Positions 1 through 51,974 of a stretch of DNA of 51,974 nucleotides are shown piece after piece. The position numbers and the translations under genes were made by a program. How positions within the stretch are numbered: the stretch's first letter is position 1; each line of letters begins with the position of its first letter. The notes beneath the pieces are model-generated. The model worked only from the letters and a program-made list of their open reading frames with translations, had not been told where the DNA came from and did no database searches. The DNA comes from a virus. The stretch spans positions 83,877 through 135,850 of IMG/VR virus record IMGVR_UViG_3300009117_000047; one strand, given 5' to 3'.

Positions 1-608
1 TTTCATTTAACAAGCCAAATTTACCTAATAATTTCTTCACTTAACCACCAGACAATCCTTATAATTAAAGCAAAACTTCAATTAATCTCCTTCCTTATTT
101 TCCATTAATCTATCAAATATTACCAACCATCATCATTTTACCCTTCCTTAAACAATACCGTAGAATCAAGCATATTCCCGAAATATATCAATATTTTCAA
201 TTTTCACTATATTGAGCGCCATAAATAACTATACAAGTATCATCACATCATTACTATTACCATTGAATAAGCATAGAAAAATTCCCAGTATATCAACATT
301 TTAACTATCGCAAGAAGTATGAAATTTTCACATTTTAATTCCTATCACCGAAGTCATTCAAATTTCACAAACTCTAATTTAAAATTTATCTTTACATTAT
401 TACATTTACCATCACAAAAATTTTACTTAGCTTAAATCGCAATTTACAACTCTAATTTCAATTTGTATATCTTACCATACCAATTTATCACCAGAGCCAA
501 AACAAACGAAAATAGACCCAAAAACTATACATTTTCTCTAACAAATCACATAAGCAAACAAATATTCAATGCTCATCCATTATTAAAACATACCACTCTA
601 AATAAATC

Positions 609-690
609 TAAACTCTAATTAAAAATAACTATTGACACTACTAATCCTCCATGCTATACTCACAACATGAGTTTAAACTCTAATTAAAAA
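609..690 (+). promoter_or_regulatory. Sigma-A-type promoter flanked by two 17-bp direct repeats (candidate operators/iterons)
   Basis: TTGACA (632-637), 17-nt spacer, TG-N-TATACT (655-660). TAAACTCTAATTAAAAA at 609-625 and 674-690; partial copies near 369 and 448. Confidence 0.8.
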
Positions 691-728
691 CACATATGAA
701 AAATACATAATGAAGGGAGATAATACAT

Positions 729-836
729 ATGAGCAATAACAAGGTTTCATCTTTTACTATTTTAAAAATTATTTTTAGTTTGATTTTTCAATCCATAGTT
801 ATCAATATCAAAACAATATTTAATGTCAAACATTAA
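729..836 (+). CDS. Small 35-aa hydrophobic peptide (MSNNKVSSFTILKIIFSLIFQSIVINIKTIFNVKH)
   Basis: Below the ORF-track cutoff. RBS AAGGGAGA upstream of ATG 729, directly downstream of the 632-660 promoter. Confidence 0.55.
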   Translation: MSNNKVSSFTILKIIFSLIFQSIVINIKTIFNVKH

Positions 837-1295
837 GTAAGTTTGTTGTGTTTAAATTCAAAGCTACCATGCAAAGGGGTTTGGGGAAATGCAAAGGAAT
901 AATGGAGCGGATGCGACATTATTACCTTTTCCCCAATAAAAGTAATATCCATTATAGTAGGCGCAAACTTGCAAGCAAGTTCACACCTTTTGTCTTGTGT
1001 CACTGTCGTTCCACAATCCAAAGTACGGGGGGAAATGTTAATGGATTTACTTAAAATATATTTTAACACTTTTTATATATCTATTAATAAGGGACACGAC
1101 TCAAATACCTTGTAAATCAAGGGTTTAAAATCAATTTTAGCACTTTTGTATTTTGGCAATATTTTAGTATTTCTACATAAAAAGTATCAAAGAACCCCTA
1201 TTTTACTGTCTTTTAAGACAAACACTTTTTTAATTTTTAAAGTGCTATTTTTAGTCTAAATTTACTACAAAATGAACAAAGGAGGAATTTTATAA

Positions 1296-2531
1296 TTGGA
1301 ATTCAATTGCAACGTAAAAATCATAGATGAGATGATGGGCGCAGGTAAAAGCACTAGTATTATAAACTATATCAATTCACCATTTAATGAAGATGAAAAA
1401 TTTTTAGTTATTACGCCATATAAAGACGAAATCGCTAGATACAAAGATTCTTGTTCAAGTAAGAATTTTAAACAACCTACATATAACTCATCTGGTAATG
1501 GTTCAAAATTCGACAGCTTAAAAGACCTTATCAACAAAGAAGAAAATATCGTATCTACTCATGCCCTATTTCAAAAATTTGATGAGGAATTAATAGATAT
1601 GTGTAGAGCAAAGAATTATACCTTGGTTATGGACGAGGTAGCCAATGTAGTTGAAGAATACCATATTTCAGAATCAGACTTTGAAATATTAAAAAAGGAT
1701 TTTGTTTACATAGACAATCAGACTAATTTGATCCGCTGGCGAAAAGAAAAAAATAATTACTCTGGAGAATTTTCTGATATAAAAAGATTATGTGATTTGG
1801 GAAGTTTGGCTTATTACAATGGATCAATTATGATGTGGTTATTCCCCATAGAGGCATTCAATTCTTTTAGAAAAATTTATATTCTTACATATATGTTTAA
1901 TGCTCAGATGCAAAGATATTATTATGACTACTATAAGCTATCATATGAATTTATGTATGTAGATGGAGATTCGCTAGAGTCATATCATTTAACTAAAATT
2001 AAACCGGTAAATAGATACCAATATAATTATGAGAAATTAATTAACATTATTGAAAACGAAAAATTGAATCAAATTGGTGACAGGCAAACAGATTTATCTA
2101 AAGGTTGGTTTGAAAGAAATAAAGGTAATATTGCAATGAATCAGCTTAAAAATAATCTATATAATTTTTTTAGAAACATGAGAAACGGAGATTCTAAAGA
2201 CAATCTGTGGACTACATTTAAAAATTACAAAACTAAATTACAAGGAAAAGGATATACAAAGGGGTTTATACCAATAAACTCAAGAGCGACTAATGAATAT
2301 AGGGACAGGACTTCTGTAGCTTATATCGCAAACAGGTATATTAATCCCATTATTAAGAATTTTTTTCAACATCACAACATTGAAATAGACGAAGATAATT
2401 ATGCATTGTCTGAAATGCTGCAATTTATATGGAGATCAGCAATTAGAGATGGAAAAGAAATTTGCGTATATATCCCAAGCATAAGAATGAGAGAATTATT
2501 AAAAGTATGGATTCAGAAAAATAAACATTGA
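1296..2531 (+). CDS. SF2/DEAD-like helicase-ATPase, phage replication associated
   Basis: Walker A GAGKST, STH motif, Walker B LVMDEV, C-terminal QFIWRSAIR motif; RBS AAGGAGG with TTG start. Confidence 0.75.
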   Translation: MEFNCNVKIIDEMMGAGKSTSIINYINSPFNEDEKFLVITPYKDEIARYKDSCSSKNFKQPTYNSSGNGSKFDSLKDLINKEENIVSTHALFQKFDEELIDMCRAKNYTLVMDEVANVVEEYHISESDFEILKKDFVYIDNQTNLIRWRKEKNNYSGEFSDIKRLCDLGSLAYYNGSIMMWLFPIEAFNSFRKIYILTYMFNAQMQRYYYDYYKLSYEFMYVDGDSLESYHLTKIKPVNRYQYNYEKLINIIENEKLNQIGDRQTDLSKGWFERNKGNIAMNQLKNNLYNFFRNMRNGDSKDNLWTTFKNYKTKLQGKGYTKGFIPINSRATNEYRDRTSVAYIANRYINPIIKNFFQHHNIEIDEDNYALSEMLQFIWRSAIRDGKEICVYIPSIRMRELLKVWIQKNKH

Positions 2532-2552
2532 AAACCAAAGGAGAACATTAAC

Positions 2553-2768
2553 ATGAAAGAAATCAAAACATTTACAGGATCAAACGATAAATACCAAATT
2601 CCAAGTCGTAGCGAGTTCCATCGTTATTATTGTGGATTAATTACAGAATTGGATTTTTGTACAGAAGTACCTAGTACGCATATGGTAGATAAAATAGCAA
2701 ACGCTGTTGAATGGTCTGAAAAACATACTAGAAACTCATTTGTATTACATAGTCAAGATATCAGATAA
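2553..2768 (+). CDS. Hypothetical protein, 71 aa
   Basis: ORF with RBS AAGGAG. Confidence 0.65.
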   Translation: MKEIKTFTGSNDKYQIPSRSEFHRYYCGLITELDFCTEVPSTHMVDKIANAVEWSEKHTRNSFVLHSQDIR

Positions 2769-2960
2769 AACATGGTTAAAATTTTCAAAGGAGAAAATCA
2801 AAGAAAAAGTACACTATTTTTGATTTTGATATTCAGGCGATGAATTAGTCACCTAATACTATATCGTTGAAAATAGGTGTCAAAAACGAAGATTTTCTCT
2901 AGTGGAATGGGTAAGAGAAATTGTAAGTAGGATTAAGTTGTAAAATGTCAAAATGAAAGG

Positions 2961-4445
2961 ATGATTAAAATTAAAGATATTGAATTTGTTTGTAGAGAAT
3001 TGCCACAGTTAATCGTAGCATTGGACGTTGATGGAAATTACATGCATATTAGAGATGTAAAAGAAGACACTGGTTACTATTGCCCTTGTTGCGGGGGTAT
3101 TGTAAGACCAAGAGCATTTAAGGACGATAGAGATTATATGGTGCAGCCACATTTTTATCATATAAATGGAGGATGTTCTGACGAGAGTCGTGCCCATTGG
3201 TTATATAAAAATTGGTTATTTAAAACGGGAAGTCAATTTTATATTGATAAAAAGCTATATATTGTCGACAATGTTGACATTGAAAAATCATACAACACTT
3301 CTTTTGGATTATATAGACCAGATATTACCGTGTCTTTAGACAACGGCAAAATTATGTTTTTTGAAATTAATTTTACAAGTTCAAAAACTGAAACTGATTA
3401 TTTTTGTAAATGGAATGAGTTAAGCAATGATGTTATAGAAGTTGATATTAAGAAATTAATGAATGAAGATTTTAACTGCAAAATACCTTCATTTTCACTT
3501 ATTTATTCTGATGGTAAATGTTTTAAAAGAAAATATCAAGAAAAGGATGATTACGCAAATACTATTGCCCAAAGAAAAATTGAATGGAAACGACAAGATA
3601 AAATAAATTATAAAATTATGTGGGAAAGGCTTGATTGGTTTTGGATCAAATTGCAAGAATTTAAAAAGAATAACGAAACCATTGAAGAGTTATTAGAGTC
3701 GTTTGAAGCTATACCAATTTCAGATAAAGAAATGTGTTTTGATTTATTTAAAAGACAATCATGCGTAAGAAAATTTAATCAAAATTTTAGAGACATAATT
3801 AACAATGAGATTAAAAAATATTTTACAAGAGAAAATTTACAAGAAATTTTAGCAAATCCTGTGAATATTAAAAAAGTGTCTGTCATAGAAAAACAAGGCT
3901 ATATTATTGACTATTCCATAGATAGTGTATTGTTTAACAAAAAAGAGTATCACGATAATCTGACCTCAAGCTTCTATACCAGAGAATGGGTGTTAAGATA
4001 TTCAGATGTACAAAAATTGATTATAGAAATAAAAGAAAAGGTAAAAGAATGCGAATGGAACGATAACTTACAAATTAGACTACATACAGATATACATCAA
4101 ATTATTAAAGATATTAAAAATCAGTATTTTAAAAAAGAATATTGTATTTGGCAATTTAAATTTTCCAAATCTAAAAAAATAGAAAAATTACATGATTGCG
4201 ATAATAATATTGAGTTGCGTGTTGGAATTAAAGATTGTAGTGACTGGTGGAATGAGTGCTGGCTTACTGGAAATTTTTATATTTCTATTAATGATATTGA
4301 TAAAAAGACAGATGATGAGGTACGTCAAATTATTATAAAAAAACTAACAAGAAAAATGAAAACCATATATAAACGTATTTTAGTAGATGGTGTAGGTCGT
4401 GATTCCAGATACATGTTTTGCAAAAACAAGGAGGTGGCTGAATGA
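2961..4445 (+). CDS. CoiA-like Zn-ribbon PD-(D/E)XK nuclease-fold protein
   Basis: YYCPCCG...PHFYH...C.DES.AH, followed by RPDI...FEI; overlaps the next gene by ATGA. Confidence 0.65.
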   Translation: MIKIKDIEFVCRELPQLIVALDVDGNYMHIRDVKEDTGYYCPCCGGIVRPRAFKDDRDYMVQPHFYHINGGCSDESRAHWLYKNWLFKTGSQFYIDKKLYIVDNVDIEKSYNTSFGLYRPDITVSLDNGKIMFFEINFTSSKTETDYFCKWNELSNDVIEVDIKKLMNEDFNCKIPSFSLIYSDGKCFKRKYQEKDDYANTIAQRKIEWKRQDKINYKIMWERLDWFWIKLQEFKKNNETIEELLESFEAIPISDKEMCFDLFKRQSCVRKFNQNFRDIINNEIKKYFTRENLQEILANPVNIKKVSVIEKQGYIIDYSIDSVLFNKKEYHDNLTSSFYTREWVLRYSDVQKLIIEIKEKVKECEWNDNLQIRLHTDIHQIIKDIKNQYFKKEYCIWQFKFSKSKKIEKLHDCDNNIELRVGIKDCSDWWNECWLTGNFYISINDIDKKTDDEVRQIIIKKLTRKMKTIYKRILVDGVGRDSRYMFCKNKEVAE

Positions 4446-7360
4446 TTAACCGCCCTCTTTATGTAAGAAAATTTCATTCTGGAAGACTGAAAGAATTTAA
4501 TTATTGTATTAACAATACTTTTGATGAATCAAAAGATTTGTCTGAAATAATTGGACTTTCGGATAGCCAAATGCTCAGAACTATTAGAGATATAAGAAAA
4601 AAAATTATTGACAGAAACAAACTAGAACTGCTAGTGAAAATGAGAGATTTCTATAAATTTAAACAAACAAGACAACAAAAAACAAGAAATGAAAATGTAT
4701 TAAAAATTGTTGGTAAATTAAAAAATGTAAATTCAAACATCGAATATGTTGAAAGAGTTAAGGATAAATATTTGAATAACTCTATATATCAATACGAATA
4801 TAAACGGATTCAAGATAAAATTAATAGAACAATGTTTATGGAAGATTATGTAGTTGTCGTTATGGATAATGCAAAACAATACAAGTATTTATACCATAAT
4901 GGGTTTTATATAAATGGTAAACTTTATAGAAGGTTAAGTTGTTCTGCTGGTCAAGCTCGTGTTTCTACTGTTATTTTTTGTAATGTTGAAATTATTGACG
5001 AAGTAAAATTTCGGCTAGATAATGGAAGAGATTTGACCAAAAAATTTTCTCCAAGCAAATTTAACGCCTACTTTGGACTATACGGGTCTGCAACTAATAT
5101 TGTTACTGAGCCAAGGTTTATAGTGGTTAAAGATTTTGAGAATAAATCTTCATTTATGGCTAATTATGTAATCGAAAATGGTAACAGAGTAGATGATACG
5201 ATTATTCAAAAAGAGATTAGAGATATGCCCATGAACAGAACCGATGGCATGGGACTGATTTCTTATGAAATGGCTCAAATATGGTCAAATGATTTACGGT
5301 TAGATTATGTTCCTTCTCAATTTTGCATTAGACAGAGTTTTATTAAGGGAATGTTATGTGTATTCCCAATTCATCAATTTTGTGAAGAAATAAATGGTGG
5401 GAACTATATAGTTGATACGATTTATAAAGATAAAAACGGAGAATATATAAAAGCAGATTTGAGAAATTATGATGTGATTATTACGGAATCACAATTTAAA
5501 TTATGGGACAGTTACAAATCAGCTGATGAATATATTTCAAATTGTCATCAAAACAAACTTAAATGGGGAGTCTCATTATACACCCCAAAGGAAGCAAAAA
5601 AAATGATGAAACTTAATTATCAGTTTATTCAAACGTTGGACTTATCAAAAAAAGATGTTGAGAAATTGTGTGAACAGTTTGTTGAGTGGATTACAGGAGT
5701 TTCGTATGATAATGTTTATTATATGATTTTGTTCTTACTGGGAGTAAATAATAATGTAAATAAAATTAATAATTTTTTATCAAGTAGCGACAACTATTGG
5801 ATTAAAGCATTAATTGCCAATCACGATGTTAAAAATGATAAATATATTCGCACCAAGGTTAGAAATTTAATTAGAAAAAAGATTGAAAATGCGTGTATGG
5901 GAGATATTTATGTTGATGGTAATTTTCAGGTAATTGTTTCTGATCCGTATGGTTTCATGCAACACGTTTGTGGTCAAGAAGTAACAGGTCTACTTAATGA
6001 TGGAGAATTTTATTCAAATTATTGGAACGAATTAAACGTTAAACAAGTAGACGCAATGCGTTCTCCTTTAACCTATTTATCTGAACACGTTATTTTGAAT
6101 CTTAGAAACGATGAAGAAGTAAATAAATGGTACAGGTATTGTAATCTTGGTATCATTTTAAATTATTATGGTCATGAGTCAGTAAATTTTGCGGGCAGCG
6201 ACTACGATTTCGATATTTTAGCTACAGTTTCAAATAAAACAATGATTAATGGGGTATATCAAAAAGAGCTACCAGTTGTTTATGATGCTCCCAAGCCACA
6301 AAAAATTATATTTACAGAAGATGATTTATATAAATCAGACACTTTCTCATTTGGTTCAATAATCGGTTCTATTACAAATAAATCAAGTAATGGTTATGCG
6401 TTGTTGCCAAAGATTAAAGAATTGTACGGAGAGAATAGTCAAGAGTATAAGTTGGTTAAATCAAGATTGCAACAATGTTGTAAAGCACAATCGGCTCAAA
6501 TAGACAAGGCGAAAATCGGTAAAAATGTCAAAGGCATACCTAGTGTTTGGGTAAATTATATTAAATTACCAAAGAATAAAAAAGCTTTAAAAAGATGTCG
6601 ACGGTTGAACAGAAAAAAACTTTACAACAATACTCTGCTAGACAAATATCCATATTTTTTTAGGTATGTGTACAGCGATACCAATAAGAAATATAAGCAA
6701 TATTTAGAAGAATACAATGTTACATGCAAACAAAGATACAAGATGTCGCTTATTGAACTTGAGTCTTTACAGAGGAAAACAAAAGATCAGTCTGAATTTA
6801 TCCATAAGTTTTATGAGCACTCCCCTATTATTCATAGTGATAGCTCAATGAATTTATTGTGTAAATACATAGAGGCTATTAATTTTGATATATCGAGTAA
6901 AACTAAGATTAACACATCTGAATCCGTATGTGAGTTATATAAAGATGATACTGTAAAATATTTAGAGTTATATGAAAAAATCACTGAGTCGTTAAAAGAA
7001 TATCTGAAAAATAAATCATTCAACATGCAAGCGAATAATGATGAAGATGATGAGAAAGAATATGATAATGAAAAATTTATAGAATTTAGTTATGATTCAG
7101 ATGACATGTACGATTATCTAAATAAAATTTGCCCAAATCCTAAAATTGTATTGAATTGTTTAATTGATTATTTCTATAAAGAGAATTATGCAAGCAATAA
7201 AGATTTATTATGGGCATCTTATGGAAAGTTAATTTACAAAAATATAACAAAAAATACTGGCATAAAAACTGCCCTATTCCCATTCCCATCAAAACAAGAT
7301 GAAAGCATAGACGTTCAATATTTAGGATACGGATATACATTAAAGGAGGTAAAATTATAA
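4442..7360 (+). CDS. yonO: YonO-like single-subunit DNA-dependent RNA polymerase (two-barrel, eukaryotic RdRP-related)
   Basis: 972 aa; motifs TDGMGLIS, QFCIR..FIKG, MRSP, catalytic AGSDYDFD, Q..QIDKAK; sits upstream of the late genes as in SPbeta. Confidence 0.85.
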   Translation: MINRPLYVRKFHSGRLKEFNYCINNTFDESKDLSEIIGLSDSQMLRTIRDIRKKIIDRNKLELLVKMRDFYKFKQTRQQKTRNENVLKIVGKLKNVNSNIEYVERVKDKYLNNSIYQYEYKRIQDKINRTMFMEDYVVVVMDNAKQYKYLYHNGFYINGKLYRRLSCSAGQARVSTVIFCNVEIIDEVKFRLDNGRDLTKKFSPSKFNAYFGLYGSATNIVTEPRFIVVKDFENKSSFMANYVIENGNRVDDTIIQKEIRDMPMNRTDGMGLISYEMAQIWSNDLRLDYVPSQFCIRQSFIKGMLCVFPIHQFCEEINGGNYIVDTIYKDKNGEYIKADLRNYDVIITESQFKLWDSYKSADEYISNCHQNKLKWGVSLYTPKEAKKMMKLNYQFIQTLDLSKKDVEKLCEQFVEWITGVSYDNVYYMILFLLGVNNNVNKINNFLSSSDNYWIKALIANHDVKNDKYIRTKVRNLIRKKIENACMGDIYVDGNFQVIVSDPYGFMQHVCGQEVTGLLNDGEFYSNYWNELNVKQVDAMRSPLTYLSEHVILNLRNDEEVNKWYRYCNLGIILNYYGHESVNFAGSDYDFDILATVSNKTMINGVYQKELPVVYDAPKPQKIIFTEDDLYKSDTFSFGSIIGSITNKSSNGYALLPKIKELYGENSQEYKLVKSRLQQCCKAQSAQIDKAKIGKNVKGIPSVWVNYIKLPKNKKALKRCRRLNRKKLYNNTLLDKYPYFFRYVYSDTNKKYKQYLEEYNVTCKQRYKMSLIELESLQRKTKDQSEFIHKFYEHSPIIHSDSSMNLLCKYIEAINFDISSKTKINTSESVCELYKDDTVKYLELYEKITESLKEYLKNKSFNMQANNDEDDEKEYDNEKFIEFSYDSDDMYDYLNKICPNPKIVLNCLIDYFYKENYASNKDLLWASYGKLIYKNITKNTGIKTALFPFPSKQDESIDVQYLGYGYTLKEVKL

Positions 7361-8305
7361 TTGAATTACAAATATAATGAATTAGATTATGCGAAAAAAA
7401 TATTTAATGAAGGATTTCAGACCAAACATATACCGACTGAATTAAGGCTTGTCGCTACATATATGAGAAGATATTTAGACATGAAACCCAAAATATTAAG
7501 AGAAAAAATGTATGAATTTTGTAGTGCAAATATCCCTGATTACAATAGAGCAAAACATTATAAAATTATCAACAAAGCTATAAATCAGGCAACAAAAAAA
7601 GGTAGTACATTAATTAAAGTTGATAAAATATTGGTTTATGATTTTGAAATTGACTATATTAACAAGTTAGATGTTTTATATGACATTAAAGACTATGTGT
7701 ATGATTGTAAAAAGGTATTATTTACTTTATTATGCCAAATGAAATTAAACAAAGAAATATCTCGTATAAAAAACGGGATAGAATCTAAAGGTATTTACTT
7801 TAAAGGAGGTAATCAAAAATATAATCTGCTAAAGAAAATGTCAAAAATCCCAGACAAGGTTAAAATTAACGACGATATTATTTATGAATTGGGACAATGC
7901 GGAGTTGTAGATATTTTATTTAATGGACTGATTAAATTGAATTTTATGGAAGATATAAACAAATTATGCGGTAGCAAAAACAGTGGCTATGTGGTGATTG
8001 AAATAGTCAATTTTGATAATATTGGATGGTACTTTGATTATTATAATAACGTTCCAAAGATGCATTTGTGTAAACATTGCGAGCAACCATTCAAACAAAC
8101 GAAAAAAGATATTATGTATTGTAGTGAACATAAGGGATATCAACCTATCGGTACTAAAATTATTCAATGTGTTGATTGTGGTTGTGATGTTGAAGTAGAT
8201 GCTTGGGATATGAAAACCTGTAGATGCGAAAAACATCAACAAGAAGAAGATAAAAGAATTAAACGAGAATATTATCATAAAACAAAGAAACTAAAGAAAT
8301 CCTAG
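7361..8305 (+). CDS. Hypothetical protein with C-terminal Cys/His Zn-binding motifs, abutting the RNAP gene
   Basis: CKHC...YCSEH and CVDCG...CEKH motifs; RBS AAGGAGG inside the RNAP 3' end. Confidence 0.7.
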   Translation: MNYKYNELDYAKKIFNEGFQTKHIPTELRLVATYMRRYLDMKPKILREKMYEFCSANIPDYNRAKHYKIINKAINQATKKGSTLIKVDKILVYDFEIDYINKLDVLYDIKDYVYDCKKVLFTLLCQMKLNKEISRIKNGIESKGIYFKGGNQKYNLLKKMSKIPDKVKINDDIIYELGQCGVVDILFNGLIKLNFMEDINKLCGSKNSGYVVIEIVNFDNIGWYFDYYNNVPKMHLCKHCEQPFKQTKKDIMYCSEHKGYQPIGTKIIQCVDCGCDVEVDAWDMKTCRCEKHQQEEDKRIKREYYHKTKKLKKS

Positions 8306-8449
8306 AACTAAGCTTTTAAAAGTTAAAATCGCTACAACCATTGATTTTACTAGGTTTGTACAACTTTTATTTTTTTCTTAACTTATGAAGAGAGATGAAA
8401 ATATTTTTATAGCAAAAGGAGCCGGAGAAATCTGACTTCTTTTTATTTT

Positions 8450-8521
8450 ATCGGTTTAGTGTAATTGGAAGCACGACGATCTCCAAAATCGTTAGTCTGG
8501 GTTCAAGTCCCAGAATCGGTG
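8450..8521 (+). tRNA. trnW: tRNA-Trp (CCA)
   Basis: Acceptor ATCGGTT/AATCGGT, D arm GTGT/GCAC, anticodon arm ACGAT-CTCCAAA-ATCGT, T arm CTGGG-TTCAAGT-CCCAG, discriminator G; no encoded CCA. Confidence 0.92.
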
Positions 8522-8570
8522 TTACTCCCCTATTCGGGAGAAATTTAATCAAAGAAAGAAGTGTATTAGC

Positions 8571-8750
8571 ATTAAACCAATCACACAGAAAGAAGCAATG
8601 TATTTAAGAGAAAATGGATATGAAGAATATGTTCAGAAGGCTGTATGTTGCAAAAGTTACTATGTAGTAGAAGAAGATAAAGCTGTAATTGCTTTAGAAA
8701 ATTACAGAAAATCAGTTACTATTTATAGTTGTTTTAAGAAAGCAAAGTAA
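8571..8750 (+). CDS. Small hypothetical protein, 59 aa, probable ATT start
   Basis: Open frame IKPITQKEAMYLRENG...KKAK* after purine-rich AAGAAAGAAGTG; not in the ORF track. Confidence 0.55.
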   Translation: MKPITQKEAMYLRENGYEEYVQKAVCCKSYYVVEEDKAVIALENYRKSVTIYSCFKKAK

Positions 8751-8770
8751 CACAAAAATACATACGAGAG

Positions 8771-10216
8771 ATGGTGGCTATAATCGCCAAGAAAAAGGAT
8801 AAAATTGAAATAAGTTTCGCTGATGAACCTGCATCTGAAGGTGTTACTGGTTCAATGGTGTATATTTCAACCCCCAACCATAAGATACTGGTCGAGGCGG
8901 GAATGCATCAGAGTAATAATTGTAAGGCAGATTATGAGATTAACACTAGAAATTTCAAAGAATTTAAATCTAAAGATATTGATACAATTTTTCTTTGTCA
9001 TACACATGGCGACCACACATTTTTATTGCCATTATTATATAAGAGAAATTGTAAAGCCAAGACTATTTTGCCAAACAAAAGCAAACCAATTTTAAATGCT
9101 ATGCTTAAAGATTGTGCGTTCATTAATGGTAGGGATGCAGATAGTTTAACACGGAAATATAAAAAAGAATATTTACCTCTATTTGAAGAAACAGATGTAG
9201 ATTACTGTATGGATTATGTATTTGAAGAATCTATTGGTGAAATAATCAAGATTGATGATGAAATTTCATTTAGATTCGTTCCATCTGGGCATATTCCTTT
9301 TGCTTGCCAATTAGAATTATTCATTACTGTGAATAATCATACAACTAAAATTCTATATACAAGTGACATTGGGAACATCGAATTACGTCAGCCATTTACA
9401 GAGAAATTTGAGCCTGTGAGTAAAAGTTCAATCGTAATAGCAGAAAATACCTACGGTGGGCGTACAGGTCTGCAAACTGGCAAAAAAGAGCGTCAGAATG
9501 ACTTAGACAAGATTAAGTCTATCGTAGAAAATCAAGTCATTGAACGTCACGGAAGAGTTTTAATTCCTGTTTTTGCACAAACAAGATGCCAAGTAATTGC
9601 TTGGTATTTATATGAACTATTTAAAGACGATGAAAATTTTAATTATAAAGTATATGTAGATAGTCCTCTTTGTTGTAAGGTATTTGAATTATATAGCCAG
9701 TTATTAGAGGGAGAAGAAAAAGAAAAAATTGATGCTTTAATGACATGGGATAAATTAGTGTTGGTTAAAGATGCAGAAGAAAGTAAGGCTTTAGTGCAAT
9801 CTAAAGAGCCTTGTATTTTGTTAAGTAGCAGTGGCATGGCGCACAGCGGAAGAATCGTGCATCATATCAAGTCGTTAATTAGCAATCATAATGCAACTAT
9901 TTTATTTGTTGGTTATGCTTCACCTTATACTTTAGCTGGCAAATTAAAGGACAGCAAACAGAAAACTATCACTATTGATACAAAAGTTTATCCAATCAGA
10001 TGTAGTTCATACTCATTGAAATCTATGAGTTCTCATATTAACCACGATTCTATGTTGGAATATTACTCTAGTATTCGTGCTGATAAAATTTACTTACATC
10101 ATGCGGATATGAACGACAAATTGAGTTTTAAGGAAGAACTAAATGAAGTATTAAGGCAAAAACTACAGACTACTAAGGTTATTGCTGTAAACAGTAGCAC
10201 AAAAATTTCAATTTAG
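8771..10216 (+). CDS. Metallo-beta-lactamase / beta-CASP family ribonuclease
   Basis: HTHGDH metal motif, GH, YTSD, ENTYG, SSGMAHSGR, SSH motifs. True start may be ATA/ATC at 8780/8783 behind GGTGG. Confidence 0.85.
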   Translation: MVAIIAKKKDKIEISFADEPASEGVTGSMVYISTPNHKILVEAGMHQSNNCKADYEINTRNFKEFKSKDIDTIFLCHTHGDHTFLLPLLYKRNCKAKTILPNKSKPILNAMLKDCAFINGRDADSLTRKYKKEYLPLFEETDVDYCMDYVFEESIGEIIKIDDEISFRFVPSGHIPFACQLELFITVNNHTTKILYTSDIGNIELRQPFTEKFEPVSKSSIVIAENTYGGRTGLQTGKKERQNDLDKIKSIVENQVIERHGRVLIPVFAQTRCQVIAWYLYELFKDDENFNYKVYVDSPLCCKVFELYSQLLEGEEKEKIDALMTWDKLVLVKDAEESKALVQSKEPCILLSSSGMAHSGRIVHHIKSLISNHNATILFVGYASPYTLAGKLKDSKQKTITIDTKVYPIRCSSYSLKSMSSHINHDSMLEYYSSIRADKIYLHHADMNDKLSFKEELNEVLRQKLQTTKVIAVNSSTKISI

Positions 10217-10227
10217 GTGGTGTTTGT

Positions 10228-10467
10228 ATTAAAAGAAATTATTTACTAACAGGTTTATTATTTGGTTTAGCATTGCCGTTATTTGAAGGACTGGTAGATT
10301 TAGGACTAAACTGGATTGAAGTTGCAAAAGTTAAACCATTAAAGAAAATTACTATTGGAAATCAAGAAATTGCCGATTTACAAGAAGAAAATACATATCA
10401 AGAAAAACAACCTCTTATTGGATTCCGTTATGAACCAGAGGAAGAATATTATGAAGATGAAGAATAA
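10228..10467 (+). CDS. Small protein with hydrophobic N-terminus and acidic tail, probable ATT start
   Basis: RBS AGGTGG 7 nt before ATT 10228, in frame with track ORF 10273..10467. Confidence 0.6.
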   Translation: MKRNYLLTGLLFGLALPLFEGLVDLGLNWIEVAKVKPLKKITIGNQEIADLQEENTYQEKQPLIGFRYEPEEEYYEDEE

Positions 10468-10593
10468 TTTTTTATATATTTTTTATTTTCTGAATTTTGC
10501 ATATACTTTCTCATTAAATATTATAACAGATTAAAAGTAAAGTACAATGTAAGAAATAACTAAAAATTTAACCTATTTGGAGGATTATATTAT

Positions 10594-10827
10594 ATGGCAC
10601 AAGCACTAACATATAAAAGAACAACTACTGACAAACTTACAATCAAAGGCTTGCTATCGGACGATGCTACTATTGTAACTATCAAAGTTAAAGAAAATGA
10701 CAAAGAAGTAGACAAAGAAATTACTATTAAAGATTATTTCGATAACTTTGCAGGTGAAATGGTTGAAATTTCGATTGGAAATAAGACAGAAGAAAATTTA
10801 GTAGACTCCCCTACTTCTGAGGAATAA
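10594..10827 (+). CDS. Small acidic phage protein (position and size resemble SPbeta YonK)
   Basis: RBS GGAGG; 77 aa; just upstream of the phosphoesterase. Confidence 0.65.
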   Translation: MAQALTYKRTTTDKLTIKGLLSDDATIVTIKVKENDKEVDKEITIKDYFDNFAGEMVEISIGNKTEENLVDSPTSEE

Positions 10828-10851
10828 TAATTTTGAGAGGAATGTTGATGT

Positions 10852-11820
10852 ATTAATATTACATATCAAGACGTAAAAACATTAGTTGAAAATAAATTAG
10901 TAAATAAAACAGATAAAACTCCTTATGAAGATTTAAGCGAATTACTATTTGGCGAAGGAAATTGTTTTAATGAGAGTGAAGTCAGAAAAAGAATGTATGG
11001 TATGAAAAGACTTGTTGAAATTATTGAGGAAGATAAGCATTCGTCAGATATTACAACTAGAATCTTAAGTATTAGCGACACACACTATCCTTTTGTAAAA
11101 GACATTTCGGTGTTTAAGGATTATATTGGAAAAGTTGACATACTACAATTAAACGGAGACTTATTAGATTGTACTTCAATTTCAAAATTCCCTAAATTTT
11201 ATAGAACATCTCCAGTCGAAGAAATAATTGGTGCTAGAAAATATCTTATTGATTTAATTAATTATATAAGACCAAAGAAAGTAGTCGCAAATTATGGGAA
11301 TCATGAACTTAGGCTAGGGGCGTTTTTAGCTAAACAACTAGATAATGAATTGCAAGAATTAATACCAATGACGGCACTTGATTATATTTTCGTAGATGGA
11401 TTTACTCATTATGATAGAAAAACTGGAACAAAAACAAAATATGAACCTTTAGAAAGTGTTTTTGAAGACGTGGAAATTGATTATACTGGAACATGGTTTA
11501 GTATTATAAATGACGCTATATTTTGTCATCCTAAAACATTTGTTTCCTCGCCACTTAAAACTGCCGAAAAAGCATTATATTGGTTTAGGAACGAAGGTTA
11601 TTCATTTAAGCATTTAATAATGTCCCATACCCATAGAATAGGACAATATAAAATTGGTAATTCCACAATGTATGAACAAGGAGCTTGTTGCGAAACAGAA
11701 AAAATGGAATACAGCGATGGGTTATTGATAAATTCACAAAAACAAGGGTTTATTTATTTATGTCAAGATAAAGATGGCAACACTATTGAAAAAGAAACGA
11801 AATTAGTTTCTTTAAACTAA
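10852..11820 (+). CDS. Calcineurin-like metallophosphoesterase
   Basis: SDTH, GDLLD, GNHE, H, SHTH motifs. Frame stays open 47 codons upstream of track start 10993 to ATT 10852 behind GAGAGG. Confidence 0.85.
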   Translation: MNITYQDVKTLVENKLVNKTDKTPYEDLSELLFGEGNCFNESEVRKRMYGMKRLVEIIEEDKHSSDITTRILSISDTHYPFVKDISVFKDYIGKVDILQLNGDLLDCTSISKFPKFYRTSPVEEIIGARKYLIDLINYIRPKKVVANYGNHELRLGAFLAKQLDNELQELIPMTALDYIFVDGFTHYDRKTGTKTKYEPLESVFEDVEIDYTGTWFSIINDAIFCHPKTFVSSPLKTAEKALYWFRNEGYSFKHLIMSHTHRIGQYKIGNSTMYEQGACCETEKMEYSDGLLINSQKQGFIYLCQDKDGNTIEKETKLVSLN

Positions 11821-11936
11821 ACTAAATTATCATATAGCAGTGACCAGAAATGGCATTGACTATTCCAAGAGTAGGCTAATCCCCTACTCTTTTTGTATTA
11901 CAAAATAAATTAAAATTTAAAGGAGAAATAAATAAT

Positions 11937-12215
11937 ATGAATAAAGAAATGTTGGTCAACGCAGTTAGTGAGAAGGCAGAAATGACGAAAAAAGACACAG
12001 AAAAATTGTTGAAAGCTTTTGAAGATGTAGTAACAGAAACATTAGCTAGTGGGGACAAAATTCAAATGGTTGGTTTTGGTACATTTGATGTAACAGAAAG
12101 AGCAGAGCGTAATGGTAGAAACCCTCAGTCTGGGCAACCAATGTTGATTAAAGCTTCTAAATCTCCTAGATTTAAAGCAGGAAAATCCTTAAAAGATGCT
12201 GTTAAAGGAGTGTAA
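11937..12215 (+). CDS. hup: HU family DNA-binding protein
   Basis: MNKEMLV...GFGTF...R.GRNPQSG...P.FKAGKSLKDAV. Confidence 0.95.
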   Translation: MNKEMLVNAVSEKAEMTKKDTEKLLKAFEDVVTETLASGDKIQMVGFGTFDVTERAERNGRNPQSGQPMLIKASKSPRFKAGKSLKDAVKGV

Positions 12216-12218
12216 TTT

Positions 12219-12791
12219 ATGAACAAATACAAAAACATGGAAATCAAGGATATTTGTTGTGAGGATTGTCTTTTTGATGAATTATTAGAAAAGGCAGAAA
12301 GTTTAGGCAAAAATGAAGGTTTAACTTTTATTGCAAAACGTGATTTAGTGGCATTTGTGATTGAAAGTTTTATCAAACAAGACGAATATTCTCTTGGCGT
12401 AATTAATTTTGAAGGTTGCGATTTTGATTATTTTGATGAATATGTAGTTAGCATTAACGATGATAAAACAATTTGGTGTGAACCAGCTATTAGACATGGA
12501 GAAGTGTTTACATACACTTGTGATTATGGTGATACAGCGTATGTTTATCAGGGTGATGTAAGGCAAGAAATTATTGATAGATTACTGGACGATAAAGCAA
12601 ATGTTGTATTATTCGGCTTTGAGGATGAAGAGTTTGAATTAGAAGATTCTGATGATAATATTGATGAAAATTCTCATGGCTTTACTATTTCTAGTTATAG
12701 TGAAGACGGTTGTTACAGTTCATATTCTTTCTATGCAACAGATAAAGACATTGTTCAGGAAGAATTGGCAAAATTGAAAAGAAATTTATAA
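12219..12791 (+). CDS. Hypothetical acidic protein
   Basis: 190-aa ORF; RBS AAGGAG at the end of HU. Confidence 0.7.
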   Translation: MNKYKNMEIKDICCEDCLFDELLEKAESLGKNEGLTFIAKRDLVAFVIESFIKQDEYSLGVINFEGCDFDYFDEYVVSINDDKTIWCEPAIRHGEVFTYTCDYGDTAYVYQGDVRQEIIDRLLDDKANVVLFGFEDEEFELEDSDDNIDENSHGFTISSYSEDGCYSSYSFYATDKDIVQEELAKLKRNL

Positions 12792-12863
12792 TCAAATATC
12801 AGTTTTATTTGGAGGGTCGGAAACGGCTCTCCTATTTTATTAAAAAGTAAGGAGGCGGTATGT

Positions 12864-13940
12864 TTGCCAATTAAACCTAAAACAGTAAAGGAAGTAGTTG
12901 AAAAAAAAGAATATACTTGTCTCTGCTGTGGTAATAAAAAAAAAGAAGATGAGTTTTTTATAAGCAAATGGAGTAAAGTTTGGAACGAAACAGACAAACA
13001 TGTTTTGTTCTGTAAAGATTGCTTAAACAAATTGTTTGTGGAGTTTACAAATAGATTTAACTCTGAAAAAACTGCGTTGATAATCTGTTGTGCATATCTT
13101 GATGTACCATTTTATGCCACTTTGTATCAGAGTATTATTGAAAAAAATTCATTTTTTAATATTGGAATGTATTTAAGGCAAACGTCATTAAGACAATATC
13201 AGTACAAATCATTCTTAAACAGTATTGTTGAGGGCGAATTAGAGAAAACACAAAATGAAGTAAAGGAAGAAATTGAATCAAAATGGACAAAAAAAGATAA
13301 ACAAAATATGAATTATGTTTTGTCTGTATTTGGTTATGATCCTTTTGAATATAGTGGACTGACAAATGCTGATAGAAAATATTGTTTTAACGTGCTGACT
13401 GGCTATTGTGACACAGAGGGGGTTAGAGATGATGGTCACAAAATGTTGTCGTGTATTCAAATTACTAACTTGCAATTACAGTGCAAAAAATTTGATGAAT
13501 TGATTAATGAAGAATTACTACAACAAATTCCTAATGACTCAAAAATAAAAAGTTATACGAGTTCAAAAAAGCAATTGCTTGATAGTATTGCCACATTATG
13601 TAAAGATAACAACATATCTTCTGCTTACAATAGCACATCAAAAGCAGGGAAAAACACTCTGACTCAAAAAATGAAAGAAATGTTCGACGCTGGAATTGAT
13701 TCAGTTAAAGTCAATTTATTTGATATAGAAACTTGTGAATGTATGAAACAAATTGCTGACTGTAGCAATAGAAGTATTATGGAACAACTGACTTTTGATT
13801 CTAATGAATATTCATCAATGCTAAAAGAACAAAGAGAGATGATACAACAATTCCAATCTGATAATTCAAAGCTAGAAGAAGAAAATAGATTGCTTAAAAA
13901 TCAGATAATTGACTTGTCTAAAACAGTAAAGAGTAGGTGA
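12864..13940 (+). CDS. Packaging-associated protein, candidate terminase small subunit (Zn finger + coiled coil)
   Basis: CLCCG...CKDC N-terminus; directly upstream of the large terminase; RBS AAGGAGG. Confidence 0.55.
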   Translation: MPIKPKTVKEVVEKKEYTCLCCGNKKKEDEFFISKWSKVWNETDKHVLFCKDCLNKLFVEFTNRFNSEKTALIICCAYLDVPFYATLYQSIIEKNSFFNIGMYLRQTSLRQYQYKSFLNSIVEGELEKTQNEVKEEIESKWTKKDKQNMNYVLSVFGYDPFEYSGLTNADRKYCFNVLTGYCDTEGVRDDGHKMLSCIQITNLQLQCKKFDELINEELLQQIPNDSKIKSYTSSKKQLLDSIATLCKDNNISSAYNSTSKAGKNTLTQKMKEMFDAGIDSVKVNLFDIETCECMKQIADCSNRSIMEQLTFDSNEYSSMLKEQREMIQQFQSDNSKLEEENRLLKNQIIDLSKTVKSR

Positions 13941-13944
13941 TTAG

Positions 13945-15768
13945 ATGGAAATATATATACCTACAACAGCTAAAGAATTAAGTCAAAGAAAGATTGAAGA
14001 ATACGCAAAATTTGAAAAAATAATTCAATTAGGAAGACAAAATCCTGTTTGGTTTGCCGAAGAATTTTATGGAATTAAAATGATGGATTACCAAAAATGG
14101 GTGTTTATGGAGAGCTGGTATAAACCATTCGCTTTATGGTTATGTTCAAGAGGAGCAGGAAAAACTGTTGAAGCCGCCGTATTCTTACAAACTAAGATGG
14201 TTCTCATTCCTAATTATAAAGTTTATATAAGTACAAACTCATCAGCTCAATCAATTGAAGTTTTTAAAAAGATAGAAGATTTAGCCTTACAAAGAATACC
14301 TTCTTTTAAAACTTGTACCGATATATTCTTACAAGAAATAGATAAAGGTGGTAATTCTGATACTGGATTTATTCACGACCCATCTGGACATCATTTTAGA
14401 TTATATAATAATTCTGAATTAGTTACACTTTCTACGAATTTAAATGCTTTAAGAGGTAAAAGAGGTAGTGTTTTATATGATGAGACGGCTTGGCAAACTA
14501 GAGAACAAATGAGTGTAACTGAAAACTTTATCAATGTTGATTCTAACTTTGGGTTGGGTGTTGGTGATAACGGAAAAATAGACCCTAAAAATATACCATT
14601 GCAGTTATTATATTGTTCTTCTGCTGGTGATGTTACATATCCTTTTTATGAAAAATATAAAAGTTTTGCTATGAAAATGTTCATGGGAGATAAAAATTAT
14701 TTTTGCTGTGATTTAAATGCATATACGATATTAAATCAGTCATCTGTTGATGGCGTGAAAATAAAATCTCATTTAACAGAGGAACAAATTCAAAAATCCA
14801 TAGAAGAAGACCCAGATTTAGCGGACAGAGAATTGTTTAATAAATTTAGAAAAGGTGGAGGTCAAAATTCTGTTGTGTCAATGGATTGTTTGATTGAGAA
14901 CTCAAAGACAAGAGTACCCCTTCTTTTTAACGACACTGGAAAGAAAAAGTTTATATTTTGTTATGACCCTGCTAGAAACTTTGATGGAAGTGTTTTGACT
15001 ATATTCCAAGTTATTAATGACAAAGAAGTTGGCTATAAACTAAGATTAGAAAATTCTATATCTATGGTAGATGTAAATTCTAAAAATAAAACACCATTGC
15101 CAATGAACGAACAACTTAACATCATAAAAAAAACTATGATTGCTTACAATGGTGACCGTGCTGCGGAATGGGAGAACATAGAGTTTTATATTGATGCTGG
15201 CTCTGGTGGAGGCGGTATATCAGCAGTGGCAGATCAACTAATGGAAGATTGGTATGATGAGTTTGGCACAAAACATAGAGGGATAATTGACCCTATTCAT
15301 AAACAGTACGAAACAGCAAGGAAAAAATATAAAAATGCAATGCCAATAGTACATCTTATTGACCCGCAAGGGTATAAAAAAATAATGTATGACGCTCTGG
15401 GGAAAATGACAAAATTAAACTTAATAGAATTCACAGAATATGATGGAAGAGATTATATCATGATAGATAATGGGAAAGGCGAGTTTGAAACTTATACTCT
15501 TTCATTTGAAGAAAAATTAGCCTTGGTAGAAATAAATGCACTAAAAACAGAGGTTTCATATATGTGCAGATACGACACCCCCAACGGTGGCGTTCAATAC
15601 GAATTAGCTAAGGATAAAAAAAATATGCATGATGATAGAGCTTACACTACTGCTACGGGCGCATATGCTTTGGCTATTTTACGAAGAGAAGATTTGTTGA
15701 AAGCACCAAAACAAACCTCATCTAACACAGCATTGTATTTTAGGCAACCAAAAATTTATTTAGATTAA
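13945..15768 (+). CDS. terL: Terminase large subunit
   Basis: SRGAGKT Walker A, LRG.R, VLYDE Walker B, YCSSA coupling motif, RNase H-like YDPA and HDDRAY. Confidence 0.9.
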   Translation: MEIYIPTTAKELSQRKIEEYAKFEKIIQLGRQNPVWFAEEFYGIKMMDYQKWVFMESWYKPFALWLCSRGAGKTVEAAVFLQTKMVLIPNYKVYISTNSSAQSIEVFKKIEDLALQRIPSFKTCTDIFLQEIDKGGNSDTGFIHDPSGHHFRLYNNSELVTLSTNLNALRGKRGSVLYDETAWQTREQMSVTENFINVDSNFGLGVGDNGKIDPKNIPLQLLYCSSAGDVTYPFYEKYKSFAMKMFMGDKNYFCCDLNAYTILNQSSVDGVKIKSHLTEEQIQKSIEEDPDLADRELFNKFRKGGGQNSVVSMDCLIENSKTRVPLLFNDTGKKKFIFCYDPARNFDGSVLTIFQVINDKEVGYKLRLENSISMVDVNSKNKTPLPMNEQLNIIKKTMIAYNGDRAAEWENIEFYIDAGSGGGGISAVADQLMEDWYDEFGTKHRGIIDPIHKQYETARKKYKNAMPIVHLIDPQGYKKIMYDALGKMTKLNLIEFTEYDGRDYIMIDNGKGEFETYTLSFEEKLALVEINALKTEVSYMCRYDTPNGGVQYELAKDKKNMHDDRAYTTATGAYALAILRREDLLKAPKQTSSNTALYFRQPKIYLD

Positions 15769-15780
15769 GGAGGTGAAAAA

Positions 15781-17268
15781 TTGAATTCATCTAAAGAAGT
15801 TATTCTTAATGAAAAACAGAAAGCTGATTTTACGTCTGCTTTACAATATATGAAAACGGCAAAATTGATATTAAAAGATTTGGAAACAAATAAGCAAGAT
15901 ACAACTTTTTTTAAAAAATATTCTAAAAATGATATTTTGAATTGGCTTTCATCTCCTGAAAAAAATGAAAAAAACCTCAGAAATGTTTCAATATATCTTT
16001 ATAATTCAAGTAGTCATTATCGCAGACTGATTAATTATTTTGCGAAAATGACTTTTTTTGCGTATGTCTTAATCCCATATAAGCTTGATTTAAGTAAAGT
16101 AGATATTGACAAGTTTAAAATCAAGTACAATAAAACAATTGACTTATTAGAAAACTTAAACCTAAAACATGAACTGTTGAAAGTTATGACTACTGTTTTT
16201 AGGGAGGATGTTTTTTATGGGTATGAATACGAAACAAAAGATTCTTACGTTATAAAAAAAATGCCACCAGATTATTGCGCTATAAGTAGTAATGAGGACG
16301 GTGTCTATAATTTTGCATTTGACTTTCAGTATTTCAATTCAAGAAAAGAAAAACTAGAGACTTGGGGAGAAGAATTTCAATTAAAGTATAACATGTATCA
16401 GAAAAATAATAAGAAAAGATGGCAAGAGTTGGACAGCAGTAAGACAATATGTATTAAGTTAAACGAAGATATTGACTACCCTATCGCTCCATTCGTTGGC
16501 CTTTTGCCTATGATTTATGATATTGAGGATTATAAAATGCTTACCAAGGCATCCGAAGAAATAGGAAATTATAAACTTCTTTCTTTAATGATTCCATTAA
16601 ATGATGATGGTAGTTATAAGTTTGAATATGACGAAGCTGTAAAATTTTATAATATGATGAATGGTGTATTGCCAGAGAATATCGGGTTGGCTTTATCCCC
16701 TCTTGAAATTGGAGAACATTCTTTTGAAAGAGGAAATAGCTCAAACAGTATTAATAGAGTATCCGAAGCAGAAACTAATTTTTGGTCTGCTGGTGGTGTT
16801 TCTGAGTTATTGTTTAATTCTCAAAAATCTTCAAGTGCTACAATAAATTCATCAATTAAATCAGACGAAGAAATTGTCTTTGCCGTAATGAGACAAATTG
16901 AAAGATGGGTAAACAGAAAACTCAAAAGAGAAAGTGGCACATATAAATTTAAAATTGAATTTTTGGATGTAACGTTATATAGCAGAAAAGAATATCTTGA
17001 AAATTTACTAAAAAATGGACAATATGGCTTGCCTGTCGTAAATGCAATATTCTCTTGTCTTGGGTATAGCCCCCATGATGCTGATGCTATGGCTTTTCTC
17101 GAAAATGAGGTTTTAAAATATCACTACAAACTTATTCCGTTGCAAAGTTCTCATACTCAAGGAGGCAATTCCACCGATGAAGGCGGTGCTCCAAAATCTG
17201 ATGACGATGATTTATCAGAGGCAGGAGTTCAAACAAGAGAAAATGACAATAGAAATATTGAAAATTAA
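15781..17268 (+). CDS. Portal protein
   Basis: Follows terL; 495 aa; REDVFYGY motif and C-terminal PLQSSHTQ..GGAP tail typical of SPbeta-like portals. Confidence 0.8.
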   Translation: MNSSKEVILNEKQKADFTSALQYMKTAKLILKDLETNKQDTTFFKKYSKNDILNWLSSPEKNEKNLRNVSIYLYNSSSHYRRLINYFAKMTFFAYVLIPYKLDLSKVDIDKFKIKYNKTIDLLENLNLKHELLKVMTTVFREDVFYGYEYETKDSYVIKKMPPDYCAISSNEDGVYNFAFDFQYFNSRKEKLETWGEEFQLKYNMYQKNNKKRWQELDSSKTICIKLNEDIDYPIAPFVGLLPMIYDIEDYKMLTKASEEIGNYKLLSLMIPLNDDGSYKFEYDEAVKFYNMMNGVLPENIGLALSPLEIGEHSFERGNSSNSINRVSEAETNFWSAGGVSELLFNSQKSSSATINSSIKSDEEIVFAVMRQIERWVNRKLKRESGTYKFKIEFLDVTLYSRKEYLENLLKNGQYGLPVVNAIFSCLGYSPHDADAMAFLENEVLKYHYKLIPLQSSHTQGGNSTDEGGAPKSDDDDLSEAGVQTRENDNRNIEN

Positions 17269-17279
17269 GGTGGTTATTT

Positions 17280-17465
17280 ATGACAACAAAAAAATTCATA
17301 TTTTGTGAAAATGAAGATTTAGCAAAGAAACTATCTACCAATTATAAATTATTAAGCCAACACGGAAAGATTTATATTTTTGAAAATAACCCAATTAGTT
17401 TGGAATTTAGTTTATCAGAAATTGATAAAACTAAAATTCAATATAGTAATAAATTATTAATTTAA
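17280..17465 (+). CDS. Small hypothetical protein
   Basis: RBS AAGGTGG; 61 aa between portal and protease. Confidence 0.65.
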   Translation: MTTKKFIFCENEDLAKKLSTNYKLLSQHGKIYIFENNPISLEFSLSEIDKTKIQYSNKLLI

Positions 17466-17508
17466 ACTTAATTTTATTTAAGTTTATTTTTTAAGGAAGG
17501 AGGTATAA

Positions 17509-19032
17509 ATGGAAGTTGTAAATAATTTATTTGTCGCAACAACATATGAAATAGATACTACGTTTGATTCTGAAAAATTCATTAAACTTAGAGTTAGAGT
17601 TTGTCATGATGGAGTAAATCCAAATAATAGTAATTTTAATTTAGAGAATATAGAAAAAGCTAAAAATTCTATTTTAAATATTCCCATATTGGCATTTTTA
17701 TATTTTGACGAAGAAGGAAACCCTCAATTTGGAAGTCATGAAATGCATTTGGAAGTTGATAAAACAAACAAAGATGAAATTAAATTAATTTATGATGAAA
17801 TTCCAGTAGGCTTAGTTCCAGAAAGTTGCAATTATGAAATAAAAGAATTTAATGGTAGGAATTATGTTTATGTCGATGCTTATGTTTGGAAAAACTATAG
17901 CAACTATGTTGAAGATGTGATTGCTAGAGATAAAGAGTTAAACGTCTCAATGGAGATAGACGTAAACGAGTATAAATATAACAAAGAAATAAATAGTTTC
18001 GACATTGTAGATTATAAATATACTGCTATCACGCTACTTGGCAATGACGTAGGAACTGGGATGATTGACGCAAAAGCTAAAACTTATAATTTTAGCAATG
18101 AAGAAAAAAATGACAAATTTAATGAATTAAAACAAGAATTGGAAAAAGAAATTATTTTTAGCAACAAATTTTCAGAAAAAGGAGGTAAAAAAGATTTGGA
18201 CGAAAAATTAGAACTATTGAAAAAATTTAATTTAGATGTAAATTCTATTGATTTTTCTTTAGAAGATTTTTCTTTGGAAGATTTAAACGATAAATTGGAA
18301 AAAGAATTTAATGAAAGCAAACCACAAGAAACAGTTTTATTTTCTACAACAGTCAATCAAAAAAGAGAAATTTTAAGAAACTCGTTGGATGACAAAATTA
18401 TAAAAGATGAGAACGGCAATGTAATTGAAGAAGTGTGGTATTGGGTAGAAGATTTCGATGACAAATATGTTTATGTAGAGAATTATCATTGGAAAATCAA
18501 TGAAGGAAGTGATGTTAAATACGGAAGATTTATGTATTCCTTTGATGAATCAACAATGACCGCAACCATCACAAGTGATTTTGAAGAAATGGTTAAAGTT
18601 TGGCTGACTATTGAAGAAAAAAATAAGTTAGACCAAGATAGAAATAATTATGAAAAATTTTTAGTTGATTTTGAAGAATATAAAAATACACATACAAAGT
18701 TAGATACTGAATTTGAAGATCTGCGACAATTTAAAGAAAATGCATTAAATGAAAAATTTGAAAATGGCGTAAAAGGTATTTTTGATAACTTTTCAATTAG
18801 ATTAAAAGATAGCGATGAATTCGCTGAATTAAAAGAAAATTATAAAAACTTTTCTTTGGAGGAAATCGAAACGAAATGTTTCTGTATGGTTGGTAAGCTT
18901 TCTGTTGAGTTTAGTGCTAAAAGCAAAAAAGACAACAGTAATGGTGTAGTTAAGTTAGGTGTTGACCACAAAGAAGACGACGAATTAGATGATGGTTATG
19001 GTGGATTACTTTCAAAGAAATATAGTAAATAA
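17509..19032 (+). CDS. Prohead protease / scaffold fusion
   Basis: HDGVNPN.S, SMEI, ITLLG..V..GM protease-like N-domain and acidic coiled-coil C-terminus; upstream of capsid genes. Confidence 0.75.
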   Translation: MEVVNNLFVATTYEIDTTFDSEKFIKLRVRVCHDGVNPNNSNFNLENIEKAKNSILNIPILAFLYFDEEGNPQFGSHEMHLEVDKTNKDEIKLIYDEIPVGLVPESCNYEIKEFNGRNYVYVDAYVWKNYSNYVEDVIARDKELNVSMEIDVNEYKYNKEINSFDIVDYKYTAITLLGNDVGTGMIDAKAKTYNFSNEEKNDKFNELKQELEKEIIFSNKFSEKGGKKDLDEKLELLKKFNLDVNSIDFSLEDFSLEDLNDKLEKEFNESKPQETVLFSTTVNQKREILRNSLDDKIIKDENGNVIEEVWYWVEDFDDKYVYVENYHWKINEGSDVKYGRFMYSFDESTMTATITSDFEEMVKVWLTIEEKNKLDQDRNNYEKFLVDFEEYKNTHTKLDTEFEDLRQFKENALNEKFENGVKGIFDNFSIRLKDSDEFAELKENYKNFSLEEIETKCFCMVGKLSVEFSAKSKKDNSNGVVKLGVDHKEDDELDDGYGGLLSKKYSK

Positions 19033-19107
19033 GTGAAAGAAGTAGGATTAAACCTGCTTTATTTTTTTTGTAAAAAATTAAATTAGGATTATAAGGAGGA
19101 ATTAATT

Positions 19108-19590
19108 ATGGCATATTGTGTAGTTACTCGTGAAAAAATGCAGAGTGAATGGGTTGGTAAAGATAGAATTTCTTTTAGATACAGACCATCTGGTGTTGAA
19201 ACAGCAATCCAAAACGGTAACGTTGTTTTAATTGGAGATTTAATTACTGGAGAAAGAGAAATTTTTGATGGTACTACTCCCGCAGCAACAACAGCATTAA
19301 AGGATATCGTGCTCGTTACAACCCCAGAAGTAATGGCTGATGAAAGAAAAAAGAATTTGTCTGATTTTATTAATGAAGCTGGCGCAGATTGTACAGGTGA
19401 CAGACTCTATTCTGGCGACATTTTTTCAATTACAGCAGAAGGTTTTGATGGTACTCCTGCTGTTGACAAAATTGTAGAGCTTAAAGCGGGTACTAAATTT
19501 AATGCAGTAGACACGTTGACAGTTGGTAGCACTAAAGTTGGAAAAATTATTGATTTTGTAAATGGAAAATACGCAATCAAAGTTGACTAA
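19108..19590 (+). CDS. Capsid decoration/stabilising protein
   Basis: 160 aa, beta-rich, between scaffold and major capsid gene. Confidence 0.6.
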   Translation: MAYCVVTREKMQSEWVGKDRISFRYRPSGVETAIQNGNVVLIGDLITGEREIFDGTTPAATTALKDIVLVTTPEVMADERKKNLSDFINEAGADCTGDRLYSGDIFSITAEGFDGTPAVDKIVELKAGTKFNAVDTLTVGSTKVGKIIDFVNGKYAIKVD

Positions 19591-19622
19591 TATTAAAAAT
19601 TGATTTAAGGAGGTTATGAATA

Positions 19623-20621
19623 ATGGATAGAATGAACGTAGTAAAATTGGCATCTGACATGATTAAAAATAAGGTAGACTCTACCTTTTCTGATTGTAAA
19701 AAGAATTCTGATGCTTTAATTGATGCATTGATTGAAGCAAATGGTGGCAGTAAGGAAATTGATATTAAAAAATTTCATAGAGGTAATGAGTGTTTTGAAA
19801 TCATCGAGGAAATTATTCCTTTGATTGTTCATGAAGGATTATCTGGCAATGAGTTCTTCTTTAATCTTGTTGATTATAGAAATATTATGCTTGGTGACGA
19901 TATTGATTTCTGGACAGAAGATAAAACAGAACTTGTTGTAGCCGATGCTTCTTACGGTACAACTGGTATTAGAAGACAGAGACTTGGCGAAATGCAGAAG
20001 TATAACGTTGAAACAACTTTAAAGGTTGTTAAGGTATATGAAGAACTTAAAAGACTTTTGGCAAGAAGAACAGACTTTAATATGTTTATCCAAAAAGTTG
20101 CAGAAGCAATGTCTAATAAACTTAAAGATGATACTTATACAGCATTTAAAACTGTATCTGCAACAACAAGAGGGTTGAATTCTACATATGTAAAAACTGG
20201 TTCTTTTTCTGAATCTACATTGTTAGAGCTGATTGAACACGTTGAAGCTGCAACAGAAGCAACCCCTAATATTTACGGAACTAAGTCTGCTCTGAGAAAA
20301 GTAACAACGGCAACTGTTTCTGACGAAGCAAAATCTGATTTATATAACTTTGGTTTCTACGGCAAATTTAATGGTACTAATATGGTTTATTTACCCCAGA
20401 GACACAAAACTGGTACAGATGAGTTTTTGTTGGATGATAGTAAAATTTATGTAATTGCGGGGGATGATAAGCCAATCAAGGTTGTAAATGTAGGAACTGG
20501 TTTGCTTTCCGCTAACGATCCTTTGCAGTCTTCTGAATTTGTACAGAATTATTTGTATGGACAAGAATTTGGTGTTGGTCTTGCATTTAACGAAAAAATG
20601 GGATTCTATACATTGTCCTAA
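19623..20621 (+). CDS. Major capsid protein
   Basis: 332 aa; strong RBS AAGGAGG; head-module synteny; followed by a hairpin. Confidence 0.8.
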   Translation: MDRMNVVKLASDMIKNKVDSTFSDCKKNSDALIDALIEANGGSKEIDIKKFHRGNECFEIIEEIIPLIVHEGLSGNEFFFNLVDYRNIMLGDDIDFWTEDKTELVVADASYGTTGIRRQRLGEMQKYNVETTLKVVKVYEELKRLLARRTDFNMFIQKVAEAMSNKLKDDTYTAFKTVSATTRGLNSTYVKTGSFSESTLLELIEHVEAATEATPNIYGTKSALRKVTTATVSDEAKSDLYNFGFYGKFNGTNMVYLPQRHKTGTDEFLLDDSKIYVIAGDDKPIKVVNVGTGLLSANDPLQSSEFVQNYLYGQEFGVGLAFNEKMGFYTLS

Positions 20622-20693
20622 TTAATATTTATTTAGGGGTATGTATAATGCATATCCCTAAATATTTTATATGAAAGGTGGATTTATTAATAT

Positions 20694-21314
20694 ATGGCAA
20701 GAACAAAAAAAGAAGAAAATTTAAATGAAGTAAAAGTTTTCAATGAAGGTGAAAAAGAAACTAATACTGATACATCTGATCAACCAAAAACAGACGAAAC
20801 AGTAAAAACAAGTAAAAAAAAGAAATTAACATTAAATGATTCAGTATCTATTACTGTTTCAAATAATTTACCAAATTCTTTGATTTATATTAATCATAAG
20901 ACTGGTGATTTATATACTTGGGAAGTTGGGGATACACAAGATTTGTATGTTTCTGACATTAGAGCAATGAAGTCAAATCAGAGAAAATTTTTAGAAGATA
21001 ATTGGATTTCTATTGAGGGAATTGCAGATAAAAATGAAGATTATGAAGGTGTCGAGGTTGATGAAATTTTAGATGCTCTTCAGATTTCTCAGTATTATAA
21101 AAATAAGTTATATCCAAAAAATCTAAATGAAATTTTTAATTGGAAAAATGATGAAATTAAATTAAAAGTTCCAAAGATGCCAAAAAGTATTAAGCAGTCA
21201 ATTGTTATTAAAGCTAATGACTTAATTAAAAGTGGAATTATTGATTCTATTTCCAAGGTAAAAGCATTAGAAGAAGCTTTGGATTGTCAATTAGCATCAC
21301 CAGACGAAGAGTAA
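20694..21314 (+). CDS. Hypothetical head-module protein
   Basis: 206-aa ORF with RBS after the capsid gene. Confidence 0.7.
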   Translation: MARTKKEENLNEVKVFNEGEKETNTDTSDQPKTDETVKTSKKKKLTLNDSVSITVSNNLPNSLIYINHKTGDLYTWEVGDTQDLYVSDIRAMKSNQRKFLEDNWISIEGIADKNEDYEGVEVDEILDALQISQYYKNKLYPKNLNEIFNWKNDEIKLKVPKMPKSIKQSIVIKANDLIKSGIIDSISKVKALEEALDCQLASPDEE

Positions 21315-21335
21315 TTGAAAGGAGTTGATTTTTAT

Positions 21336-21767
21336 ATGGCAACTCCGTATTCTGCTGTAGTAAATATTTTTATTAATAAAATAAGCGACTATGATTTGCC
21401 AAAATTTTCAGATATTGAGAGAGAAGAAATCTTAAATTCATATCTCGTTTCTTCTTGTGCAAAATTCTTTAGGGTATGTAAAGTAGACTTGACTGACAGG
21501 GATGAAAACTTAAAACAATTTAATCAAACTATTGATGATGAAGTAATTGATATACTTTCTGAGTTGATGATAGTAGAATGGTTAAAACCCAAACTAGCAT
21601 CAAGCGAAAAATTAAAAAATTGCTTAAACACTAAAGATTATAGTATGTACTCCCCTGCTAATTTATTAAAAGAAACTAGGGAAACTTTTGAATTATGTAA
21701 AAAAGAATCTAAAAAATTAATTAATAACTATTCATTTGCCAATGCAGATTTCACGAAATTACAATAA
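21336..21767 (+). CDS. Head-tail adaptor-like protein
   Basis: ATG 21336 behind AAGGAG; KDYSMYSPANLL motif; synteny. Confidence 0.6.
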   Translation: MATPYSAVVNIFINKISDYDLPKFSDIEREEILNSYLVSSCAKFFRVCKVDLTDRDENLKQFNQTIDDEVIDILSELMIVEWLKPKLASSEKLKNCLNTKDYSMYSPANLLKETRETFELCKKESKKLINNYSFANADFTKLQ

Positions 21768-21775
21768 TATCGGAG

Positions 21776-22789
21776 GTGATGGAGATATCTATTAATTGGG
21801 ATTTGTACAATAAAAGACTAAATATAAACGGTGATACAAAAAGAGATAGAGATATTACATGTTTAAAAAACAATATTAACAAAAACATAGCAGATTCTCC
21901 GTCATGTAAAGATGTAAAAATAAATGGCATTGAAAAAAAGATAGATTTTATAAAAACAAAAAAAGATATCATAGAGATTAACTCACTTCCAAACGAAGTA
22001 TTTTATCGAGGCGACTATGTAGAATATAATCAAAAAATATTTTTAATTATATTTTCCGATGCAGATGATGAAATATACACGAGTGGAAAAATGCAAGAAT
22101 GCAACTATCTTTTAAGATGGCAAAACTCACAGGGAGATATTATTGAGAGATACATTATTACATCTAATGCATCCACCTATAATAATGGTGAATCTGAGAA
22201 TAAAACTTTGACTATTGGTACAGATCAGTTAATGTTATTTATACCATGCGATGATGAAACTATTAAATTAAGACGTGGTAAGAGATTTTTCATAGATAAT
22301 AACACTGAAAATCCTATGTCTTATGAATTAACAAGACCAGATACCACGACTTATTTTAGAAATGGTCACGGATATATATGTTGTATCGTTACAGAGTGTC
22401 AAGTCAATACTACTACCGATAGACCAGATTTGATGATTTGTGATTACTTCACACCATCCCCCACTCCACCTACTTCGACACCAGTAACAACTTACTCTAA
22501 GATTACATATAAGAGTTTACCAGAAATCAAGCTTGGTGGAAACGCTAAGAGTTTCACTGTTACGTTCTACGATGAAAATAATAACATATTGACAAATTTG
22601 ACTCCTAAATGGCAGATAAAATCTGACTTTGATGGGGTTATTTTAATGAGTACAAGTAATCCAAATGTGGTTAGTTTAAAGGTTAGTGGTGCAAATAGTT
22701 TGATTGGTAAGACATTTGTTTTGGAAGTTTGTGACACGAATGATGAGAATGTTTCTGAGATTACAATTACTATTGTTAGCTTAATATAA
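21776..22789 (+). CDS. Head closure-like protein with C-terminal Ig-like domain
   Basis: GDY...GKMQECNY.LRW motif, Pro/Thr linker, then a beta-rich domain. Confidence 0.55.
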   Translation: MMEISINWDLYNKRLNINGDTKRDRDITCLKNNINKNIADSPSCKDVKINGIEKKIDFIKTKKDIIEINSLPNEVFYRGDYVEYNQKIFLIIFSDADDEIYTSGKMQECNYLLRWQNSQGDIIERYIITSNASTYNNGESENKTLTIGTDQLMLFIPCDDETIKLRRGKRFFIDNNTENPMSYELTRPDTTTYFRNGHGYICCIVTECQVNTTTDRPDLMICDYFTPSPTPPTSTPVTTYSKITYKSLPEIKLGGNAKSFTVTFYDENNNILTNLTPKWQIKSDFDGVILMSTSNPNVVSLKVSGANSLIGKTFVLEVCDTNDENVSEITITIVSLI

Positions 22790-22801
22790 GGAGGTGGATA
22801 A

Positions 22802-23275
22802 TTGCTTAAAGAATTAGGTACTTATAAACAAAAAATTATATCAGCATTGTCTACTTCTGATGATATTAAATCGTTATTATTGGGTGGAGATTATGAAAAT
22901 CAAGATTACGAAGTGGACGATGAATTAAAGAAATACATACTCCCCCATTTATTCACAGAAGGTACTCAAACAGAAGTTCAGAGCTATATATTTGTTGAAA
23001 CTTTTATGCCAAAATTCGGTAATAGTGTGAAAGATATAAAGACTGTTGTTCAAGTTTTGAGCCATCGTGACCAGATAAATTATCAAAAAGATGGGTATAT
23101 TGGAACACGTCCAGATATTTGTGCTGAAATGATAGAAGCTATTTTGATTGGGGATAAAGCAATTGCTAGATCGTTTGGTATTGGTAGTTTAACATTAACA
23201 TATGTAGGGATATTAGATAAATTTACAAAATACTATGGGCGAGAACTTGTTTTTGAAGTTCCAGATTTTAGGTAA
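22802..23275 (+). CDS. Tail terminator/completion-like protein
   Basis: 157 aa, upstream of the tail tube; RBS AAGGAGG. Confidence 0.5.
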   Translation: MLKELGTYKQKIISALSTSDDIKSLLLGGDYENQDYEVDDELKKYILPHLFTEGTQTEVQSYIFVETFMPKFGNSVKDIKTVVQVLSHRDQINYQKDGYIGTRPDICAEMIEAILIGDKAIARSFGIGSLTLTYVGILDKFTKYYGRELVFEVPDFR

Positions 23276-23280
23276 TTACT

Positions 23281-24111
23281 ATGAAATTAGATTATTTTAC
23301 GCTACTTAGTAAGTCGCCTTTAAAATTAAATATTTGTAGTATTAAATCTCCCCTACTCCGAGAAATTGATGAAATTACAATCCAAACTTACAACAATTAT
23401 TTGAACATTCTTTTGCTTAATATTAATATGTACTACAAAACAATAACGGAAAATGATAATCATTATTTGTCATTTTACTCACCAGAAGAAAAAGATTTGA
23501 TTCTAAAAATTAAAGATGAATATGATAAAATGGCAGATGAGGAAAAAGCAAATATTCAAATTTTAAGCATATTAGCTTTTGATTTTAACATTATGGATAC
23601 CATAGAAAAAGCTTTGAATTTTTTTATTGTAGAACTGGTGAAGTATTCTCCTAAAGAAAAATCATTCTTTGTATTTGATGGTAAAGTTGATGACAAAGGT
23701 AATTCAGTACCCAATGGTCAGATTAATGAGACAAATTATTCTACTGTAGTTGATTTGATATTGCAAAGGAACGGTAGAAATAAAAAAGAAGATCAAGAGG
23801 ATCTACCAAAATTTAAAGATGAAAAAACAAAACTTCTTTGGTTAAAAATACAAAAAGCTAAAAATAATAAAAAAAAAGAAGTTGATGAAAATATGGAGTT
23901 AGCTAATATAATTTCATCTTTAGCTGCTTTCGGTCAGGGACTTAATATAATTAATATTTGGGACATGACTGTATATCAATTATATGACCAATTCCATAGG
24001 GAAAGAGCAAATCACTACTTTAATATATCGTCTATGTCTGTTGCGTGTTGGGGCGACAAAGACAATCATTATAATGGTGAAAAATGGTATGAAAATATAA
24101 ACAAAACATGA
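23281..24111 (+). CDS. Tail assembly-associated protein
   Basis: IWDMTVYQLYDQF motif resembling tail assembly chaperones; synteny. Confidence 0.5.
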   Translation: MKLDYFTLLSKSPLKLNICSIKSPLLREIDEITIQTYNNYLNILLLNINMYYKTITENDNHYLSFYSPEEKDLILKIKDEYDKMADEEKANIQILSILAFDFNIMDTIEKALNFFIVELVKYSPKEKSFFVFDGKVDDKGNSVPNGQINETNYSTVVDLILQRNGRNKKEDQEDLPKFKDEKTKLLWLKIQKAKNNKKKEVDENMELANIISSLAAFGQGLNIINIWDMTVYQLYDQFHRERANHYFNISSMSVACWGDKDNHYNGEKWYENINKT

Positions 24112-24140
24112 AAGAGTCTATTTAATGTAGGCTCTTTTTT
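24111..24140 (+). terminator. Intrinsic terminator
   Basis: AAAGAGTCTA...TAGGCTCTTTTTT hairpin with T tract. Confidence 0.65.
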
Positions 24141-24169
24141 ATTAACTAAAAACAAGGAGGAATTTAATT

Positions 24170-24895
24170 ATGTCAACAACAAACAAAGCTTGTCGTGACG
24201 TGGGCGACGTTGATATCCGTGTGTTATCTACTATGAAACCATATTTGTATTTTGATACTGCTAATAGCGTAGGATTGTCTATTTCCAGTGAAGACACATT
24301 TGCTATGGCAAAAGGATCAAAAGCCATTGCGTTTTCTAATCCAATGGATTCTACTGTTACAATCGAGGGACAAGTATTGCCTTCAGAATTTTATGCCATG
24401 CTTTCTGATGGTACGATTGAAACGAGCGCAGTGTTAGCAGAAAAGGAAACTGTTATCTGTACTGTAGCTGGAACATTAACAGTACCATCCGATATTAAGG
24501 CTGGTACTTTATTTGTGTATGCGTCTGGATCATATGCTGGAACCCCAATTGCAGGTACATTGGCAGGGACAACTTTTACTGCTACTGCACCTGCCGACAT
24601 TGCTGTAGATGCATCTTATGATATTGGCTATCTTGTAACTAAATCAACAGGTGTTAAGAAGGTTACATTCAACGATACAAAGAATCCTTTGGATTACTAC
24701 ATTACCATGAGAACAACAGAAAAATCGGAAGATGGAATTCTCAGTACAAAGAAAATTACAATCTTCAAAGGAAAGCCTACTAAGGCATTGGATATTACAT
24801 ATTCCTCCGAAGGAGATCCTGTTTCTGTTAGTATGACTATTAACTGTTTGCGTGACAAGCAAGGCAATATTATTGAAATGGTTGAAGAAGACTAA
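24170..24895 (+). CDS. Major tail tube protein
   Basis: 241 aa, Thr/Ala/Gly-rich beta protein, strong RBS, SSEGDP motif near C-terminus. Confidence 0.7.
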   Translation: MSTTNKACRDVGDVDIRVLSTMKPYLYFDTANSVGLSISSEDTFAMAKGSKAIAFSNPMDSTVTIEGQVLPSEFYAMLSDGTIETSAVLAEKETVICTVAGTLTVPSDIKAGTLFVYASGSYAGTPIAGTLAGTTFTATAPADIAVDASYDIGYLVTKSTGVKKVTFNDTKNPLDYYITMRTTEKSEDGILSTKKITIFKGKPTKALDITYSSEGDPVSVSMTINCLRDKQGNIIEMVEED

Positions 24896-24958
24896 TCTTT
24901 AAAATATACATAGAGAGTAATTGAAATATATTACTCTCTAGTAATATTGAGGTGAAAA

Positions 24959-25186
24959 ATGATAAAAAAATGTAAAGTTATTTTTAGAAACTCTATTAAT
25001 ATGGTTGTGGATTTTGATGGTATTGAATTGCAAATGCCGACAGACGGATTAGATAATTATGAAGTTTTTGTAAATTTTAAAGATAATAAATACACGTTAA
25101 GCACAAAAGATGATTATGAAAAAACATTAAAGACAATTAAAAATAAAGTAAAAAAAGAAATTATTGAAGAAGAGTCAAATGGCTAA
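24959..25186 (+). CDS. Hypothetical protein
   Basis: RBS GAGGTG; 75 aa. Confidence 0.65.
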   Translation: MIKKCKVIFRNSINMVVDFDGIELQMPTDGLDNYEVFVNFKDNKYTLSTKDDYEKTLKTIKNKVKKEIIEEESNG

Positions 25187-25301
25187 TCGAATAAATAATT
25201 GTATTGTATTTTGAGTGGTATTTTATAGGCAGACACTTTTACAATATGATTTTGTAATTTTGTCTGCCTATTTTTTACACTTTTGAATTGGAGGAAAACA
25301 T

Positions 25302-25541
25302 TTGAAACAGCAACAGTATATCAAAACACTAGAAGATGCTTTTGAGTGTTACGGTAGAGAAAATTTAGTATGCATATCATTTATTAAACAGCAAATTTTT
25401 TATGTTAAACATGGGGTTCAGCCACGTTTTATGTGGGAAAAACAAGATGGTTCAGGTAAGATCGTTGCTTGGTTTTTAAAAAGTGAAACAGACTATGTAA
25501 ATAAATTATGGAATATGAACAAACCAGAGAAACAAAATTAA
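25302..25541 (+). CDS. Hypothetical protein
   Basis: RBS GGAGG with TTG start; 79 aa. Confidence 0.65.
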   Translation: MKQQQYIKTLEDAFECYGRENLVCISFIKQQIFYVKHGVQPRFMWEKQDGSGKIVAWFLKSETDYVNKLWNMNKPEKQN

Positions 25542-25554
25542 ATTTCAAAAAGGA

Positions 25555-26085
25555 TTGATAAATATAGCAACCAATGTAGGAAAAATTTTCGAGGAAGATT
25601 TCAGAAAAAGTATACCAGATGATGTATTTTATTACAGAATACCAGACCCACCTCAATCATTTGGTGGTGGTCAAGATAATTTAAGATTTTCAAGAAAGAA
25701 CCCATGTGATAGTTTTTTATTCTCCCCTACTTCACGCACGTTTTATGCACTGGAACTCAAAAGTGTAGACGGTACAAAACCAGTCACATTTGAAGTAGAT
25801 GAAAAAACTAAAAAAACTATTCACTACCACCAGATTAAAGCGTTGCAAGAATTTAATACATACGATGGAATAGTAGCAGGATTGGTAATTAATTTTAGAA
25901 ATACAGAACATACATATTTTATAGAAATTTGTGATTTTACAGATATGATTAATGAAATAGGAAAGAAAAGTTTTAACGAAAAAGACTTATTGAAATATAA
26001 TCCGACAATTATTAATCAAAATAAAAAGAGAACAAGGTACTTTTATGATGTTGAAAATTTCTTAAGAGATACAGCGTTAAATTAA
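25555..26085 (+). CDS. recU: RecU-like Holliday junction resolvase
   Basis: GKIFEEDF...PCD...ALELKS...HQIKAL PD-(D/E)XK pattern of RecU. Confidence 0.75.
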   Translation: MINIATNVGKIFEEDFRKSIPDDVFYYRIPDPPQSFGGGQDNLRFSRKNPCDSFLFSPTSRTFYALELKSVDGTKPVTFEVDEKTKKTIHYHQIKALQEFNTYDGIVAGLVINFRNTEHTYFIEICDFTDMINEIGKKSFNEKDLLKYNPTIINQNKKRTRYFYDVENFLRDTALN

Positions 26086-26099
26086 AGGAATGATTATAA

Positions 26100-26288
26100 A
26101 TGCCAAATTATAAATTTGTTTGCCCTATTCATGGCGAGAATATTATTACTATGAAGATGAGTGAATATGACGCAGAAAACGAACATAAATGCCCTATTTG
26201 TGGTGGAGTTATGACCAGAGATATAAATAGTATGGTCTGTGGTTATCAAGCTAAATGTACGGGATTTTACGGTAAATCAAGTAAGTAA
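26100..26288 (+). CDS. FmdB-like zinc ribbon protein
   Basis: MPNYKFVC...CPICGG...GFY. Confidence 0.75.
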   Translation: MPNYKFVCPIHGENIITMKMSEYDAENEHKCPICGGVMTRDINSMVCGYQAKCTGFYGKSSK

Positions 26289-26311
26289 AATAGGTGGAGG
26301 GGACTACATAG

Positions 26312-26908
26312 ATGGAGAAAATTAAAATTGAAGAAGTTAGTAATTTAATTAAAGATGATAAGTTTTTAATTGATATTATTGAAAGAAAATACGTTCCTAT
26401 TATGGAAAAGGAACAAAAAATTAACAGGTTAATTAGTTTAATTACTATGAATTATAATGAAGAGTTAGACAAGTTAATTGAAGTTTTTGAGGTAAATAAC
26501 CCTGTTATAAATGAAGTATTAATTAAGGTTGAAGTAATTAGTGCTTATACAAGATTTGACATAGACGTAACAAATATGGAAGAAGTAATCAAGGTATATG
26601 ATACGTTAAGTGAGTACCAACTTATTGATAAATTAATTGAATCACTTGATGATGCTCAAAAGTTTGAAAATTTATTTTATCAAAAATTAAATGCTCATCG
26701 AGCTTTTAAAGAGAAAGAATATTTTACACAGAACATTAATTTAGTATCTTGTCTAGATAATTTAATTCCATATGTTGCAAATTTAATGGATATTGCTGCT
26801 AAGAAATTAGAAGGAATTGATGTTGAAAAAATTAGCAAGGAATTGAATGAAGTGAATATTGGTGAATTGATGGTTAACTATTTCAAGAAAGCAAATGAGT
26901 TGAAGTAA
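26312..26908 (+). CDS. Hypothetical helical protein, possible tail chaperone
   Basis: 198 aa; RBS GGAGG. Confidence 0.6.
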   Translation: MEKIKIEEVSNLIKDDKFLIDIIERKYVPIMEKEQKINRLISLITMNYNEELDKLIEVFEVNNPVINEVLIKVEVISAYTRFDIDVTNMEEVIKVYDTLSEYQLIDKLIESLDDAQKFENLFYQKLNAHRAFKEKEYFTQNINLVSCLDNLIPYVANLMDIAAKKLEGIDVEKISKELNEVNIGELMVNYFKKANELK

Positions 26909-26910
26909 AT

Positions 26911-27339
26911 ATGGCTAAAACATTTACTTCTCTTATTGGGCTAGAAAATTTCGTTGAATCTGCGTGTAAAACTGCTGTTGAAAAAGTGGCTCAAAGATGC
27001 AAAGAGGAATTAAGGAGTTACGTCAGAGAAGATTTCTATAATCAATATGCGCCAAAATATTATGACAGAACTTACAGCTTTCTGTTTAGTGCTACATATA
27101 AAATGTTATCTGGTCAATCAGCAAGTGTATTTATTGATACTGGTGTTATGAACTATTTAGGACAGCCATCTGGAATAACTGGGGACTATGTTGCAAAAAT
27201 GGCATCACTTGGGTTTCATGGCTCTCCAGAAATATTTAGAGAAGGATACTTTTGGGAAGATTTTATGAAATGGGCAGAAATGAATATCCCCCATTTAATG
27301 AAAGCAGAATTAAAGAAACAAGGATTAACAGTTAAATAG
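26911..27339 (+). CDS. Tail completion-like (HK97 gp10-like) protein
   Basis: FY..Y.PKYYDRTY motif and C-terminal LKKQGL. Confidence 0.55.
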   Translation: MAKTFTSLIGLENFVESACKTAVEKVAQRCKEELRSYVREDFYNQYAPKYYDRTYSFLFSATYKMLSGQSASVFIDTGVMNYLGQPSGITGDYVAKMASLGFHGSPEIFREGYFWEDFMKWAEMNIPHLMKAELKKQGLTVK

Positions 27340-27381
27340 TTAAAAGCAAGATTTTATTAACATAAAAGCAGTATTTTAAAT

Positions 27382-27407
27382 AAAGAGGGTTTAATCGCCC
27401 TCTTTTT
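27382..27407 (+). terminator. Intrinsic terminator
   Basis: AAAGAGGG...CCCTCTTTTT. Confidence 0.7.
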
Positions 27408-27427
27408 GTTTGTAAAGGAAGTGAAAA

Positions 27428-28459
27428 ATGGCAAATACATTAAAACATAGTGAAGAAATAACAGACGAGATGTGGAACGAAGTCTGTGAGTTTAATCGTA
27501 ACATGGTTCAAGAGTATTTGGAAAATCAAACTCATCTTAGTGAGAAAAGTTTAGTACAGTATACATCTGCTATTAAGATTTATTTTTACTGGGTCAAAGA
27601 GAACTTAAACAATAAAAAATGTATTGATATAAAAAGTAAAGAATACGCCAAATACCAAAATTATTTAACTAGACGAGGCATGTCTGATTCTGGTATAAAG
27701 GTTAAAAAATCAGTAGTAAGTGCTTTCAATAAATTTGTTATGTTTATGTATGAGGAAGAATACCCCACTTTTAGAAATTATGTTACCAATGATATTAAGG
27801 TGGTTACTACTGGATATGTCCACAAAAAAGAGCCATTAACTCCAGAAGAATATCAGCACTTGTGCGAAGTATTAAAAGAAAGAGAGGAATGGCAAAAATT
27901 AGCATATGTTATGTTTTCATATTCAACGGGTTGTAGACGAGCAGAAGCAAGACAGTTATTAAAAGAAATTATTGATTATAAACCTCAAACCAAAATTGTT
28001 AAAATTAAAGATGATAACGGTGCGGTAAAAGAAGTTGAATCTACTGCATATAAGACACATGAAATTAGATGTAAAGGGAAGTCAGTAGTTGGAAAACCAA
28101 GAAAATTACAATTCGGACAAGATGTTATGAATGCAATGAAGAAATGGTTGGATACAAGAGGTGAAGATAATTGTCCATATGTATTTGTTGTAAAACAGAA
28201 AGATGGTACTGTAAGTCAAGTGTCTGAAGAACTTTTTAATAGTTGGTGTAATGGTTGCAAGGATTCATTTGATAAGATAGTCGGGAGGAGAGTCCATCCA
28301 CATTTATTTAGAGAGAGCCGTGCGACGAATATTGTAGTCTATGAAGGAAAATCTTTAGAAACAGCACAAAAATTATTAGGACATAACTCAAGTGAAACTA
28401 CTGCTAAACATTATGTTATTAGAGATGATGAAGATGATGCGTTTGATGCATTTGTTTAA
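27428..28459 (+). CDS. Tyrosine recombinase (SPbeta YomM-like position in the tail module)
   Basis: STGCRRAE (R), KGK (K), HPHLFRESRAT (HxxR), LLGH and HY catalytic residues. Confidence 0.9.
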   Translation: MANTLKHSEEITDEMWNEVCEFNRNMVQEYLENQTHLSEKSLVQYTSAIKIYFYWVKENLNNKKCIDIKSKEYAKYQNYLTRRGMSDSGIKVKKSVVSAFNKFVMFMYEEEYPTFRNYVTNDIKVVTTGYVHKKEPLTPEEYQHLCEVLKEREEWQKLAYVMFSYSTGCRRAEARQLLKEIIDYKPQTKIVKIKDDNGAVKEVESTAYKTHEIRCKGKSVVGKPRKLQFGQDVMNAMKKWLDTRGEDNCPYVFVVKQKDGTVSQVSEELFNSWCNGCKDSFDKIVGRRVHPHLFRESRATNIVVYEGKSLETAQKLLGHNSSETTAKHYVIRDDEDDAFDAFV

Positions 28460-28730
28460 CCCCCTTTTCCCACTTACTTCCATAGAGAAAATGCTCTTAA
28501 GAAATTTTTAAGATTTATGAATACTTTACATAACTCACCCATTTTTACAAAGCAAGCATTATAACATATTTCTACAATAATCTACAAGAAATGGCAAAAT
28601 TGACAACTTTCATGGTAAAAATATTATATAAACAAAATTAACAACACTCGTGGCATAATTTACCTGTAGAAACAAAGCAACTTCATCATTTACTATGTAT
28701 TACATATTACACATTTTTAATACATAGGAG

Positions 28731-28943
28731 ATGAGAATGAAAAAGACTAATAAATTGCAAGAAATAATGGGTAAAAAAGACTTAAGTCTTAGACAACTAG
28801 CAAGAATGTCTGGTATAAGTTTTGTTACTATTAGCAAGATTGAAAAATGTGAGGAAGATCCAAAACAATCTACTATGATTGCAATTAGTAAAGCCTTAAA
28901 AATGAAAGTGTGCGATGTTTTTAATTTAGATTGGCGTAAATAG
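28731..28943 (+). CDS. XRE/Cro-like HTH regulator
   Basis: LSLRQLARMSGISFVTISKIE...P...IAISKAL; TTGACA at 28600 upstream. Confidence 0.88.
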   Translation: MRMKKTNKLQEIMGKKDLSLRQLARMSGISFVTISKIEKCEEDPKQSTMIAISKALKMKVCDVFNLDWRK

Positions 28944-28968
28944 TTTAAATTAAAATGGGGGCGTTTGT

Positions 28969-29142
28969 ATGAGAAAAGTAATAATTAGAGTAACGGGGTA
29001 TGTAGAAGATATTATGGGGACAACGATAATAGAAGAGGTAAACAGAGGTACATATGATGAGGCTATAAGTTTTATAAGAACTCATCCGCACAACAATATA
29101 ACGTGGAAAATCAAACCAGTGGTCAATGATTTATTCATATAA
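28969..29142 (+). CDS. Small hypothetical protein, 57 aa
   Basis: ATG behind GGGGG; MRKVIIRVTGYVEDIMG...; below the track cutoff. Confidence 0.55.
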   Translation: MRKVIIRVTGYVEDIMGTTIIEEVNRGTYDEAISFIRTHPHNNITWKIKPVVNDLFI

Positions 29143-29167
29143 TTTTATTTACAAAATCATATAAGAT

Positions 29168-29258
29168 AAAAGAGTCATTTTATCTGCAAAATAGCACTTA
29201 GAAAACCTTGATTTTACAGGGTTTTGTGAATGTCATTTTGGATAAGATGGCTCTTTTT
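29168..29258 (+). terminator. Long hairpin / terminator upstream of the tape measure gene
   Basis: AAAAGAGTCATTTTATCT pairs with GGATAAGATGGCTCTTTT (18 bp including G-U); inner stems close on AAAACC...GGTTTT. Confidence 0.6.
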
Positions 29259-29296
29259 TGATGCAATTTTTTCAGAAAGGAGTGGTGAAGTAATCA

Positions 29297-30505
29297 ATGA
29301 GCAATCTTTTCGAGATGCTTTTGAAAGTTGGTTTTGATAAAAATTCCGCTAATGCAGAATATCAAAAATTAATTACCGAATTAAAGAAAAATAAATTTGA
29401 AGTAAAGCCTGATATTAACTACGCAAAATCCAAACAAGAAATAGGAAAACAAGTTGCCGATATTGCGAAGATATTTAAAGATGGGTTAAACATAGACGAT
29501 AAGTCTGCTAATAGGTATGCGAAAAGTTATTATAACGAAGTAGTTAAAGGTATCAAGTCTGTTCAAACAGAACAATCTAAACAATTATTACTCGCTAATA
29601 ATATTAAAGCAACGATGTCTCTAGGAAAGCTATCAACAGATTTTTCAAAGGTATCTGCCGATTATAATGGACTATCCAACAAGACTAATTCGCTAGAAAC
29701 ATCGTTCCAGAATCTAAAGCAGTTAAAAACTCAGTTTGAAAACTCAGGTAACAATCAGCAATTGGTTACTAATTATGAAAAATATAGTTCAAGTTTGCAA
29801 GCAGTTCAAAATCAGATTAAACAAATTAATATCGCCAATCAAGCTCTCAACAAAACGGATGCGTTTAGTAGAAATAAAAGTAGTGCTATAAGCAAGATAA
29901 ACTCTTTTATTAAAGAAAACTCTAATTTAACACAAAGTTCAATAGAAAAACTTAACAACCTTGCAACAGCTATGGAGTCTGCTGGCAATCCTAACGCTTT
30001 AAAAAACTTAACAAATGAATCCAACAATTTACAAAGAAGCCTTAAAGCCGCTGGAGAAACTGGTAGAAATTTCGGTGATGAGATGAAAAACAACTTCAAG
30101 AAGTTTTCTACTTGGGTTGGAGCATCAGCTATTTTCTTTGGGGTTCAAAGAGCTATTAAAGGCGTAGTGTCTAATGTAATTGAATTAGATACGGCTATGA
30201 CTTCTCTTTATAAGGTAACTGACGAAACAGATGCAAAGTATAATTCATTCTTACAAAACGCTTATAAGAGTTCACAAAAGTTAGGTCAATCAGTTACTAA
30301 TATAGTAGAACAAACTGCTCAGTGGGCAAAATTAGGTTATGGAGTTGATGATGCAGCTAAATTAGCTGAAATATCTAGTGTATATTCTAACGTTGGTGAA
30401 GTTGATAATCAAACCGCTGTAAAAGATATCGTAACGTCAATGAAGGCATATGGGATAGCCAGCTCTGAAGCTATTAAAATTATTGACTCATATAATAAGT
30501 TGGGT
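29297..30505 (+). CDS. Tape measure protein, exon 1 (403 codons)
   Basis: TP901-type TMP core (ELDTAMTSLYKVTD...WAKLGY...YNKLG); ends at the group I 5' splice site GGT|. Confidence 0.88.
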
Positions 30506-32048
30506 AAATTTGTTGCCCATATATGTAGTAATACATATTTAGCAAGTAGCTATAACGGTTAAAGTCGTATGGGAACGATAAGACCGTGGAAAGATTTATT
30601 AAAGTGTTGAAATATAAAAATAACAAGGAGATATGATTGAGAAAAGAACAATTTTTAAATTATAAAGAGAAAATTACATTTTGTAACAAATGCCAACAAA
30701 ATTTACATATTGATAATTTCAATTATGAAAAAATAAGGCTCAATGGGACAGGAGTTTGTAGGGCTTGTGAGTGGATAGCCGCACATAAAGAAAAAATCAA
30801 TAATTCTACTTATGATGAAAACGTTTTGAAAATAATAGTGCATCAAATCTTTGAAAACGAGTCGTTAAAAATTAACAATCTGGTAAATATTATAAAAATT
30901 GATTTAGATACAATTATCGACATGATAGAATATTTAAAAATTGGTAATAAACATTATTATGTAGATGTTCCATGTGAAGCTTGTAATAAATCAGTTACTG
31001 TCAATCCAGCAAAATATAAATCAAATAAAAATATCTATTGTTCACAAGAATGCTATTGGAATGATAAAACTAATAAAGTGGATAAAGGTAAGGATAGCGT
31101 ATATTATAATAGAATTAAAACTACATGTTCAAATTGCGGAAAAGAAATAGAAATTATTCCATCGCAGTACGATATTATGAATAGGTATAACGATAATCAT
31201 AACTTTTGTTCTCAGAAATGTTATTGGATATATAGAGGAAAGTATTATATAAATGAAAAATCTAATACTTATAATATGAAAATTTCAGAAGATGTTAAAA
31301 ATAGAATGAGAGAAGATTTCGTTAAAAGAATGAGTGGATTAAATAGGCTTAATACAAAACCACAAAAAATTGTTGATGATTTACTAGATGAACTGAATAT
31401 TAAGTATGAAAGAGAATATCCGATTAAGTATTATTCAATTGATAATTATTTAGTTGAGTATAATCTAATGATTGAAGTAATGGGAGATTATTGGCATGCA
31501 AATCCAAATAGATATAATGAAAATAAGTACTCATTAAACAAAATTCAAATGAATGGAATACATAGAGATAAACTTAAACATTCTTATATTTTAAATCATG
31601 AAAATATCGAGATATTATATTTATGGGAATATGATTTAGTTCACGACCCTCAGAAATGTAAAGAATTAATAGATAAATATATTAAAAGTAATGGTGTTTT
31701 GTCAGATTATCATTCATTAAATTATAAAATTATTGATTCTTTACTCACGTGTTGTAAAACAATTGTGCCGTATCAAAACAAAACGGCAGATGAATATAGA
31801 CATTTATTAAAAAACGTAATTTAACAAACACTTTAATAAAAATCCCTAGAGACTGTAATACTTGTTATGGTAACATAATAAGTTTCGCTACTCCCCTACT
31901 TTCATAAAATATGATTGAGGGTGAAGATCCAGTCCGACCTCACACAATAATCCCAAATAAAGAAATGTGAGAGTATGCCAGAAATGACATACCGCCATAT
32001 TAATTATGGTCAGTAGCTATTTTAAATAATAGTGAAAGTAACAGAATG
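30506..32048 (+). ncRNA. Group I intron 1 in the TMP gene (1543 nt, endonuclease-containing)
   Basis: P1 TGGGT/GCCCA with U-G at the splice site; P10 AAATTTGTT pairs with exon 2 AACGAGTTT; P7 GACTG (31851)/CAGTC (31930); terminal G 32048; in-frame join YNKLG|NEFATS. Confidence 0.92.
30637..31824 (+). CDS. Intron-encoded homing endonuclease: Zn-finger repeats plus Vsr/DUF559-like PD-(D/E)XK domain
   Basis: Repeated CxxC...YCSxxC modules, then IDNYL...IEVMGDYWH...RD..K...LYLWE. Looped out by TTTATTAAAGTGTT / AACACTTTAATAAA. Confidence 0.8.
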   Translation: MRKEQFLNYKEKITFCNKCQQNLHIDNFNYEKIRLNGTGVCRACEWIAAHKEKINNSTYDENVLKIIVHQIFENESLKINNLVNIIKIDLDTIIDMIEYLKIGNKHYYVDVPCEACNKSVTVNPAKYKSNKNIYCSQECYWNDKTNKVDKGKDSVYYNRIKTTCSNCGKEIEIIPSQYDIMNRYNDNHNFCSQKCYWIYRGKYYINEKSNTYNMKISEDVKNRMREDFVKRMSGLNRLNTKPQKIVDDLLDELNIKYEREYPIKYYSIDNYLVEYNLMIEVMGDYWHANPNRYNENKYSLNKIQMNGIHRDKLKHSYILNHENIEILYLWEYDLVHDPQKCKELIDKYIKSNGVLSDYHSLNYKIIDSLLTCCKTIVPYQNKTADEYRHLLKNVI

Positions 32049-32450
32049 AACGAGTTTGCAACTTCAGCCGCAGATATTGGTGAAGGCTTAAGAAATTCTG
32101 CATCTGCTTTAGCGTTAGCAGGTAACGACATTAATCAATCAATGGCTATGATTACTGGCGGTGCTGAAATAATGCAAGATGCAGGAGAAATGGGAAATGC
32201 TGTAAAAATTTTAAGTATGCGTTTGCGGGGAATGAAGGGTGAATTAGAAAGCATTGGCGAAGAGTACGAAAATGTAGAATCTATTAGCAAAATTCAGACC
32301 CAAATTTTAAACAGAACAAAAGGTACTGTCAATATTTTCGACGACGCAGGAAATTTTAAAAGCACATACGAAATTATTCAAGGAATTGCTAAAGTTTGGA
32401 ATGATATTTCTCAAGTAGACCAAGCAAGTTTGCTAGAAATTATAGCTGGT
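32049..32450 (+). CDS. Tape measure protein, exon 2 (134 codons)
   Basis: NEFATSAADIGEGL...GNAVKILSMRLRG...FKSTYEI...LLEIIAG, conserved TMP core. Confidence 0.88.
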
Positions 32451-32932
32451 AGATTTTACCAGTATGTACAGAAATGTGCATAAAGAACATATTTAATTGC
32501 AGGTAAAGTGTAAAGCCTTACACCACAATATAGAGGAAACTACTATATGAAGGTACGAAAGTAGAAAAAACGTAAGGATGATATATGGTCAAAAGCCTAA
32601 GTATCTTTAACAATCACAGCTCATGCAGCGAAGCACCCTAACGTATCCCGTAGACCATACGGTACTTTAGTCGAGGGTGAACGTTCAACGACTAGATTCA
32701 TGTCGAGATTTGGACTAGAGAATAAAGGTGGAATCCTGAATATCCAAATCAATAATCGTAGGGCGCAAATTTATGGCGTGGGTGAAACTCCCTTAAATCG
32801 AAAAGGTATGACTGCTATTCTATATTTAGAATGTGGTTAAAAAATAGTCTAAACTTCTGTGGAAGCACAGAGATGTTATTATTGATATATTATAATAACT
32901 AGTGAGCGTTATTAACTCACTGAATATAATTG
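32451..32932 (+). ncRNA. Group I intron 2 in the TMP gene (482 nt, no ORF)
   Basis: P element AATTGCAGG, Q element ATGCAGCGAAG, P7 GACTA (32690)/TAGTC (32845), terminal G 32932; in-frame join IAG|KQRGN; P1 GCTGGT/ACCAGT. Confidence 0.88.
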
Positions 32933-33259
32933 AAGCAACGTGGCAACTCTATAGCCGCTCTCATCCAGTCTTTTCAATCTGGTCAAGCACAAAAAGCATT
33001 ATCCGCAGCTCAAAACTCTTCTGGTTCAGCTATGCAAGAACAAGAACGTTGGTTGAATAGTATCCAAGCTAAGCAACAACAACTTGTAGCTTCAGCTCAA
33101 GAATTTAGCAATACATTTTTATCGTCTTCAACTGTTAAAGGTTCTGTTGATGGTTTAAATTTAATTATTAGTGGACTCACAGATGTAACAAAATTATTAG
33201 GAACAATTCCTACACTTGCAACTATAGCTTTTGGAGTTATGGGAGCAAAAGGTTACGGT
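32933..33259 (+). CDS. Tape measure protein, exon 3 (109 codons)
   Basis: KQRGNSIAAL...NSSGSAMQEQERWLNSIQAK, typical TMP continuation; ends GGT| before the intron 3 core. Confidence 0.85.
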
Positions 33260-33931
33260 AAACATACACCCATATGCCCTGTTTATATTTAATATATAGC
33301 AATCGTTACATATTAAGTGTGAGCTGTCCTTGAGGGTTGGCAGTCAAGGAGTAACAGTTGTGCCATGCAAATATAAATTGAGTTTTCATATTAAATTGCA
33401 TCGGTCAGGTTAAATTGCTGGGAAGTTCTCATGAATCTTATAACTATAATACATAGTAGAAATAGTTTCTGAAAAGTAGAAAAAATCATAAGATTCGACA
33501 TATGGTGAAATAAAAGCATATTAGCGTGATGAACTAGTATGTCCTAAGTGTCATGGAAGTTTAATCAAATTCTTTCAAAGGGATGGTCAGCAGCCAGTCA
33601 CCCTACCCTACTTTGGGTAACGATGTGTGAGCATTGTACTAAAGACATATTTAGACTTGTATCTTGTACTAGGAACAATCTAATTATGGTACAGTTGGTG
33701 GAGGTTCATCGGCTTTAAGCCTCGGAGACTATCATACGAGATTGATAGTCTTTTAATATAAAGTCAGGACTACGCATGAAAAGATTAAATAAAGTGCGTA
33801 ACGGTAGTTTAAAGACTACGGTAAAATGAGTGCATTAAAAATAGTAATAACAAATTTTGACAAAATATATAGATTATTTACAATTGTTGGTATATAATGT
33901 TTATTATATTACTGATGATTGGAGACAGCAT

Positions 33932-34783
33932 ATGAATGTTGATACTAAAACTTTAAAAAATATAATAAAAGGAAATTCAATACATAATCAATGTAAAAAT
34001 CATAAACAAGTATTACGAGAATTTTTATTATTAGAAGACGAAACAATTCAATTAATTAAAGATAAAAAGTGTAAAGACGTAATACCATATATATTATGGA
34101 ATAATTTTGTAAACGATAAAGGAACTTTAGCTCCTAAAACAAAAATACAATACAAAAGATATGTATGGGGACAAAAGGTGTTTGTTGATTTTGGGGCTAC
34201 TAATATTCAAACAGAGCTATCATTCCCTCATCCAGCAATTGTTTTATTTAATTTCGCAAATACAGTAATTATAGTTCCAACAACAACTGATGATAAAACT
34301 TCAGATTTTTCAGAAGACATTGAAGAATCTATTATAAAAGTTAAAAGTGACAATGCAATATTCCCAAAGAATAGTGTTATCAATATTCATCAAATTATGT
34401 CGATTCATAAAGAAAGAATCATTAACGATTTAGGTGTTAATGTTAAAAACTATATAATGGATAAAGTAGAAATAGATAGGTTAAATGAGAATAATAGGTT
34501 TAAATTTTTTCATTATGATTCAAATTTGCTCGACTGTATAAGACTTAAGATAAATTTACAACTTAATAAAGATTATTTTGAGGATTTTTATTTAGAAAGT
34601 GCATATACTGATAATGAAATATATAAATTGAATGATGAAATCAAAAACTTAAAAGAGATAAACAAAAAACTAGAATTATGTATTGACGAAAAAACTAAAT
34701 TATGTTACAATGCAAATACAAGCAATAATTGTTATGAAGATAACTTAAACAAATGTTGCTCTATATTGTCAGCCGAAAGGTGA
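33932..34783 (+). CDS. PemK/MazF-like endoribonuclease-fold protein (intron cargo)
   Basis: WGQKVFVDFG.TNIQTELSFPHPAIVL...VIIVPTT...INIHQIMSIHKERI; ATG 33932 behind GGAG; promoter-like TTGACA at 33857 and TATAAT at 33893. Confidence 0.72.
   Translation: MNVDTKTLKNIIKGNSIHNQCKNHKQVLREFLLLEDETIQLIKDKKCKDVIPYILWNNFVNDKGTLAPKTKIQYKRYVWGQKVFVDFGATNIQTELSFPHPAIVLFNFANTVIIVPTTTDDKTSDFSEDIEESIIKVKSDNAIFPKNSVINIHQIMSIHKERIINDLGVNVKNYIMDKVEIDRLNENNRFKFFHYDSNLLDCIRLKINLQLNKDYFEDFYLESAYTDNEIYKLNDEIKNLKEINKKLELCIDEKTKLCYNANTSNNCYEDNLNKCCSILSAER
34683..34711 (+). promoter_or_regulatory. Sigma-A promoter inside the 3' end of the PemK-like gene
   Basis: TTGACG, 17-nt spacer ending TGT, TACAAT. Confidence 0.65.
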
Positions 34784-34841
34784 GACCGTTAACTTAATGC
34801 TTTAAATGATAAGGAGTAGTGGAAGTGTCCTACTCCTTTTT
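34718..34841 (+). ncRNA. Candidate small RNA (possible RNA antitoxin) overlapping the PemK-like 3' end
   Basis: Bounded by the 34683 promoter and a strong terminator; hairpins AGCAATA/TGTTGCT and GCC-GAAA-GGT; no separate ORF. Confidence 0.4.
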
Positions 34842-34878
34842 GCTTGTTTTAACACTTGTTTTTAGCAAGTGTTTTTTT
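34811..34878 (+). terminator. Tandem intrinsic terminators inside intron 3
   Basis: AAGGAGTAG...CTACTCCTTTTT and AACACTTG...CAAGTGTTTTTTT. Confidence 0.75.
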
Positions 34879-34947
34879 GTTATGTAAAACATTCAAATAT
34901 ATAACAAAATATGGTATACTAAAAATAAAATGCTATGAGGTGAAGTT

Positions 34948-35031
34948 ATGGGAGAAAAAATGGAAAAGTTTGTTTTTATTGTATGCATTGTGGACTTCAA
35001 TCTAGCAAGATGTTTCCCCTACTCAGGTTAA
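34948..35031 (+). pseudogene. Frameshifted, truncated paralog of the Zn-ribbon gene at 36510
   Basis: RBS GAGGTG; adding one A to the A6 run gives MGEKNGKVCFYCMHCG versus MSERNGKICFYCTKCG. Confidence 0.7.
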
Positions 35032-35069
35032 TCTAAAAATTTACTTTGGATTATTTTTCAAATTTTGTA

Positions 35070-35098
35070 TTGACATTACGTAACCTGTATGTTATGGT
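35070..35098 (+). promoter_or_regulatory. Sigma-A promoter of the RHH-BRO unit
   Basis: TTGACA, 17-nt spacer ending TGT, TATGGT. Confidence 0.65.
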
Positions 35099-35131
35099 AT
35101 ATACATGGTACATAAAGAAAGGTGTGATTGC

Positions 35132-35308
35132 ATGGCAGATACAAATTCTAAATCAAGAAAACGTGTAGCAACTACTGTTAATCCTGATATATGGCAAAAC
35201 TTTAAAGTAGCTTGCGTTAAAAGTCAACTTGATATGAATGATGTGTTGGAATTACTTATGCAAGCGTATTCTGATGGTGTCATTAAACTAGAAGATATTT
35301 CAGAATAA
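35132..35308 (+). CDS. Ribbon-helix-helix (CopG/Arc-like) regulator (intron cargo)
   Basis: RKRVATTVNPDIWQNFKVAC...MNDVLELLM pattern; ATG 35132 behind AAGGTG. Confidence 0.7.
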   Translation: MADTNSKSRKRVATTVNPDIWQNFKVACVKSQLDMNDVLELLMQAYSDGVIKLEDISE

Positions 35309-35433
35309 AAAAGATAACCCTCGTCACCGACCAAAGTATCAAGGGTTATCTACATAATGTAATTAAAACAATATCTGTTTTCAATTATACCAAATCTTAA
35401 AAGTTATGTCAAATATAATTTGAAAAGGATGGT

Positions 35434-36252
35434 ATGAGTATGAAAAATGAATTCGCAAATGTAATGATTTTTGAAGGTCATAATGTAGAAGTTTTTGAAT
35501 GGAATGGAAAAATATTATTTAATCCGTATCATGTAGGAAATTGTTTAGACCTTGGCGAAAGTGCTGTAAAAATGGCAATCACTAAAATGAACGGAAAACA
35601 AGTTATTAAACTTACAAACTCTAAAGTCAAAGATGTTGACTTTAGAAAACTACATAATACAGGCGAGAATTTCTTAACTGAAAGTGGAGTATATAAACTT
35701 ATTTTTAAATCTCATAAACCAGAGGCAGAGAAATTCCAAGACTGGGTAACTGATGAAGTTCTTCCTACTATTCGCAAACATGGAATATATGCTACAGATT
35801 CAACTATTGAAACTATACTAAATAATCCAGATACAATGATTGCAGTTTTGCAGGAATTAAAGAGTGAACGAGAACAGAAAATTGCTCTTCAAAAAGAAAA
35901 CACCTTATTGATTCCAGATGCTAAAATGGCTAATGATTTAATGAAATATAACGGATTATATACATTAAAAGAAATTGCAGATTTAATTGAATGTGGACGG
36001 ACAGAACTATGTACCCTACTCCGTATTGGAAAAGTGTTAAGCAAGCAATCTGGTTACAATCTTCCATTGAGAAAGTTCATAGAATCAGGTTATTTTAAAG
36101 TCAAAATACATAGCAACACCAAAGTGCCTGTTACGTTAATTGCTCCGAAAGGGTTGAAATTCATCTATAGGTTAATAAAGAAACTTGATATGACAGATGA
36201 GTTTAATTCAGATTTATTGATTTCAACATATAAAGATAGTGAGGTGGCTTAA
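35434..36252 (+). CDS. BRO-N / KilA-C phage antirepressor (intron cargo)
   Basis: FLTESGVYKLIFKSHKPEAEKFQDWVTDEVLPTIRKHGIY, NPD, C-terminal TLIAPKGLKFI. Confidence 0.9.
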   Translation: MSMKNEFANVMIFEGHNVEVFEWNGKILFNPYHVGNCLDLGESAVKMAITKMNGKQVIKLTNSKVKDVDFRKLHNTGENFLTESGVYKLIFKSHKPEAEKFQDWVTDEVLPTIRKHGIYATDSTIETILNNPDTMIAVLQELKSEREQKIALQKENTLLIPDAKMANDLMKYNGLYTLKEIADLIECGRTELCTLLRIGKVLSKQSGYNLPLRKFIESGYFKVKIHSNTKVPVTLIAPKGLKFIYRLIKKLDMTDEFNSDLLISTYKDSEVA

Positions 36253-36423
36253 ATGAAACCTCAGAAATATCTGAAAGCGATTGTATTGATGTTAGATCAC
36301 TATCATGATACAAAGTTGGTAGAAAAGAAATTTTCTATTAGTGAGTTAGAAGATGCTCGTAAGTGGCTTGCTACATATGATTATGGGAACAACGTGTGTT
36401 TATGTTATGAGATGTACATATGA
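36253..36423 (+). CDS. Small hypothetical protein, 56 aa (intron cargo)
   Basis: RBS GAGGTGG; follows the antirepressor directly; followed by a terminator. Confidence 0.6.
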   Translation: MKPQKYLKAIVLMLDHYHDTKLVEKKFSISELEDARKWLATYDYGNNVCLCYEMYI

Positions 36424-36435
36424 TTACAAAAAATT

Positions 36436-36462
36436 GAGAGTGGAACATTTCACTCTCTTTTT
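36436..36462 (+). terminator. Intrinsic terminator inside intron 3
   Basis: GAGAGTG...CACTCTCTTTTT. Confidence 0.7.
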
Positions 36463-36509
36463 ATGATGTAAAGGATGTGATATAATTAAATAAAAAAGGA
36501 GTTGGGCGC

Positions 36510-36974
36510 ATGAGCGAAAGGAATGGTAAAATTTGTTTTTACTGCACTAAATGCGGTGATTATACTTTTAATGAAGATGATTATGAATACCTTAATAGAA
36601 AATGTTATTATTGTGGTAGCGACATAAAAGAATATGATTTGAAATATTTCTTAAGTAAATATGAAGCAAATGTATTTTCGGATTTAAAAGATAACCAACG
36701 AAAAGAGTTTTTAAGATTATTATACGAAGACTTCATTATAAATAAATCAGAATTTGACGTTAATATATTTAGAGATAATGCAACATTGTCAAATTTAGAA
36801 ATCGTGTTTGACAAAAACAAACCATTGATTAAACCTAAGTGCCCATATTGTCACTCAAACGATACGCATAAAATATCTACCGCTGGAAGGATGATTTCTG
36901 GTGGATTACTTGGGTTCGGATCAGGCAAGATTGGGAAAAGTTGGCATTGTTCTACTTGCAATAGTAATTTCTAA
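36510..36974 (+). CDS. Double Zn-ribbon protein with glycine-rich segment (intron cargo)
   Basis: CTKCG...CYYCG and PKCPYCHS...GGLLGFGSGKIGKSWHCSTC; extended -10 TGATATAAT and RBS AAGGAG. Confidence 0.8.
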   Translation: MSERNGKICFYCTKCGDYTFNEDDYEYLNRKCYYCGSDIKEYDLKYFLSKYEANVFSDLKDNQRKEFLRLLYEDFIINKSEFDVNIFRDNATLSNLEIVFDKNKPLIKPKCPYCHSNDTHKISTAGRMISGGLLGFGSGKIGKSWHCSTCNSNF

Positions 36975-37043
36975 CTTGCAAGCCAAGTATAAATTATCTT
37001 TAATCAAGACCATCATCAAGTCTAGCTTATAAAAAAGATAACG

Positions 37044-40000
37044 AGTATGTTAAGCAGTTTTAAAGGTAAAGACATACTTGGCGGCATGAATAAAGAAACA
37101 TATCTTACTGAATTAGAAAATAAATTAAACGGAAATATAGTTTCATTTAATAAATGGAAGAATGCCTTACCAACAAAAGAACTCCAAGATTTTGCAACAA
37201 AAGCAAAAACGAATGGTGGAGTGATTTCTGATTTTGACTCCTACGTTAAAAAATCATCTCAAGGGTTAAAAGGTCTTTCCTCATCTTTTGGTGCAACTGC
37301 AAAATCAATAGCTTTAAACATGGGCGTAATGTTAGCTATCACATTAGCAATCAAAGGTATTGCTATGGCTTTCGATGCAGTAAATGTTACTTTCGCAGAA
37401 CAAAAAGATAAAGTAGATGGACTGACAGAAGGCTATAATAGTCTTAAAACTGAATTAGATGATTTAAAATCTAAAAATCCATCTAAATTAACTTCAAGCG
37501 AAAAAGAGAGAATGAATTATCTTGAACATAGATTAGAACTTGAAAAACAGCTACTAGATATTGAAAATAGAAAATTAGCTGATAGTGCAATTTATGGCAA
37601 GGGAGATATTACTAGCGGAGGAATTCAGGCTACAACCGCAAATTTAAATTCTGAATTTATACTAAGTGGTGGAGTCATAGATAGTAATATCGAAAAGCTG
37701 AATAATTTAAAGACTTCTTTTCAAAATCTTGATACGAGCAGTCCTAACTTTAAGCAAAGATTAGAAGACTTAAATGCTAGAGAGCAAAAAATAAATGACA
37801 CTTTAGAAGAAAGAAAAAATAAATATATTGAGCTTGAATCTGGGTATCTTAAAAATGCTGAAGATATTCGTTCATATATTGATGCTGGTGTTTATAGTAA
37901 CGACAAGAAGGCTTTAGAAGATGCAAAGTCTCTCATGGACTATAACCTAAAACAAGCTGATTTAGTAAAACAACGAATATTTGAGATTGAAGGAACTATA
38001 GGTAACGAGGACTTCTTCTCGTCTGCCGTATTTAAAACAGTTGAATCCGATTTAAAGGAATTAGCCAAACAAGGTAAATTGACCTCTGATGCTTTAGCAG
38101 ACAATAAGTATTCAGAACTAAATGAGTTGATGAAATCTTTAGGGATATCTATCGAAGATTTAGTCAAAAAACTTAATGGTGTATCAGATTCAGAGCAAGC
38201 ATTCTCCCCTCTTACATCTGCTATAAATGAATACGAAGATGCTATTTCTGCTATACCTGAAAAATTAGCTGAAATTGAAGAAATCCAAGATAAAGTTAAT
38301 GATGGTTATTCATATAGTTACGATGAGATTGAAAAATTAAGAGCGAAGTATCCAGAGTTAGAAAGTGCTATTTATCGTACTGCTGACGGATGGGGAATAG
38401 AAAAAGAAGCTGTAGATTTGTTGCATGGTTCTGTTGGTGATTTGGGTGAACAATATAAAACCGTTCAATCCGTAATGACCGAAGCATTAAATTCTGATGT
38501 AGCAACTAGACTATCTAATTTAGGTATTGAACTTGAAGGAATTAAAACAATAGCAGATGCTTATGCGGCTATTGCAGGGGCTAGACAGAAAGCAGGTGGA
38601 GCCACACCTTTATCTAATGGTGCTGCTGGAGCAACTTTGCCTTCAAAAGATGCGGATTTATCAAAATTAATAAACATTTCAGCTTATAGTCAGGATGCGA
38701 TTAATTTTGGAAAAGAAGCTGAAAGACTTTCTGCTCTCCAAGAAAAACTTAAAGATTTGCAGTCAGGTAGAGTATCGGGTGGTTCACCATCAAAATCTAA
38801 ATCATCTAAAGAAACAGAAGCATACAAAGCTCAAATTGATGCTTATGCTAAACTTCAAGCTGAACTAGACAAAATTCAAGCTGACATTTCTGCCAATGAA
38901 AAGAAATTTAATGATACAAAAGACGATAAAGAAAAAATCTATCTACTTCAACAAAGGATTGCTCTCACCCAGCAAGAACAGGTGGCACTACATAATCTCA
39001 ATAATGCAAGAGATAAAGAGATAGCTAATAACGTTAAATTATTACAGCAAAAAGGATTTGATGTTAGCTATAATCCTGATTCTAATAACTTAGAAATTAG
39101 TAATTTAGAACATTTGAATGACTTAAAAGGTAAGAATCAAGAAAAGACAAACGACCTAATTAAAGAGTATGAGGAATTAATTAAATCTACTCAATCTCTG
39201 AACGAAGAGAATAAAAAATCATCTACTTCTTGGTGGGATAGTTATTATAATTTGTCTAAGTATAAGGATGAAATTAAAGACCTTAACGAAGAAATTTATA
39301 ATAAAGAGGTAGATAATCAAGAGCACTTATTAGAATTGTTATCTTCTGTTAGTGGAACTGAATCTCAACAAATTGCCATTCGTGAAGATATGCAAAAAAG
39401 AGCATTGCAGAGAAGACAAGAGTTGATAAATGATGACTATAGTCTTCATGTTGAAGAGATCAGAAAGTTGGAAAATGACTGGAAATCTTACTATGATAAA
39501 GTTCTTGAGTTACAAAAACAACAGTTAGAAAATGAAAAAAAATTATTAGAACAGCAAAAATCTGATAGAGATTCTGCCCTCTCTGCTATCACAAGTGCAA
39601 TAGATGATGAAATTAGTAAGCTTCAAAAAGAGAAAGATGCCTTATCTGAAGCAAATGATGAGCGTGAAAGAAAGCTTAAGCTTCAAGAGTTGGAAGCTAA
39701 TGCAGAAAAAGCTCGTTCTCAAAAGACTGCTTATATTTATCGTGAGAATAAGGGTTTTACTTACGAAGCTGATCAAACTGCTATTACAGATGCTAATAAT
39801 GCTATCAATGATTATAAAGCAGAACAAGCGTTAAAAGATAAGCAAAAAGCCTTACAAGATGAAATTGATAGTCTACAAGAATATAAATCCAAATGGGAAG
39901 AAGTAGCAAATGCTGTTGAGGAACAAGAAAATAAACAAAAAGCAGCGATGTTACTTGGATCAAATTGGAAAAGTAAAATTATTGGTCAGGATACCACTGT

Positions 40001-41132
40001 TTTATCAGATTTCAAAAACGATTATATAGATGTAGAAAAATCAATTAATGAAAAAACCAAAGACATAGAAACAATTACCACAGAATTAGCTAATCATCTT
40101 GACACTGAGTTCACCAGAATTATTAAGTCATTTGAAGATATGACTAAAGCTATTGGTGGAGCATTTGGTATTGAAGTCACAGATGAGGCTAACAAAGAAA
40201 GCATCCCAACTCCTGCTTCCGAATCAAAACAAAAATCATCAACTAGCTTTTGGGATAAAATTGTTGGTAAGGTAACGGGAGTATTTGATTTATTAACAGG
40301 TAGTACGTCTAATAATACTAGCACGTTAGAAGAAAACAATACCAACTTAAAAACTTCGTCTAGCACACAAAAGACCAATACTGATGAAGTTAAGAACAAT
40401 TCAACAAACGTAAAAAGTAATAGCACTTACGTTGATGCGAATAGTACCAAATTATCCGATAATAGCTCATCTGTTGACACAAATAGTGATAACGTCGAAA
40501 CATTAAACGATACGCTGGTTACTTCGACTGACAAGATTGTTAAAGCCGCAGAAACTGTAGCAACTGCTAAAGAGTCTAAATCTGAAGATGGTGATTCTAG
40601 TTCAAGTGGTAGCTCAAGCTCCAGCAGAAGTGGCAGTAGTGTTATTGGTAAAGTTATTAGCGGAATTGGCAAAGTAATTGGTGGATTAACCAAACGTCAC
40701 TCTGGTGGTATTATTGGCGATACCTCCGATAAGTCTAAAGCGTTGTTTGAACTTTCAAACCAGAAACTTAAATCAGATGAAGAAGTTATAGTCGGACAGA
40801 GCGGAGAACTTGTTTTAACGAAAGAACAACAGAGTAATATTGTAGACAGATTGAACCAAATGTCAGCTTATGACCAATCGTTATTTTCAAGTTTATCTTC
40901 TAACTTGGGTAATTACACTGGTTATTTGCCAAACAATTTCAATGTTCCCACTGGTACAATTAGTGATTATAGCGTTAATGGTAATAGTAATAAAAACACA
41001 GTACCACAGCAAACTATTCATATTGCGAATGTAAACTTCTCAGATATTCAAGAAGTAAAACAGATTCAGGAAGCAATTCTTACGTTGCCTCAATATGTAG
41101 CACAAAAATCAACCAGTGGATACAATAGATAA
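37044..41132 (+). CDS. Tape measure protein, exon 4 (1362 aa, coiled-coil C-terminal part)
   Basis: Long coiled coil, hydrophobic TMP segment, C-terminal HSGGIIG...GELVLT motif; no SD sequence before ATG 37047, consistent with an exon. Confidence 0.82.
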   Translation, partial: SMLSSFKGKDILGGMNKETYLTELENKLNGNIVSFNKWKNALPTKELQDFATKAKTNGGVISDFDSYVKKSSQGLKGLSSSFGATAKSIALNMGVMLAITLAIKGIAMAFDAVNVTFAEQKDKVDGLTEGYNSLKTELDDLKSKNPSKLTSSEKERMNYLEHRLELEKQLLDIENRKLADSAIYGKGDITSGGIQATTANLNSEFILSGGVIDSNIEKLNNLKTSFQNLDTSSPNFKQRLEDLNAREQKINDTLEERKNKYIELESGYLKNAEDIRSYIDAGVYSNDKKALEDAKSLMDYNLKQADLVKQRIFEIEGTIGNEDFFSSAVFKTVESDLKELAKQGKLTSDALADNKYSELNELMKSLGISIEDLVKKLNGVSDSEQAFSPLTSAINEYEDAISAIPEKLAEIEEIQDKVNDGYSYSYDEIEKLRAKYPELESAIYRTADGWGIEKEAVDLLHGSVGDLGEQYKTVQSVMTEALNSDVATRLSNLGIELEGIKTIADAYAAIAGARQKAGGATPLSNGAAGATLPSKDADLSKLINISAYSQDAINFGKEAERLSALQEKLKDLQSGRVSGGSPSKSKSSKETEAYKAQIDAYAKLQAELDKIQADISANEKKFNDTKDDKEKIYLLQQRIALTQQEQVALHNLNNARDKEIANNVKLLQQKGFDVSYNPDSNNLEISNLEHLNDLKGKNQEKTNDLIKEYEELIKSTQSLNEENKKSSTSWWDSYYNLSKYKDEIKDLNEEIYNKEVDNQEHLLELLSSVSGTESQQIAIREDMQKRALQRRQELINDDYSLHVEEIRKLENDWKSYYDKVLELQKQQLENEKKLLEQQKSDRDSALSAITSAIDDEISKLQKEKDALSEANDERERKLKLQELEANAEKARSQKTAYIYRENKGFTYEADQTAITDANNAINDYKAEQALKDKQKALQDEIDSLQEYKSKWEEVANAVEEQENKQKAAMLLGSNWKSKIIGQDTTVLSDFKNDYIDVEKSINEKTKDIETITTELANHLDTEFTRIIKSFEDMTKAIGGAFGIEVTDEANKESIPTPASESKQKSSTSFWDKIVGKVTGVFDLLTGSTSNNTSTLEENNTNLKTSSSTQKTNTDEVKNNSTNVKSNSTYVDANSTKLSDNSSSVDTNSDNVETLNDTLVTSTDKIVKAAETVATAKESKSEDGDSSSSGSSSSSRSGSSVIGKVISGIGKVIGGLTKRHSGGIIGDTSDKSKALFELSNQKLKSDEEVIVGQSGELVLTKEQQSNIVDRLNQMSAYDQSLFSSLSSNLGNYTGYLPNNFNVPTGTISDYSVNGNSNKNTVPQQTIHIANVNFSDIQEVKQIQEAILTLPQYVAQKSTSGYNR

Positions 41133-41146
41133 TTTAGCATTGATTT

Positions 41147-41181
41147 AAAGGACAGGTATTTAATTATATCTGTCCTTTTTT
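41147..41181 (+). terminator. Intrinsic terminator after the TMP gene
   Basis: AAAGGACAG...CTGTCCTTTTTT. Confidence 0.75.
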
Positions 41182-41197
41182 GAATGGAGGTGAAAGT

Positions 41198-42415
41198 TTG
41201 AATAAATATAAAGAAGCTTTAGCCAATTCTATGCAAAATTCTGCGAATAGTGAAGTTTCTAAAAATGAAATACCTAGTTTTACCACTGGAAGAATCATAG
41301 GTACTTCTGGTGAAAAATATATAGTAGAAACTAGAGGTGGGCAATATACGATTCCATCTGTAAATGGCGCAACTTTTTTAACAAATAAAACAGTATGGAT
41401 ATGTCAACCTCATGGATCAACAGACGTTAGTGAACAGTTTATCATTGGTGGTAAAGTTGATTCTGGAACAATAATTGGTAAGGTGGATTCTGTAAATGGT
41501 AAAACTGGAATCGTAAACATTGACAAAACGGATATTGGTTTAGGTAATGTTGATAATGCTAAACAAGCGACTAAAACAGAATTTGATAATCATGCTAATA
41601 ATGCTGGTATCCATGTTAGCCCTACCAAAGAGGCTTTGTGGAACACTGTATCAGATAAAGCAGATAAAACAAGTGTTTTAACGCCTGTGCCTGAAAATGC
41701 TGTATTTACTGATACGGTATATACACATCCCCTCACCCATCCAGCAACCATGATTGTTGAAGATGAAAATCATAGATTCGTAACAGACGCAGAAAAAAAC
41801 ACATGGGATAATAGTAATCATACTCATAATAATTTATCTTTGTTGCAAACCATAACTCAAGCTCTGGTAGATGGATGGAATAGTGCTGTGACTCATATTT
41901 CAGATGTAGTCAAGCATATCACGTCAGCAGAAAGAACGCTTTGGAATACTGTGAGTAATAAAGTTGATAAAGTTACTGGAAAAGGACTATCTACAGAGGA
42001 TTATACCTCTGCTGAAAAAGTAAAATTAACTGGAATTGCTGAAAATGCTAATAATTATGTTCATCCTTCTACTCATCCATCAACCATGATAACAGGACTA
42101 GATATTTATGCCACGATAGAATATGTCGATAACACCATTGGAGGTGGAGGTTCTAGTGACGGAGCTTTAATATTTAATAAAATCACTAATCAGATAGGAG
42201 TTAAAACAATTGAAAGTGTTGTTGGTTCAAGCTATATAACACAAGCAAAACAATCTTCCTCTAATTTATTGTTGGCAGATAAAACAGAATCAAAAGTATC
42301 AGATTCATATGTGACAGTTATCAGAGTTTATGAATCAGATGGTACAACAATCAAACAAACATTCACTAAAACAGAAAGTAAAAATGGAAGCAATTATGAA
42401 ACAATAGTTACATAA
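41198..42415 (+). CDS. Tail fibre/spike-like structural protein with internal repeats
   Basis: VDSVNGKTG..IGLGNVDN, HPxTHPxTMI twice, LWNTVSxKxDK twice, KGLSTEDYT fibre motifs; TTG 41198 behind GGAGGTG. Confidence 0.7.
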   Translation: MNKYKEALANSMQNSANSEVSKNEIPSFTTGRIIGTSGEKYIVETRGGQYTIPSVNGATFLTNKTVWICQPHGSTDVSEQFIIGGKVDSGTIIGKVDSVNGKTGIVNIDKTDIGLGNVDNAKQATKTEFDNHANNAGIHVSPTKEALWNTVSDKADKTSVLTPVPENAVFTDTVYTHPLTHPATMIVEDENHRFVTDAEKNTWDNSNHTHNNLSLLQTITQALVDGWNSAVTHISDVVKHITSAERTLWNTVSNKVDKVTGKGLSTEDYTSAEKVKLTGIAENANNYVHPSTHPSTMITGLDIYATIEYVDNTIGGGGSSDGALIFNKITNQIGVKTIESVVGSSYITQAKQSSSNLLLADKTESKVSDSYVTVIRVYESDGTTIKQTFTKTESKNGSNYETIVT

Positions 42416-42430
42416 AGAAAGGAGGTATAA

Positions 42431-43498
42431 ATGTCAGCACCAATTATAACAACAATTATTCCTTTTGACGCAACAAATGAATACATATTAAATTTTTCAT
42501 ATACTGGGTTCCAAGTTAGAAAAAACAGAATTATTATAAAAAATAATGCAACTAATTCTACAGTATTGGACGAAACGGTAACATCTACTCTATTAAGACA
42601 TATCATTTTAACTAATACATTAACAAATGGAACAACATATAATGTTCAAATTCAAGTTTATGATATAGATAATAATGCAAGTCCACTTAGTAATATGGTT
42701 GTATTTTCTTGTTTATCCACTCCCCTACTTTCATTTGCTAATGTAAGTGATGAAGATGTGTTGAAAGAATCTTATATAAATCTACAAATTAATTATAATC
42801 AGACGCAAGGAGAGCTACTAAACACATATGAAGTAAGATTATACAATTATTCAAAACAGCAAATATATAGTTCTGGAAGCGTGAGTGGAACAATTTCAGA
42901 GGTTATGATTGCTGGGTTAGAAGATAATTCGCAATATTTCATAAGAGCAATTGGAGAAACGGTAAATCGTGTATCTGTGGATACTGGTTACGTTTCTTTT
43001 TTTTGTAAATATTTAAAGCCTTCAACATTTTCATTTGTAGCTTTAAGCAATAACGAAAAAGAAGCGTCTGTATCTGTGTCATCAAATATCATTTCAATTG
43101 AAGGTATTATCAATGGAACACCAATTTATATTGACAATACCATGATTGATTTAACCACAAATGGGAAAGTCGTAATGTTTAATGAAGCATTTAGTTTAAA
43201 TGGTGACTTTACATTACATATTCAAGGAAGAAATTTTACTGATTATTCTGAGTTTCTTATATTAAAAGACAAGGTGACGACTAAACAAATCAAGTTAAAA
43301 TGGCTTACGTTATTAAATCCAGATACCAGAATTGCTGAGAAGAAGTACGGTAAATTAGAAGCAGATGGTCAATTTGGTTTATATGTTTTATTTACTGATA
43401 GAATAGATATTCCATTATCAACTGATATAATTCATTTTTGGATTAGAAGAGTTAATGACTCTTATGAATTTAAAATTTCAAATAAAGGAGGTGCTTAA
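42431..43498 (+). CDS. Tail tip protein with FN3-like domains
   Basis: LTNGTTYNVQIQV and GLEDNSQYFIR FN3-like strands; tail-tip synteny. Confidence 0.6.
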   Translation: MSAPIITTIIPFDATNEYILNFSYTGFQVRKNRIIIKNNATNSTVLDETVTSTLLRHIILTNTLTNGTTYNVQIQVYDIDNNASPLSNMVVFSCLSTPLLSFANVSDEDVLKESYINLQINYNQTQGELLNTYEVRLYNYSKQQIYSSGSVSGTISEVMIAGLEDNSQYFIRAIGETVNRVSVDTGYVSFFCKYLKPSTFSFVALSNNEKEASVSVSSNIISIEGIINGTPIYIDNTMIDLTTNGKVVMFNEAFSLNGDFTLHIQGRNFTDYSEFLILKDKVTTKQIKLKWLTLLNPDTRIAEKKYGKLEADGQFGLYVLFTDRIDIPLSTDIIHFWIRRVNDSYEFKISNKGGA

Positions 43499-43500
43499 TT

Positions 43501-44412
43501 ATGTTTTTCGGTATGAGTTTTATTGGGTCAGCAAATTCTAATTTTGCATCTCCAATTTATCGAGATGATATAGATTATGTTGAAATTAAAAACGGAATAT
43601 TTGATGATTTATATTTAACGGCTAATATAACAGATAATTATACTGCCACTATTCCTACCATTTGGGATTACGATACTATTTTACATGCTAATTTTAACGG
43701 AAACTTATTTGCTGGAAACTCTGATTTTACAGTAGAAACTACATCTCATCTGAGAGTTAAAAGACGAAAAAAAGGTACATATAAATGGACGACATTATTT
43801 GAAATCCCAGTTAATAAAAAAGAAGATTTTAGTTTTACAAGAATAGATAAATATGCTAGAGGAAAAACAAATTACGAATATGCGATAGTTCCTGTTTTGA
43901 ACAACACAGAAGGCAACTATAACATTTCAAATATTGAAACCTTATTTGAAGGCATTTTTATTGTTGACGCAAACAAGATTTATCATAGCAAATATAATAT
44001 TGAACCAATCAATACCAAAAGATCAAATCCATCTACTATTGTAGTTCCAATTGACCGTGAATACCCATTTGTCGTAACTAATGGAGTTACAAAAAAATCT
44101 AATAGTAGTAAGATTACTGCCACATTTATCGAAGAAAGTGTAGATGGAGAAGATACAGCTTTTAACTTTGAAAGAGCATGGGAGTATAGAGATGGATTTA
44201 AAGATTGGTTATTGAATGGACTTCCAAAAATTATTAAATATGATGATGGTAGAATGTGGCTAGTTATGATTACTGGCGATATTGACGATGACAACGATGG
44301 GCATTGGGACAATGTTAAGACAACATTTGAATTTACTGAAACTGGTAATTGTGAGTCTAATAATGATTTATATAATAACGGTTTAATTGATGTTTATATG
44401 AATGGAGAGTGA
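43501..44412 (+). CDS. Distal tail (Dit)-like protein
   Basis: FKDWLLNGLPKIIKYDDGRMWLV and C-terminal FEFTETG, Dit-like pattern. Confidence 0.6.
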   Translation: MFFGMSFIGSANSNFASPIYRDDIDYVEIKNGIFDDLYLTANITDNYTATIPTIWDYDTILHANFNGNLFAGNSDFTVETTSHLRVKRRKKGTYKWTTLFEIPVNKKEDFSFTRIDKYARGKTNYEYAIVPVLNNTEGNYNISNIETLFEGIFIVDANKIYHSKYNIEPINTKRSNPSTIVVPIDREYPFVVTNGVTKKSNSSKITATFIEESVDGEDTAFNFERAWEYRDGFKDWLLNGLPKIIKYDDGRMWLVMITGDIDDDNDGHWDNVKTTFEFTETGNCESNNDLYNNGLIDVYMNGE

Positions 44413-44417
44413 TGATT

Positions 44418-45896
44418 ATGTATTATCCTACAAGCGAAGATATTATCATGCTCAACCAATCATCTAAAACTGTTTATATATGGGTCAATATGTTGAACCT
44501 TAATTTCCAATTAGTTGATACTATCGAAGGAAAAATAATAGAAGATAGCTTCTCATTTGATGCTACATCTGATGTTAGAAGAACTTATAATGTTACGTTT
44601 CATGTTGCTGATAGCAGTTTTGCTATTGGTATAGATACAAAGATATGGATGGATAAATACTTAGAAATCTATATTGGTGTTAAAAATGTAAGAACAAATG
44701 AAATACATAAATATCCTATGGGAATTTATGCTATGGAAGATGCAAATACAAATTATTCCGTAGACTCCTCTACCCTATCTTTATCTTGTAGTGATTTAGT
44801 TACGATGCTTAACGGTACAGTTAGTGGGCAATTAAGGATAAAAACAATTATTACAGAAGGTTCTAACATTAGAAGTTCTATGATTGACACAGTAACTAAT
44901 TTAGGTGGATTTATCAAATATAGAATTAGTGCAATGGATAAAACAGTTCCTTATGATTTGGAGTTTGCGGCAGGAGCAACGGTATGGGAAATTATATCTA
45001 AACTTAGAGATTTATACGCAGGTTGGGAAACATTTTTTGATACTGACGGCACATTTGTGTGTCAGCCAATACCCACTTGCGAAAACGACCCAGTTATATT
45101 TTCTAGCTATCAATTATCTCCACTAGTAATTAGTGAGTCGGTTAATTCTAGTTTGAAAGACGTAAAGAATGTGACTAGAGTTTATGGAAAATGCTTGGAT
45201 TCGAGTTATTATACAGAATCGGTTACTGGCTCTGGTAGTAGCTATAATCTAACTTTTACGGTAGACCCAAGTCCATCAACTGGCACAACAATTGCCTTTA
45301 AATGTAATGTTAATAATTCAAGTGGATTCACAATCATTTTTGGTGGCACAACGTATCCTGTTGTTGATGACGATGATAACCCAATTGCCTCAAATGTCTT
45401 ACAAGCCAATTCAAGCTACGTATTTAGATACAGGAGTGGCAAGTTTTATTATCAAGGACAATGGCAAATAATAGGAATTACAAAAGAAGTATTGACTCAG
45501 CCAACTCAAGTTCAAATAGAAGCAGATTACCTAAAAGAAAATTGTAGAAATATTAAATATGCGGTAAACCCAGATTCTCCATATACTATTGAACGAATCG
45601 GAGAAAGGTTAAATGTTTGTAGTGGTGGGGATTTTGATAAAATTTATAGCGAACCTTTAGCTTTACAGAGGTCTGAATATGAAAACTGGCTAAAAACTAG
45701 AATGGTTGATACGGTAACGCTAGAAATGATGTTAGTACCTTGGTTAAACATGAATGAGAAAATTGAGTACACATTAAAACAAAGAAAAGAAACATATCAA
45801 TTTATCACAAAAAAAATGAGTGGATCGGTAAGTAAGTGGACAATGAGCTTAGAAATATCTAGGTTCTTCCCTCTTTATCCGTTCATTACTACATAG
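44418..45896 (+). CDS. Baseplate hub / tail-associated (Tal-like) protein
   Basis: SDVRRT, ETFFDTDGTF, LVPWL..NEKIEY motifs; follows the Dit-like gene. Confidence 0.6.
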   Translation: MYYPTSEDIIMLNQSSKTVYIWVNMLNLNFQLVDTIEGKIIEDSFSFDATSDVRRTYNVTFHVADSSFAIGIDTKIWMDKYLEIYIGVKNVRTNEIHKYPMGIYAMEDANTNYSVDSSTLSLSCSDLVTMLNGTVSGQLRIKTIITEGSNIRSSMIDTVTNLGGFIKYRISAMDKTVPYDLEFAAGATVWEIISKLRDLYAGWETFFDTDGTFVCQPIPTCENDPVIFSSYQLSPLVISESVNSSLKDVKNVTRVYGKCLDSSYYTESVTGSGSSYNLTFTVDPSPSTGTTIAFKCNVNNSSGFTIIFGGTTYPVVDDDDNPIASNVLQANSSYVFRYRSGKFYYQGQWQIIGITKEVLTQPTQVQIEADYLKENCRNIKYAVNPDSPYTIERIGERLNVCSGGDFDKIYSEPLALQRSEYENWLKTRMVDTVTLEMMLVPWLNMNEKIEYTLKQRKETYQFITKKMSGSVSKWTMSLEISRFFPLYPFITT

Positions 45897-45911
45897 AAAA
45901 GGAGGTATTAA

Positions 45912-46895
45912 ATGTCAGTTACATACAATGATTTAACTAGTACCCTATTCCCAGAAGGAGTAGATACACTAGAACTTTATCAGGAATTGACAACAGCACA
46001 AAAAGCAATAGTTGTTGATTGGAATGCATTGATTGCGCAAAAAAGATTTACTGAAGCTGATGCATTAATGGCGGCAAATCCAGACTTGGCAAAGTCGTTT
46101 CCTACCGCTGAAAAATGGAATAAGACAATGGAAAGTATTATTGCCGTTCAGAGATTTTTTAAAGACAGCGTATTCACATATATCCAAGATACGGGCGTAG
46201 ATGTAAAAGAATTTATTTTAAGTGCAGTTAAATATAAAGGGAATTTTTCACCAAGTGTTTTATATGGATTGTATAATTTGGTCTATTATGAAACAACAGA
46301 CGAAGAAACTGGTAAAACTATTGATGCCTATATGTCTTATAAAGAAACAATCCCAATTGGAACATTACCGACAAATACATCTTATTGGTTTCCAGTAACC
46401 CTTAGAGGTAATATGGGAGCTAGCGGGGTCGGTCTTTCATTTAGAAAAAATTGGGATTACACAAAACAATATTATGAAAACGATATTGTCCTTCATGATG
46501 GTGATTTATGGTATGCAAAACAAGACAATATAAACAGTGCTCCAATATTAGGTTCAGCTAATTGGGAAGTTTTTTATGAACTAAAACAGACAACCGTTTC
46601 TATTATTATGATAGATGGAAAGCCATTGTCGGAAGGTTTAGCCTGTGCGGCGTTCAGCAATCCTATGTTGTTTAAAGGAATATTTGTAACAGAAGCCACC
46701 ATTACGGGTGGTTATTTTTATGAATTAAGATTTAATGAAACAAATAAATTAATCGCTGATAGCACTGAAACCAAGAGTGGAGAAGATTATATAACCACAA
46801 TAAAGCTTTATAAAACAGATGGTACAACGATAGATAAAACAATAACCAAAACAGAAACAAAGGTTAGTGGAGTTTATAAAACAATTATAGCGTAA
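45912..46895 (+). CDS. Tail tip / receptor-binding-associated protein
   Basis: Two short carbohydrate-binding-like modules (W....Y...D.V...G..W; P....YW); C-domain shared with the 41198 protein. Confidence 0.6.
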   Translation: MSVTYNDLTSTLFPEGVDTLELYQELTTAQKAIVVDWNALIAQKRFTEADALMAANPDLAKSFPTAEKWNKTMESIIAVQRFFKDSVFTYIQDTGVDVKEFILSAVKYKGNFSPSVLYGLYNLVYYETTDEETGKTIDAYMSYKETIPIGTLPTNTSYWFPVTLRGNMGASGVGLSFRKNWDYTKQYYENDIVLHDGDLWYAKQDNINSAPILGSANWEVFYELKQTTVSIIMIDGKPLSEGLACAAFSNPMLFKGIFVTEATITGGYFYELRFNETNKLIADSTETKSGEDYITTIKLYKTDGTTIDKTITKTETKVSGVYKTIIA

Positions 46896-47025
46896 ACATT
46901 AAAATTGCAAACTATATATAGTATTTTATAATCATATAAACGCAATATGTAGTGTATATAACCAGATAAAAATTATTTTTATTTAAAGAGTGAAAATGGA
47001 ATGAAATAGAAAGGGAAGTGATTTA

Positions 47026-47475
47026 ATGAATAGGCTTTTGTTGGATGATAGCATAAGAAAAGCTAAGTATGATAACGATATAATTCAGGCTTCAGCAAAT
47101 AGGATTTATTATTCTGCGACCAATTTAAGTAATGCAGAAACGGAAGTTTTAAATATAAGTGGAGAAGGAGTAGTTCAAGGTATTTTTGTATATGCTCCAA
47201 CAGGGACAACAATGGTTAAAGTGTATATAGATGACGTCTTGTATTTTAATTTCGGAAGAAGTGCTGGATCTACTGGCTATAGCGGAATAGTGTTTGGTAG
47301 AAACGGGTATGATTTTTTATCAGATTTAAGACCATTTATTAGTGGTACTACTATCCCTAACGGGGTAAATGTACCCAATGTTTTAAGTTTTGGTAGAAAT
47401 TTAAAAATTATGGCACATTCGACTGTTAGTGATAGTGACCATAAAATTAATATTCAATATGGATTAGTGGGGTGA
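47026..47475 (+). CDS. Beta-rich tail-associated protein
   Basis: VLNISGEG...KVYIDD...F...LKI motif; RBS upstream. Confidence 0.6.
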   Translation: MNRLLLDDSIRKAKYDNDIIQASANRIYYSATNLSNAETEVLNISGEGVVQGIFVYAPTGTTMVKVYIDDVLYFNFGRSAGSTGYSGIVFGRNGYDFLSDLRPFISGTTIPNGVNVPNVLSFGRNLKIMAHSTVSDSDHKINIQYGLVG

Positions 47476-47479
47476 TAAA

Positions 47480-47674
47480 ATGCTTGAAATTATTAATGAA
47501 GAAACTATTGACGGATATAAAATCATTACTTATTCAAATGGGGCAGTTGTAAAACAAATCTTAAATGCAACAAGTGAAGTTCCTGTACCAGAACCAACAC
47601 CGCAAGATATACTTGATGCCACAACCACAGCAAAATTAAACAAAATATTATTACTGTTAGGAGGGGCTGTATAA
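47480..47674 (+). CDS. Small tail fibre chaperone-like protein (XkdW-like position)
   Basis: PEPTPQD motif; precedes the XkdX-like gene. Confidence 0.55.
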   Translation: MLEIINEETIDGYKIITYSNGAVVKQILNATSEVPVPEPTPQDILDATTTAKLNKILLLLGGAV

Positions 47675-47675
47675 A

Positions 47676-47936
47676 ATGTTTGAAAATTATAAAAATTATT
47701 ATGAATGGGGTTTAATAACTAAAAATGACGTTGCTATTGCTGTAGCATTAAAAGAGGATGGTCTAACAGCAGAACAATATAAAACTATAACTGGTGAAGA
47801 TTATGTTGCTCCTACAGTAACATCAGTAATCACAGAAATAAAAGAAAAAATTAGTGATAATGAGTTTGCAATTAATTTAACTGGGGCGGCAGTAGTAGAT
47901 AGAATTGAAGACATTGAAGGAAAGTTAAATACATAA
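47676..47936 (+). CDS. XkdX family protein
   Basis: YYEWGL...V...LTAEQYKTITGEDY. Confidence 0.8.
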   Translation: MFENYKNYYEWGLITKNDVAIAVALKEDGLTAEQYKTITGEDYVAPTVTSVITEIKEKISDNEFAINLTGAAVVDRIEDIEGKLNT

Positions 47937-47950
47937 GGAAGGAGCGTATA

Positions 47951-48307
47951 ATGAATTACTTTAAATACATATGTGAGAAAATAGTAGAGGGAATCATGCA
48001 AAAACTTTCAATTGCGATGTTAGCTATTTCATTTTGGGTCATTAATGCAGAGGGAATGTCTAGTGAGAATTTACAAAATATCATGAGGCAATTAGGATTT
48101 ACATTTAACGAATCAACAGCAATTTTAACAGTTGGCGAAACGCAATATACGATTAATGGATTACTTACTTATTGTATTGAATACGTATATCCAAACGAGA
48201 GAACACTTACTGCGGCAGCTTTGAAATGTATTATTAAGAAATGTGAAAATAGAGGTTATATCACTTCAACAGAAAGAACTACTTTAGATAATATGTTAGC
48301 AATATAA
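47951..48307 (+). CDS. Hypothetical protein
   Basis: RBS AAGGAG; 118 aa. Confidence 0.6.
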   Translation: MNYFKYICEKIVEGIMQKLSIAMLAISFWVINAEGMSSENLQNIMRQLGFTFNESTAILTVGETQYTINGLLTYCIEYVYPNERTLTAAALKCIIKKCENRGYITSTERTTLDNMLAI

Positions 48308-48348
48308 AATTAATATGAACATTTAAAACTGAAAAGGAGTGATATTAT

Positions 48349-48786
48349 TTGGGTAAAATCACAAGAACATTTAAACGCCATCGTTTTAAGATAGGTGTTT
48401 TTTTAATTCTAATGTCTTTTATTTTTGGAGCTTACGCTTATTATAATTCAAAATTAAACATCAATAGAATGGAATATAAAGATGTTCCAGTTATTGCAGA
48501 TTGTATAGATGGTATAGGCGAAAGCACATTAAATGAAGTAGTTGAAAACAAACCATATTCTGATTTAAAAGAGCTAAAACAGCTTGGTGGTATTGGAGAT
48601 AAAAAGTATAAAATAATGAAATCTCATTTTGATACACACGATATATGCAGAACGGAGATTTTTAATACCTCAATTATATTGTCAGTAATATCTAATATAT
48701 TTGGTTTTATCCTCGTATTCTACGATATTATAAAAAGAAAAATTGACGAAAAGGAACTAAGAGAAGCTATTGGATTAAGAAAGTAG
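48349..48786 (+). CDS. Two-TM membrane protein with ComEA-like helix-hairpin-helix domain
   Basis: TM - IDGIGE...KPYSDLKELKQLGGIGDKK - TM. Confidence 0.7.
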   Translation: MGKITRTFKRHRFKIGVFLILMSFIFGAYAYYNSKLNINRMEYKDVPVIADCIDGIGESTLNEVVENKPYSDLKELKQLGGIGDKKYKIMKSHFDTHDICRTEIFNTSIILSVISNIFGFILVFYDIIKRKIDEKELREAIGLRK

Positions 48787-48795
48787 GTGATACAT

Positions 48796-49038
48796 ATGAG
48801 TGATGTTGTATTGCTTGCTTTAATTAGTTTATGTGGTACTTCAATTGGTACTTTTGGGGGAATTTTAGTTTCAAACAAACTAACAAATTATAGAATTGAG
48901 CAATTAGAAAAAAAAGTAGACAAACATAATAACTTTGCTTCAAGACTTCCTGTGTTAGAAGAATGGAAAGAAAATGTTAATGAAAAATTTGATAGACTTG
49001 AGAGCGAAATAAGGGAGGTTGCTAGAAGACAAGTATAA
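48796..49038 (+). CDS. Holin-like / XhlA-like lysis membrane protein
   Basis: N-terminal TM then NKLTNYRIEQLEKKVDKHNN coiled coil. Confidence 0.7.
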   Translation: MSDVVLLALISLCGTSIGTFGGILVSNKLTNYRIEQLEKKVDKHNNFASRLPVLEEWKENVNEKFDRLESEIREVARRQV

Positions 49039-49052
49039 TGAGGTGATAAAAT

Positions 49053-49427
49053 TTGGGATTTACTATTTCATTTGATAAAAAGAAAAAAACAAGAAAACAG
49101 TTGGAAGAAGATATTGATAATAGCAAATATAAAGATTTTTCTAAAAAAATAGTTAATCATATAGAATTAATTGGCATTGCAGTATTAGGATTTTGTTGTT
49201 ATGAAATACATATTACAGGTGACATGACAGCCTTGCCAAACTTAATAGATGGAATAGTTAGACTTACTTATATCGTAGTCGCATCATATATGGTCAGGGC
49301 ATTATTCAAAGATAAGGCTAATATAGATATTTTCTTTTCAGCGCAATTAAGTAAGCTAAAGAAAAAATTTGGTGACAATTTTGTACAAGACAAAGTTGAA
49401 GGTATAGATACAAATATTATTGGGTAA
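49053..49427 (+). CDS. Two-TM membrane protein of the lysis cassette
   Basis: FSKKIV followed by two hydrophobic segments. Confidence 0.6.
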   Translation: MGFTISFDKKKKTRKQLEEDIDNSKYKDFSKKIVNHIELIGIAVLGFCCYEIHITGDMTALPNLIDGIVRLTYIVVASYMVRALFKDKANIDIFFSAQLSKLKKKFGDNFVQDKVEGIDTNIIG

Positions 49428-49445
49428 ATAAAAGGAGGATTTTAT

Positions 49446-49865
49446 ATGGATATTACGGTCATTATTGAGGTTATTTTCGTACTTATTTTAGGAGTTGGTG
49501 TTTTATTTGCCAACAAGTATTTAGGCGCAGATAAGGTGCAAAAAGTAATGACAATCGCACAGGCAGTTGTAGCTGCGGCAAATGAATTAGAAATTACAGG
49601 AGAGTTAATTAAGTTAGGAAAAACGAAAGCTGAGTACGCTTTGGAAAGAGCAAAGACATTACTTGCAAAAAATAATATTACATTTGATGAAGACGAATTG
49701 CTTGTTTTTATTAAATCAGCAGTTACACGACTTAGAGTCGAAACATCTGGTACTACCGCAGAAAAAGCTAACACCTTAATAAACAACACAGTGAACGTTG
49801 AAGACTTTGAATTAGTAAAAGAAGTAGTCCTTAATTTACCTAAACATATTAATAAACAGGTGTGA
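49446..49865 (+). CDS. Phage holin (LL-H-like)
   Basis: N-terminal TM; IAQAVVAAANE...K.EYA...IKSAV pattern. Confidence 0.75.
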   Translation: MDITVIIEVIFVLILGVGVLFANKYLGADKVQKVMTIAQAVVAAANELEITGELIKLGKTKAEYALERAKTLLAKNNITFDEDELLVFIKSAVTRLRVETSGTTAEKANTLINNTVNVEDFELVKEVVLNLPKHINKQV

Positions 49866-49887
49866 TAAAACGAGGTGATGACAAATA

Positions 49888-50604
49888 ATGAAACCAATTT
49901 TATATTTACAATCAGACCCAAAATGGGCAAATCATGATTATTCTGCGTCTGGTGAAAAGACAACTATTAAAGCTGAAGGTTGTGGAATTACGTCTATGGC
50001 TATGGTCATTGCAAGTTTAGCAGATAAGAACGTTACGCCTGTTACTACTGCTGAGTGGTCAAAATCTCACGGATATAAAGCTCCACACCAAGGTACATAT
50101 TATTCTTATTTTAAACCTCAAGGACAGCAATACGGGCTTAAAATAGCTCAAATTGTTGGAGCTAGTTCTTATCATAACCCAAACTCTGAAACTCATAAAA
50201 AGGCGTTAGAAGCAATTAAAACTGGCAATTGGGTAATTGCTTGCATGGGAAAGGGCAATTGGACTACGAGTGGTCATTATGTGCTTTGGTACGGCATGCA
50301 AGGTAATAAAGTGTTAATCAATGATCCTTGGTCAACTAAAACTGCTCAGACATGTGCTGATTATAATTTGTTTAAGAACGAAGTTAAATATTACTGGATT
50401 GTAGAAGTACCAGATAAGTTTAAGGAGGAAGATGACGATATGGCAAGATATAATAAATTAACAGAAGTACCTACTTGGGCAAAAACTATGATTAAAGACA
50501 TGCAAGACGTTGGTTGTTTTGCAGATAAAGATAAAATGGATATTAGTGATGATATGTTGAGAACTATTGCGTTAATGATAAGGTACACAGAAAAGAAAAA
50601 GTAA
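49888..50604 (+). CDS. Endolysin, C39-like (papain-fold) peptidase
   Basis: YLQSDPKW...GCGITSMAM (Cys), GHYV (His), INDP (Asp); short C-terminal wall-binding-like domain. Confidence 0.8.
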   Translation: MKPILYLQSDPKWANHDYSASGEKTTIKAEGCGITSMAMVIASLADKNVTPVTTAEWSKSHGYKAPHQGTYYSYFKPQGQQYGLKIAQIVGASSYHNPNSETHKKALEAIKTGNWVIACMGKGNWTTSGHYVLWYGMQGNKVLINDPWSTKTAQTCADYNLFKNEVKYYWIVEVPDKFKEEDDDMARYNKLTEVPTWAKTMIKDMQDVGCFADKDKMDISDDMLRTIALMIRYTEKKK

Positions 50605-50684
50605 TATAAAATAATTACGGGTGGAATGGAATCTTTTTAATAAGAAACCAAACCACCCTATTTTTTACGCCTAATTTTTATAAG

Positions 50685-51974
50685 TTAAATCCAATCTGTC
50701 GCAGGTATTGCTAATAATCGTGCCATATCATAAGCATCAGATAATGATAATACAGTATTTAATATCCATTTGTTACCTATTTTATTTGTTACAATTACTC
50801 CACTTGGAATTTTGTCTGGAGCAAATTCATCGTAAAATGGAATTAAGAATTGAATACAATCACGTTCAATTCCATAAGCAGGTACAATATAATTATAATC
50901 CATCTCTTTCATTTTTAAAGCATATTCTATACATAATTTAAATCTTACTACTATCTCCATTATATTTTTATCTTTGAATGATTCAGGAAGCCTATCTCCC
51001 CTATCTTCAATTATATGTTGAAAATGGTGACTATCGTCTAATTCAAACGAGTTGATATTCCCGTCAAACAATAGTTCACTAGGAGAGTTATAGAATTGAA
51101 TTGGTTTAATGTCGTTCAATACAATGTCATTGTACCCAGCCATAAAAGCCATTTGGCTATTGGTTATGATAGTTGGTTCAATATAATTTTCCATCGTTTT
51201 ATTAAGTTGCTTATTCCAATATTTTCTTATCTGGTAAGATAAATATATCCAATTACCAAACTTATTTAAAAGCCTACTGTTAATTAAAATATAATCCGTA
51301 CTATCCTTATTTGTTTTTTTATAATATTCTTGACTTAAAGTATTATTAGATATTTTCTTAGAAATAGCTTCTGTTAAATATTGAAAATACTTTTGTAGCC
51401 GCTGATATTGAAATTCAGAATTTTCGTTTTTCCATTTTTCTTTATTAAACAAATTATCATATATGTTTTCTAAAAATGCGGATTGTGAAAAATCAGTACT
51501 TGTTTTTTCTGCTGTTTTAATCGATGAATACTTTGGACTTGAATAATGATAGTCTGAAAATTGAGGTATATATTTGTTGATTAAATACTCTCGTCCACCC
51601 ACATAACATGGTCTCCACTCGTAATTTTTACCTGATGGTAACATAGTTGTTGTATAGAAAAATAATAAATACTGATTTGAATGAACTTGTTCTGGTATAT
51701 CATTTAGTCTAACCATTTTGCACAGGGGTTGTCTTTTGATATTTTGCAATTCATTCTCTGAATTAAAAAAACAATAATCGTTCCTATCTTTTGAATCTTT
51801 GAAGTAATAAATAGTTCTTGTCCCTTCAAATAAGTTTGATATTATTTCTTTTGTGATATCTGTTCTTAAGTTTTTTCTTATTCCAATTAATAAGTTTTTC
51901 GGTTCTCCAATATTACCATATGTCTTTGTTATCCTTTTTAAGAAGTCTTCTATTTCTGAAGTATCTTGCAACAA
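50685..51974 (-). CDS. DUF3825-like protein, probably 5'-truncated by the window edge
   Basis: HIIEDR..RLP, IVPAY...IQFLIP, TVL....AY..ARL.....DW C-terminal motifs; convergent with the endolysin. Confidence 0.65.
   Translation of the reverse strand: MLQDTSEIEDFLKRITKTYGNIGEPKNLLIGIRKNLRTDITKEIISNLFEGTRTIYYFKDSKDRNDYCFFNSENELQNIKRQPLCKMVRLNDIPEQVHSNQYLLFFYTTTMLPSGKNYEWRPCYVGGREYLINKYIPQFSDYHYSSPKYSSIKTAEKTSTDFSQSAFLENIYDNLFNKEKWKNENSEFQYQRLQKYFQYLTEAISKKISNNTLSQEYYKKTNKDSTDYILINSRLLNKFGNWIYLSYQIRKYWNKQLNKTMENYIEPTIITNSQMAFMAGYNDIVLNDIKPIQFYNSPSELLFDGNINSFELDDSHHFQHIIEDRGDRLPESFKDKNIMEIVVRFKLCIEYALKMKEMDYNYIVPAYGIERDCIQFLIPFYDEFAPDKIPSGVIVTNKIGNKWILNTVLSLSDAYDMARLLAIPATDWI

Follow-up and report, generated by a model that had tools for sequence, protein, structure and literature searches.

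The window analyzed here is a stretch of 51,974 nt (positions 83,877–135,850 of IMG/VR record IMGVR_UViG_3300009117_000047) from a large SPbeta-like prophage, recorded as a provirus with a CheckV completeness estimate of 87%. Its plus strand carries a tape measure gene in four exons, which are separated by three inserts of group I intron type. The inserts, which measure 1543, 482, and 3784 nt as drawn in an earlier note on this DNA, add up to about 5.8 kb; as that note stated, all three 5′ exons end in GGT and every junction is in phase 0, and its coordinates for exons 1–3 stand exactly as given. Each insert as drawn ends in G, and each is preceded by U. All four exons are open and in phase, and the same architecture is seen in several diverged relatives. 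It is thus probable, judging from the DNA and its homologs, that the gene is spliced three times at group I introns to give one protein of about 2010 residues. Inserts 1 and 2 appear to be ordinary in this respect, and splicing of insert 3 is likely; that all three are removed in vivo is what we infer from the features described below. As there is nothing unusual about the first two inserts, and as split tape measure genes have been described before, the main interest lies in the cargo-laden 3.8-kb insert 3.

Table 1. Features of the tape measure locus (window coordinates)
Feature	Coordinates	Strand	Remarks
Exon 1, 403 aa	29297–30505	+	N-terminal half of PhageMin_Tail; PF10145 profile positions 3–87
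Intron 1, 1543 nt, group I type	30506–32048	+	terminal base G32048
Homing endonuclease ORF (predicted), 395 aa	30637–31824	+	in loop of long stem of intron 1
Exon 2, 134 aa	32049–32450	+	C-terminal half of PhageMin_Tail; PF10145 profile positions 87–201
Intron 2, 482 nt, no ORF, group I type	32451–32932	+	terminal base G32932
Exon 3, 109 aa	32933–33259	+	end of conserved region and first hydrophobic segment
Intron 3 ribozyme core, ~575 nt	33260–33835	+	~90% identical in L001, L016, L017
Intron 3 variable cargo	33836–36483	+	from Pfam and PHROG matches and promoter/terminator scan
PemK/MazF-like ORF	33857–34783		intron 3 cargo
67-aa ORF	35105–35308		intron 3 cargo
Bro-N/KilAC anti-repressor ORF	35434–36252		intron 3 cargo
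Promoter-like sites	33857–33884; 34683–34711		intron 3 cargo
Terminator-like hairpins	34851–34873; 36436–36457	sense	intron 3 cargo
Intron 3 conserved 3′ module	36484–37037	+	zinc-ribbon ORF, hairpin, favored terminal G37037
Zinc-ribbon ORF, 154 aa	36510–36974	+	43–54% identical in five loci
3′ hairpin of intron 3	37007–37023		compensatory changes at three positions; covaries in five loci
Exon 4, 1364 aa with favored 3′ site	37038–41132	+	linker, second hydrophobic segment, long coiled coil, C-terminal region

Exon Junctions and Exon Order

The four exon translations were compared with IMG/VR relatives by tblastn. At junction 30505/32049, residue 403 of exon 1 and residue 1 of exon 2 fall on adjacent codons in the uninterrupted relatives L002, L003, L004, and L008, and at junction 32450/32933 the same holds for residue 134 of exon 2 and residue 1 of exon 3 in ten relatives (L001–L009 and L013), which confirms both junctions to the codon. 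Pfam domain PF10145 is split at profile position 87, exactly at the boundary between exons 1 and 2, and becomes whole only once the exons are joined. Exon 3 aligns with uninterrupted tape measure proteins, and exon 4 matches the tape measure protein family PHROG 4211.

The alignment of the spliced protein with uninterrupted homologs that the earlier note had called for is exact in relatives at the first two junctions, whereas at junction 3 no close uninterrupted homolog was found among the relatives searched, and the comparison is with distant sequences. In P0006, an uninterrupted distant tape measure protein of 1714 residues, counterparts of exons 1–4 are present in order; exon 4 follows exon 3 in P0007, likewise distant and uninterrupted, and in the uninterrupted ORF of L021 (2104 residues). 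This order supports the assignment of the four exons to one protein. Both halves of the gene are intact in five diverged phages.

Introns 1 and 2

A 5′ exon that precedes a group I intron has U (rarely C) as its final base and pairs through its terminal 4–6 nt with the internal guide sequence (IGS), with a U·G pair at the cleavage site; the intron itself closes with G, and bases immediately 5′ of the IGS pair with the 3′ exon (P10). A 5′ exon that ends in U and pairs with an IGS was found for all three inserts, the U·G pair in introns 1 and 3 only.

Intron 1 forms P1 between the IGS GCCCA (30515–30519) and exon UGGGU, with U·G at the splice site; P3 joins 30546–30550 to 31887–31891, and P7 joins 31851–31855 to 31930–31934. 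A homologous intron resides at another site in L016, where P1/IGS and P10 are altered to match the local exon: P10, with its intron partner at 30509–30514, is AAC(GAG) with (UUU)GUU in the window, and AAUAU with AUAUU in L016. The two strands of P3 lie on either side of a 1.2-kb ORF and vary in concert (GUAGC/GCUAC, AUAAC/GUUAU, and ACAAC/GUUGU), as do those of P7 (GACUG/CAGUC versus GACUA/UAGUC), and P8 and P9–P9.2 covary too. The cells pair in 96% of cases, with 17 compensatory pairs as compared with 0–3 when the partners are slid; for the 42 pairs of the 3′ half, shuffles give 6.6 ± 1.8 compensatory pairs as compared with the 17 observed. A search of intron 1 with RF00028, the group I model of Rfam, returned no match.

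The ORF of intron 1 follows a strong Shine-Dalgarno sequence, AAGGAG, and shares 38% identity with its counterpart in the L016 intron. It combines zinc-finger repeats with an I-Bth0305I-like (EDxHD/Vsr-type) nuclease domain; residues 239–308 of the product match PDB entry 3r3p, “Mobile intron protein” (E = 8e-5). The entry is that of I-Bth0305I, a homing endonuclease of the EDxHD family that comes from a group I intron in Bacillus phage 0305phi8-36. Compared with I-Bth0305I, the N-terminal part is different and longer, and its zinc-finger repeats are of the CxxC/FCS type. Homology of the catalytic domain identifies the product as a putative EDxHD (I-Bth0305I-like) homing endonuclease, and intron 1 would be mobile, its EDxHD-type endonuclease gene being carried in a peripheral loop.

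In intron 2, the IGS ACCAG (32458–32462) pairs with exon CUGGU, such that the splice-site U faces A, where the base opposite this U in group I introns is near-universally G. P7 is formed by GACUA at 32690 and UAGUC at 32845–32849, and P7.1/P7.2-type insertions are present. RF00028 aligns end to end on this intron (model positions 1–253; 32440–32872) with a score of 31.2 bits (E = 4e-6), which is below the gathering score of 50 bits. Close and same-site homologs score 40.9, 49.3, 65.9, and 71.5 bits with RF00028, and relatives have same-site introns above the Rfam cut-off; the 40.9-bit intron, from L001, is 79% identical to intron 2, and L010 (65.9 bits) and L012 (39.7 bits) carry introns at the intron 2 site. 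The lineage occupies three or more sites of the tape measure gene in related phages, and intron 2 would be a small member that lacks an ORF. The L012 tape measure gene has at least three Rfam-supported introns.

The Proposed Ribozyme Core of Intron 3

P1 of intron 3 pairs the IGS GCCCUG (33276–33281) with exon UACGGU, with U·G at the site and one C–C mismatch. The J3/4–P4 motif AAAUUGCUGG is found at 33412, and a tentative P7 can be drawn between GUACU (33636–33640) and AGUGC (33829–33833); neither P3 nor a closure of P9 was definable for this intron. In the core, 98.4% of cells pair, and two-sided changes occur in 15 cells versus 7.7 ± 1.8 in shuffles; helices P4–P6 show compensatory changes. 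The core is more conserved than exon 4 (46–83% protein identity).

RF00028 gave no match on intron 3. A covariance model, R1, was made here from the P3–P6 part of the core; it matches intron 2 at 32482–32671 (19.2 bits, E = 5e-5) and also the L017 intron and the RF00028-positive L012 intron (E = 0.01 for L012). The lineage of intron 3 is thus related to intron 2; intron 1 is unrelated to either. Two different cores occupy junction 3, one in the window and one in L010, and their exon–IGS pair at −5 is A–U in intron 3 and U–A in the L010 intron. These observations largely support the group I nature of insert 3. The assignment of all three inserts to group I, as made in the earlier note, is thus supported in the case of inserts 1 and 2 and for the most part in that of insert 3, although the latter, with its predicted promoters, hairpins, and autonomous cargo, is not an ordinary intron.

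Cargo and 3′ Module of Intron 3

In comparisons of relatives, homology shows a clean break where the core gives way to the 3′ module. The cargo of the window has no counterpart in L001, L016, or L017, which have other genes in its place, some of them on the opposite strand. In Pfam and PHROG comparisons, an IS200/IS605- or IS607-type transposase is absent from intron 3; it is not an IStron, but may work like one.

In build, intron 3 would be IStron-like, with the whole ribozyme core in the first ~575 nt, followed by ~2.6 kb of exchangeable accessory genes (a MazF-like toxin and an anti-repressor) that would be self-transcribed, and by a conserved 3′ module, in which the zinc-ribbon ORF and the hairpin would present the 3′ splice site, most likely G37037. 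A YonO-type RNA polymerase is encoded within the window. YonO is a highly processive enzyme, by which the late genes of SPbeta are transcribed as one operon (PMC5467207); the late transcript of the present phage, probably made by the YonO-type enzyme, would pass the terminator-like hairpins within intron 3. We tentatively suggest, at somewhat short of even confidence, that intron 3 functions as a group I intron and, within an essential late gene, offers accessory genes (a toxin, an anti-repressor, and others) a sheltered site at which they can be exchanged: the cargo would be transcribed on its own, and the tape measure protein would be made only when the terminator-insensitive YonO-type polymerase reads the whole 3.8 kb and the ribozyme joins sites 3.8 kb apart. 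If so, cargo could be inserted, exchanged, and expressed at no cost to the phage, and the assembly of tails would be coupled to the polymerase that the phage itself encodes.

The Third 3′ Splice Site and Alternative Readings of Insert 3

The earlier note placed the last 3′ splice site at 37043/37044, for a protein of 2008 residues. G37037, which is also in phase 0, is invariant in five of five homologous loci, whereas G37043 is kept in three of the five, L016 having A and L019 having T in its place. The most likely first base of exon 4 is therefore 37038, and the earlier site is probably off by 6 nt. The single-protein order on which the earlier total was based is retained, but the length is probably about 2010 residues, not 2008. 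With exon 4 beginning at 37038, the substitution in L016 only turns ACG into ACA and is silent, and the exon opens with AUA, which pairs with the UAU that adjoins the IGS on its 5′ side, the canonical position of P10; the first three exon bases after 37043 lack this pairing. The predicted spliced junction reads GGT followed by ATAACGAGT for cleavage at 37037/37038 and GGT followed by AGTATG for cleavage at 37043/37044. Use of the downstream site is improbable on these grounds, even though its context, AUAACG/A, equals the 3′ ends derived for the related L001 and L010 introns and exon positions 37045–37050 can form 6 bp with intron positions 33262–33267.

A rather unlikely reading is that only inserts 1 and 2 are spliced, in which case two polypeptides would supply the tape measure function, one from exons 1–3 with a 10-residue read-through tail and one from exon 4, translated from ATG37047; the core would then be a remnant or have some other role. 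This reading would account for the promoters, terminator-like hairpins, and whole genes inside the insert, for the opposite-strand genes in the cargo of relatives, and for the ATG three codons into the open frame of exon 4, and it fits with the lack of an RF00028 match on insert 3. In L004, moreover, the downstream half is preceded by its own ribosome-binding site, so that some relatives have, or could have, a true split. However, no Shine-Dalgarno sequence precedes ATG37047 or its counterpart in the window, L001, L016, L017, or L019, whereas the ORFs inside the introns have strong ribosome-binding sites, and this Met, the sole candidate start, is replaced by Ile in L019. An in-frame TAG lies upstream of exon 4 at 37023–37025. 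A relic would not keep ~90% identity and compensatory changes while exon 4 drifts; the 3′ hairpin covaries, and the two hydrophobic segments sit in a single chain in uninterrupted homologs. The internal promoters and terminator-like hairpins would also favor separate transcripts, one with exon 3 and the core and one with the 3′ module and exon 4, that are then joined by trans-splicing, and the clean break in homology between the two parts agrees with this; but no conserved long pairing was found between them, and the processive YonO-type polymerase of the phage could read through, which leaves trans-splicing as the least plausible course. That the element is a defective prophage, its tape measure gene dead and broken by mobile elements that no longer splice, is very unlikely: the provirus record is incomplete by estimate and intron 2 has U–A rather than U·G at the cleavage site, yet the exons remain open and in phase, the architecture is kept in several diverged relatives, and neither the intron RNAs nor the endonuclease ORF is damaged.

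Comparison with Known Systems

Tape measure introns, and three introns with exon skipping in one phage gene, have already been published, and the weight that the earlier note gave to three introns in one tape measure gene was overstated in view of these precedents (PMC2504315, PMC10448857, and Twort orf142) and of the introns in L012. In prophages of the Bacillus cereus group, group I introns (IA1/IA2) termed TMP-IVS1, IVS2, and IVS3 occupy three tape measure sites, with a maximum of two in any one gene (Tourasse and Kolsto 2008, PMC2504315). There, the P1/IGS of related introns varies to suit the site, and a single site can house different introns (PMC2504315), a pattern repeated here by the intron 1 lineage in the window and L016, by the intron 2 lineage at no fewer than three sites, and by the two cores at junction 3. 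Unlike those cases, three introns interrupt one gene here, one of them 3.8 kb long with non-endonuclease cargo, and the hosts differ, being clostridial here (the relative L016 is an Aminipila MAG).

The tail tube gene orf142 of Staphylococcus phage Twort is described as split by three group I introns, with exon skipping observed (Landthaler and Shub 1999, as cited in PMC3073962 and PMC11878797). On that description, it shares with the present gene the interruption of a phage tail gene by three group I introns; the Twort introns appear there as small and alike, whereas in the present gene intron 1 has no relation to introns 2 and 3, and the gene is known from sequence. Exon skipping is also what the earlier note proposed might yield shorter tails, and splicing efficiency, on the same proposal, might gate tail assembly. 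The exons that could be skipped in the present gene encode the conserved domain and a hydrophobic segment.

Vibrio phage ICP1 has a tape measure intron with an HNH endonuclease gene, its splicing established by RNA-seq and RT-PCR, and the tape measure gene is called “frequently interrupted” in that work (Barth et al. 2023, PMC10448857). ICP1 and the present gene have in common an endonuclease-bearing insert in the tape measure gene; in ICP1 there are one or two inserts and the endonuclease is HNH rather than EDxHD, and no cargo-laden intron is reported in PMC10448857.

For intron 3, the architectural model is the IStron, a group I ribozyme together with a long block of foreign genes that are removed together; in CdISt1 and BcISt1, intron and IS element are reportedly spliced out as one (Tourasse et al. 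2014, PMC4227781). Intron 3 differs in that it has no IS200/IS605/IS607 transposase and in that its accessory genes have their own predicted promoters and terminators. It also sits at one fixed site of a phage gene, whereas IStrons are scattered across the genome.

A tape measure gene in four pieces

On the plus strand of the window, between 29297 and 41132, lie four long open frames, each resembling a piece of a tape measure protein, separated by 1543 nt, 482 nt, and about 3.78 kb. The PhageMin_Tail domain (PF10145) is split between the first two pieces, with profile positions 3–87 ending at the last residues of piece 1 and positions 87–201 beginning at the first residues of piece 2. The window makes up the right-hand portion of a 135,850-bp provirus record and also encodes a YonO-type two-barrel RNA polymerase (PF05183; 4442–7360). 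An Aminipila MAG contains a close relative (locus L016). Megablast against GenBank phages gave no match to the locus, and tblastn against them found distant tape measure proteins only.

Junctions were placed by tblastn of the four exon translations against related loci, which came from an IMG/VR scan using exon 2 (n = 13). Residue 403 of exon 1 and residue 1 of exon 2 occupy neighbouring codons in L002, L003, L004, and L008, as do residue 134 of exon 2 and residue 1 of exon 3 in L001–L009 and L013; the first two junctions in the earlier note, 30505/32049 and 32450/32933, are therefore exact. Introns 1 and 2 are each preceded by T and end in G. Their final three bases, ATG (32046–32048) and TTG (32930–32932), look like start codons, which is why ORF finders treat exons 2 and 3 as independent ORFs, each with a "start codon" of its own. 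Inteins were ruled out by in-frame stops in every insert, and group II introns by the lack of a reverse transcriptase ORF and of an Rfam match.

Features of the tape measure locus and the region upstream of it
Feature	Position	Description
Integrase	27428–28459	
HTH regulator	28731–28943	
Exon 1	29297–30505	
Intron 1 ORF	30637–31824	match to the catalytic domain of I-Bth0305I (E 8e-5; PDB 3r3p, "Mobile intron protein")
Exon 2	32049–32450	
Exon 3	32933–33259	
Intron 3 core	33260 to about 33835	first ~575 nt of intron 3
Intron 3 cargo	33836–36483	PemK/MazF-like ORF, Bro-N/KilAC anti-repressor, small ORFs
ctRNA_pT181 match	35299–35395	weak Rfam match, 31.5 bits, E 0.49
Promoter-like site	35384–35412	minus strand; perfect TTGACA-17-TATAAT with extended TG
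Zinc-ribbon ORF	36510–36974	154 aa, two zinc-ribbon motifs; 43–54% identity in five loci, at insert 3′ end
Exon 4	37038–41132	probable start; 37044 in the earlier note

Introns 1 and 2

Intron 1 has no match to RF00028, the Rfam group I intron model, or to other Rfam families, small-region searches included. A homologous intron, about 90% identical in its 3′ half, sits at another site in L016 and retains the ORF. The guide/exon pair differs between the two, GCCAAG opposite CUUGGU in L016 and GCCCA opposite UGGGU in intron 1, and the P10 partner differs too, AUAUU with AAUAU in L016 and GUU with AAC in the window. Across five loci the 3′ half of intron 1 forms eight helices in which 96.3% of cells pair, and two-sided changes are seen in 17 of 42 pairs compared with 6.6 ± 1.8 after shuffling and 0–3 with slid partners. 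These helices include P7 (GACUG/CAGUC and GACUA/UAGUC). P3, which pairs across the 1.2-kb ORF, has three compensating versions.

For intron 2, a small-region search gave an end-to-end RF00028 alignment at 32440–32872 (31.2 bits, E 4e-6), under the 50-bit gathering score. The intron contains the motifs AAUUGCAGG, GUUCAACGACUAG, and AAUAGUCU and is 79% identical to an intron of L001 (RF00028, 40.9 bits) that lies at a different site; at the same site, RF00028 introns are found in L010 (65.9 bits) and L012 (39.7 bits). The splice-site U of intron 2 faces A (IGS ACCAG), whereas the usual U·G is found in L012. Two members of its lineage, L001:7894–9943 and L010:10227–10738, apparently splice after C, with C-G at the cleavage site, a reading derived from protein-alignment junctions and the terminal G; a C there is known as a rare departure from the rule (PMC4227781).

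Architecture of intron 3

L001, L016, and L017 share the intron 3 core at about 90% identity, and homology ends sharply after it. In its consensus fold 98.4% of cells pair, with two-sided changes in 15 cells compared with 7.7 ± 1.8 after shuffling. Searches with RF00028 and other Rfam families, small-region searches included, gave no match to the core. The best non-self match of R1, a covariance model that we built from the P3–P6 part of this core, is intron 2 at 32482–32671 (19.2 bits, E 5e-5), and R1 also matches introns of L017 and L012, the latter RF00028-positive. The guide GCCCUG lies opposite exon UACGGU, with U·G at the splice site; the core that L010 carries at this site is a different one, with GCCCAG opposite CUGGGU, a compensating change at position −5.

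Promoter-like sites lie just past the core, and the cargo holds two terminator-like hairpins, at 34851–34873 and 36436–36457. In L001, L016, L017, and L010 the cargo position is occupied by wholly different genes, some on the opposite strand. The minus-strand promoter-like site lies just upstream of the anti-repressor ORF, is directed away from it, and is overlapped by the ctRNA_pT181 match. The last ~550 nt of intron 3, which comprise the zinc-ribbon ORF and a hairpin in which three positions show compensating changes, are again conserved. The zinc-ribbon ORF has no sequence match in Pfam, PHROG, or PDB, and a Foldseek search with its AlphaFold model (pLDDT 70.7) yields generic zinc ribbons only; it may encode the intron's own protein.

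Start of exon 4

The earlier note had taken G37043 as the last intron base and begun exon 4 at 37044, and the context there, AUAACG followed by A, resembles related intron ends. L016, however, has A at this base, and L019 has T. G37037, which is in phase 0 and downstream of an in-frame TAG (37023–37025), is kept in five of five loci. With a splice after G37037, the L016 difference becomes a silent ACG-to-ACA change, I-T-S-M-L-S aligns with I-S-D-I-I-G of L019, and the opening three bases of exon 4 pair with the triplet immediately 5′ of the guide. Because of this conservation, silent change, residue alignment, and pairing, we place the splice at 33259/37038, which, as judged from sequence comparison, would probably give a protein of 2010 aa. 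The site after G37043, which gives the 2008 aa of the earlier note, is kept as a less likely alternative. Searches of viral contigs, a protein database, and genome and metagenome contigs for a close homolog uninterrupted across junction 3 gave only split forms or distant proteins. The four-exon description of the earlier note is essentially right, with a last boundary that is probably 6 nt off.

Is intron 3 spliced?

Several observations argue for splicing of intron 3. Exon 4 lacks an upstream Shine-Dalgarno sequence in five of five loci, whereas the intron ORFs have AAGGAG, and the Met with which exon 4 could begin in the window is missing from L019. Both gene halves are intact in five diverged phages, and selection acts on RNA elements at both ends of the intron. 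In distant, uninterrupted tape measure proteins (P0006, P0007, and the 2104-aa ORF of L021), a single chain holds the exon 3 portion, both hydrophobic segments, and the coiled coil. IStrons, moreover, have been reported to be spliced as a single unit of intron and IS element (PMC4227781).

Against splicing stand the terminator-like hairpins within the insert and the opposite-strand cargo of relatives. By eye, neither a convincing P3 nor a convincing P9 stem closing the cargo was found. In L004, a short insert at junction 3 is followed by a ribosome-binding site. Taken together, these sequence data make cis-splicing of intron 3 likely, and the full three-splice model of the gene is favoured by a somewhat smaller measure.

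Insertion sites and known systems

Among the relatives examined, the tape measure domain has at least seven insertion sites. Inserts follow residue 384 of exon 1 (L001 and L005) or lie in exon 2 near residues 34 (L012), 50 (L016), 59 (L009–L011 and L013), and 125 (L017), and junctions 2 and 3 are likewise occupied. The domain is thus a crowded landing zone for insertions and, as such, a natural system for studying group I retargeting via P1 and P10 changes. At junction 3, L004:10733–11230 and L008:10736–11662 are short (0.5–0.9 kb), ORF-less inserts of a different sequence type. The downstream half in L004 has AGGTGA and ATG in front, and the L004 gene may be a truly split form.

Group I introns have been described at three tape measure sites, two per gene and with site-adapted P1, in Bacillus cereus-group prophages (PMC2504315); the ICP1 tape measure gene is spliced, and such genes are "frequently interrupted" (PMC10448857). 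The Twort tail tube gene orf142 has three group I introns and shows exon skipping (as cited in PMC3073962 and PMC11878797). In L012, a 39.7-kb relative, the tape measure gene has RF00028 matches at 9455–9797 (71.5 bits), 10294–10742 (39.7 bits), and 17531–17823 (63.7 bits), so at least three introns in one such gene are not unique to the window. With these precedents the four-exon gene is of an already known type, and the novelty that the earlier note saw in three introns in one tape measure gene is overstated. The interpretation in the earlier note is partly supported.

The departure from published examples is the cargo-laden intron 3; novelty lies there and not in intron count. Its nearest published analogue is the IStron, from which it differs in lacking a transposase, so it is not an IStron. 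In the papers searched, we found no description of a phage group I intron holding exchangeable kilobases of accessory genes within an essential structural gene. If intron 3 splices, its ribozyme would let such kilobases sit, and be swapped, inside such a gene. For annotation, gene callers report the tape measure gene as four or more "hypothetical proteins", so that tail length and gene content are misjudged in prophages of this kind.

Neighbouring elements

L012 has a further RF00028 match (3399–3722, 39.2 bits) between two upstream ORFs. In the window, the integrase and HTH regulator separate the tape measure gene from the tail genes (27341–29182), with TAAAA-N6-TTTTA sites on either side of the pair, at 27341, 27363, and 29167. 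Such cassette junction sites are absent from intron 3; the window has 6, with 1.45 expected. At the equivalent position, L016 has an HTH gene (PF01381/PF13560) preceded by a 335-aa ORF.

Follow-up and report, generated by a model that had tools for sequence, protein, structure and literature searches.

We analysed a window of 51,974 nt from the IMG/VR virus record IMGVR_UViG_3300009117_000047 (positions 83,877 to 135,850), in which the essential tape measure (tail-length) protein gene (TMP) of a prophage lies in four pieces, all on the plus strand. Exon 1 (29297-30505, 403 codons) ends in ...TTGGGT and matches Pfam PhageMin_Tail at profile positions 3-87, and exon 2 (32049-32450) continues the match at positions 87-201. 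Exon 3 (32933-33259, 109 codons) ends in GGT, and exon 4 (37044-41132) comprises 1362 codons. In relatives, exon 2 directly adjoins both exon 1 and exon 3; tblastn placed residue 403 of exon 1 directly before residue 2 of exon 2, in one frame, in L003, L004, L005, L006 and L008, five relatives from which the first interruption, IVS1, is missing. IVS1 (30506-32048, plus strand) carries a Vsr/EDxHD-like endonuclease ORF (30637-31824) with PHROG matches to endonucleases and homing endonucleases; read by eye, it ends in G, and its guide GCCCA can pair with UGGGU in the exon. IVS2 (32451-32932, plus strand) has no ORF and scored 19.6 bits with the Rfam group I model RF00028, while its homologues (78-79% identical) scored 56.2 bits in L008, over the cut-off, and 40.9 bits in L002. 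The IVS2 core resembles the intron region of the lysin gene of Staphylococcus phage K/Sb-1. These matches identify IVS2 as a bona fide group I intron.

The third interruption, IVS3, occupies 33260-37043 (3784 nt, last base G37043) and separates pieces 3 and 4. Exon 3 ends in ...GGTTACGGT at 33259, exon 4 starts with AGTATGTTA at 37044, and joining the two keeps the frame to give KGYG|SMLSS; the 5' end of IVS3 itself contains an in-frame stop at 33290-33292. The first-pass annotation had proposed these boundaries and this join, and all were found at the positions it gave. It had also proposed a comparison with intron-free TMPs. Such homologues were found in L016 and L018, which read GIKGIG-SVKSSL against AKGYG|SMLSSF in the window and are continuous and collinear across the exact junction. 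L007, L004, L013 and L020 likewise have uninterrupted TMPs, to which downstream regions of exon 4 can be aligned. These alignments support the view that the two flanks of IVS3 are parts of one TMP.

Alternatively, the TMP might have become a split gene around a relic intron, with the 5' RNA being a former ribozyme or some other RNA and two cooperating polypeptides encoded on either side of an accessory island. The piece from exons 1-3 would then end in ...GYGKHTPICPVYI, and the C-terminal piece would begin at Met 37047. An ATG or TTG indeed lies at most one codon from the junction in intron types A and B at this site. However, ATG 37047 lacks a Shine-Dalgarno (SD) sequence, as had been noticed earlier, as opposed to the AAGGAG(G)-type sites (typically AAGGAGG) in front of most genes of the window. 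No SD sequence precedes exon 4 in any intron type at the site, and exon 4 of L003 and L017 runs through 69 open codons before the first ATG, GTG or TTG. We consider a split TMP unlikely.

The first ~565 nt of IVS3 are non-coding and form the most conserved stretch of the locus. Their identity is 95.8% with L011, 88.7% with L002 and 88.6% with L014; exon 3 reaches 89.6, 83.5 and 73.7% in the same comparisons, and the beginning of exon 4 reaches 67-70%. A ribozyme-like core could be drawn at 33281-33826 on the plus strand. P2-type hairpins (33281-33412) lead to P3 (33407-33411/33718-33722), whose 5' strand is followed by J3/4 AAA and then by P4 (33416-33421/33587-33592), P5 and a long extension. 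P6 (33598-33602/33697-33701) is followed by AGGUUCA (33702-33708). P7 (33711-33717/33759-33765) encloses the P3 3' strand, P8 (33724-33733/33744-33753) and J8/7, and P9 (33772-33777/33794-33799) and P9.1 (33801-33822) complete the core. The helices were checked by script, and the order P3-P4-P6-P7-P3'-P8-P7'-P9 is that of group I introns. AAUUGCUGGGAA, CAGCAGCCAG and AGGUUCA agree with the RF00028 consensus at P4, P6 and J6/7.

RNAalifold on four sequences gave 181 pairs with 99.2% of cells paired, and compensatory changes were present at 8 pairs, against 0-2 in slid controls. Such conservation beyond that of the coding flanks, with compensatory changes, also argues against the split-gene reading. 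P3 and P7 are invariant in all four sequences, so covariation has no bearing on them, and an extension of the P2 stem is an equally compatible alternative pairing for the 5' strand of P3. A search with group I covariance models had been suggested in the first-pass annotation; RF00028 gave no match to IVS3 at E<=10, and permissive scans in short windows gave none for any intron at the IVS3 site, a result that would suit a split TMP. Because RF00028 does not score IVS3, its assignment to the group I family rests on the hand-drawn model. The group I core placed earlier at 33260-33800 was supported in its topology, with conservation and compensatory changes, but was not recognised by the standard covariance model. 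The 5' ~565 nt of IVS3 are supported by these comparisons as a conserved structured RNA with a group I topology.

The splice-site pairings were less distinctive. The 5' end of IVS3 (33260-33280, plus strand) offers two candidate guides, AACAUAC|ACC (33261-33270) and CAUAU|GCC (33271-33278), whose pairings are all complementary but do not exceed chance. AACATAC (33261-33267) pairs 7/7 with GTATGTT (37045-37051), one base past the first exon base, as had been claimed for P10. However, P1 has only 3 bp (GGU/GCC), P1 and P10 need a one-base offset, and their joint complementarity in the window is at chance, 487 of 3000 shuffles being equally good; this is what a split gene might show. A U-to-C change in the L014 exon still pairs with the G of GCCCUG. 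The 3' tail (36975-37043, ~70 nt, plus strand) consists of nested hairpins with a conserved CAUCAAGUCUAGCUUAU stretch and the terminal G37043. Its outer stem, TTATCTTT (36994-37001) with AAAGATAA (37034-37041), pairs 8/8 at the coordinates first proposed. The inner hairpin (36997-37000/37006-37009) covaries as UCUU/AAGA in the window, CCUU/AAGG in L011 and UUUU/AAGG in L002. The omega position is A rather than a terminal G in L011 and in L003 and L017, the last two lacking any G closer than about 40 nt to the inferred 3' junction, which again would fit a split TMP.

Between the core and the tail lie five plus-strand genes, the same as those named in the first-pass annotation. Gene 1 (33857-34783) encodes a PemK/MazF-domain protein (PF02452, E 1.1e-8; PHROG MazE/MazF-like), likely starting at ATG 33932 with GGAGA ahead of it. 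Gene 2 (35105-35308) encodes an RHH/ParG-like small DNA-binding protein (Pfam ParG, E 1.3e-3, below cut-off), and gene 3 (35434-36252) encodes a BRO-N plus KilAC/ANT anti-repressor (Pfam E 8e-14 and 1e-13; PHROG 130, E 1e-51). Gene 4 (36253-36423) is a 56-aa ORF with no family match in Pfam or PHROGs, and gene 5 (36510-36974) encodes a double Zn-ribbon protein with a shared CPxC...KIS...GK..W.C..C motif in alignments. Consistent with the earlier suggestion that the cargo has its own promoters, the promoter scan found promoter-like sites at gene 1 (33857-33884, 11/12) and ahead of gene 2 (35070-35098), and an extended -10 promoter of the Zn-ribbon gene lies at about 36470-36500. On the minus strand, an antisense small-RNA candidate (35299-35395) resembles ctRNA_pT181 (Rfam 31.5 bits, below the cut-off of 56) and has a 12/12 promoter (35412-35384) and its own terminator. 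Two plus-strand intrinsic-terminator-like hairpins stand inside the cargo, in the path of a late transcript: one at 34851-34873, followed by a T run, and a bidirectional one at 36436-36457. Such terminators and antisense genes within the element would also suit a split TMP. Blastn and alignment identified a frameshifted, decayed copy of a Zn-ribbon gene 5' end at 34907-35002 (plus strand), matching the starts of the Zn-ribbon genes of L002 and L011; this duplicate is a relic that marks a past cargo swap.

Homologues of the Zn-ribbon protein adjoin the 3' splice site, on either strand, in intron types A, B (L006), C and E. The AlphaFold2 (AF2) model had a pLDDT of 83.6, its fold search gave no PDB match at E<0.1 and no nuclease, and only 3 homologues were found among 5.8 billion proteins. 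No HNH, GIY-YIG, LAGLIDADG or transposase gene was detected in the cargo by Pfam, PHROGs or PADLOC, which agrees with the earlier claim that endonucleases and transposases are absent; whether the cargo has no mobility gene hinges on the role of the Zn-ribbon protein, conserved as it is beside the 3' splice site.

A search among relatives for the same core with different cargo, also proposed earlier, was successful. Between the core and the ~70-nt tail they carry entirely different genes from the window: an HTH gene and a 567-aa ORF in L002, two unknown ORFs and a split BRO/ANT in L011, and other cargo again in L014. Minus-strand genes also occur between core and 3' splice site in relatives. 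At the same TMP codon (always ...GGT|), other Clostridia prophages carry five other intron types, whose inserts span 3-7 kb. In types B, C and E, canonical P10+P1 guides pair contiguously with both exons over 12-13 bp, and a terminal G closes an intron that holds 3-4.4 kb of genes. When a contiguous helix was required, 0-2, 1 and 49 of 2000 shuffles, respectively, were equally good; when a one-base offset was allowed, 7-8, 9 and 102 of 3000 were. The P3/P4/P8 order is present in types B and E, with P7 also in type E. Guides matching both exons make sense only if the exons are ligated, and this, together with codon-exact inferred junctions preceded by G in types B, C and E, also speaks against two separate polypeptides.

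These relatives bear on two further explanations. The prophage might be defective, a mobile cassette or decayed intron having inactivated the TMP so recently that the frames are still open; the record is a provirus estimated to be 87% complete, omega has changed from G to A in L011, and no phage with an IVS3-like element was found in the cultured-phage collection. However, at least 6 diverged lineages keep exon 4 open over >1300 codons with exons 1-3 intact, and the exon 4 protein is 83% identical between the window and L011 with zero stops. The scaffold is kept while the cargo differs, indicating long persistence under selection, and we regard inactivation as quite improbable. Excision at the DNA level, by a site-specific recombinase removing the 3.8-kb segment at induction as skin or SPbeta is removed from host genes, might be suggested by the tyrosine-recombinase gene (27428-28459) just upstream of the TMP. 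This seems very improbable: the junctions of types B, C and E have no direct repeats, the window shows only a loose TWACG.GTA resemblance, and the cargo contains no recombinase. SPbeta, moreover, has the same recombinase neighbour (yomM) beside an uninterrupted TMP.

We consider it probable that 33260-37043 is a cargo-bearing self-splicing intron of group I type with the layout of an IStron or of the T4 nrdD (sunY) intron. It would consist of a ~565-nt catalytic core at the 5' end, a long insertion after P9.1 and a ~70-nt 3' tail to the terminal G. The insertion would be a changeable cassette with its own promoters, encoding the MazF-like toxin, the RHH protein, the anti-repressor, the antisense RNA and the Zn-ribbon protein, and would be expressed from these promoters in the lysogen. 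After induction, a late transcript would read through the whole element, including the terminators, and the ribozyme would join 33259 to 37044 in cis. Removal of IVS1, IVS2 and IVS3 would yield a single TMP of about 2008 aa. This reading is favoured by the neighbouring group I intron IVS2 and by the published precedents for TMP group I introns. The late transcript would probably be made by a phage YonO-type single-subunit RNA polymerase, encoded at 4442-7360 on the plus strand (BLASTP to SPbeta YonO, 25% identity over 512 aa, E 3e-29; Pfam RdRP PF05183), which is likely the late-gene transcriptase that needs to cross the cargo. In SPbeta the enzyme is highly processive, reading the late genes as a single operon (PMC5467207).

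The terminators in the cargo could instead point to trans-splicing, in which one transcript would carry exons 1-3 and the core, another the 3' tail and exon 4, and the two would associate by base pairing. The cargo would then never be transcribed end to end, and the second transcript could start, for instance, at the promoter of the Zn-ribbon gene; because no terminator follows that gene before exon 4, RNA begun there would include the 3' tail and exon 4. Trans-spliced group I introns also occur in organelles. However, the cargo of types B, C and E ends with a minus-strand gene, leaving no obvious plus-strand promoter before exon 4, no convincing long-range pairing was found between the core end and the tail start, and a processive YonO-type polymerase makes transcription in cis plausible. 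We therefore give trans-splicing little credence. At the level of sequence comparison, the same-codon architecture in five other intron types, the collinearity, the structured RNA, the turnover of cargo and the absent start of exon 4 are demonstrated features of the site.

Comparisons with known systems place IVS3 among, yet apart from, several intron classes. IStrons, such as CdISt1 of Clostridioides difficile and its relatives, are group I introns with an IS200/IS605-type element in the 3' end (PMC3984707; PMC10690162). IVS3 similarly combines a 5' ribozyme core, kilobases of coding DNA and a 3' splice site, in Clostridia hosts and inside a protein-coding gene where splicing is thought to neutralise the element. 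Unlike IStrons, it has no TnpA, TnpB transposase or IS ends; its cassette is variable and multi-gene, with its own promoters and terminators and with minus-strand genes in relatives; and it occupies one conserved codon of one gene instead of dispersed sites, its splicing being predicted. In the T4 nrdD (sunY) intron with I-TevII (PMC3984707 for the ORF flanks), the catalytic core precedes the ORF, and a short 3' terminal domain with the splice site follows far downstream, as in IVS3. The T4 intron holds one homing-endonuclease ORF in about 1 kb, whereas IVS3 holds five genes in 3.8 kb (relatives up to 7 kb) and no recognisable endonuclease. Some organellar group I introns, for instance the fungal mitochondrial LSU intron with rps3, house genes other than endonucleases or more than one ORF, and resemble IVS3 in their multi-kb size and in hosting genes unrelated to intron mobility, but eukaryotic organellar introns keep one fixed gene, as opposed to the fast-changing toxin, defence and regulator cassette of IVS3.

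A further comparison is with other TMP introns. TMP-IVS1/2/3 of the B. cereus group are group I introns in a prophage TMP (PMC2504315), splicing of the ICP1 TMP intron has been seen by RNA-seq and RT-PCR (PMC10448857), and a TMP intron is present in the annotation of phiCD211. IVS3 shares with them the host gene, several introns per TMP, a 5' splice site after U, and variable ORF content between constant flanks. However, those introns are of compact size, with either no cargo or homing endonucleases; IVS1 and IVS2 are of this ordinary kind, and IVS3 is unlike them. That prophage TMP genes can contain group I introns is already known; IVS3 differs in its multi-gene cargo without a recognisable homing endonuclease.

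The provirus record spans 135.8 kb, and the window covers its right-hand 52 kb, with a G+C content of ~30% and nearly all genes on the plus strand. We gathered relatives of the tape measure gene (TMP) from viral, genome and metagenome collections using exon 3 as the query; their loci are designated by L numbers. The TMP fragments were similar to the TMPs of SPbeta-like and phiCD211-like siphoviruses, and the closest genomic relative was L011, from an Aminipila sp. MAG. The Pfam profile PhageMin_Tail was divided between two reading frames: ORF 29297-30562 ended with profile positions 3-87, and ORF 32046-32483 contained positions 87-201. In several relatives, among them L003, L004, L005, L006 and L008, the exons lay end to end in one frame, exon 1 abutting at its residue 403, exon 2 at its residue 2 and exon 3 at its residue 1, which fixed three intervening sequences, each following GGT: IVS1 (30506-32048), which carries a Vsr/EDxHD-like endonuclease ORF (30637-31824); IVS2 (32451-32932), an ordinary group I intron; and IVS3 (33260-37043, after the GGT at 33259), a cargo-bearing element. 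A tyrosine-recombinase gene of the phage integrase family (27428-28459) lay in the late region directly upstream of the TMP, a position held in SPbeta by yomM, which adjoins yomI. A tRNA gene (8450-8521; Rfam score of 57.3 bits) separated the polymerase region from a beta-CASP/MBL nuclease gene (8771-10216).

Homologues of IVS2 with 78-79% identity scored 56.2 and 40.9 bits against the Rfam group I intron model RF00028, and the IVS2 core was similar to the lysin-gene intron region of Staphylococcus phage K / Sb-1. IVS2-type introns also occupied other TMP positions, namely site 1 in L002 (5486-5888) and the interior of exon 3 in L008 (8128-8518), and at site 2 carried an extra ~1.4 kb in L018/L019; L016 was also among the loci of this type. 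The IVS2 guide in the window paired the splice-site U with A, not G. The IVS1 endonuclease ORF combined tandem Zn-finger modules with the Vsr/EDxHD-like domain. Parts of the IVS1 ribozyme recurred in L007 (5336-5721 and 7659-7782, inside exon 2) and in L021 (15405-16944, far downstream), a pattern indicative of ectopic spread inside the TMP gene.

IVS3 is probably a cargo-bearing group I intron spliced in cis. The first-pass annotation had proposed such an intron; its collinearity with homologues, conserved structured core and cargo turnover held up, whereas a match to RF00028 and an above-chance P1/P10 in the window did not emerge. The interval 33260-37043, the in-frame join, the 3' hairpin and the terminal G37043 were all as that annotation had described, as was the lack of an SD sequence before exon 4. 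Removal of IVS3 restored a continuous host gene, as judged from the in-frame join and the alignment to intron-free homologues. The intron-free L016 and L018 read GIKGIG SVKSSLSEI where the window reads GAKGYG-SMLSSFKGK (hyphen at the junction), and their DNA reads GGTATAGGA AGTGTA as opposed to GGTTACGGT followed by AGTATG. With exon 3 joined to the N-terminus of exon 4, the alignment was gapless at the junction for L016 and L018 and had a 2-residue gap for L007. Non-collinear intron-free TMPs had been named in advance as an observation that would refute the intron, and they were not encountered, L016 and L018 both being collinear. Further downstream, the joined TMP aligned with L004, L013 and L020, for example AMAFDAVNVTFAEQKDK with VMAYDALNVSLTEQKE. 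A search of viral contigs with the N-terminus of exon 4 returned no relatives. Splicing of IVS3 would give the RNA junction ...GGTTACGGT joined to AGTATGTTA... and a TMP containing the junction-spanning peptide GYGSMLSSFK; in the unspliced alternative, the N-terminal TMP fragment would end ...GYGKHTPICPVYI. This alternative, a relic intron with a TMP made in two pieces, appears unlikely.

The 5' ~565 nt of IVS3 were non-coding, and L002, L011 and L014 carried the same segment inserted at the same codon. We refer to these four copies as type A among the site-3 introns. The segment was 88.6-95.8% identical to that of the window in these three loci, compared to 73.7-89.6% for exon 3 and 67-70% for the start of exon 4. 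RNAalifold predicted 181 pairs for the four sequences, with 99.2% of cells paired, and compensatory changes were present in 8 pairs, against 0-2 when the partners were slid. In a hand-built model, all helices were complementary and followed the order P3, P4-P5-P6, P7, P3', P8, P7', P9. The model comprised P3 (AGGUU/AGCCU, 33407-11/33718-22), J3/4 (AAA, 33412-14), P4 (UGCUGG/UCAGCA, 33416-21/33587-92), P5 with a long extension (from 33425-29/33580-84), P6 (UCACC/GGUGG, 33598-602/33697-701), AGGUUCA in the J6/7 region (33702-08), P7 (GGCUUUA/UAAAGUC, 33711-17/33759-65), P8 (33724-33/33744-53, with two compensatory changes), J8/7 (UAAUA, 33754-58), P9 (33772-99) and P9.1 (33801-22). P7 enclosed the P3 3' strand, P8 and J8/7, an arrangement required of a group I core, and RNAalifold independently recovered P4, P5, P6, P7 around P8, and P9. 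The elements AAUUGCUGGGAA, CAGCAGCCAG and AGGUUCA matched the RF00028 consensus. Compensatory changes were located in P2, P5 and P8; P3 and P7 were invariant in the four sequences and thus offered no covariation test, and the P3 5' strand could alternatively lengthen the P2 stem. Placement of P7 as GACU/AGUC around the P8 hairpin was dropped because this hairpin, GACUAUCA/UGAUAGUC, covaries and fits P8.

The group I core claimed in the first-pass annotation failed against the covariance model itself: none of the RF00028 scans covering this region gave a match at E<=10. Rfam at the gathering score reported only the tRNA in the whole window, and permissive scans of 32500-37600 and 33250-33860 contained no group I match. 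RF00028 found only IVS2-type introns in the window's own record and nine related records, and no match emerged when five related loci and the core of type E were scanned permissively with Rfam. However, RF00028 also missed type E, though that core appears canonical by eye, while finding the IVS2 family, so its sensitivity here is doubtful. Among cultured phages, neither megablast of the IVS3 region nor tblastn of exon 4 gave a match, and blastn of the core against phages returned only two 63-nt matches, both in Staphylococcus jumbo phages. Exact-pattern scans of viral and genome collections with two core motifs found only the L002 contig. When the core was compared by BLAST with 401 genomes from the same order as L011's genome, only that genome matched, apart from three marginal 40-nt matches. 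The type A core was single-copy in the window's own record, and an nhmmer profile of it showed no homology to the other intron types in all fetched loci. Other kinds of insertion were rejected: the ends and domain structure are wrong for a group II intron, in-frame stops and an insert length that is not a multiple of three exclude an intein or read-through, and the distance is far too long for translational bypass.

We then considered the guide pairings with the 5' exon (P1) and the 3' exon (P10). In the window, P1 was GGU/GCC (33276-78), with 3 bp including U-G and 2 bp past a C-C mismatch; a rival guide, ACC, would pair the splice-site U with A. In L014, a U-to-C change in the exon retained pairing with the guide G. 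P10 was either CAUAU/GUAUG (5 bp) or AACAUAC/GUAUGUU (7 bp), both skipping the first base of exon 4. The complementarity of AACATAC to GTATGTT was as the first-pass annotation had stated, but it did not exceed chance, since 487 of 3000 shuffles did as well with a one-base offset allowed; the window's own guide is thus no evidence. Stronger guides were found at the same codon in other loci, for which shuffles doing as well were counted for a contiguous helix (n=2000) and with a one-base offset (n=3000). In type B (L005, L006, L021), the guide UUUAAGUUG followed by GCC faced ...GGU followed by CAACUUAAA (0-2/2000 and 7-8/3000). The P10 and P1 parts of the guide were UGCGAG and GCUCAAG in type C (L012; 1/2000 and 9/3000) and ACUUAU and GCCGCU in type E (L022; 49/2000 and 102/3000). 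P1 had 6-7 bp with U-G in types C, D and E, being 6 bp in type D (L015), whose contig was cut. Types B, C and E each had a terminal G and a codon-exact join. Type E showed P3, P4, P7, P8 and J8/7 (GAAGAU) in canonical order, and type B showed P3, P4, P6 and P8 in order. The cargo introns sit at one conserved codon in at least six intron types; types B, C and E hold 3.0-4.4 kb, and type A' (L003/L017) holds 7.0 kb.

The last intron base, or omega position, was G in the window (G37043) and L002, and A in L011 (14550), L003 (15352) and L017 (17352); in L003/L017, no G was present within ~40 nt of the 3' junction implied by a 9-bp P10. These omega-A copies may have lost function, or a different rule may govern the 3' site. 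That the prophage in the window is dead is highly unlikely. A 15-nt insertion, AAACAAYTATGTTTC, was observed directly after the 5' splice site in L002 (8328-8342) and L014 (1288-1302). It includes TATGTT, which nearly repeats the start of the 3' exon, can pair with the AACATAC guide candidate, and could represent a mimic of P10 or a scar of recombination.

The cargo of IVS3 comprised the genes listed in the first-pass annotation, namely a PemK-domain protein, an RHH/ParG-like protein, a BRO-N/ANT anti-repressor, a 56-aa ORF and a Zn-ribbon protein. The absence of an endonuclease or transposase stated there was borne out, as no library reported one for the window cargo. Transposase and TnpB domains were absent from the cargo of the window and seven relatives, and LAGLIDADG, GIY-YIG, HNH, His-Cys, PD-(D/E)xK and EDxHD nucleases were absent from the cargo of IVS3 and its type A relatives. 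Excision of the element as DNA is extremely improbable. Comparison of related phages showed the same core with different cargo: the genes lying between the core and that for the Zn-ribbon protein were wholly different among type A members, and other types carried other genes. L002 carried a Cro/C1-type HTH protein and a 567-aa ORF on the minus strand; L011, two unknown ORFs and a split BRO/ANT; L003, RHH, BRO/ANT, an NsnA/GmrSD-like defence protein and GNAT; L005, an NYN nuclease-domain protein and YbjQ; L012, three genes on the minus strand; and L022, DUF3800 and a Lar-like Zn protein. The NsnA/GmrSD_N-like protein in the 7-kb type A' intron (L003:10983-11957; PADLOC E of 4e-37) is a candidate anti-phage defence gene. 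Positions 34907-35002 of the window hold a frameshifted duplicate of the Zn-ribbon gene start that is closer to the L011/L002 versions and marks a past cargo replacement. Furthermore, a small gene upstream of the TMP in the window (28969-29142) sits inside the cargo in L002 (9403-9582) and L014 (2386-2515) with 70-72% DNA identity, which suggests that genes have moved between the intron and the DNA upstream of the TMP. The RHH and anti-repressor genes flank a minus-strand RNA candidate of ~90 nt (35299-35412) with a perfect sigma-A type promoter (TTGACA, 17 nt with TG, TATAAT; 12/12) and a strong terminator at its end. It resembled ctRNA_pT181 at 31.5 bits, below the cut-off, and could be an antisense regulator or RNA antitoxin.

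In intron types A, B (L006), C and E, a double Zn-ribbon protein was encoded on one strand or the other directly beside the 3' splice site, and these proteins shared the C-terminal motif CPxC...KIS...GK..W.C..C. Only three homologues were found in a large protein collection. The structure model of the window's protein was confident (pLDDT of 83.6), and Foldseek searches against the PDB gave no match at E<0.1 and no nuclease fold; PADLOC gave only a chance-level match to LmuB. The absence of a mobility gene is provisional, given the conserved Zn-ribbon protein beside the 3' splice site.

Terminator-like hairpins lay on the plus strand at 34851-73 and 36436-57, between the core and the 3' splice site, and minus-strand genes occupied this interval in relatives. 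Upstream of the structural module, ORF 4442-7360 encoded a homologue of YonO, the single-subunit RNA polymerase of SPbeta (25% identity over 512 aa, E of 3e-29 by BLASTP; Pfam RdRP). A protein search of the whole record with YonO returned nothing; the direct BLASTP to this ORF was clearly positive. Since the phage encodes a YonO-type polymerase, read-through of the terminators by the late transcript is plausible, though inferred. The whole element would then leave the late transcript in cis as one RNA. Trans-splicing of separately made halves, for which the hairpins within the element could speak, is quite unlikely given such a polymerase.

Prophage TMP genes with several group I introns each have been reported (PMC2504315), and splicing of an ICP1 TMP intron with variable endonuclease content has been shown by RNA-seq (PMC10448857). 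The phiCD211 annotation also places a compact group I intron between two TMP CDSs. The layout of IVS3, with the core followed by cargo and then the 3' splice site, is like that of IStrons (PMC3984707) and the T4 nrdD intron. Unlike IStrons, its cargo contains no IS200/IS605 or IS607 element (TnpA and/or TnpB), and unlike homing-type mobile group I introns, it has no recognisable intron-encoded endonuclease, whereas IVS1 has the Vsr/EDxHD-like ORF. What appears to be new is the cargo, consisting of several fast-changing accessory genes that would be expressed independently, without a transposase or recognisable endonuclease.

A broader reading, which we hold tentatively and at slightly less than even likelihood as a whole, starts from removal of all 3.8 kb in cis, as a single RNA, from a late transcript made by the YonO-type polymerase. 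The element and its relatives of up to 7 kb would then be the largest group I introns known in bacteria or phages. In the same reading, the TMP codon would be a maintained hotspot at which gut Clostridia prophages exchange genes for toxins, anti-repressors and anti-phage defence on an island hidden in an essential gene, and the Zn-ribbon protein would be a previously undescribed factor of intron mobility or splicing. Annotation pipelines label such loci as two tape measure genes plus an island, hiding the intron; they miscount the TMP length, and the predicted tail length is therefore wrong too. If the element splices, the maximum size of group I introns in bacteria and phages would increase several-fold, which would raise the question of how a ribozyme locates a 3' splice site lying at a distance of 3-7 kb, past terminators and antisense genes. 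Expressed in the lysogen, the cargo would nonetheless be silent as far as the virion is concerned, and would be inherited along with a gene that is impossible to lose. Group I introns would be more than carriers of homing endonucleases, offering moron and defence cassettes a place to dock within essential late genes at no cost.

What the first reader, a model, noticed from the sequence alone, without database searches (positions are those of the whole stretch)
33857..34878. Orphan PemK/MazF-like toxin with an internal promoter driving a candidate RNA antitoxin
Seen: a PemK-fold ORF with no upstream protein antitoxin. A near-consensus promoter (TTGACG-17-TACAAT, 34683-34711) in its last codons points to a ~120-nt structured stretch closed by a strong terminator (34811-34841). 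Established: type III toxins (ToxN family) are MazF-fold RNases neutralised by RNA, and a pemK-associated RNA motif has been described in Bacillota. Inference: this is a toxin plus downstream sRNA module for anti-phage defence or addiction, which could also stabilise the intron carrying it.
Basis: partly seen in the sequence, partly recalled or inferred. Interest (0 to 1): 0.7.

Follow-up and report, generated by a model that had tools for sequence, protein, structure and literature searches.

The report
MazF-like toxin with partner small RNA
A prophage gene for an enlarged MazF-type (RNA-cutting) toxin has no protein antidote, but here and in nearly every relative it is followed by a separately promoted, conserved small structured RNA that is probably its antidote, a pairing I did not find described for this toxin family.

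Summary
The ORF is 33932-34783 (283 aa). The TTG at 33857 is the -35 box of its promoter, not the start codon. The protein has a PemK/MazF domain (Pfam 35.9 bits; Foldseek top hit B. subtilis MazF) between conserved N-terminal and coiled-coil extensions. An invariant His replaces the MazF catalytic Arg.

Alone, the promoter and the fold of the downstream stretch are no better than chance. A model of the conserved core nevertheless matches directly 3' of 64 of 73 related sources, and none of 79 unrelated control loci. Most lineages have a TTGACA-17/18 promoter before the RNA and a terminator after it. The core is an invariant GUC-A-G...U-GA-GAC hairpin whose stem covaries and changes length.

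Eight of the nine misses are contig ends or truncated remnants; the ninth is a 5'-truncated gene. No protein neighbour is conserved. The RNA is not Rfam pemK (RF02913), not ToxI-like repeats, and not antisense to the toxin start.

Best reading (~0.55): a type-III-like toxin/RNA-antitoxin module. Four genomes hold the RNA alone. The function is untested and the intron claim is unsettled. Notes of this scan report similar pairings on other DNA.

The parts
33857..33898 (+). Promoter of the toxin gene: TTGACA (33857-33862), 16 nt, TACAAT (33879-33884), then a TGGTATATAAT box (33888-33898) also seen upstream of relatives L002 and L004.
   Evidence: Function is inferred, not shown.
33932..34783 (+). 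Enlarged PemK/MazF-fold protein of 283 aa. It has a conserved N-terminal region (about 1-75), a MazF-like barrel (about 76-190) and a C-terminal coiled coil (about 199-261). A roughly 25-aa tail unique to this copy runs through the RNA promoter and ends at a TGA inside the RNA hairpin.
34683..34711 (+). Promoter of the small RNA: TTGACG, 17 nt, TACAAT with a TG upstream. It lies inside the last codons of the toxin ORF.
   Evidence: Equivalent TTGACA-17/18 promoters stand before the RNA in L002, L004, L005-L007, L133, L136, L159 and L203.
34718..34845 (+). Predicted small RNA of about 125 nt. The 5' end is inferred from the -10 box and the 3' end from the terminator.
   Evidence: No transcript data are available.
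34761..34812 (+). Conserved RNA core: CUAUAUU, hairpin P1, then CCGUUAACUUAAUGCUUUAAAUG.
   Evidence: Model R1 scores 68.9 bits, E 7e-13. There are 19 invariant columns among 15 distinct sequences.
34768..34786 (+). Hairpin P1: GUC-A-GCC GAAA GGU-GA-GAC. The base and internal loop are invariant, and the upper stem covaries and varies in length among relatives.
34811..34841 (+). Intrinsic terminator shared by the toxin mRNA and the small RNA: AAGGAGUAG / CUACUCCUU plus a U-run. The stem sequence is conserved in the Lachnospiraceae-type relatives, with a double compensatory change in L004.
34851..34880 (+). Second, back-up terminator: a 10-bp stem plus a T-run.
   Evidence: z -4.0.

Best explanation
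This is a two-part toxin/RNA-antitoxin cassette carried as an accessory gene (moron) by a large SPbeta-like prophage.

The toxin gene (33932-34783) is transcribed from its own promoter. No terminator is seen between the ORF and the RNA, so the toxin mRNA probably carries the RNA sequence in its 3' end.

A near-consensus promoter inside the last codons (34683-34711) additionally makes a free RNA of about 125 nt, ending at the same terminator (34811-34841). This would supply the RNA in excess.

The RNA presents an invariant internal-loop hairpin and conserved single-stranded flanks. I infer that these bind the RNA-binding groove of the MazF-like dimer and keep the nuclease inactive. That is the logic of type III systems, built here from different parts.

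When supply of the RNA stops (prophage loss, or transcription shut-off by an infecting phage), the nuclease would be freed and would arrest the cell. The outcome would be addiction or abortive-infection defence.

Shown here: the fold, the absence of a conserved protein partner, the conserved RNA gene with its promoter, covarying hairpin and terminator, and the linkage. Inferred: transcription, toxicity, RNA-protein binding, neutralisation and the biological role.
For: 1. Linkage. Model R1 hits 64 of 73 sources holding a family member, always once, on the same strand and just 3' of the gene. Eight of the nine misses are contig ends or truncated remnants. The ninth is L135, whose gene has lost its first ~29 codons and has foreign DNA on both sides. 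None of 79 unrelated control loci matched.

2. Structure. In P1, 99% of cells are paired against 23-45% when the partner columns are slid. Pair 14-27 reads CG 8, UA 6, GC 1. None of 500 shuffles reaches the covariation score. Stem length differs by 2, 3, 6 and 8 nt among relatives, which rules out a coding region.

3. Own promoter. An invariant TTGACA with 17-18 nt spacing recurs in lineages whose flanks do not align. The RNA-only locus L203 also has TTGACA-17-TATACT.

4. No protein partner. No neighbouring ORF family is shared across lineages, and neighbours differ from locus to locus.

5. Asymmetry expected of an antitoxin. The RNA occurs without the toxin in 4 genomes. No intact toxin gene was found without the RNA.

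6. The protein is an RNA-binding nuclease fold with many invariant polar residues.
Against: There is no expression, toxicity or binding data, and no RNA run was listed.

Many of the 64 loci are near-identical copies of a few gut prophages. Independent lineages number about 10-12, with 18 distinct RNA sequences.

Four of nine species-level genomes with the RNA lack the protein, so the RNA may have a function of its own.

The MazF catalytic Arg is replaced by His, so nuclease activity is not assured.

The conserved N-terminal segment or the coiled coil could instead keep the protein in check, as in single-protein systems.

The anatomy differs from every described type III system.
Confidence: 0.55

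Rival explanations
1. The RNA is real and linked to the gene, but it is not an antitoxin. It could be a 3'-UTR or sRNA element that controls stability or translation of the toxin mRNA. It could also be a prophage sRNA with its own targets that simply shares a mobile cassette with the MazF-like gene.
For: The RNA occurs alone in four genomes that lack any family member. In L203 it has its own promoter and no nearby toxin-like ORF. The toxin mRNA probably includes the element in its 3' end, since I saw no terminator between ORF and RNA.
Against: Energies for pairing with the toxin start region are inconsistent across 11 loci (z -2.5 to +1.2), with no shared site. An unrelated sRNA would not be expected to stay glued to one gene family across ~40-59% protein identity while all other neighbours change.
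Confidence: 0.25
2. The protein is a self-contained, auto-inhibited single-protein defence nuclease, like Sma or the fused toxin-antitoxin CapRel. Its conserved N-terminal segment or coiled coil holds the MazF domain off until a phage trigger arrives. The RNA is an accessory.
For: The N-terminal and C-terminal extensions are conserved over the full length. A published MazF-like system is described as single-protein (PMC12409344, PMC13660305). The family sits at moron positions in prophages.
Against: This does not explain why a promoter, a covarying hairpin and a terminator are kept next to every intact copy. The N-terminal region is modelled with low confidence (pLDDT below 50 for residues 40-69), so no docking onto the active site can be claimed.
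Confidence: 0.15
3. Nothing special is present: a chance promoter-like site in AT-rich DNA plus the ordinary terminator of the gene.
For: Promoter-like sites are common here (36 found against 24.6 expected). The stretch folds no better than shuffles once the terminators are removed.
Against: The element is conserved and covaries in 64 sources and is absent from 79 control loci.
Confidence: 0.02
4. The downstream RHH protein (35105-35308) is the antitoxin, in a reversed type II arrangement.
For: RHH folds are common antitoxins. The protein gives weak ParG/RHH hits (E 1.3e-3).
Against: Two terminators and a separate promoter (35070-35098) lie between the toxin gene and the RHH gene. No RHH gene is conserved beside relatives. 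The RHH gene sits directly upstream of an anti-repressor gene (Bro-N plus KilAC) with an antisense RNA candidate between them. By my recollection this is the layout of the phage P22 immI region (arc-ant-sar).
Confidence: 0.03

Closest known systems
Type III toxin-antitoxin systems (ToxIN/AbiQ, CptIN, TenpIN)
   Same: The proposed logic is the same: a protein endoribonuclease toxin of the Kid/MazF-like structural class, held inactive by a small structured RNA encoded beside it. These systems also sit on mobile elements and are linked to phage defence.
   Different: The toxin here is PF02452 (PemK/MazF), not ToxN/AbiQ (PF13958). The RNA is single-copy, not a tandem repeat array. It lies downstream of the toxin with its own promoter, not upstream with a leaky terminator. 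Whether the toxin processes the RNA is unknown.
Type II MazEF / PemIK (Kis-Kid)
   Same: The toxin domain family and fold are the same. The PxT motif carrying the catalytic Thr is kept (T118).
   Different: There is no MazE/PemI gene. The protein is 2.5 times longer, with conserved N- and C-terminal extensions. His100 stands at the position of the catalytic Arg.
[quoted passage not shown] 2022, Cell 185:3248; described in PMC12409344, PMC13660305, PMC12829572)
   Same: It is an enlarged MazF-like protein without a protein antitoxin, carried by a phage-related mobile element. Sma is reported to block phages.
   Different: Homology to Sma could not be tested: no Sma sequence or model was available, PADLOC gave no hit, and the Cell paper is not held. 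No RNA partner is mentioned for Sma in the papers I could read.
pemK RNA motif (Rfam RF02913)
   Same: It is a structured RNA candidate of Bacillota named after pemK genes.
   Different: It is a different RNA. RF02913 has no match at 34718-34845; its best hit in the whole 135-kb record is 7.9 bits at another place. It also has no match in the related loci.

Membership tests
PemK/MazF toxin family (PF02452) | Match to the family profile above the curated cut-off | tested here: met
   35.9 bits against a cut-off of 23.1, E 9.3e-9, residues 83-180.
PemK/MazF toxin family (PF02452) | MazF/Kid SH3-like barrel fold | tested here: met
   Foldseek top hits are B. subtilis, S. aureus and M. tuberculosis MazF, probability 1.00, E 1.9e-6. 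Model pLDDT is about 87-93 over the core.
PemK/MazF toxin family (PF02452) | Catalytic Arg (in the 'RP' motif) and Thr (in the 'PxT' motif) | tested here: not met
   Profile alignment to a canonical 118-aa phage MazF places invariant H100 at the Arg position. T118 is kept. The alignment probability is only 54%.
Type II MazEF/PemIK system | Adjacent, co-transcribed protein antitoxin gene | tested here: not met
   No ORF family is conserved within 2 kb across lineages, and neighbours vary.
Type III TA (ToxIN, CptIN, TenpIN) | Toxin of the ToxN/AbiQ, CptN or TenpN family | tested here: not met
   The only significant Pfam hit for the toxin is PemK_toxin; there is no ToxN_toxin hit.
Type III TA (ToxIN, CptIN, TenpIN) | Antitoxin is an array of tandem direct repeats upstream of the toxin, separated by a terminator | tested here: not met
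   No tandem repeat lies near the gene. The RNA is single-copy, downstream, and has its own promoter.
Type III TA (ToxIN, CptIN, TenpIN) | The RNA binds and neutralises the toxin protein | not testable with these tools
   This needs co-expression, pull-down or a structure.
Type I TA | The RNA is antisense to the toxin mRNA | tested here: not met
   The RNA is on the same strand. Duplex energies with the toxin start region give z -2.5 to +1.2 in 11 loci, with no common site.
pemK RNA motif (RF02913) | Covariance-model score of at least 34.8 bits | tested here: not met
   No hit at the element; the best hit in the record is 7.9 bits elsewhere. There was no hit at E<=5 or in relatives at E<=1.
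[quoted passage not shown] | Sequence homology to SaPIpT1028 Sma or RN4220 FS_Sma | not testable with these tools
   No Sma sequence or model was on hand. PADLOC 2.0 gave no hit. Cluster look-up of ten relatives of 215-229 aa gave no staphylococcal accession.
[quoted passage not shown] | Blocks phage infection | not testable with these tools
   This needs a phage challenge.

The most novel reading that the evidence does not exclude
PF02452 MazF/PemK-fold toxins of the enlarged, 'orphan' kind form a new toxin-antitoxin arrangement. In it the antidote is a single-copy structured small RNA, encoded downstream with its own strong promoter and also carried in the toxin mRNA's 3' end. If the published 'single-protein' MazF-like defence systems such as Sma belong to the same kind, they too would be protein-RNA pairs.
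Probability: 0.45. Interest if true: 0.85.

Novelty: new variant of a known kind. Interest (0 to 1): 0.78.

Why it matters
MazF/PemK is the textbook type II toxin and is always taught with a protein antitoxin. A branch of the family that is kept in check by RNA would blur the type II / type III boundary. It would also explain many 'orphan' MazF annotations in Bacillota prophages.

It would add a compact cassette of about 1 kb for phage defence or stabilisation of mobile elements. It would give RNA biologists a new, small, highly conserved protein-binding motif (GUC-A-G...U-GA-GAC).

It would also prompt a second look at 'single-protein' MazF-like antiphage systems, whose cloned fragments may have included an unnoticed RNA gene.

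The test is simple: one ORF, one 125-nt RNA and compensatory hairpin mutants.

Tried and rejected
- Rfam. The whole window at gathering thresholds gave only a tRNA. The region 30300-37300 at E<=5 gave nothing at the element. Relatives at E<=1 gave nothing. RF02913 pemK tested directly gave no match.
- ToxI-like tandem repeats: none.
- Folding energy as evidence: weak (z -1.5 to -1.8 without the second terminator).
- Antisense (type I) pairing with the toxin start: no consistent signal.
- A small peptide encoded in the 'RNA': rejected, because stem-length differences of 2 and 8 nt break any frame.
- RHH protein as antitoxin: not conserved with the family.
- GenBank phages: no match for the protein, the 12-kb region or the RNA.
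- A long-range helix between the RNA's 5' leader (AGCA...) and ...UGCU: it can be drawn in the window and in the L005/L006 types but not in L002 or L004, so I did not claim it.
- My first genome-wide DNA pattern was too loose and returned mostly chance hits. The stricter pattern worked.
- RNA expression: no RNA holder was listed for the stretch.
- The Cell 2022 Sma paper is not held.
- Group I intron model RF00028: only a sub-threshold hit inside the second tape-measure insertion (window 32740-32872, E 6.5e-4). There was none in 33293-37046, and no sequence similarity between the insertions.

Full report
**Where the finding sits.** The window is part of a 135.8-kb provirus record. Its tape-measure protein resembles those of large siphoviruses of Clostridia and of SPbeta-like phages. 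The tape-measure protein of Enterocloster phage PMBT24 (1508 aa) aligns in order to four pieces of the window:
- PMBT24 aa 45-215 to window 29996-30502;
- PMBT24 aa 217-343 to window 32049-32453;
- PMBT24 aa 349-454 to window 32951-33283;
- PMBT24 aa 1146-1327 to window 39513-39980.

The tape-measure gene is therefore interrupted three times. The finding lies in the third and largest insertion (33293-37046). That insertion also carries an RHH gene, an anti-repressor gene and two small genes, each with its own promoter-like and terminator-like sites.

**The protein.** The frame listed from TTG 33857 really starts at ATG 33932. All 21 aligned homologues begin there, a GGAG box precedes it, and the TTG belongs to a TTGACA-16-TACAAT promoter.
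- The 283-aa product matches PemK_toxin above the Pfam cut-off (35.9 against 23.1 bits).
- It matches two PHROG families of MazF/MazE-labelled moron proteins.
- An AlphaFold2 model built on the family alignment is confident over residues ~100-250. Its best PDB matches are MazF of B. subtilis, S. aureus, B. anthracis and M. tuberculosis (probability 1.00).
- The family is about 250-285 aa long and conserved end to end. It has an N-terminal region with an invariant P-x-I-x-W-N motif, the barrel, and a long C-terminal helix.
- In a profile alignment with a canonical 118-aa phage MazF, invariant His100 sits where MazF has its catalytic Arg. The catalytic Thr (T118, in PTTTDD) is kept (alignment probability only 54%).
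- A profile search of 1.84 billion representative proteins finds 190 clusters at E<=1e-3, mostly 210-290 aa. The named ones are annotated only as 'PemK/MazF family toxin'.

Neither is remarkable by itself. Promoter-like sites are barely enriched in this AT-rich DNA (36 against 24.6 +/- 5.1). The terminator sits 28 nt after the stop codon, where the gene's own terminator would be expected. The stretch between them does not fold better than shuffled sequence (z -1.5). There are no tandem repeats and no Rfam match, including the pemK motif RF02913.

**What relatives show.**
- I fetched 8 loci from viral and genome collections and 64 from metagenomes by protein similarity. These proteins are ~40-59% identical to the window's.
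- Printing the DNA after each stop codon revealed the same element everywhere.
- The common layout is a TTGACA-17/18 promoter with a -10 box, a variable leader, CUAUNUU, and a hairpin with an invariant base and internal loop (GUC-A-G ... U-GA-GAC). Then follow (A/C)NUNAACU..AUGCUUUAAAUG and a GC-rich terminator hairpin.
- The upper stem of the hairpin reads GCC/GGU, GUC/GGU, GCUC/GAGU, GUUC/GAGU, GCCC/GGGU, GCGC/GCGU, GCCUC/GAGGU, GCCUUA/UAAGGU or GCCUAAAU/AUUUAGGU.
- On a 15-sequence alignment, 99% of cells pair, against 23-45% when the 3' partners are slid. One pair reads CG 8, UA 6, GC 1. None of 500 shuffles reaches the covariation score.
- The length differences of 2, 3, 6 and 8 nt exclude a coding reading.
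- The terminator stem also shows compensatory change (AGGAGUAG/CUACUCCU against GAGAGUAG/CUACUCUC in L004).

**Linkage.**
- A covariance model of the 54-position core (R1) finds exactly one match in 64 of 73 sources with a family member. The match is always on the gene's strand and just 3' of it.
- Five of the nine misses are contigs that end in or right after the gene. Three are truncated remnants (for example L009, cut after ~80 codons by another prophage).
- The last is L135. Its gene is 100% identical to L133 from residue 30 onward, but it has lost its first ~29 codons and is flanked by unrelated DNA on both sides.
- Seventy-nine unrelated loci gave no hit, even though they had been picked because they contain a loose version of the motif.
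- Each genome tested holds one copy. Among 151 sampled Oscillospiraceae genomes only the two already known carry it, as expected for a sporadic mobile cassette.
- Caveat: many of the 64 loci are copies of a few gut prophages. There are 18 distinct RNA sequences and roughly a dozen independent lineages.

**No protein partner.** All-against-all comparison of ORFs within 2 kb finds no family shared across lineages, apart from spurious frames over the RNA itself. Neighbours are:
- a holin and an endolysin in L004;
- a tail protein in L002;
- XRE regulators in L006;
- an IS200/IS605-like element (by my reading of the ORFs) in L005;
- a ToxN-like gene and an anti-repressor in L003.

The window's RHH gene is not conserved with the family. 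It sits directly before a Bro-N/KilAC anti-repressor gene. A perfect TTGACA-17-TATAAT promoter on the opposite strand lies between them and points to a hairpin followed by a U-run. From my own knowledge this resembles the arc-ant-sar arrangement of phage P22 immI, so the RHH protein is better read as the anti-repressor's regulator.

**RNA without toxin.** An exact-pattern scan of 185,579 species genomes gave ten hits. Nine fit the element and one (Gluconobacter) has no hairpin and was not matched by the model. Five of the nine lie after a family gene. Four (L039, L198, L202, L203) have no family member nearby or anywhere in the assembly. L203 keeps a consensus promoter, while L202 and L039 have none that I can see. 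The pattern is therefore that an intact toxin never lacks the RNA, while the RNA sometimes lacks the toxin. This is the asymmetry expected of an antitoxin, but it also leaves room for an independent RNA function.

**Mechanism.** The RNA is on the same strand as the toxin gene and shows no consistent complementarity to the toxin start region. An antisense (type I) mechanism is therefore unlikely. The partner protein is an RNA-binding nuclease fold. The most economical reading is direct RNA-protein neutralisation, as in type III systems, with the RNA supplied both in the toxin mRNA's 3' end and from its own promoter.

In this window the arrangement is unusually compact. The ORF has a ~25-aa tail that relatives lack. 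The tail runs through the RNA promoter, and its TGA lies inside the 3' strand of the hairpin (34781-34783).

**Known systems and literature.**
- The module fails the defining anatomical features of type III systems (toxin family, repeats, gene order).
- It fails the definition of type II systems (no protein antitoxin).
[quoted passage not shown] I could not test homology to it.
- Full-text searches for MazF-type toxins with RNA antitoxins, or for orphan MazF, returned nothing describing this layout.
- Notes of this scan report the same kind of pairing on other genomes. I treated them as leads. They gave me the Sma pointer.

**Intron claim.** The cassette does lie between tape-measure segments. 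However, RF00028 gives only a weak hit in the second, ORF-less insertion and none in the third. Whether the 3.75-kb insertion is spliced as one intron, and whether the cassette stabilises it, remains open.

Noticed in passing
window 29297-41132: The tape-measure gene is split into four collinear pieces (29297-30562, 32046-32483, 32930-33292, 37047-41132). Insertion 1 (30563-32045) carries a Vsr/DUF559-like homing endonuclease ORF (PADLOC HEase E 1.8e-7). Insertion 2 (32484-32929) has no ORF and gives a sub-threshold group I intron hit (32740-32872, E 6.5e-4). Insertion 3 (33293-37046) is a five-gene island.
   Followed up: partly
window 35070-36252: An RHH gene (35105-35308) with its own promoter is followed by a Bro-N/KilAC anti-repressor gene (35434-36252). 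Between them, on the minus strand, lies a perfect TTGACA-17-TATAAT promoter (35412-35384) pointing to a hairpin followed by a U-run (stem 35313-35350). This would give an antisense RNA of about 65-80 nt, with a weak ctRNA_pT181 resemblance (31.5 bits, E 0.28). The layout recalls P22 immI (arc, ant, sar).
   Followed up: partly
L003:2610-5681: In an IMG/VR contig of 139 kb, the MazF-like gene is directly preceded by a ToxN-like gene (PF13958, E 9.5e-4) and an ORF6N/KilAC anti-repressor gene. Two RNase-toxin genes therefore lie side by side. The RNA after the MazF-like gene is followed there by a partial second copy of its hairpin.
   Followed up: no
L039:4548-4602, L198:851-902(-), L202:4682-4735, L203:6964-7017: These are stand-alone copies of the small RNA in genomes without the MazF-like gene: next to an integrase (L039), after an XRE regulator gene in Roseburia (L198), and about 570 nt after lysS (L203). 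They may be orphan antitoxins or an RNA with its own role.
   Followed up: partly
L138:1909-1935 and the same place in L006-type loci: In L138-type loci a 7-bp inverted repeat (ATCTGCA-N11-TGCAGAT) containing TATAAT stands directly after the toxin stop codon, upstream of the RNA promoter. L006-type loci carry a less perfect version. It could be an operator or an mRNA 3' hairpin.
   Followed up: no
L010:3220-3983 (Enterocloster phage PMBT24): A canonical 118-aa MazF ('mRNA interferase') sits among the tail genes of this phage with no annotated antitoxin beside it. The next gene is a 124-aa 'macoilin family protein'.
   Followed up: no
L009:5001-5339, L195, L196, L135: These are decayed copies of the toxin gene: cut after ~80 codons by another prophage (L009), N-terminal-only remnants (L195, L196), or 5'-truncated (L135). 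All four lack the RNA.
   Followed up: partly
window 8450-8521: A tRNA gene in the provirus (57.3 bits).
   Followed up: no
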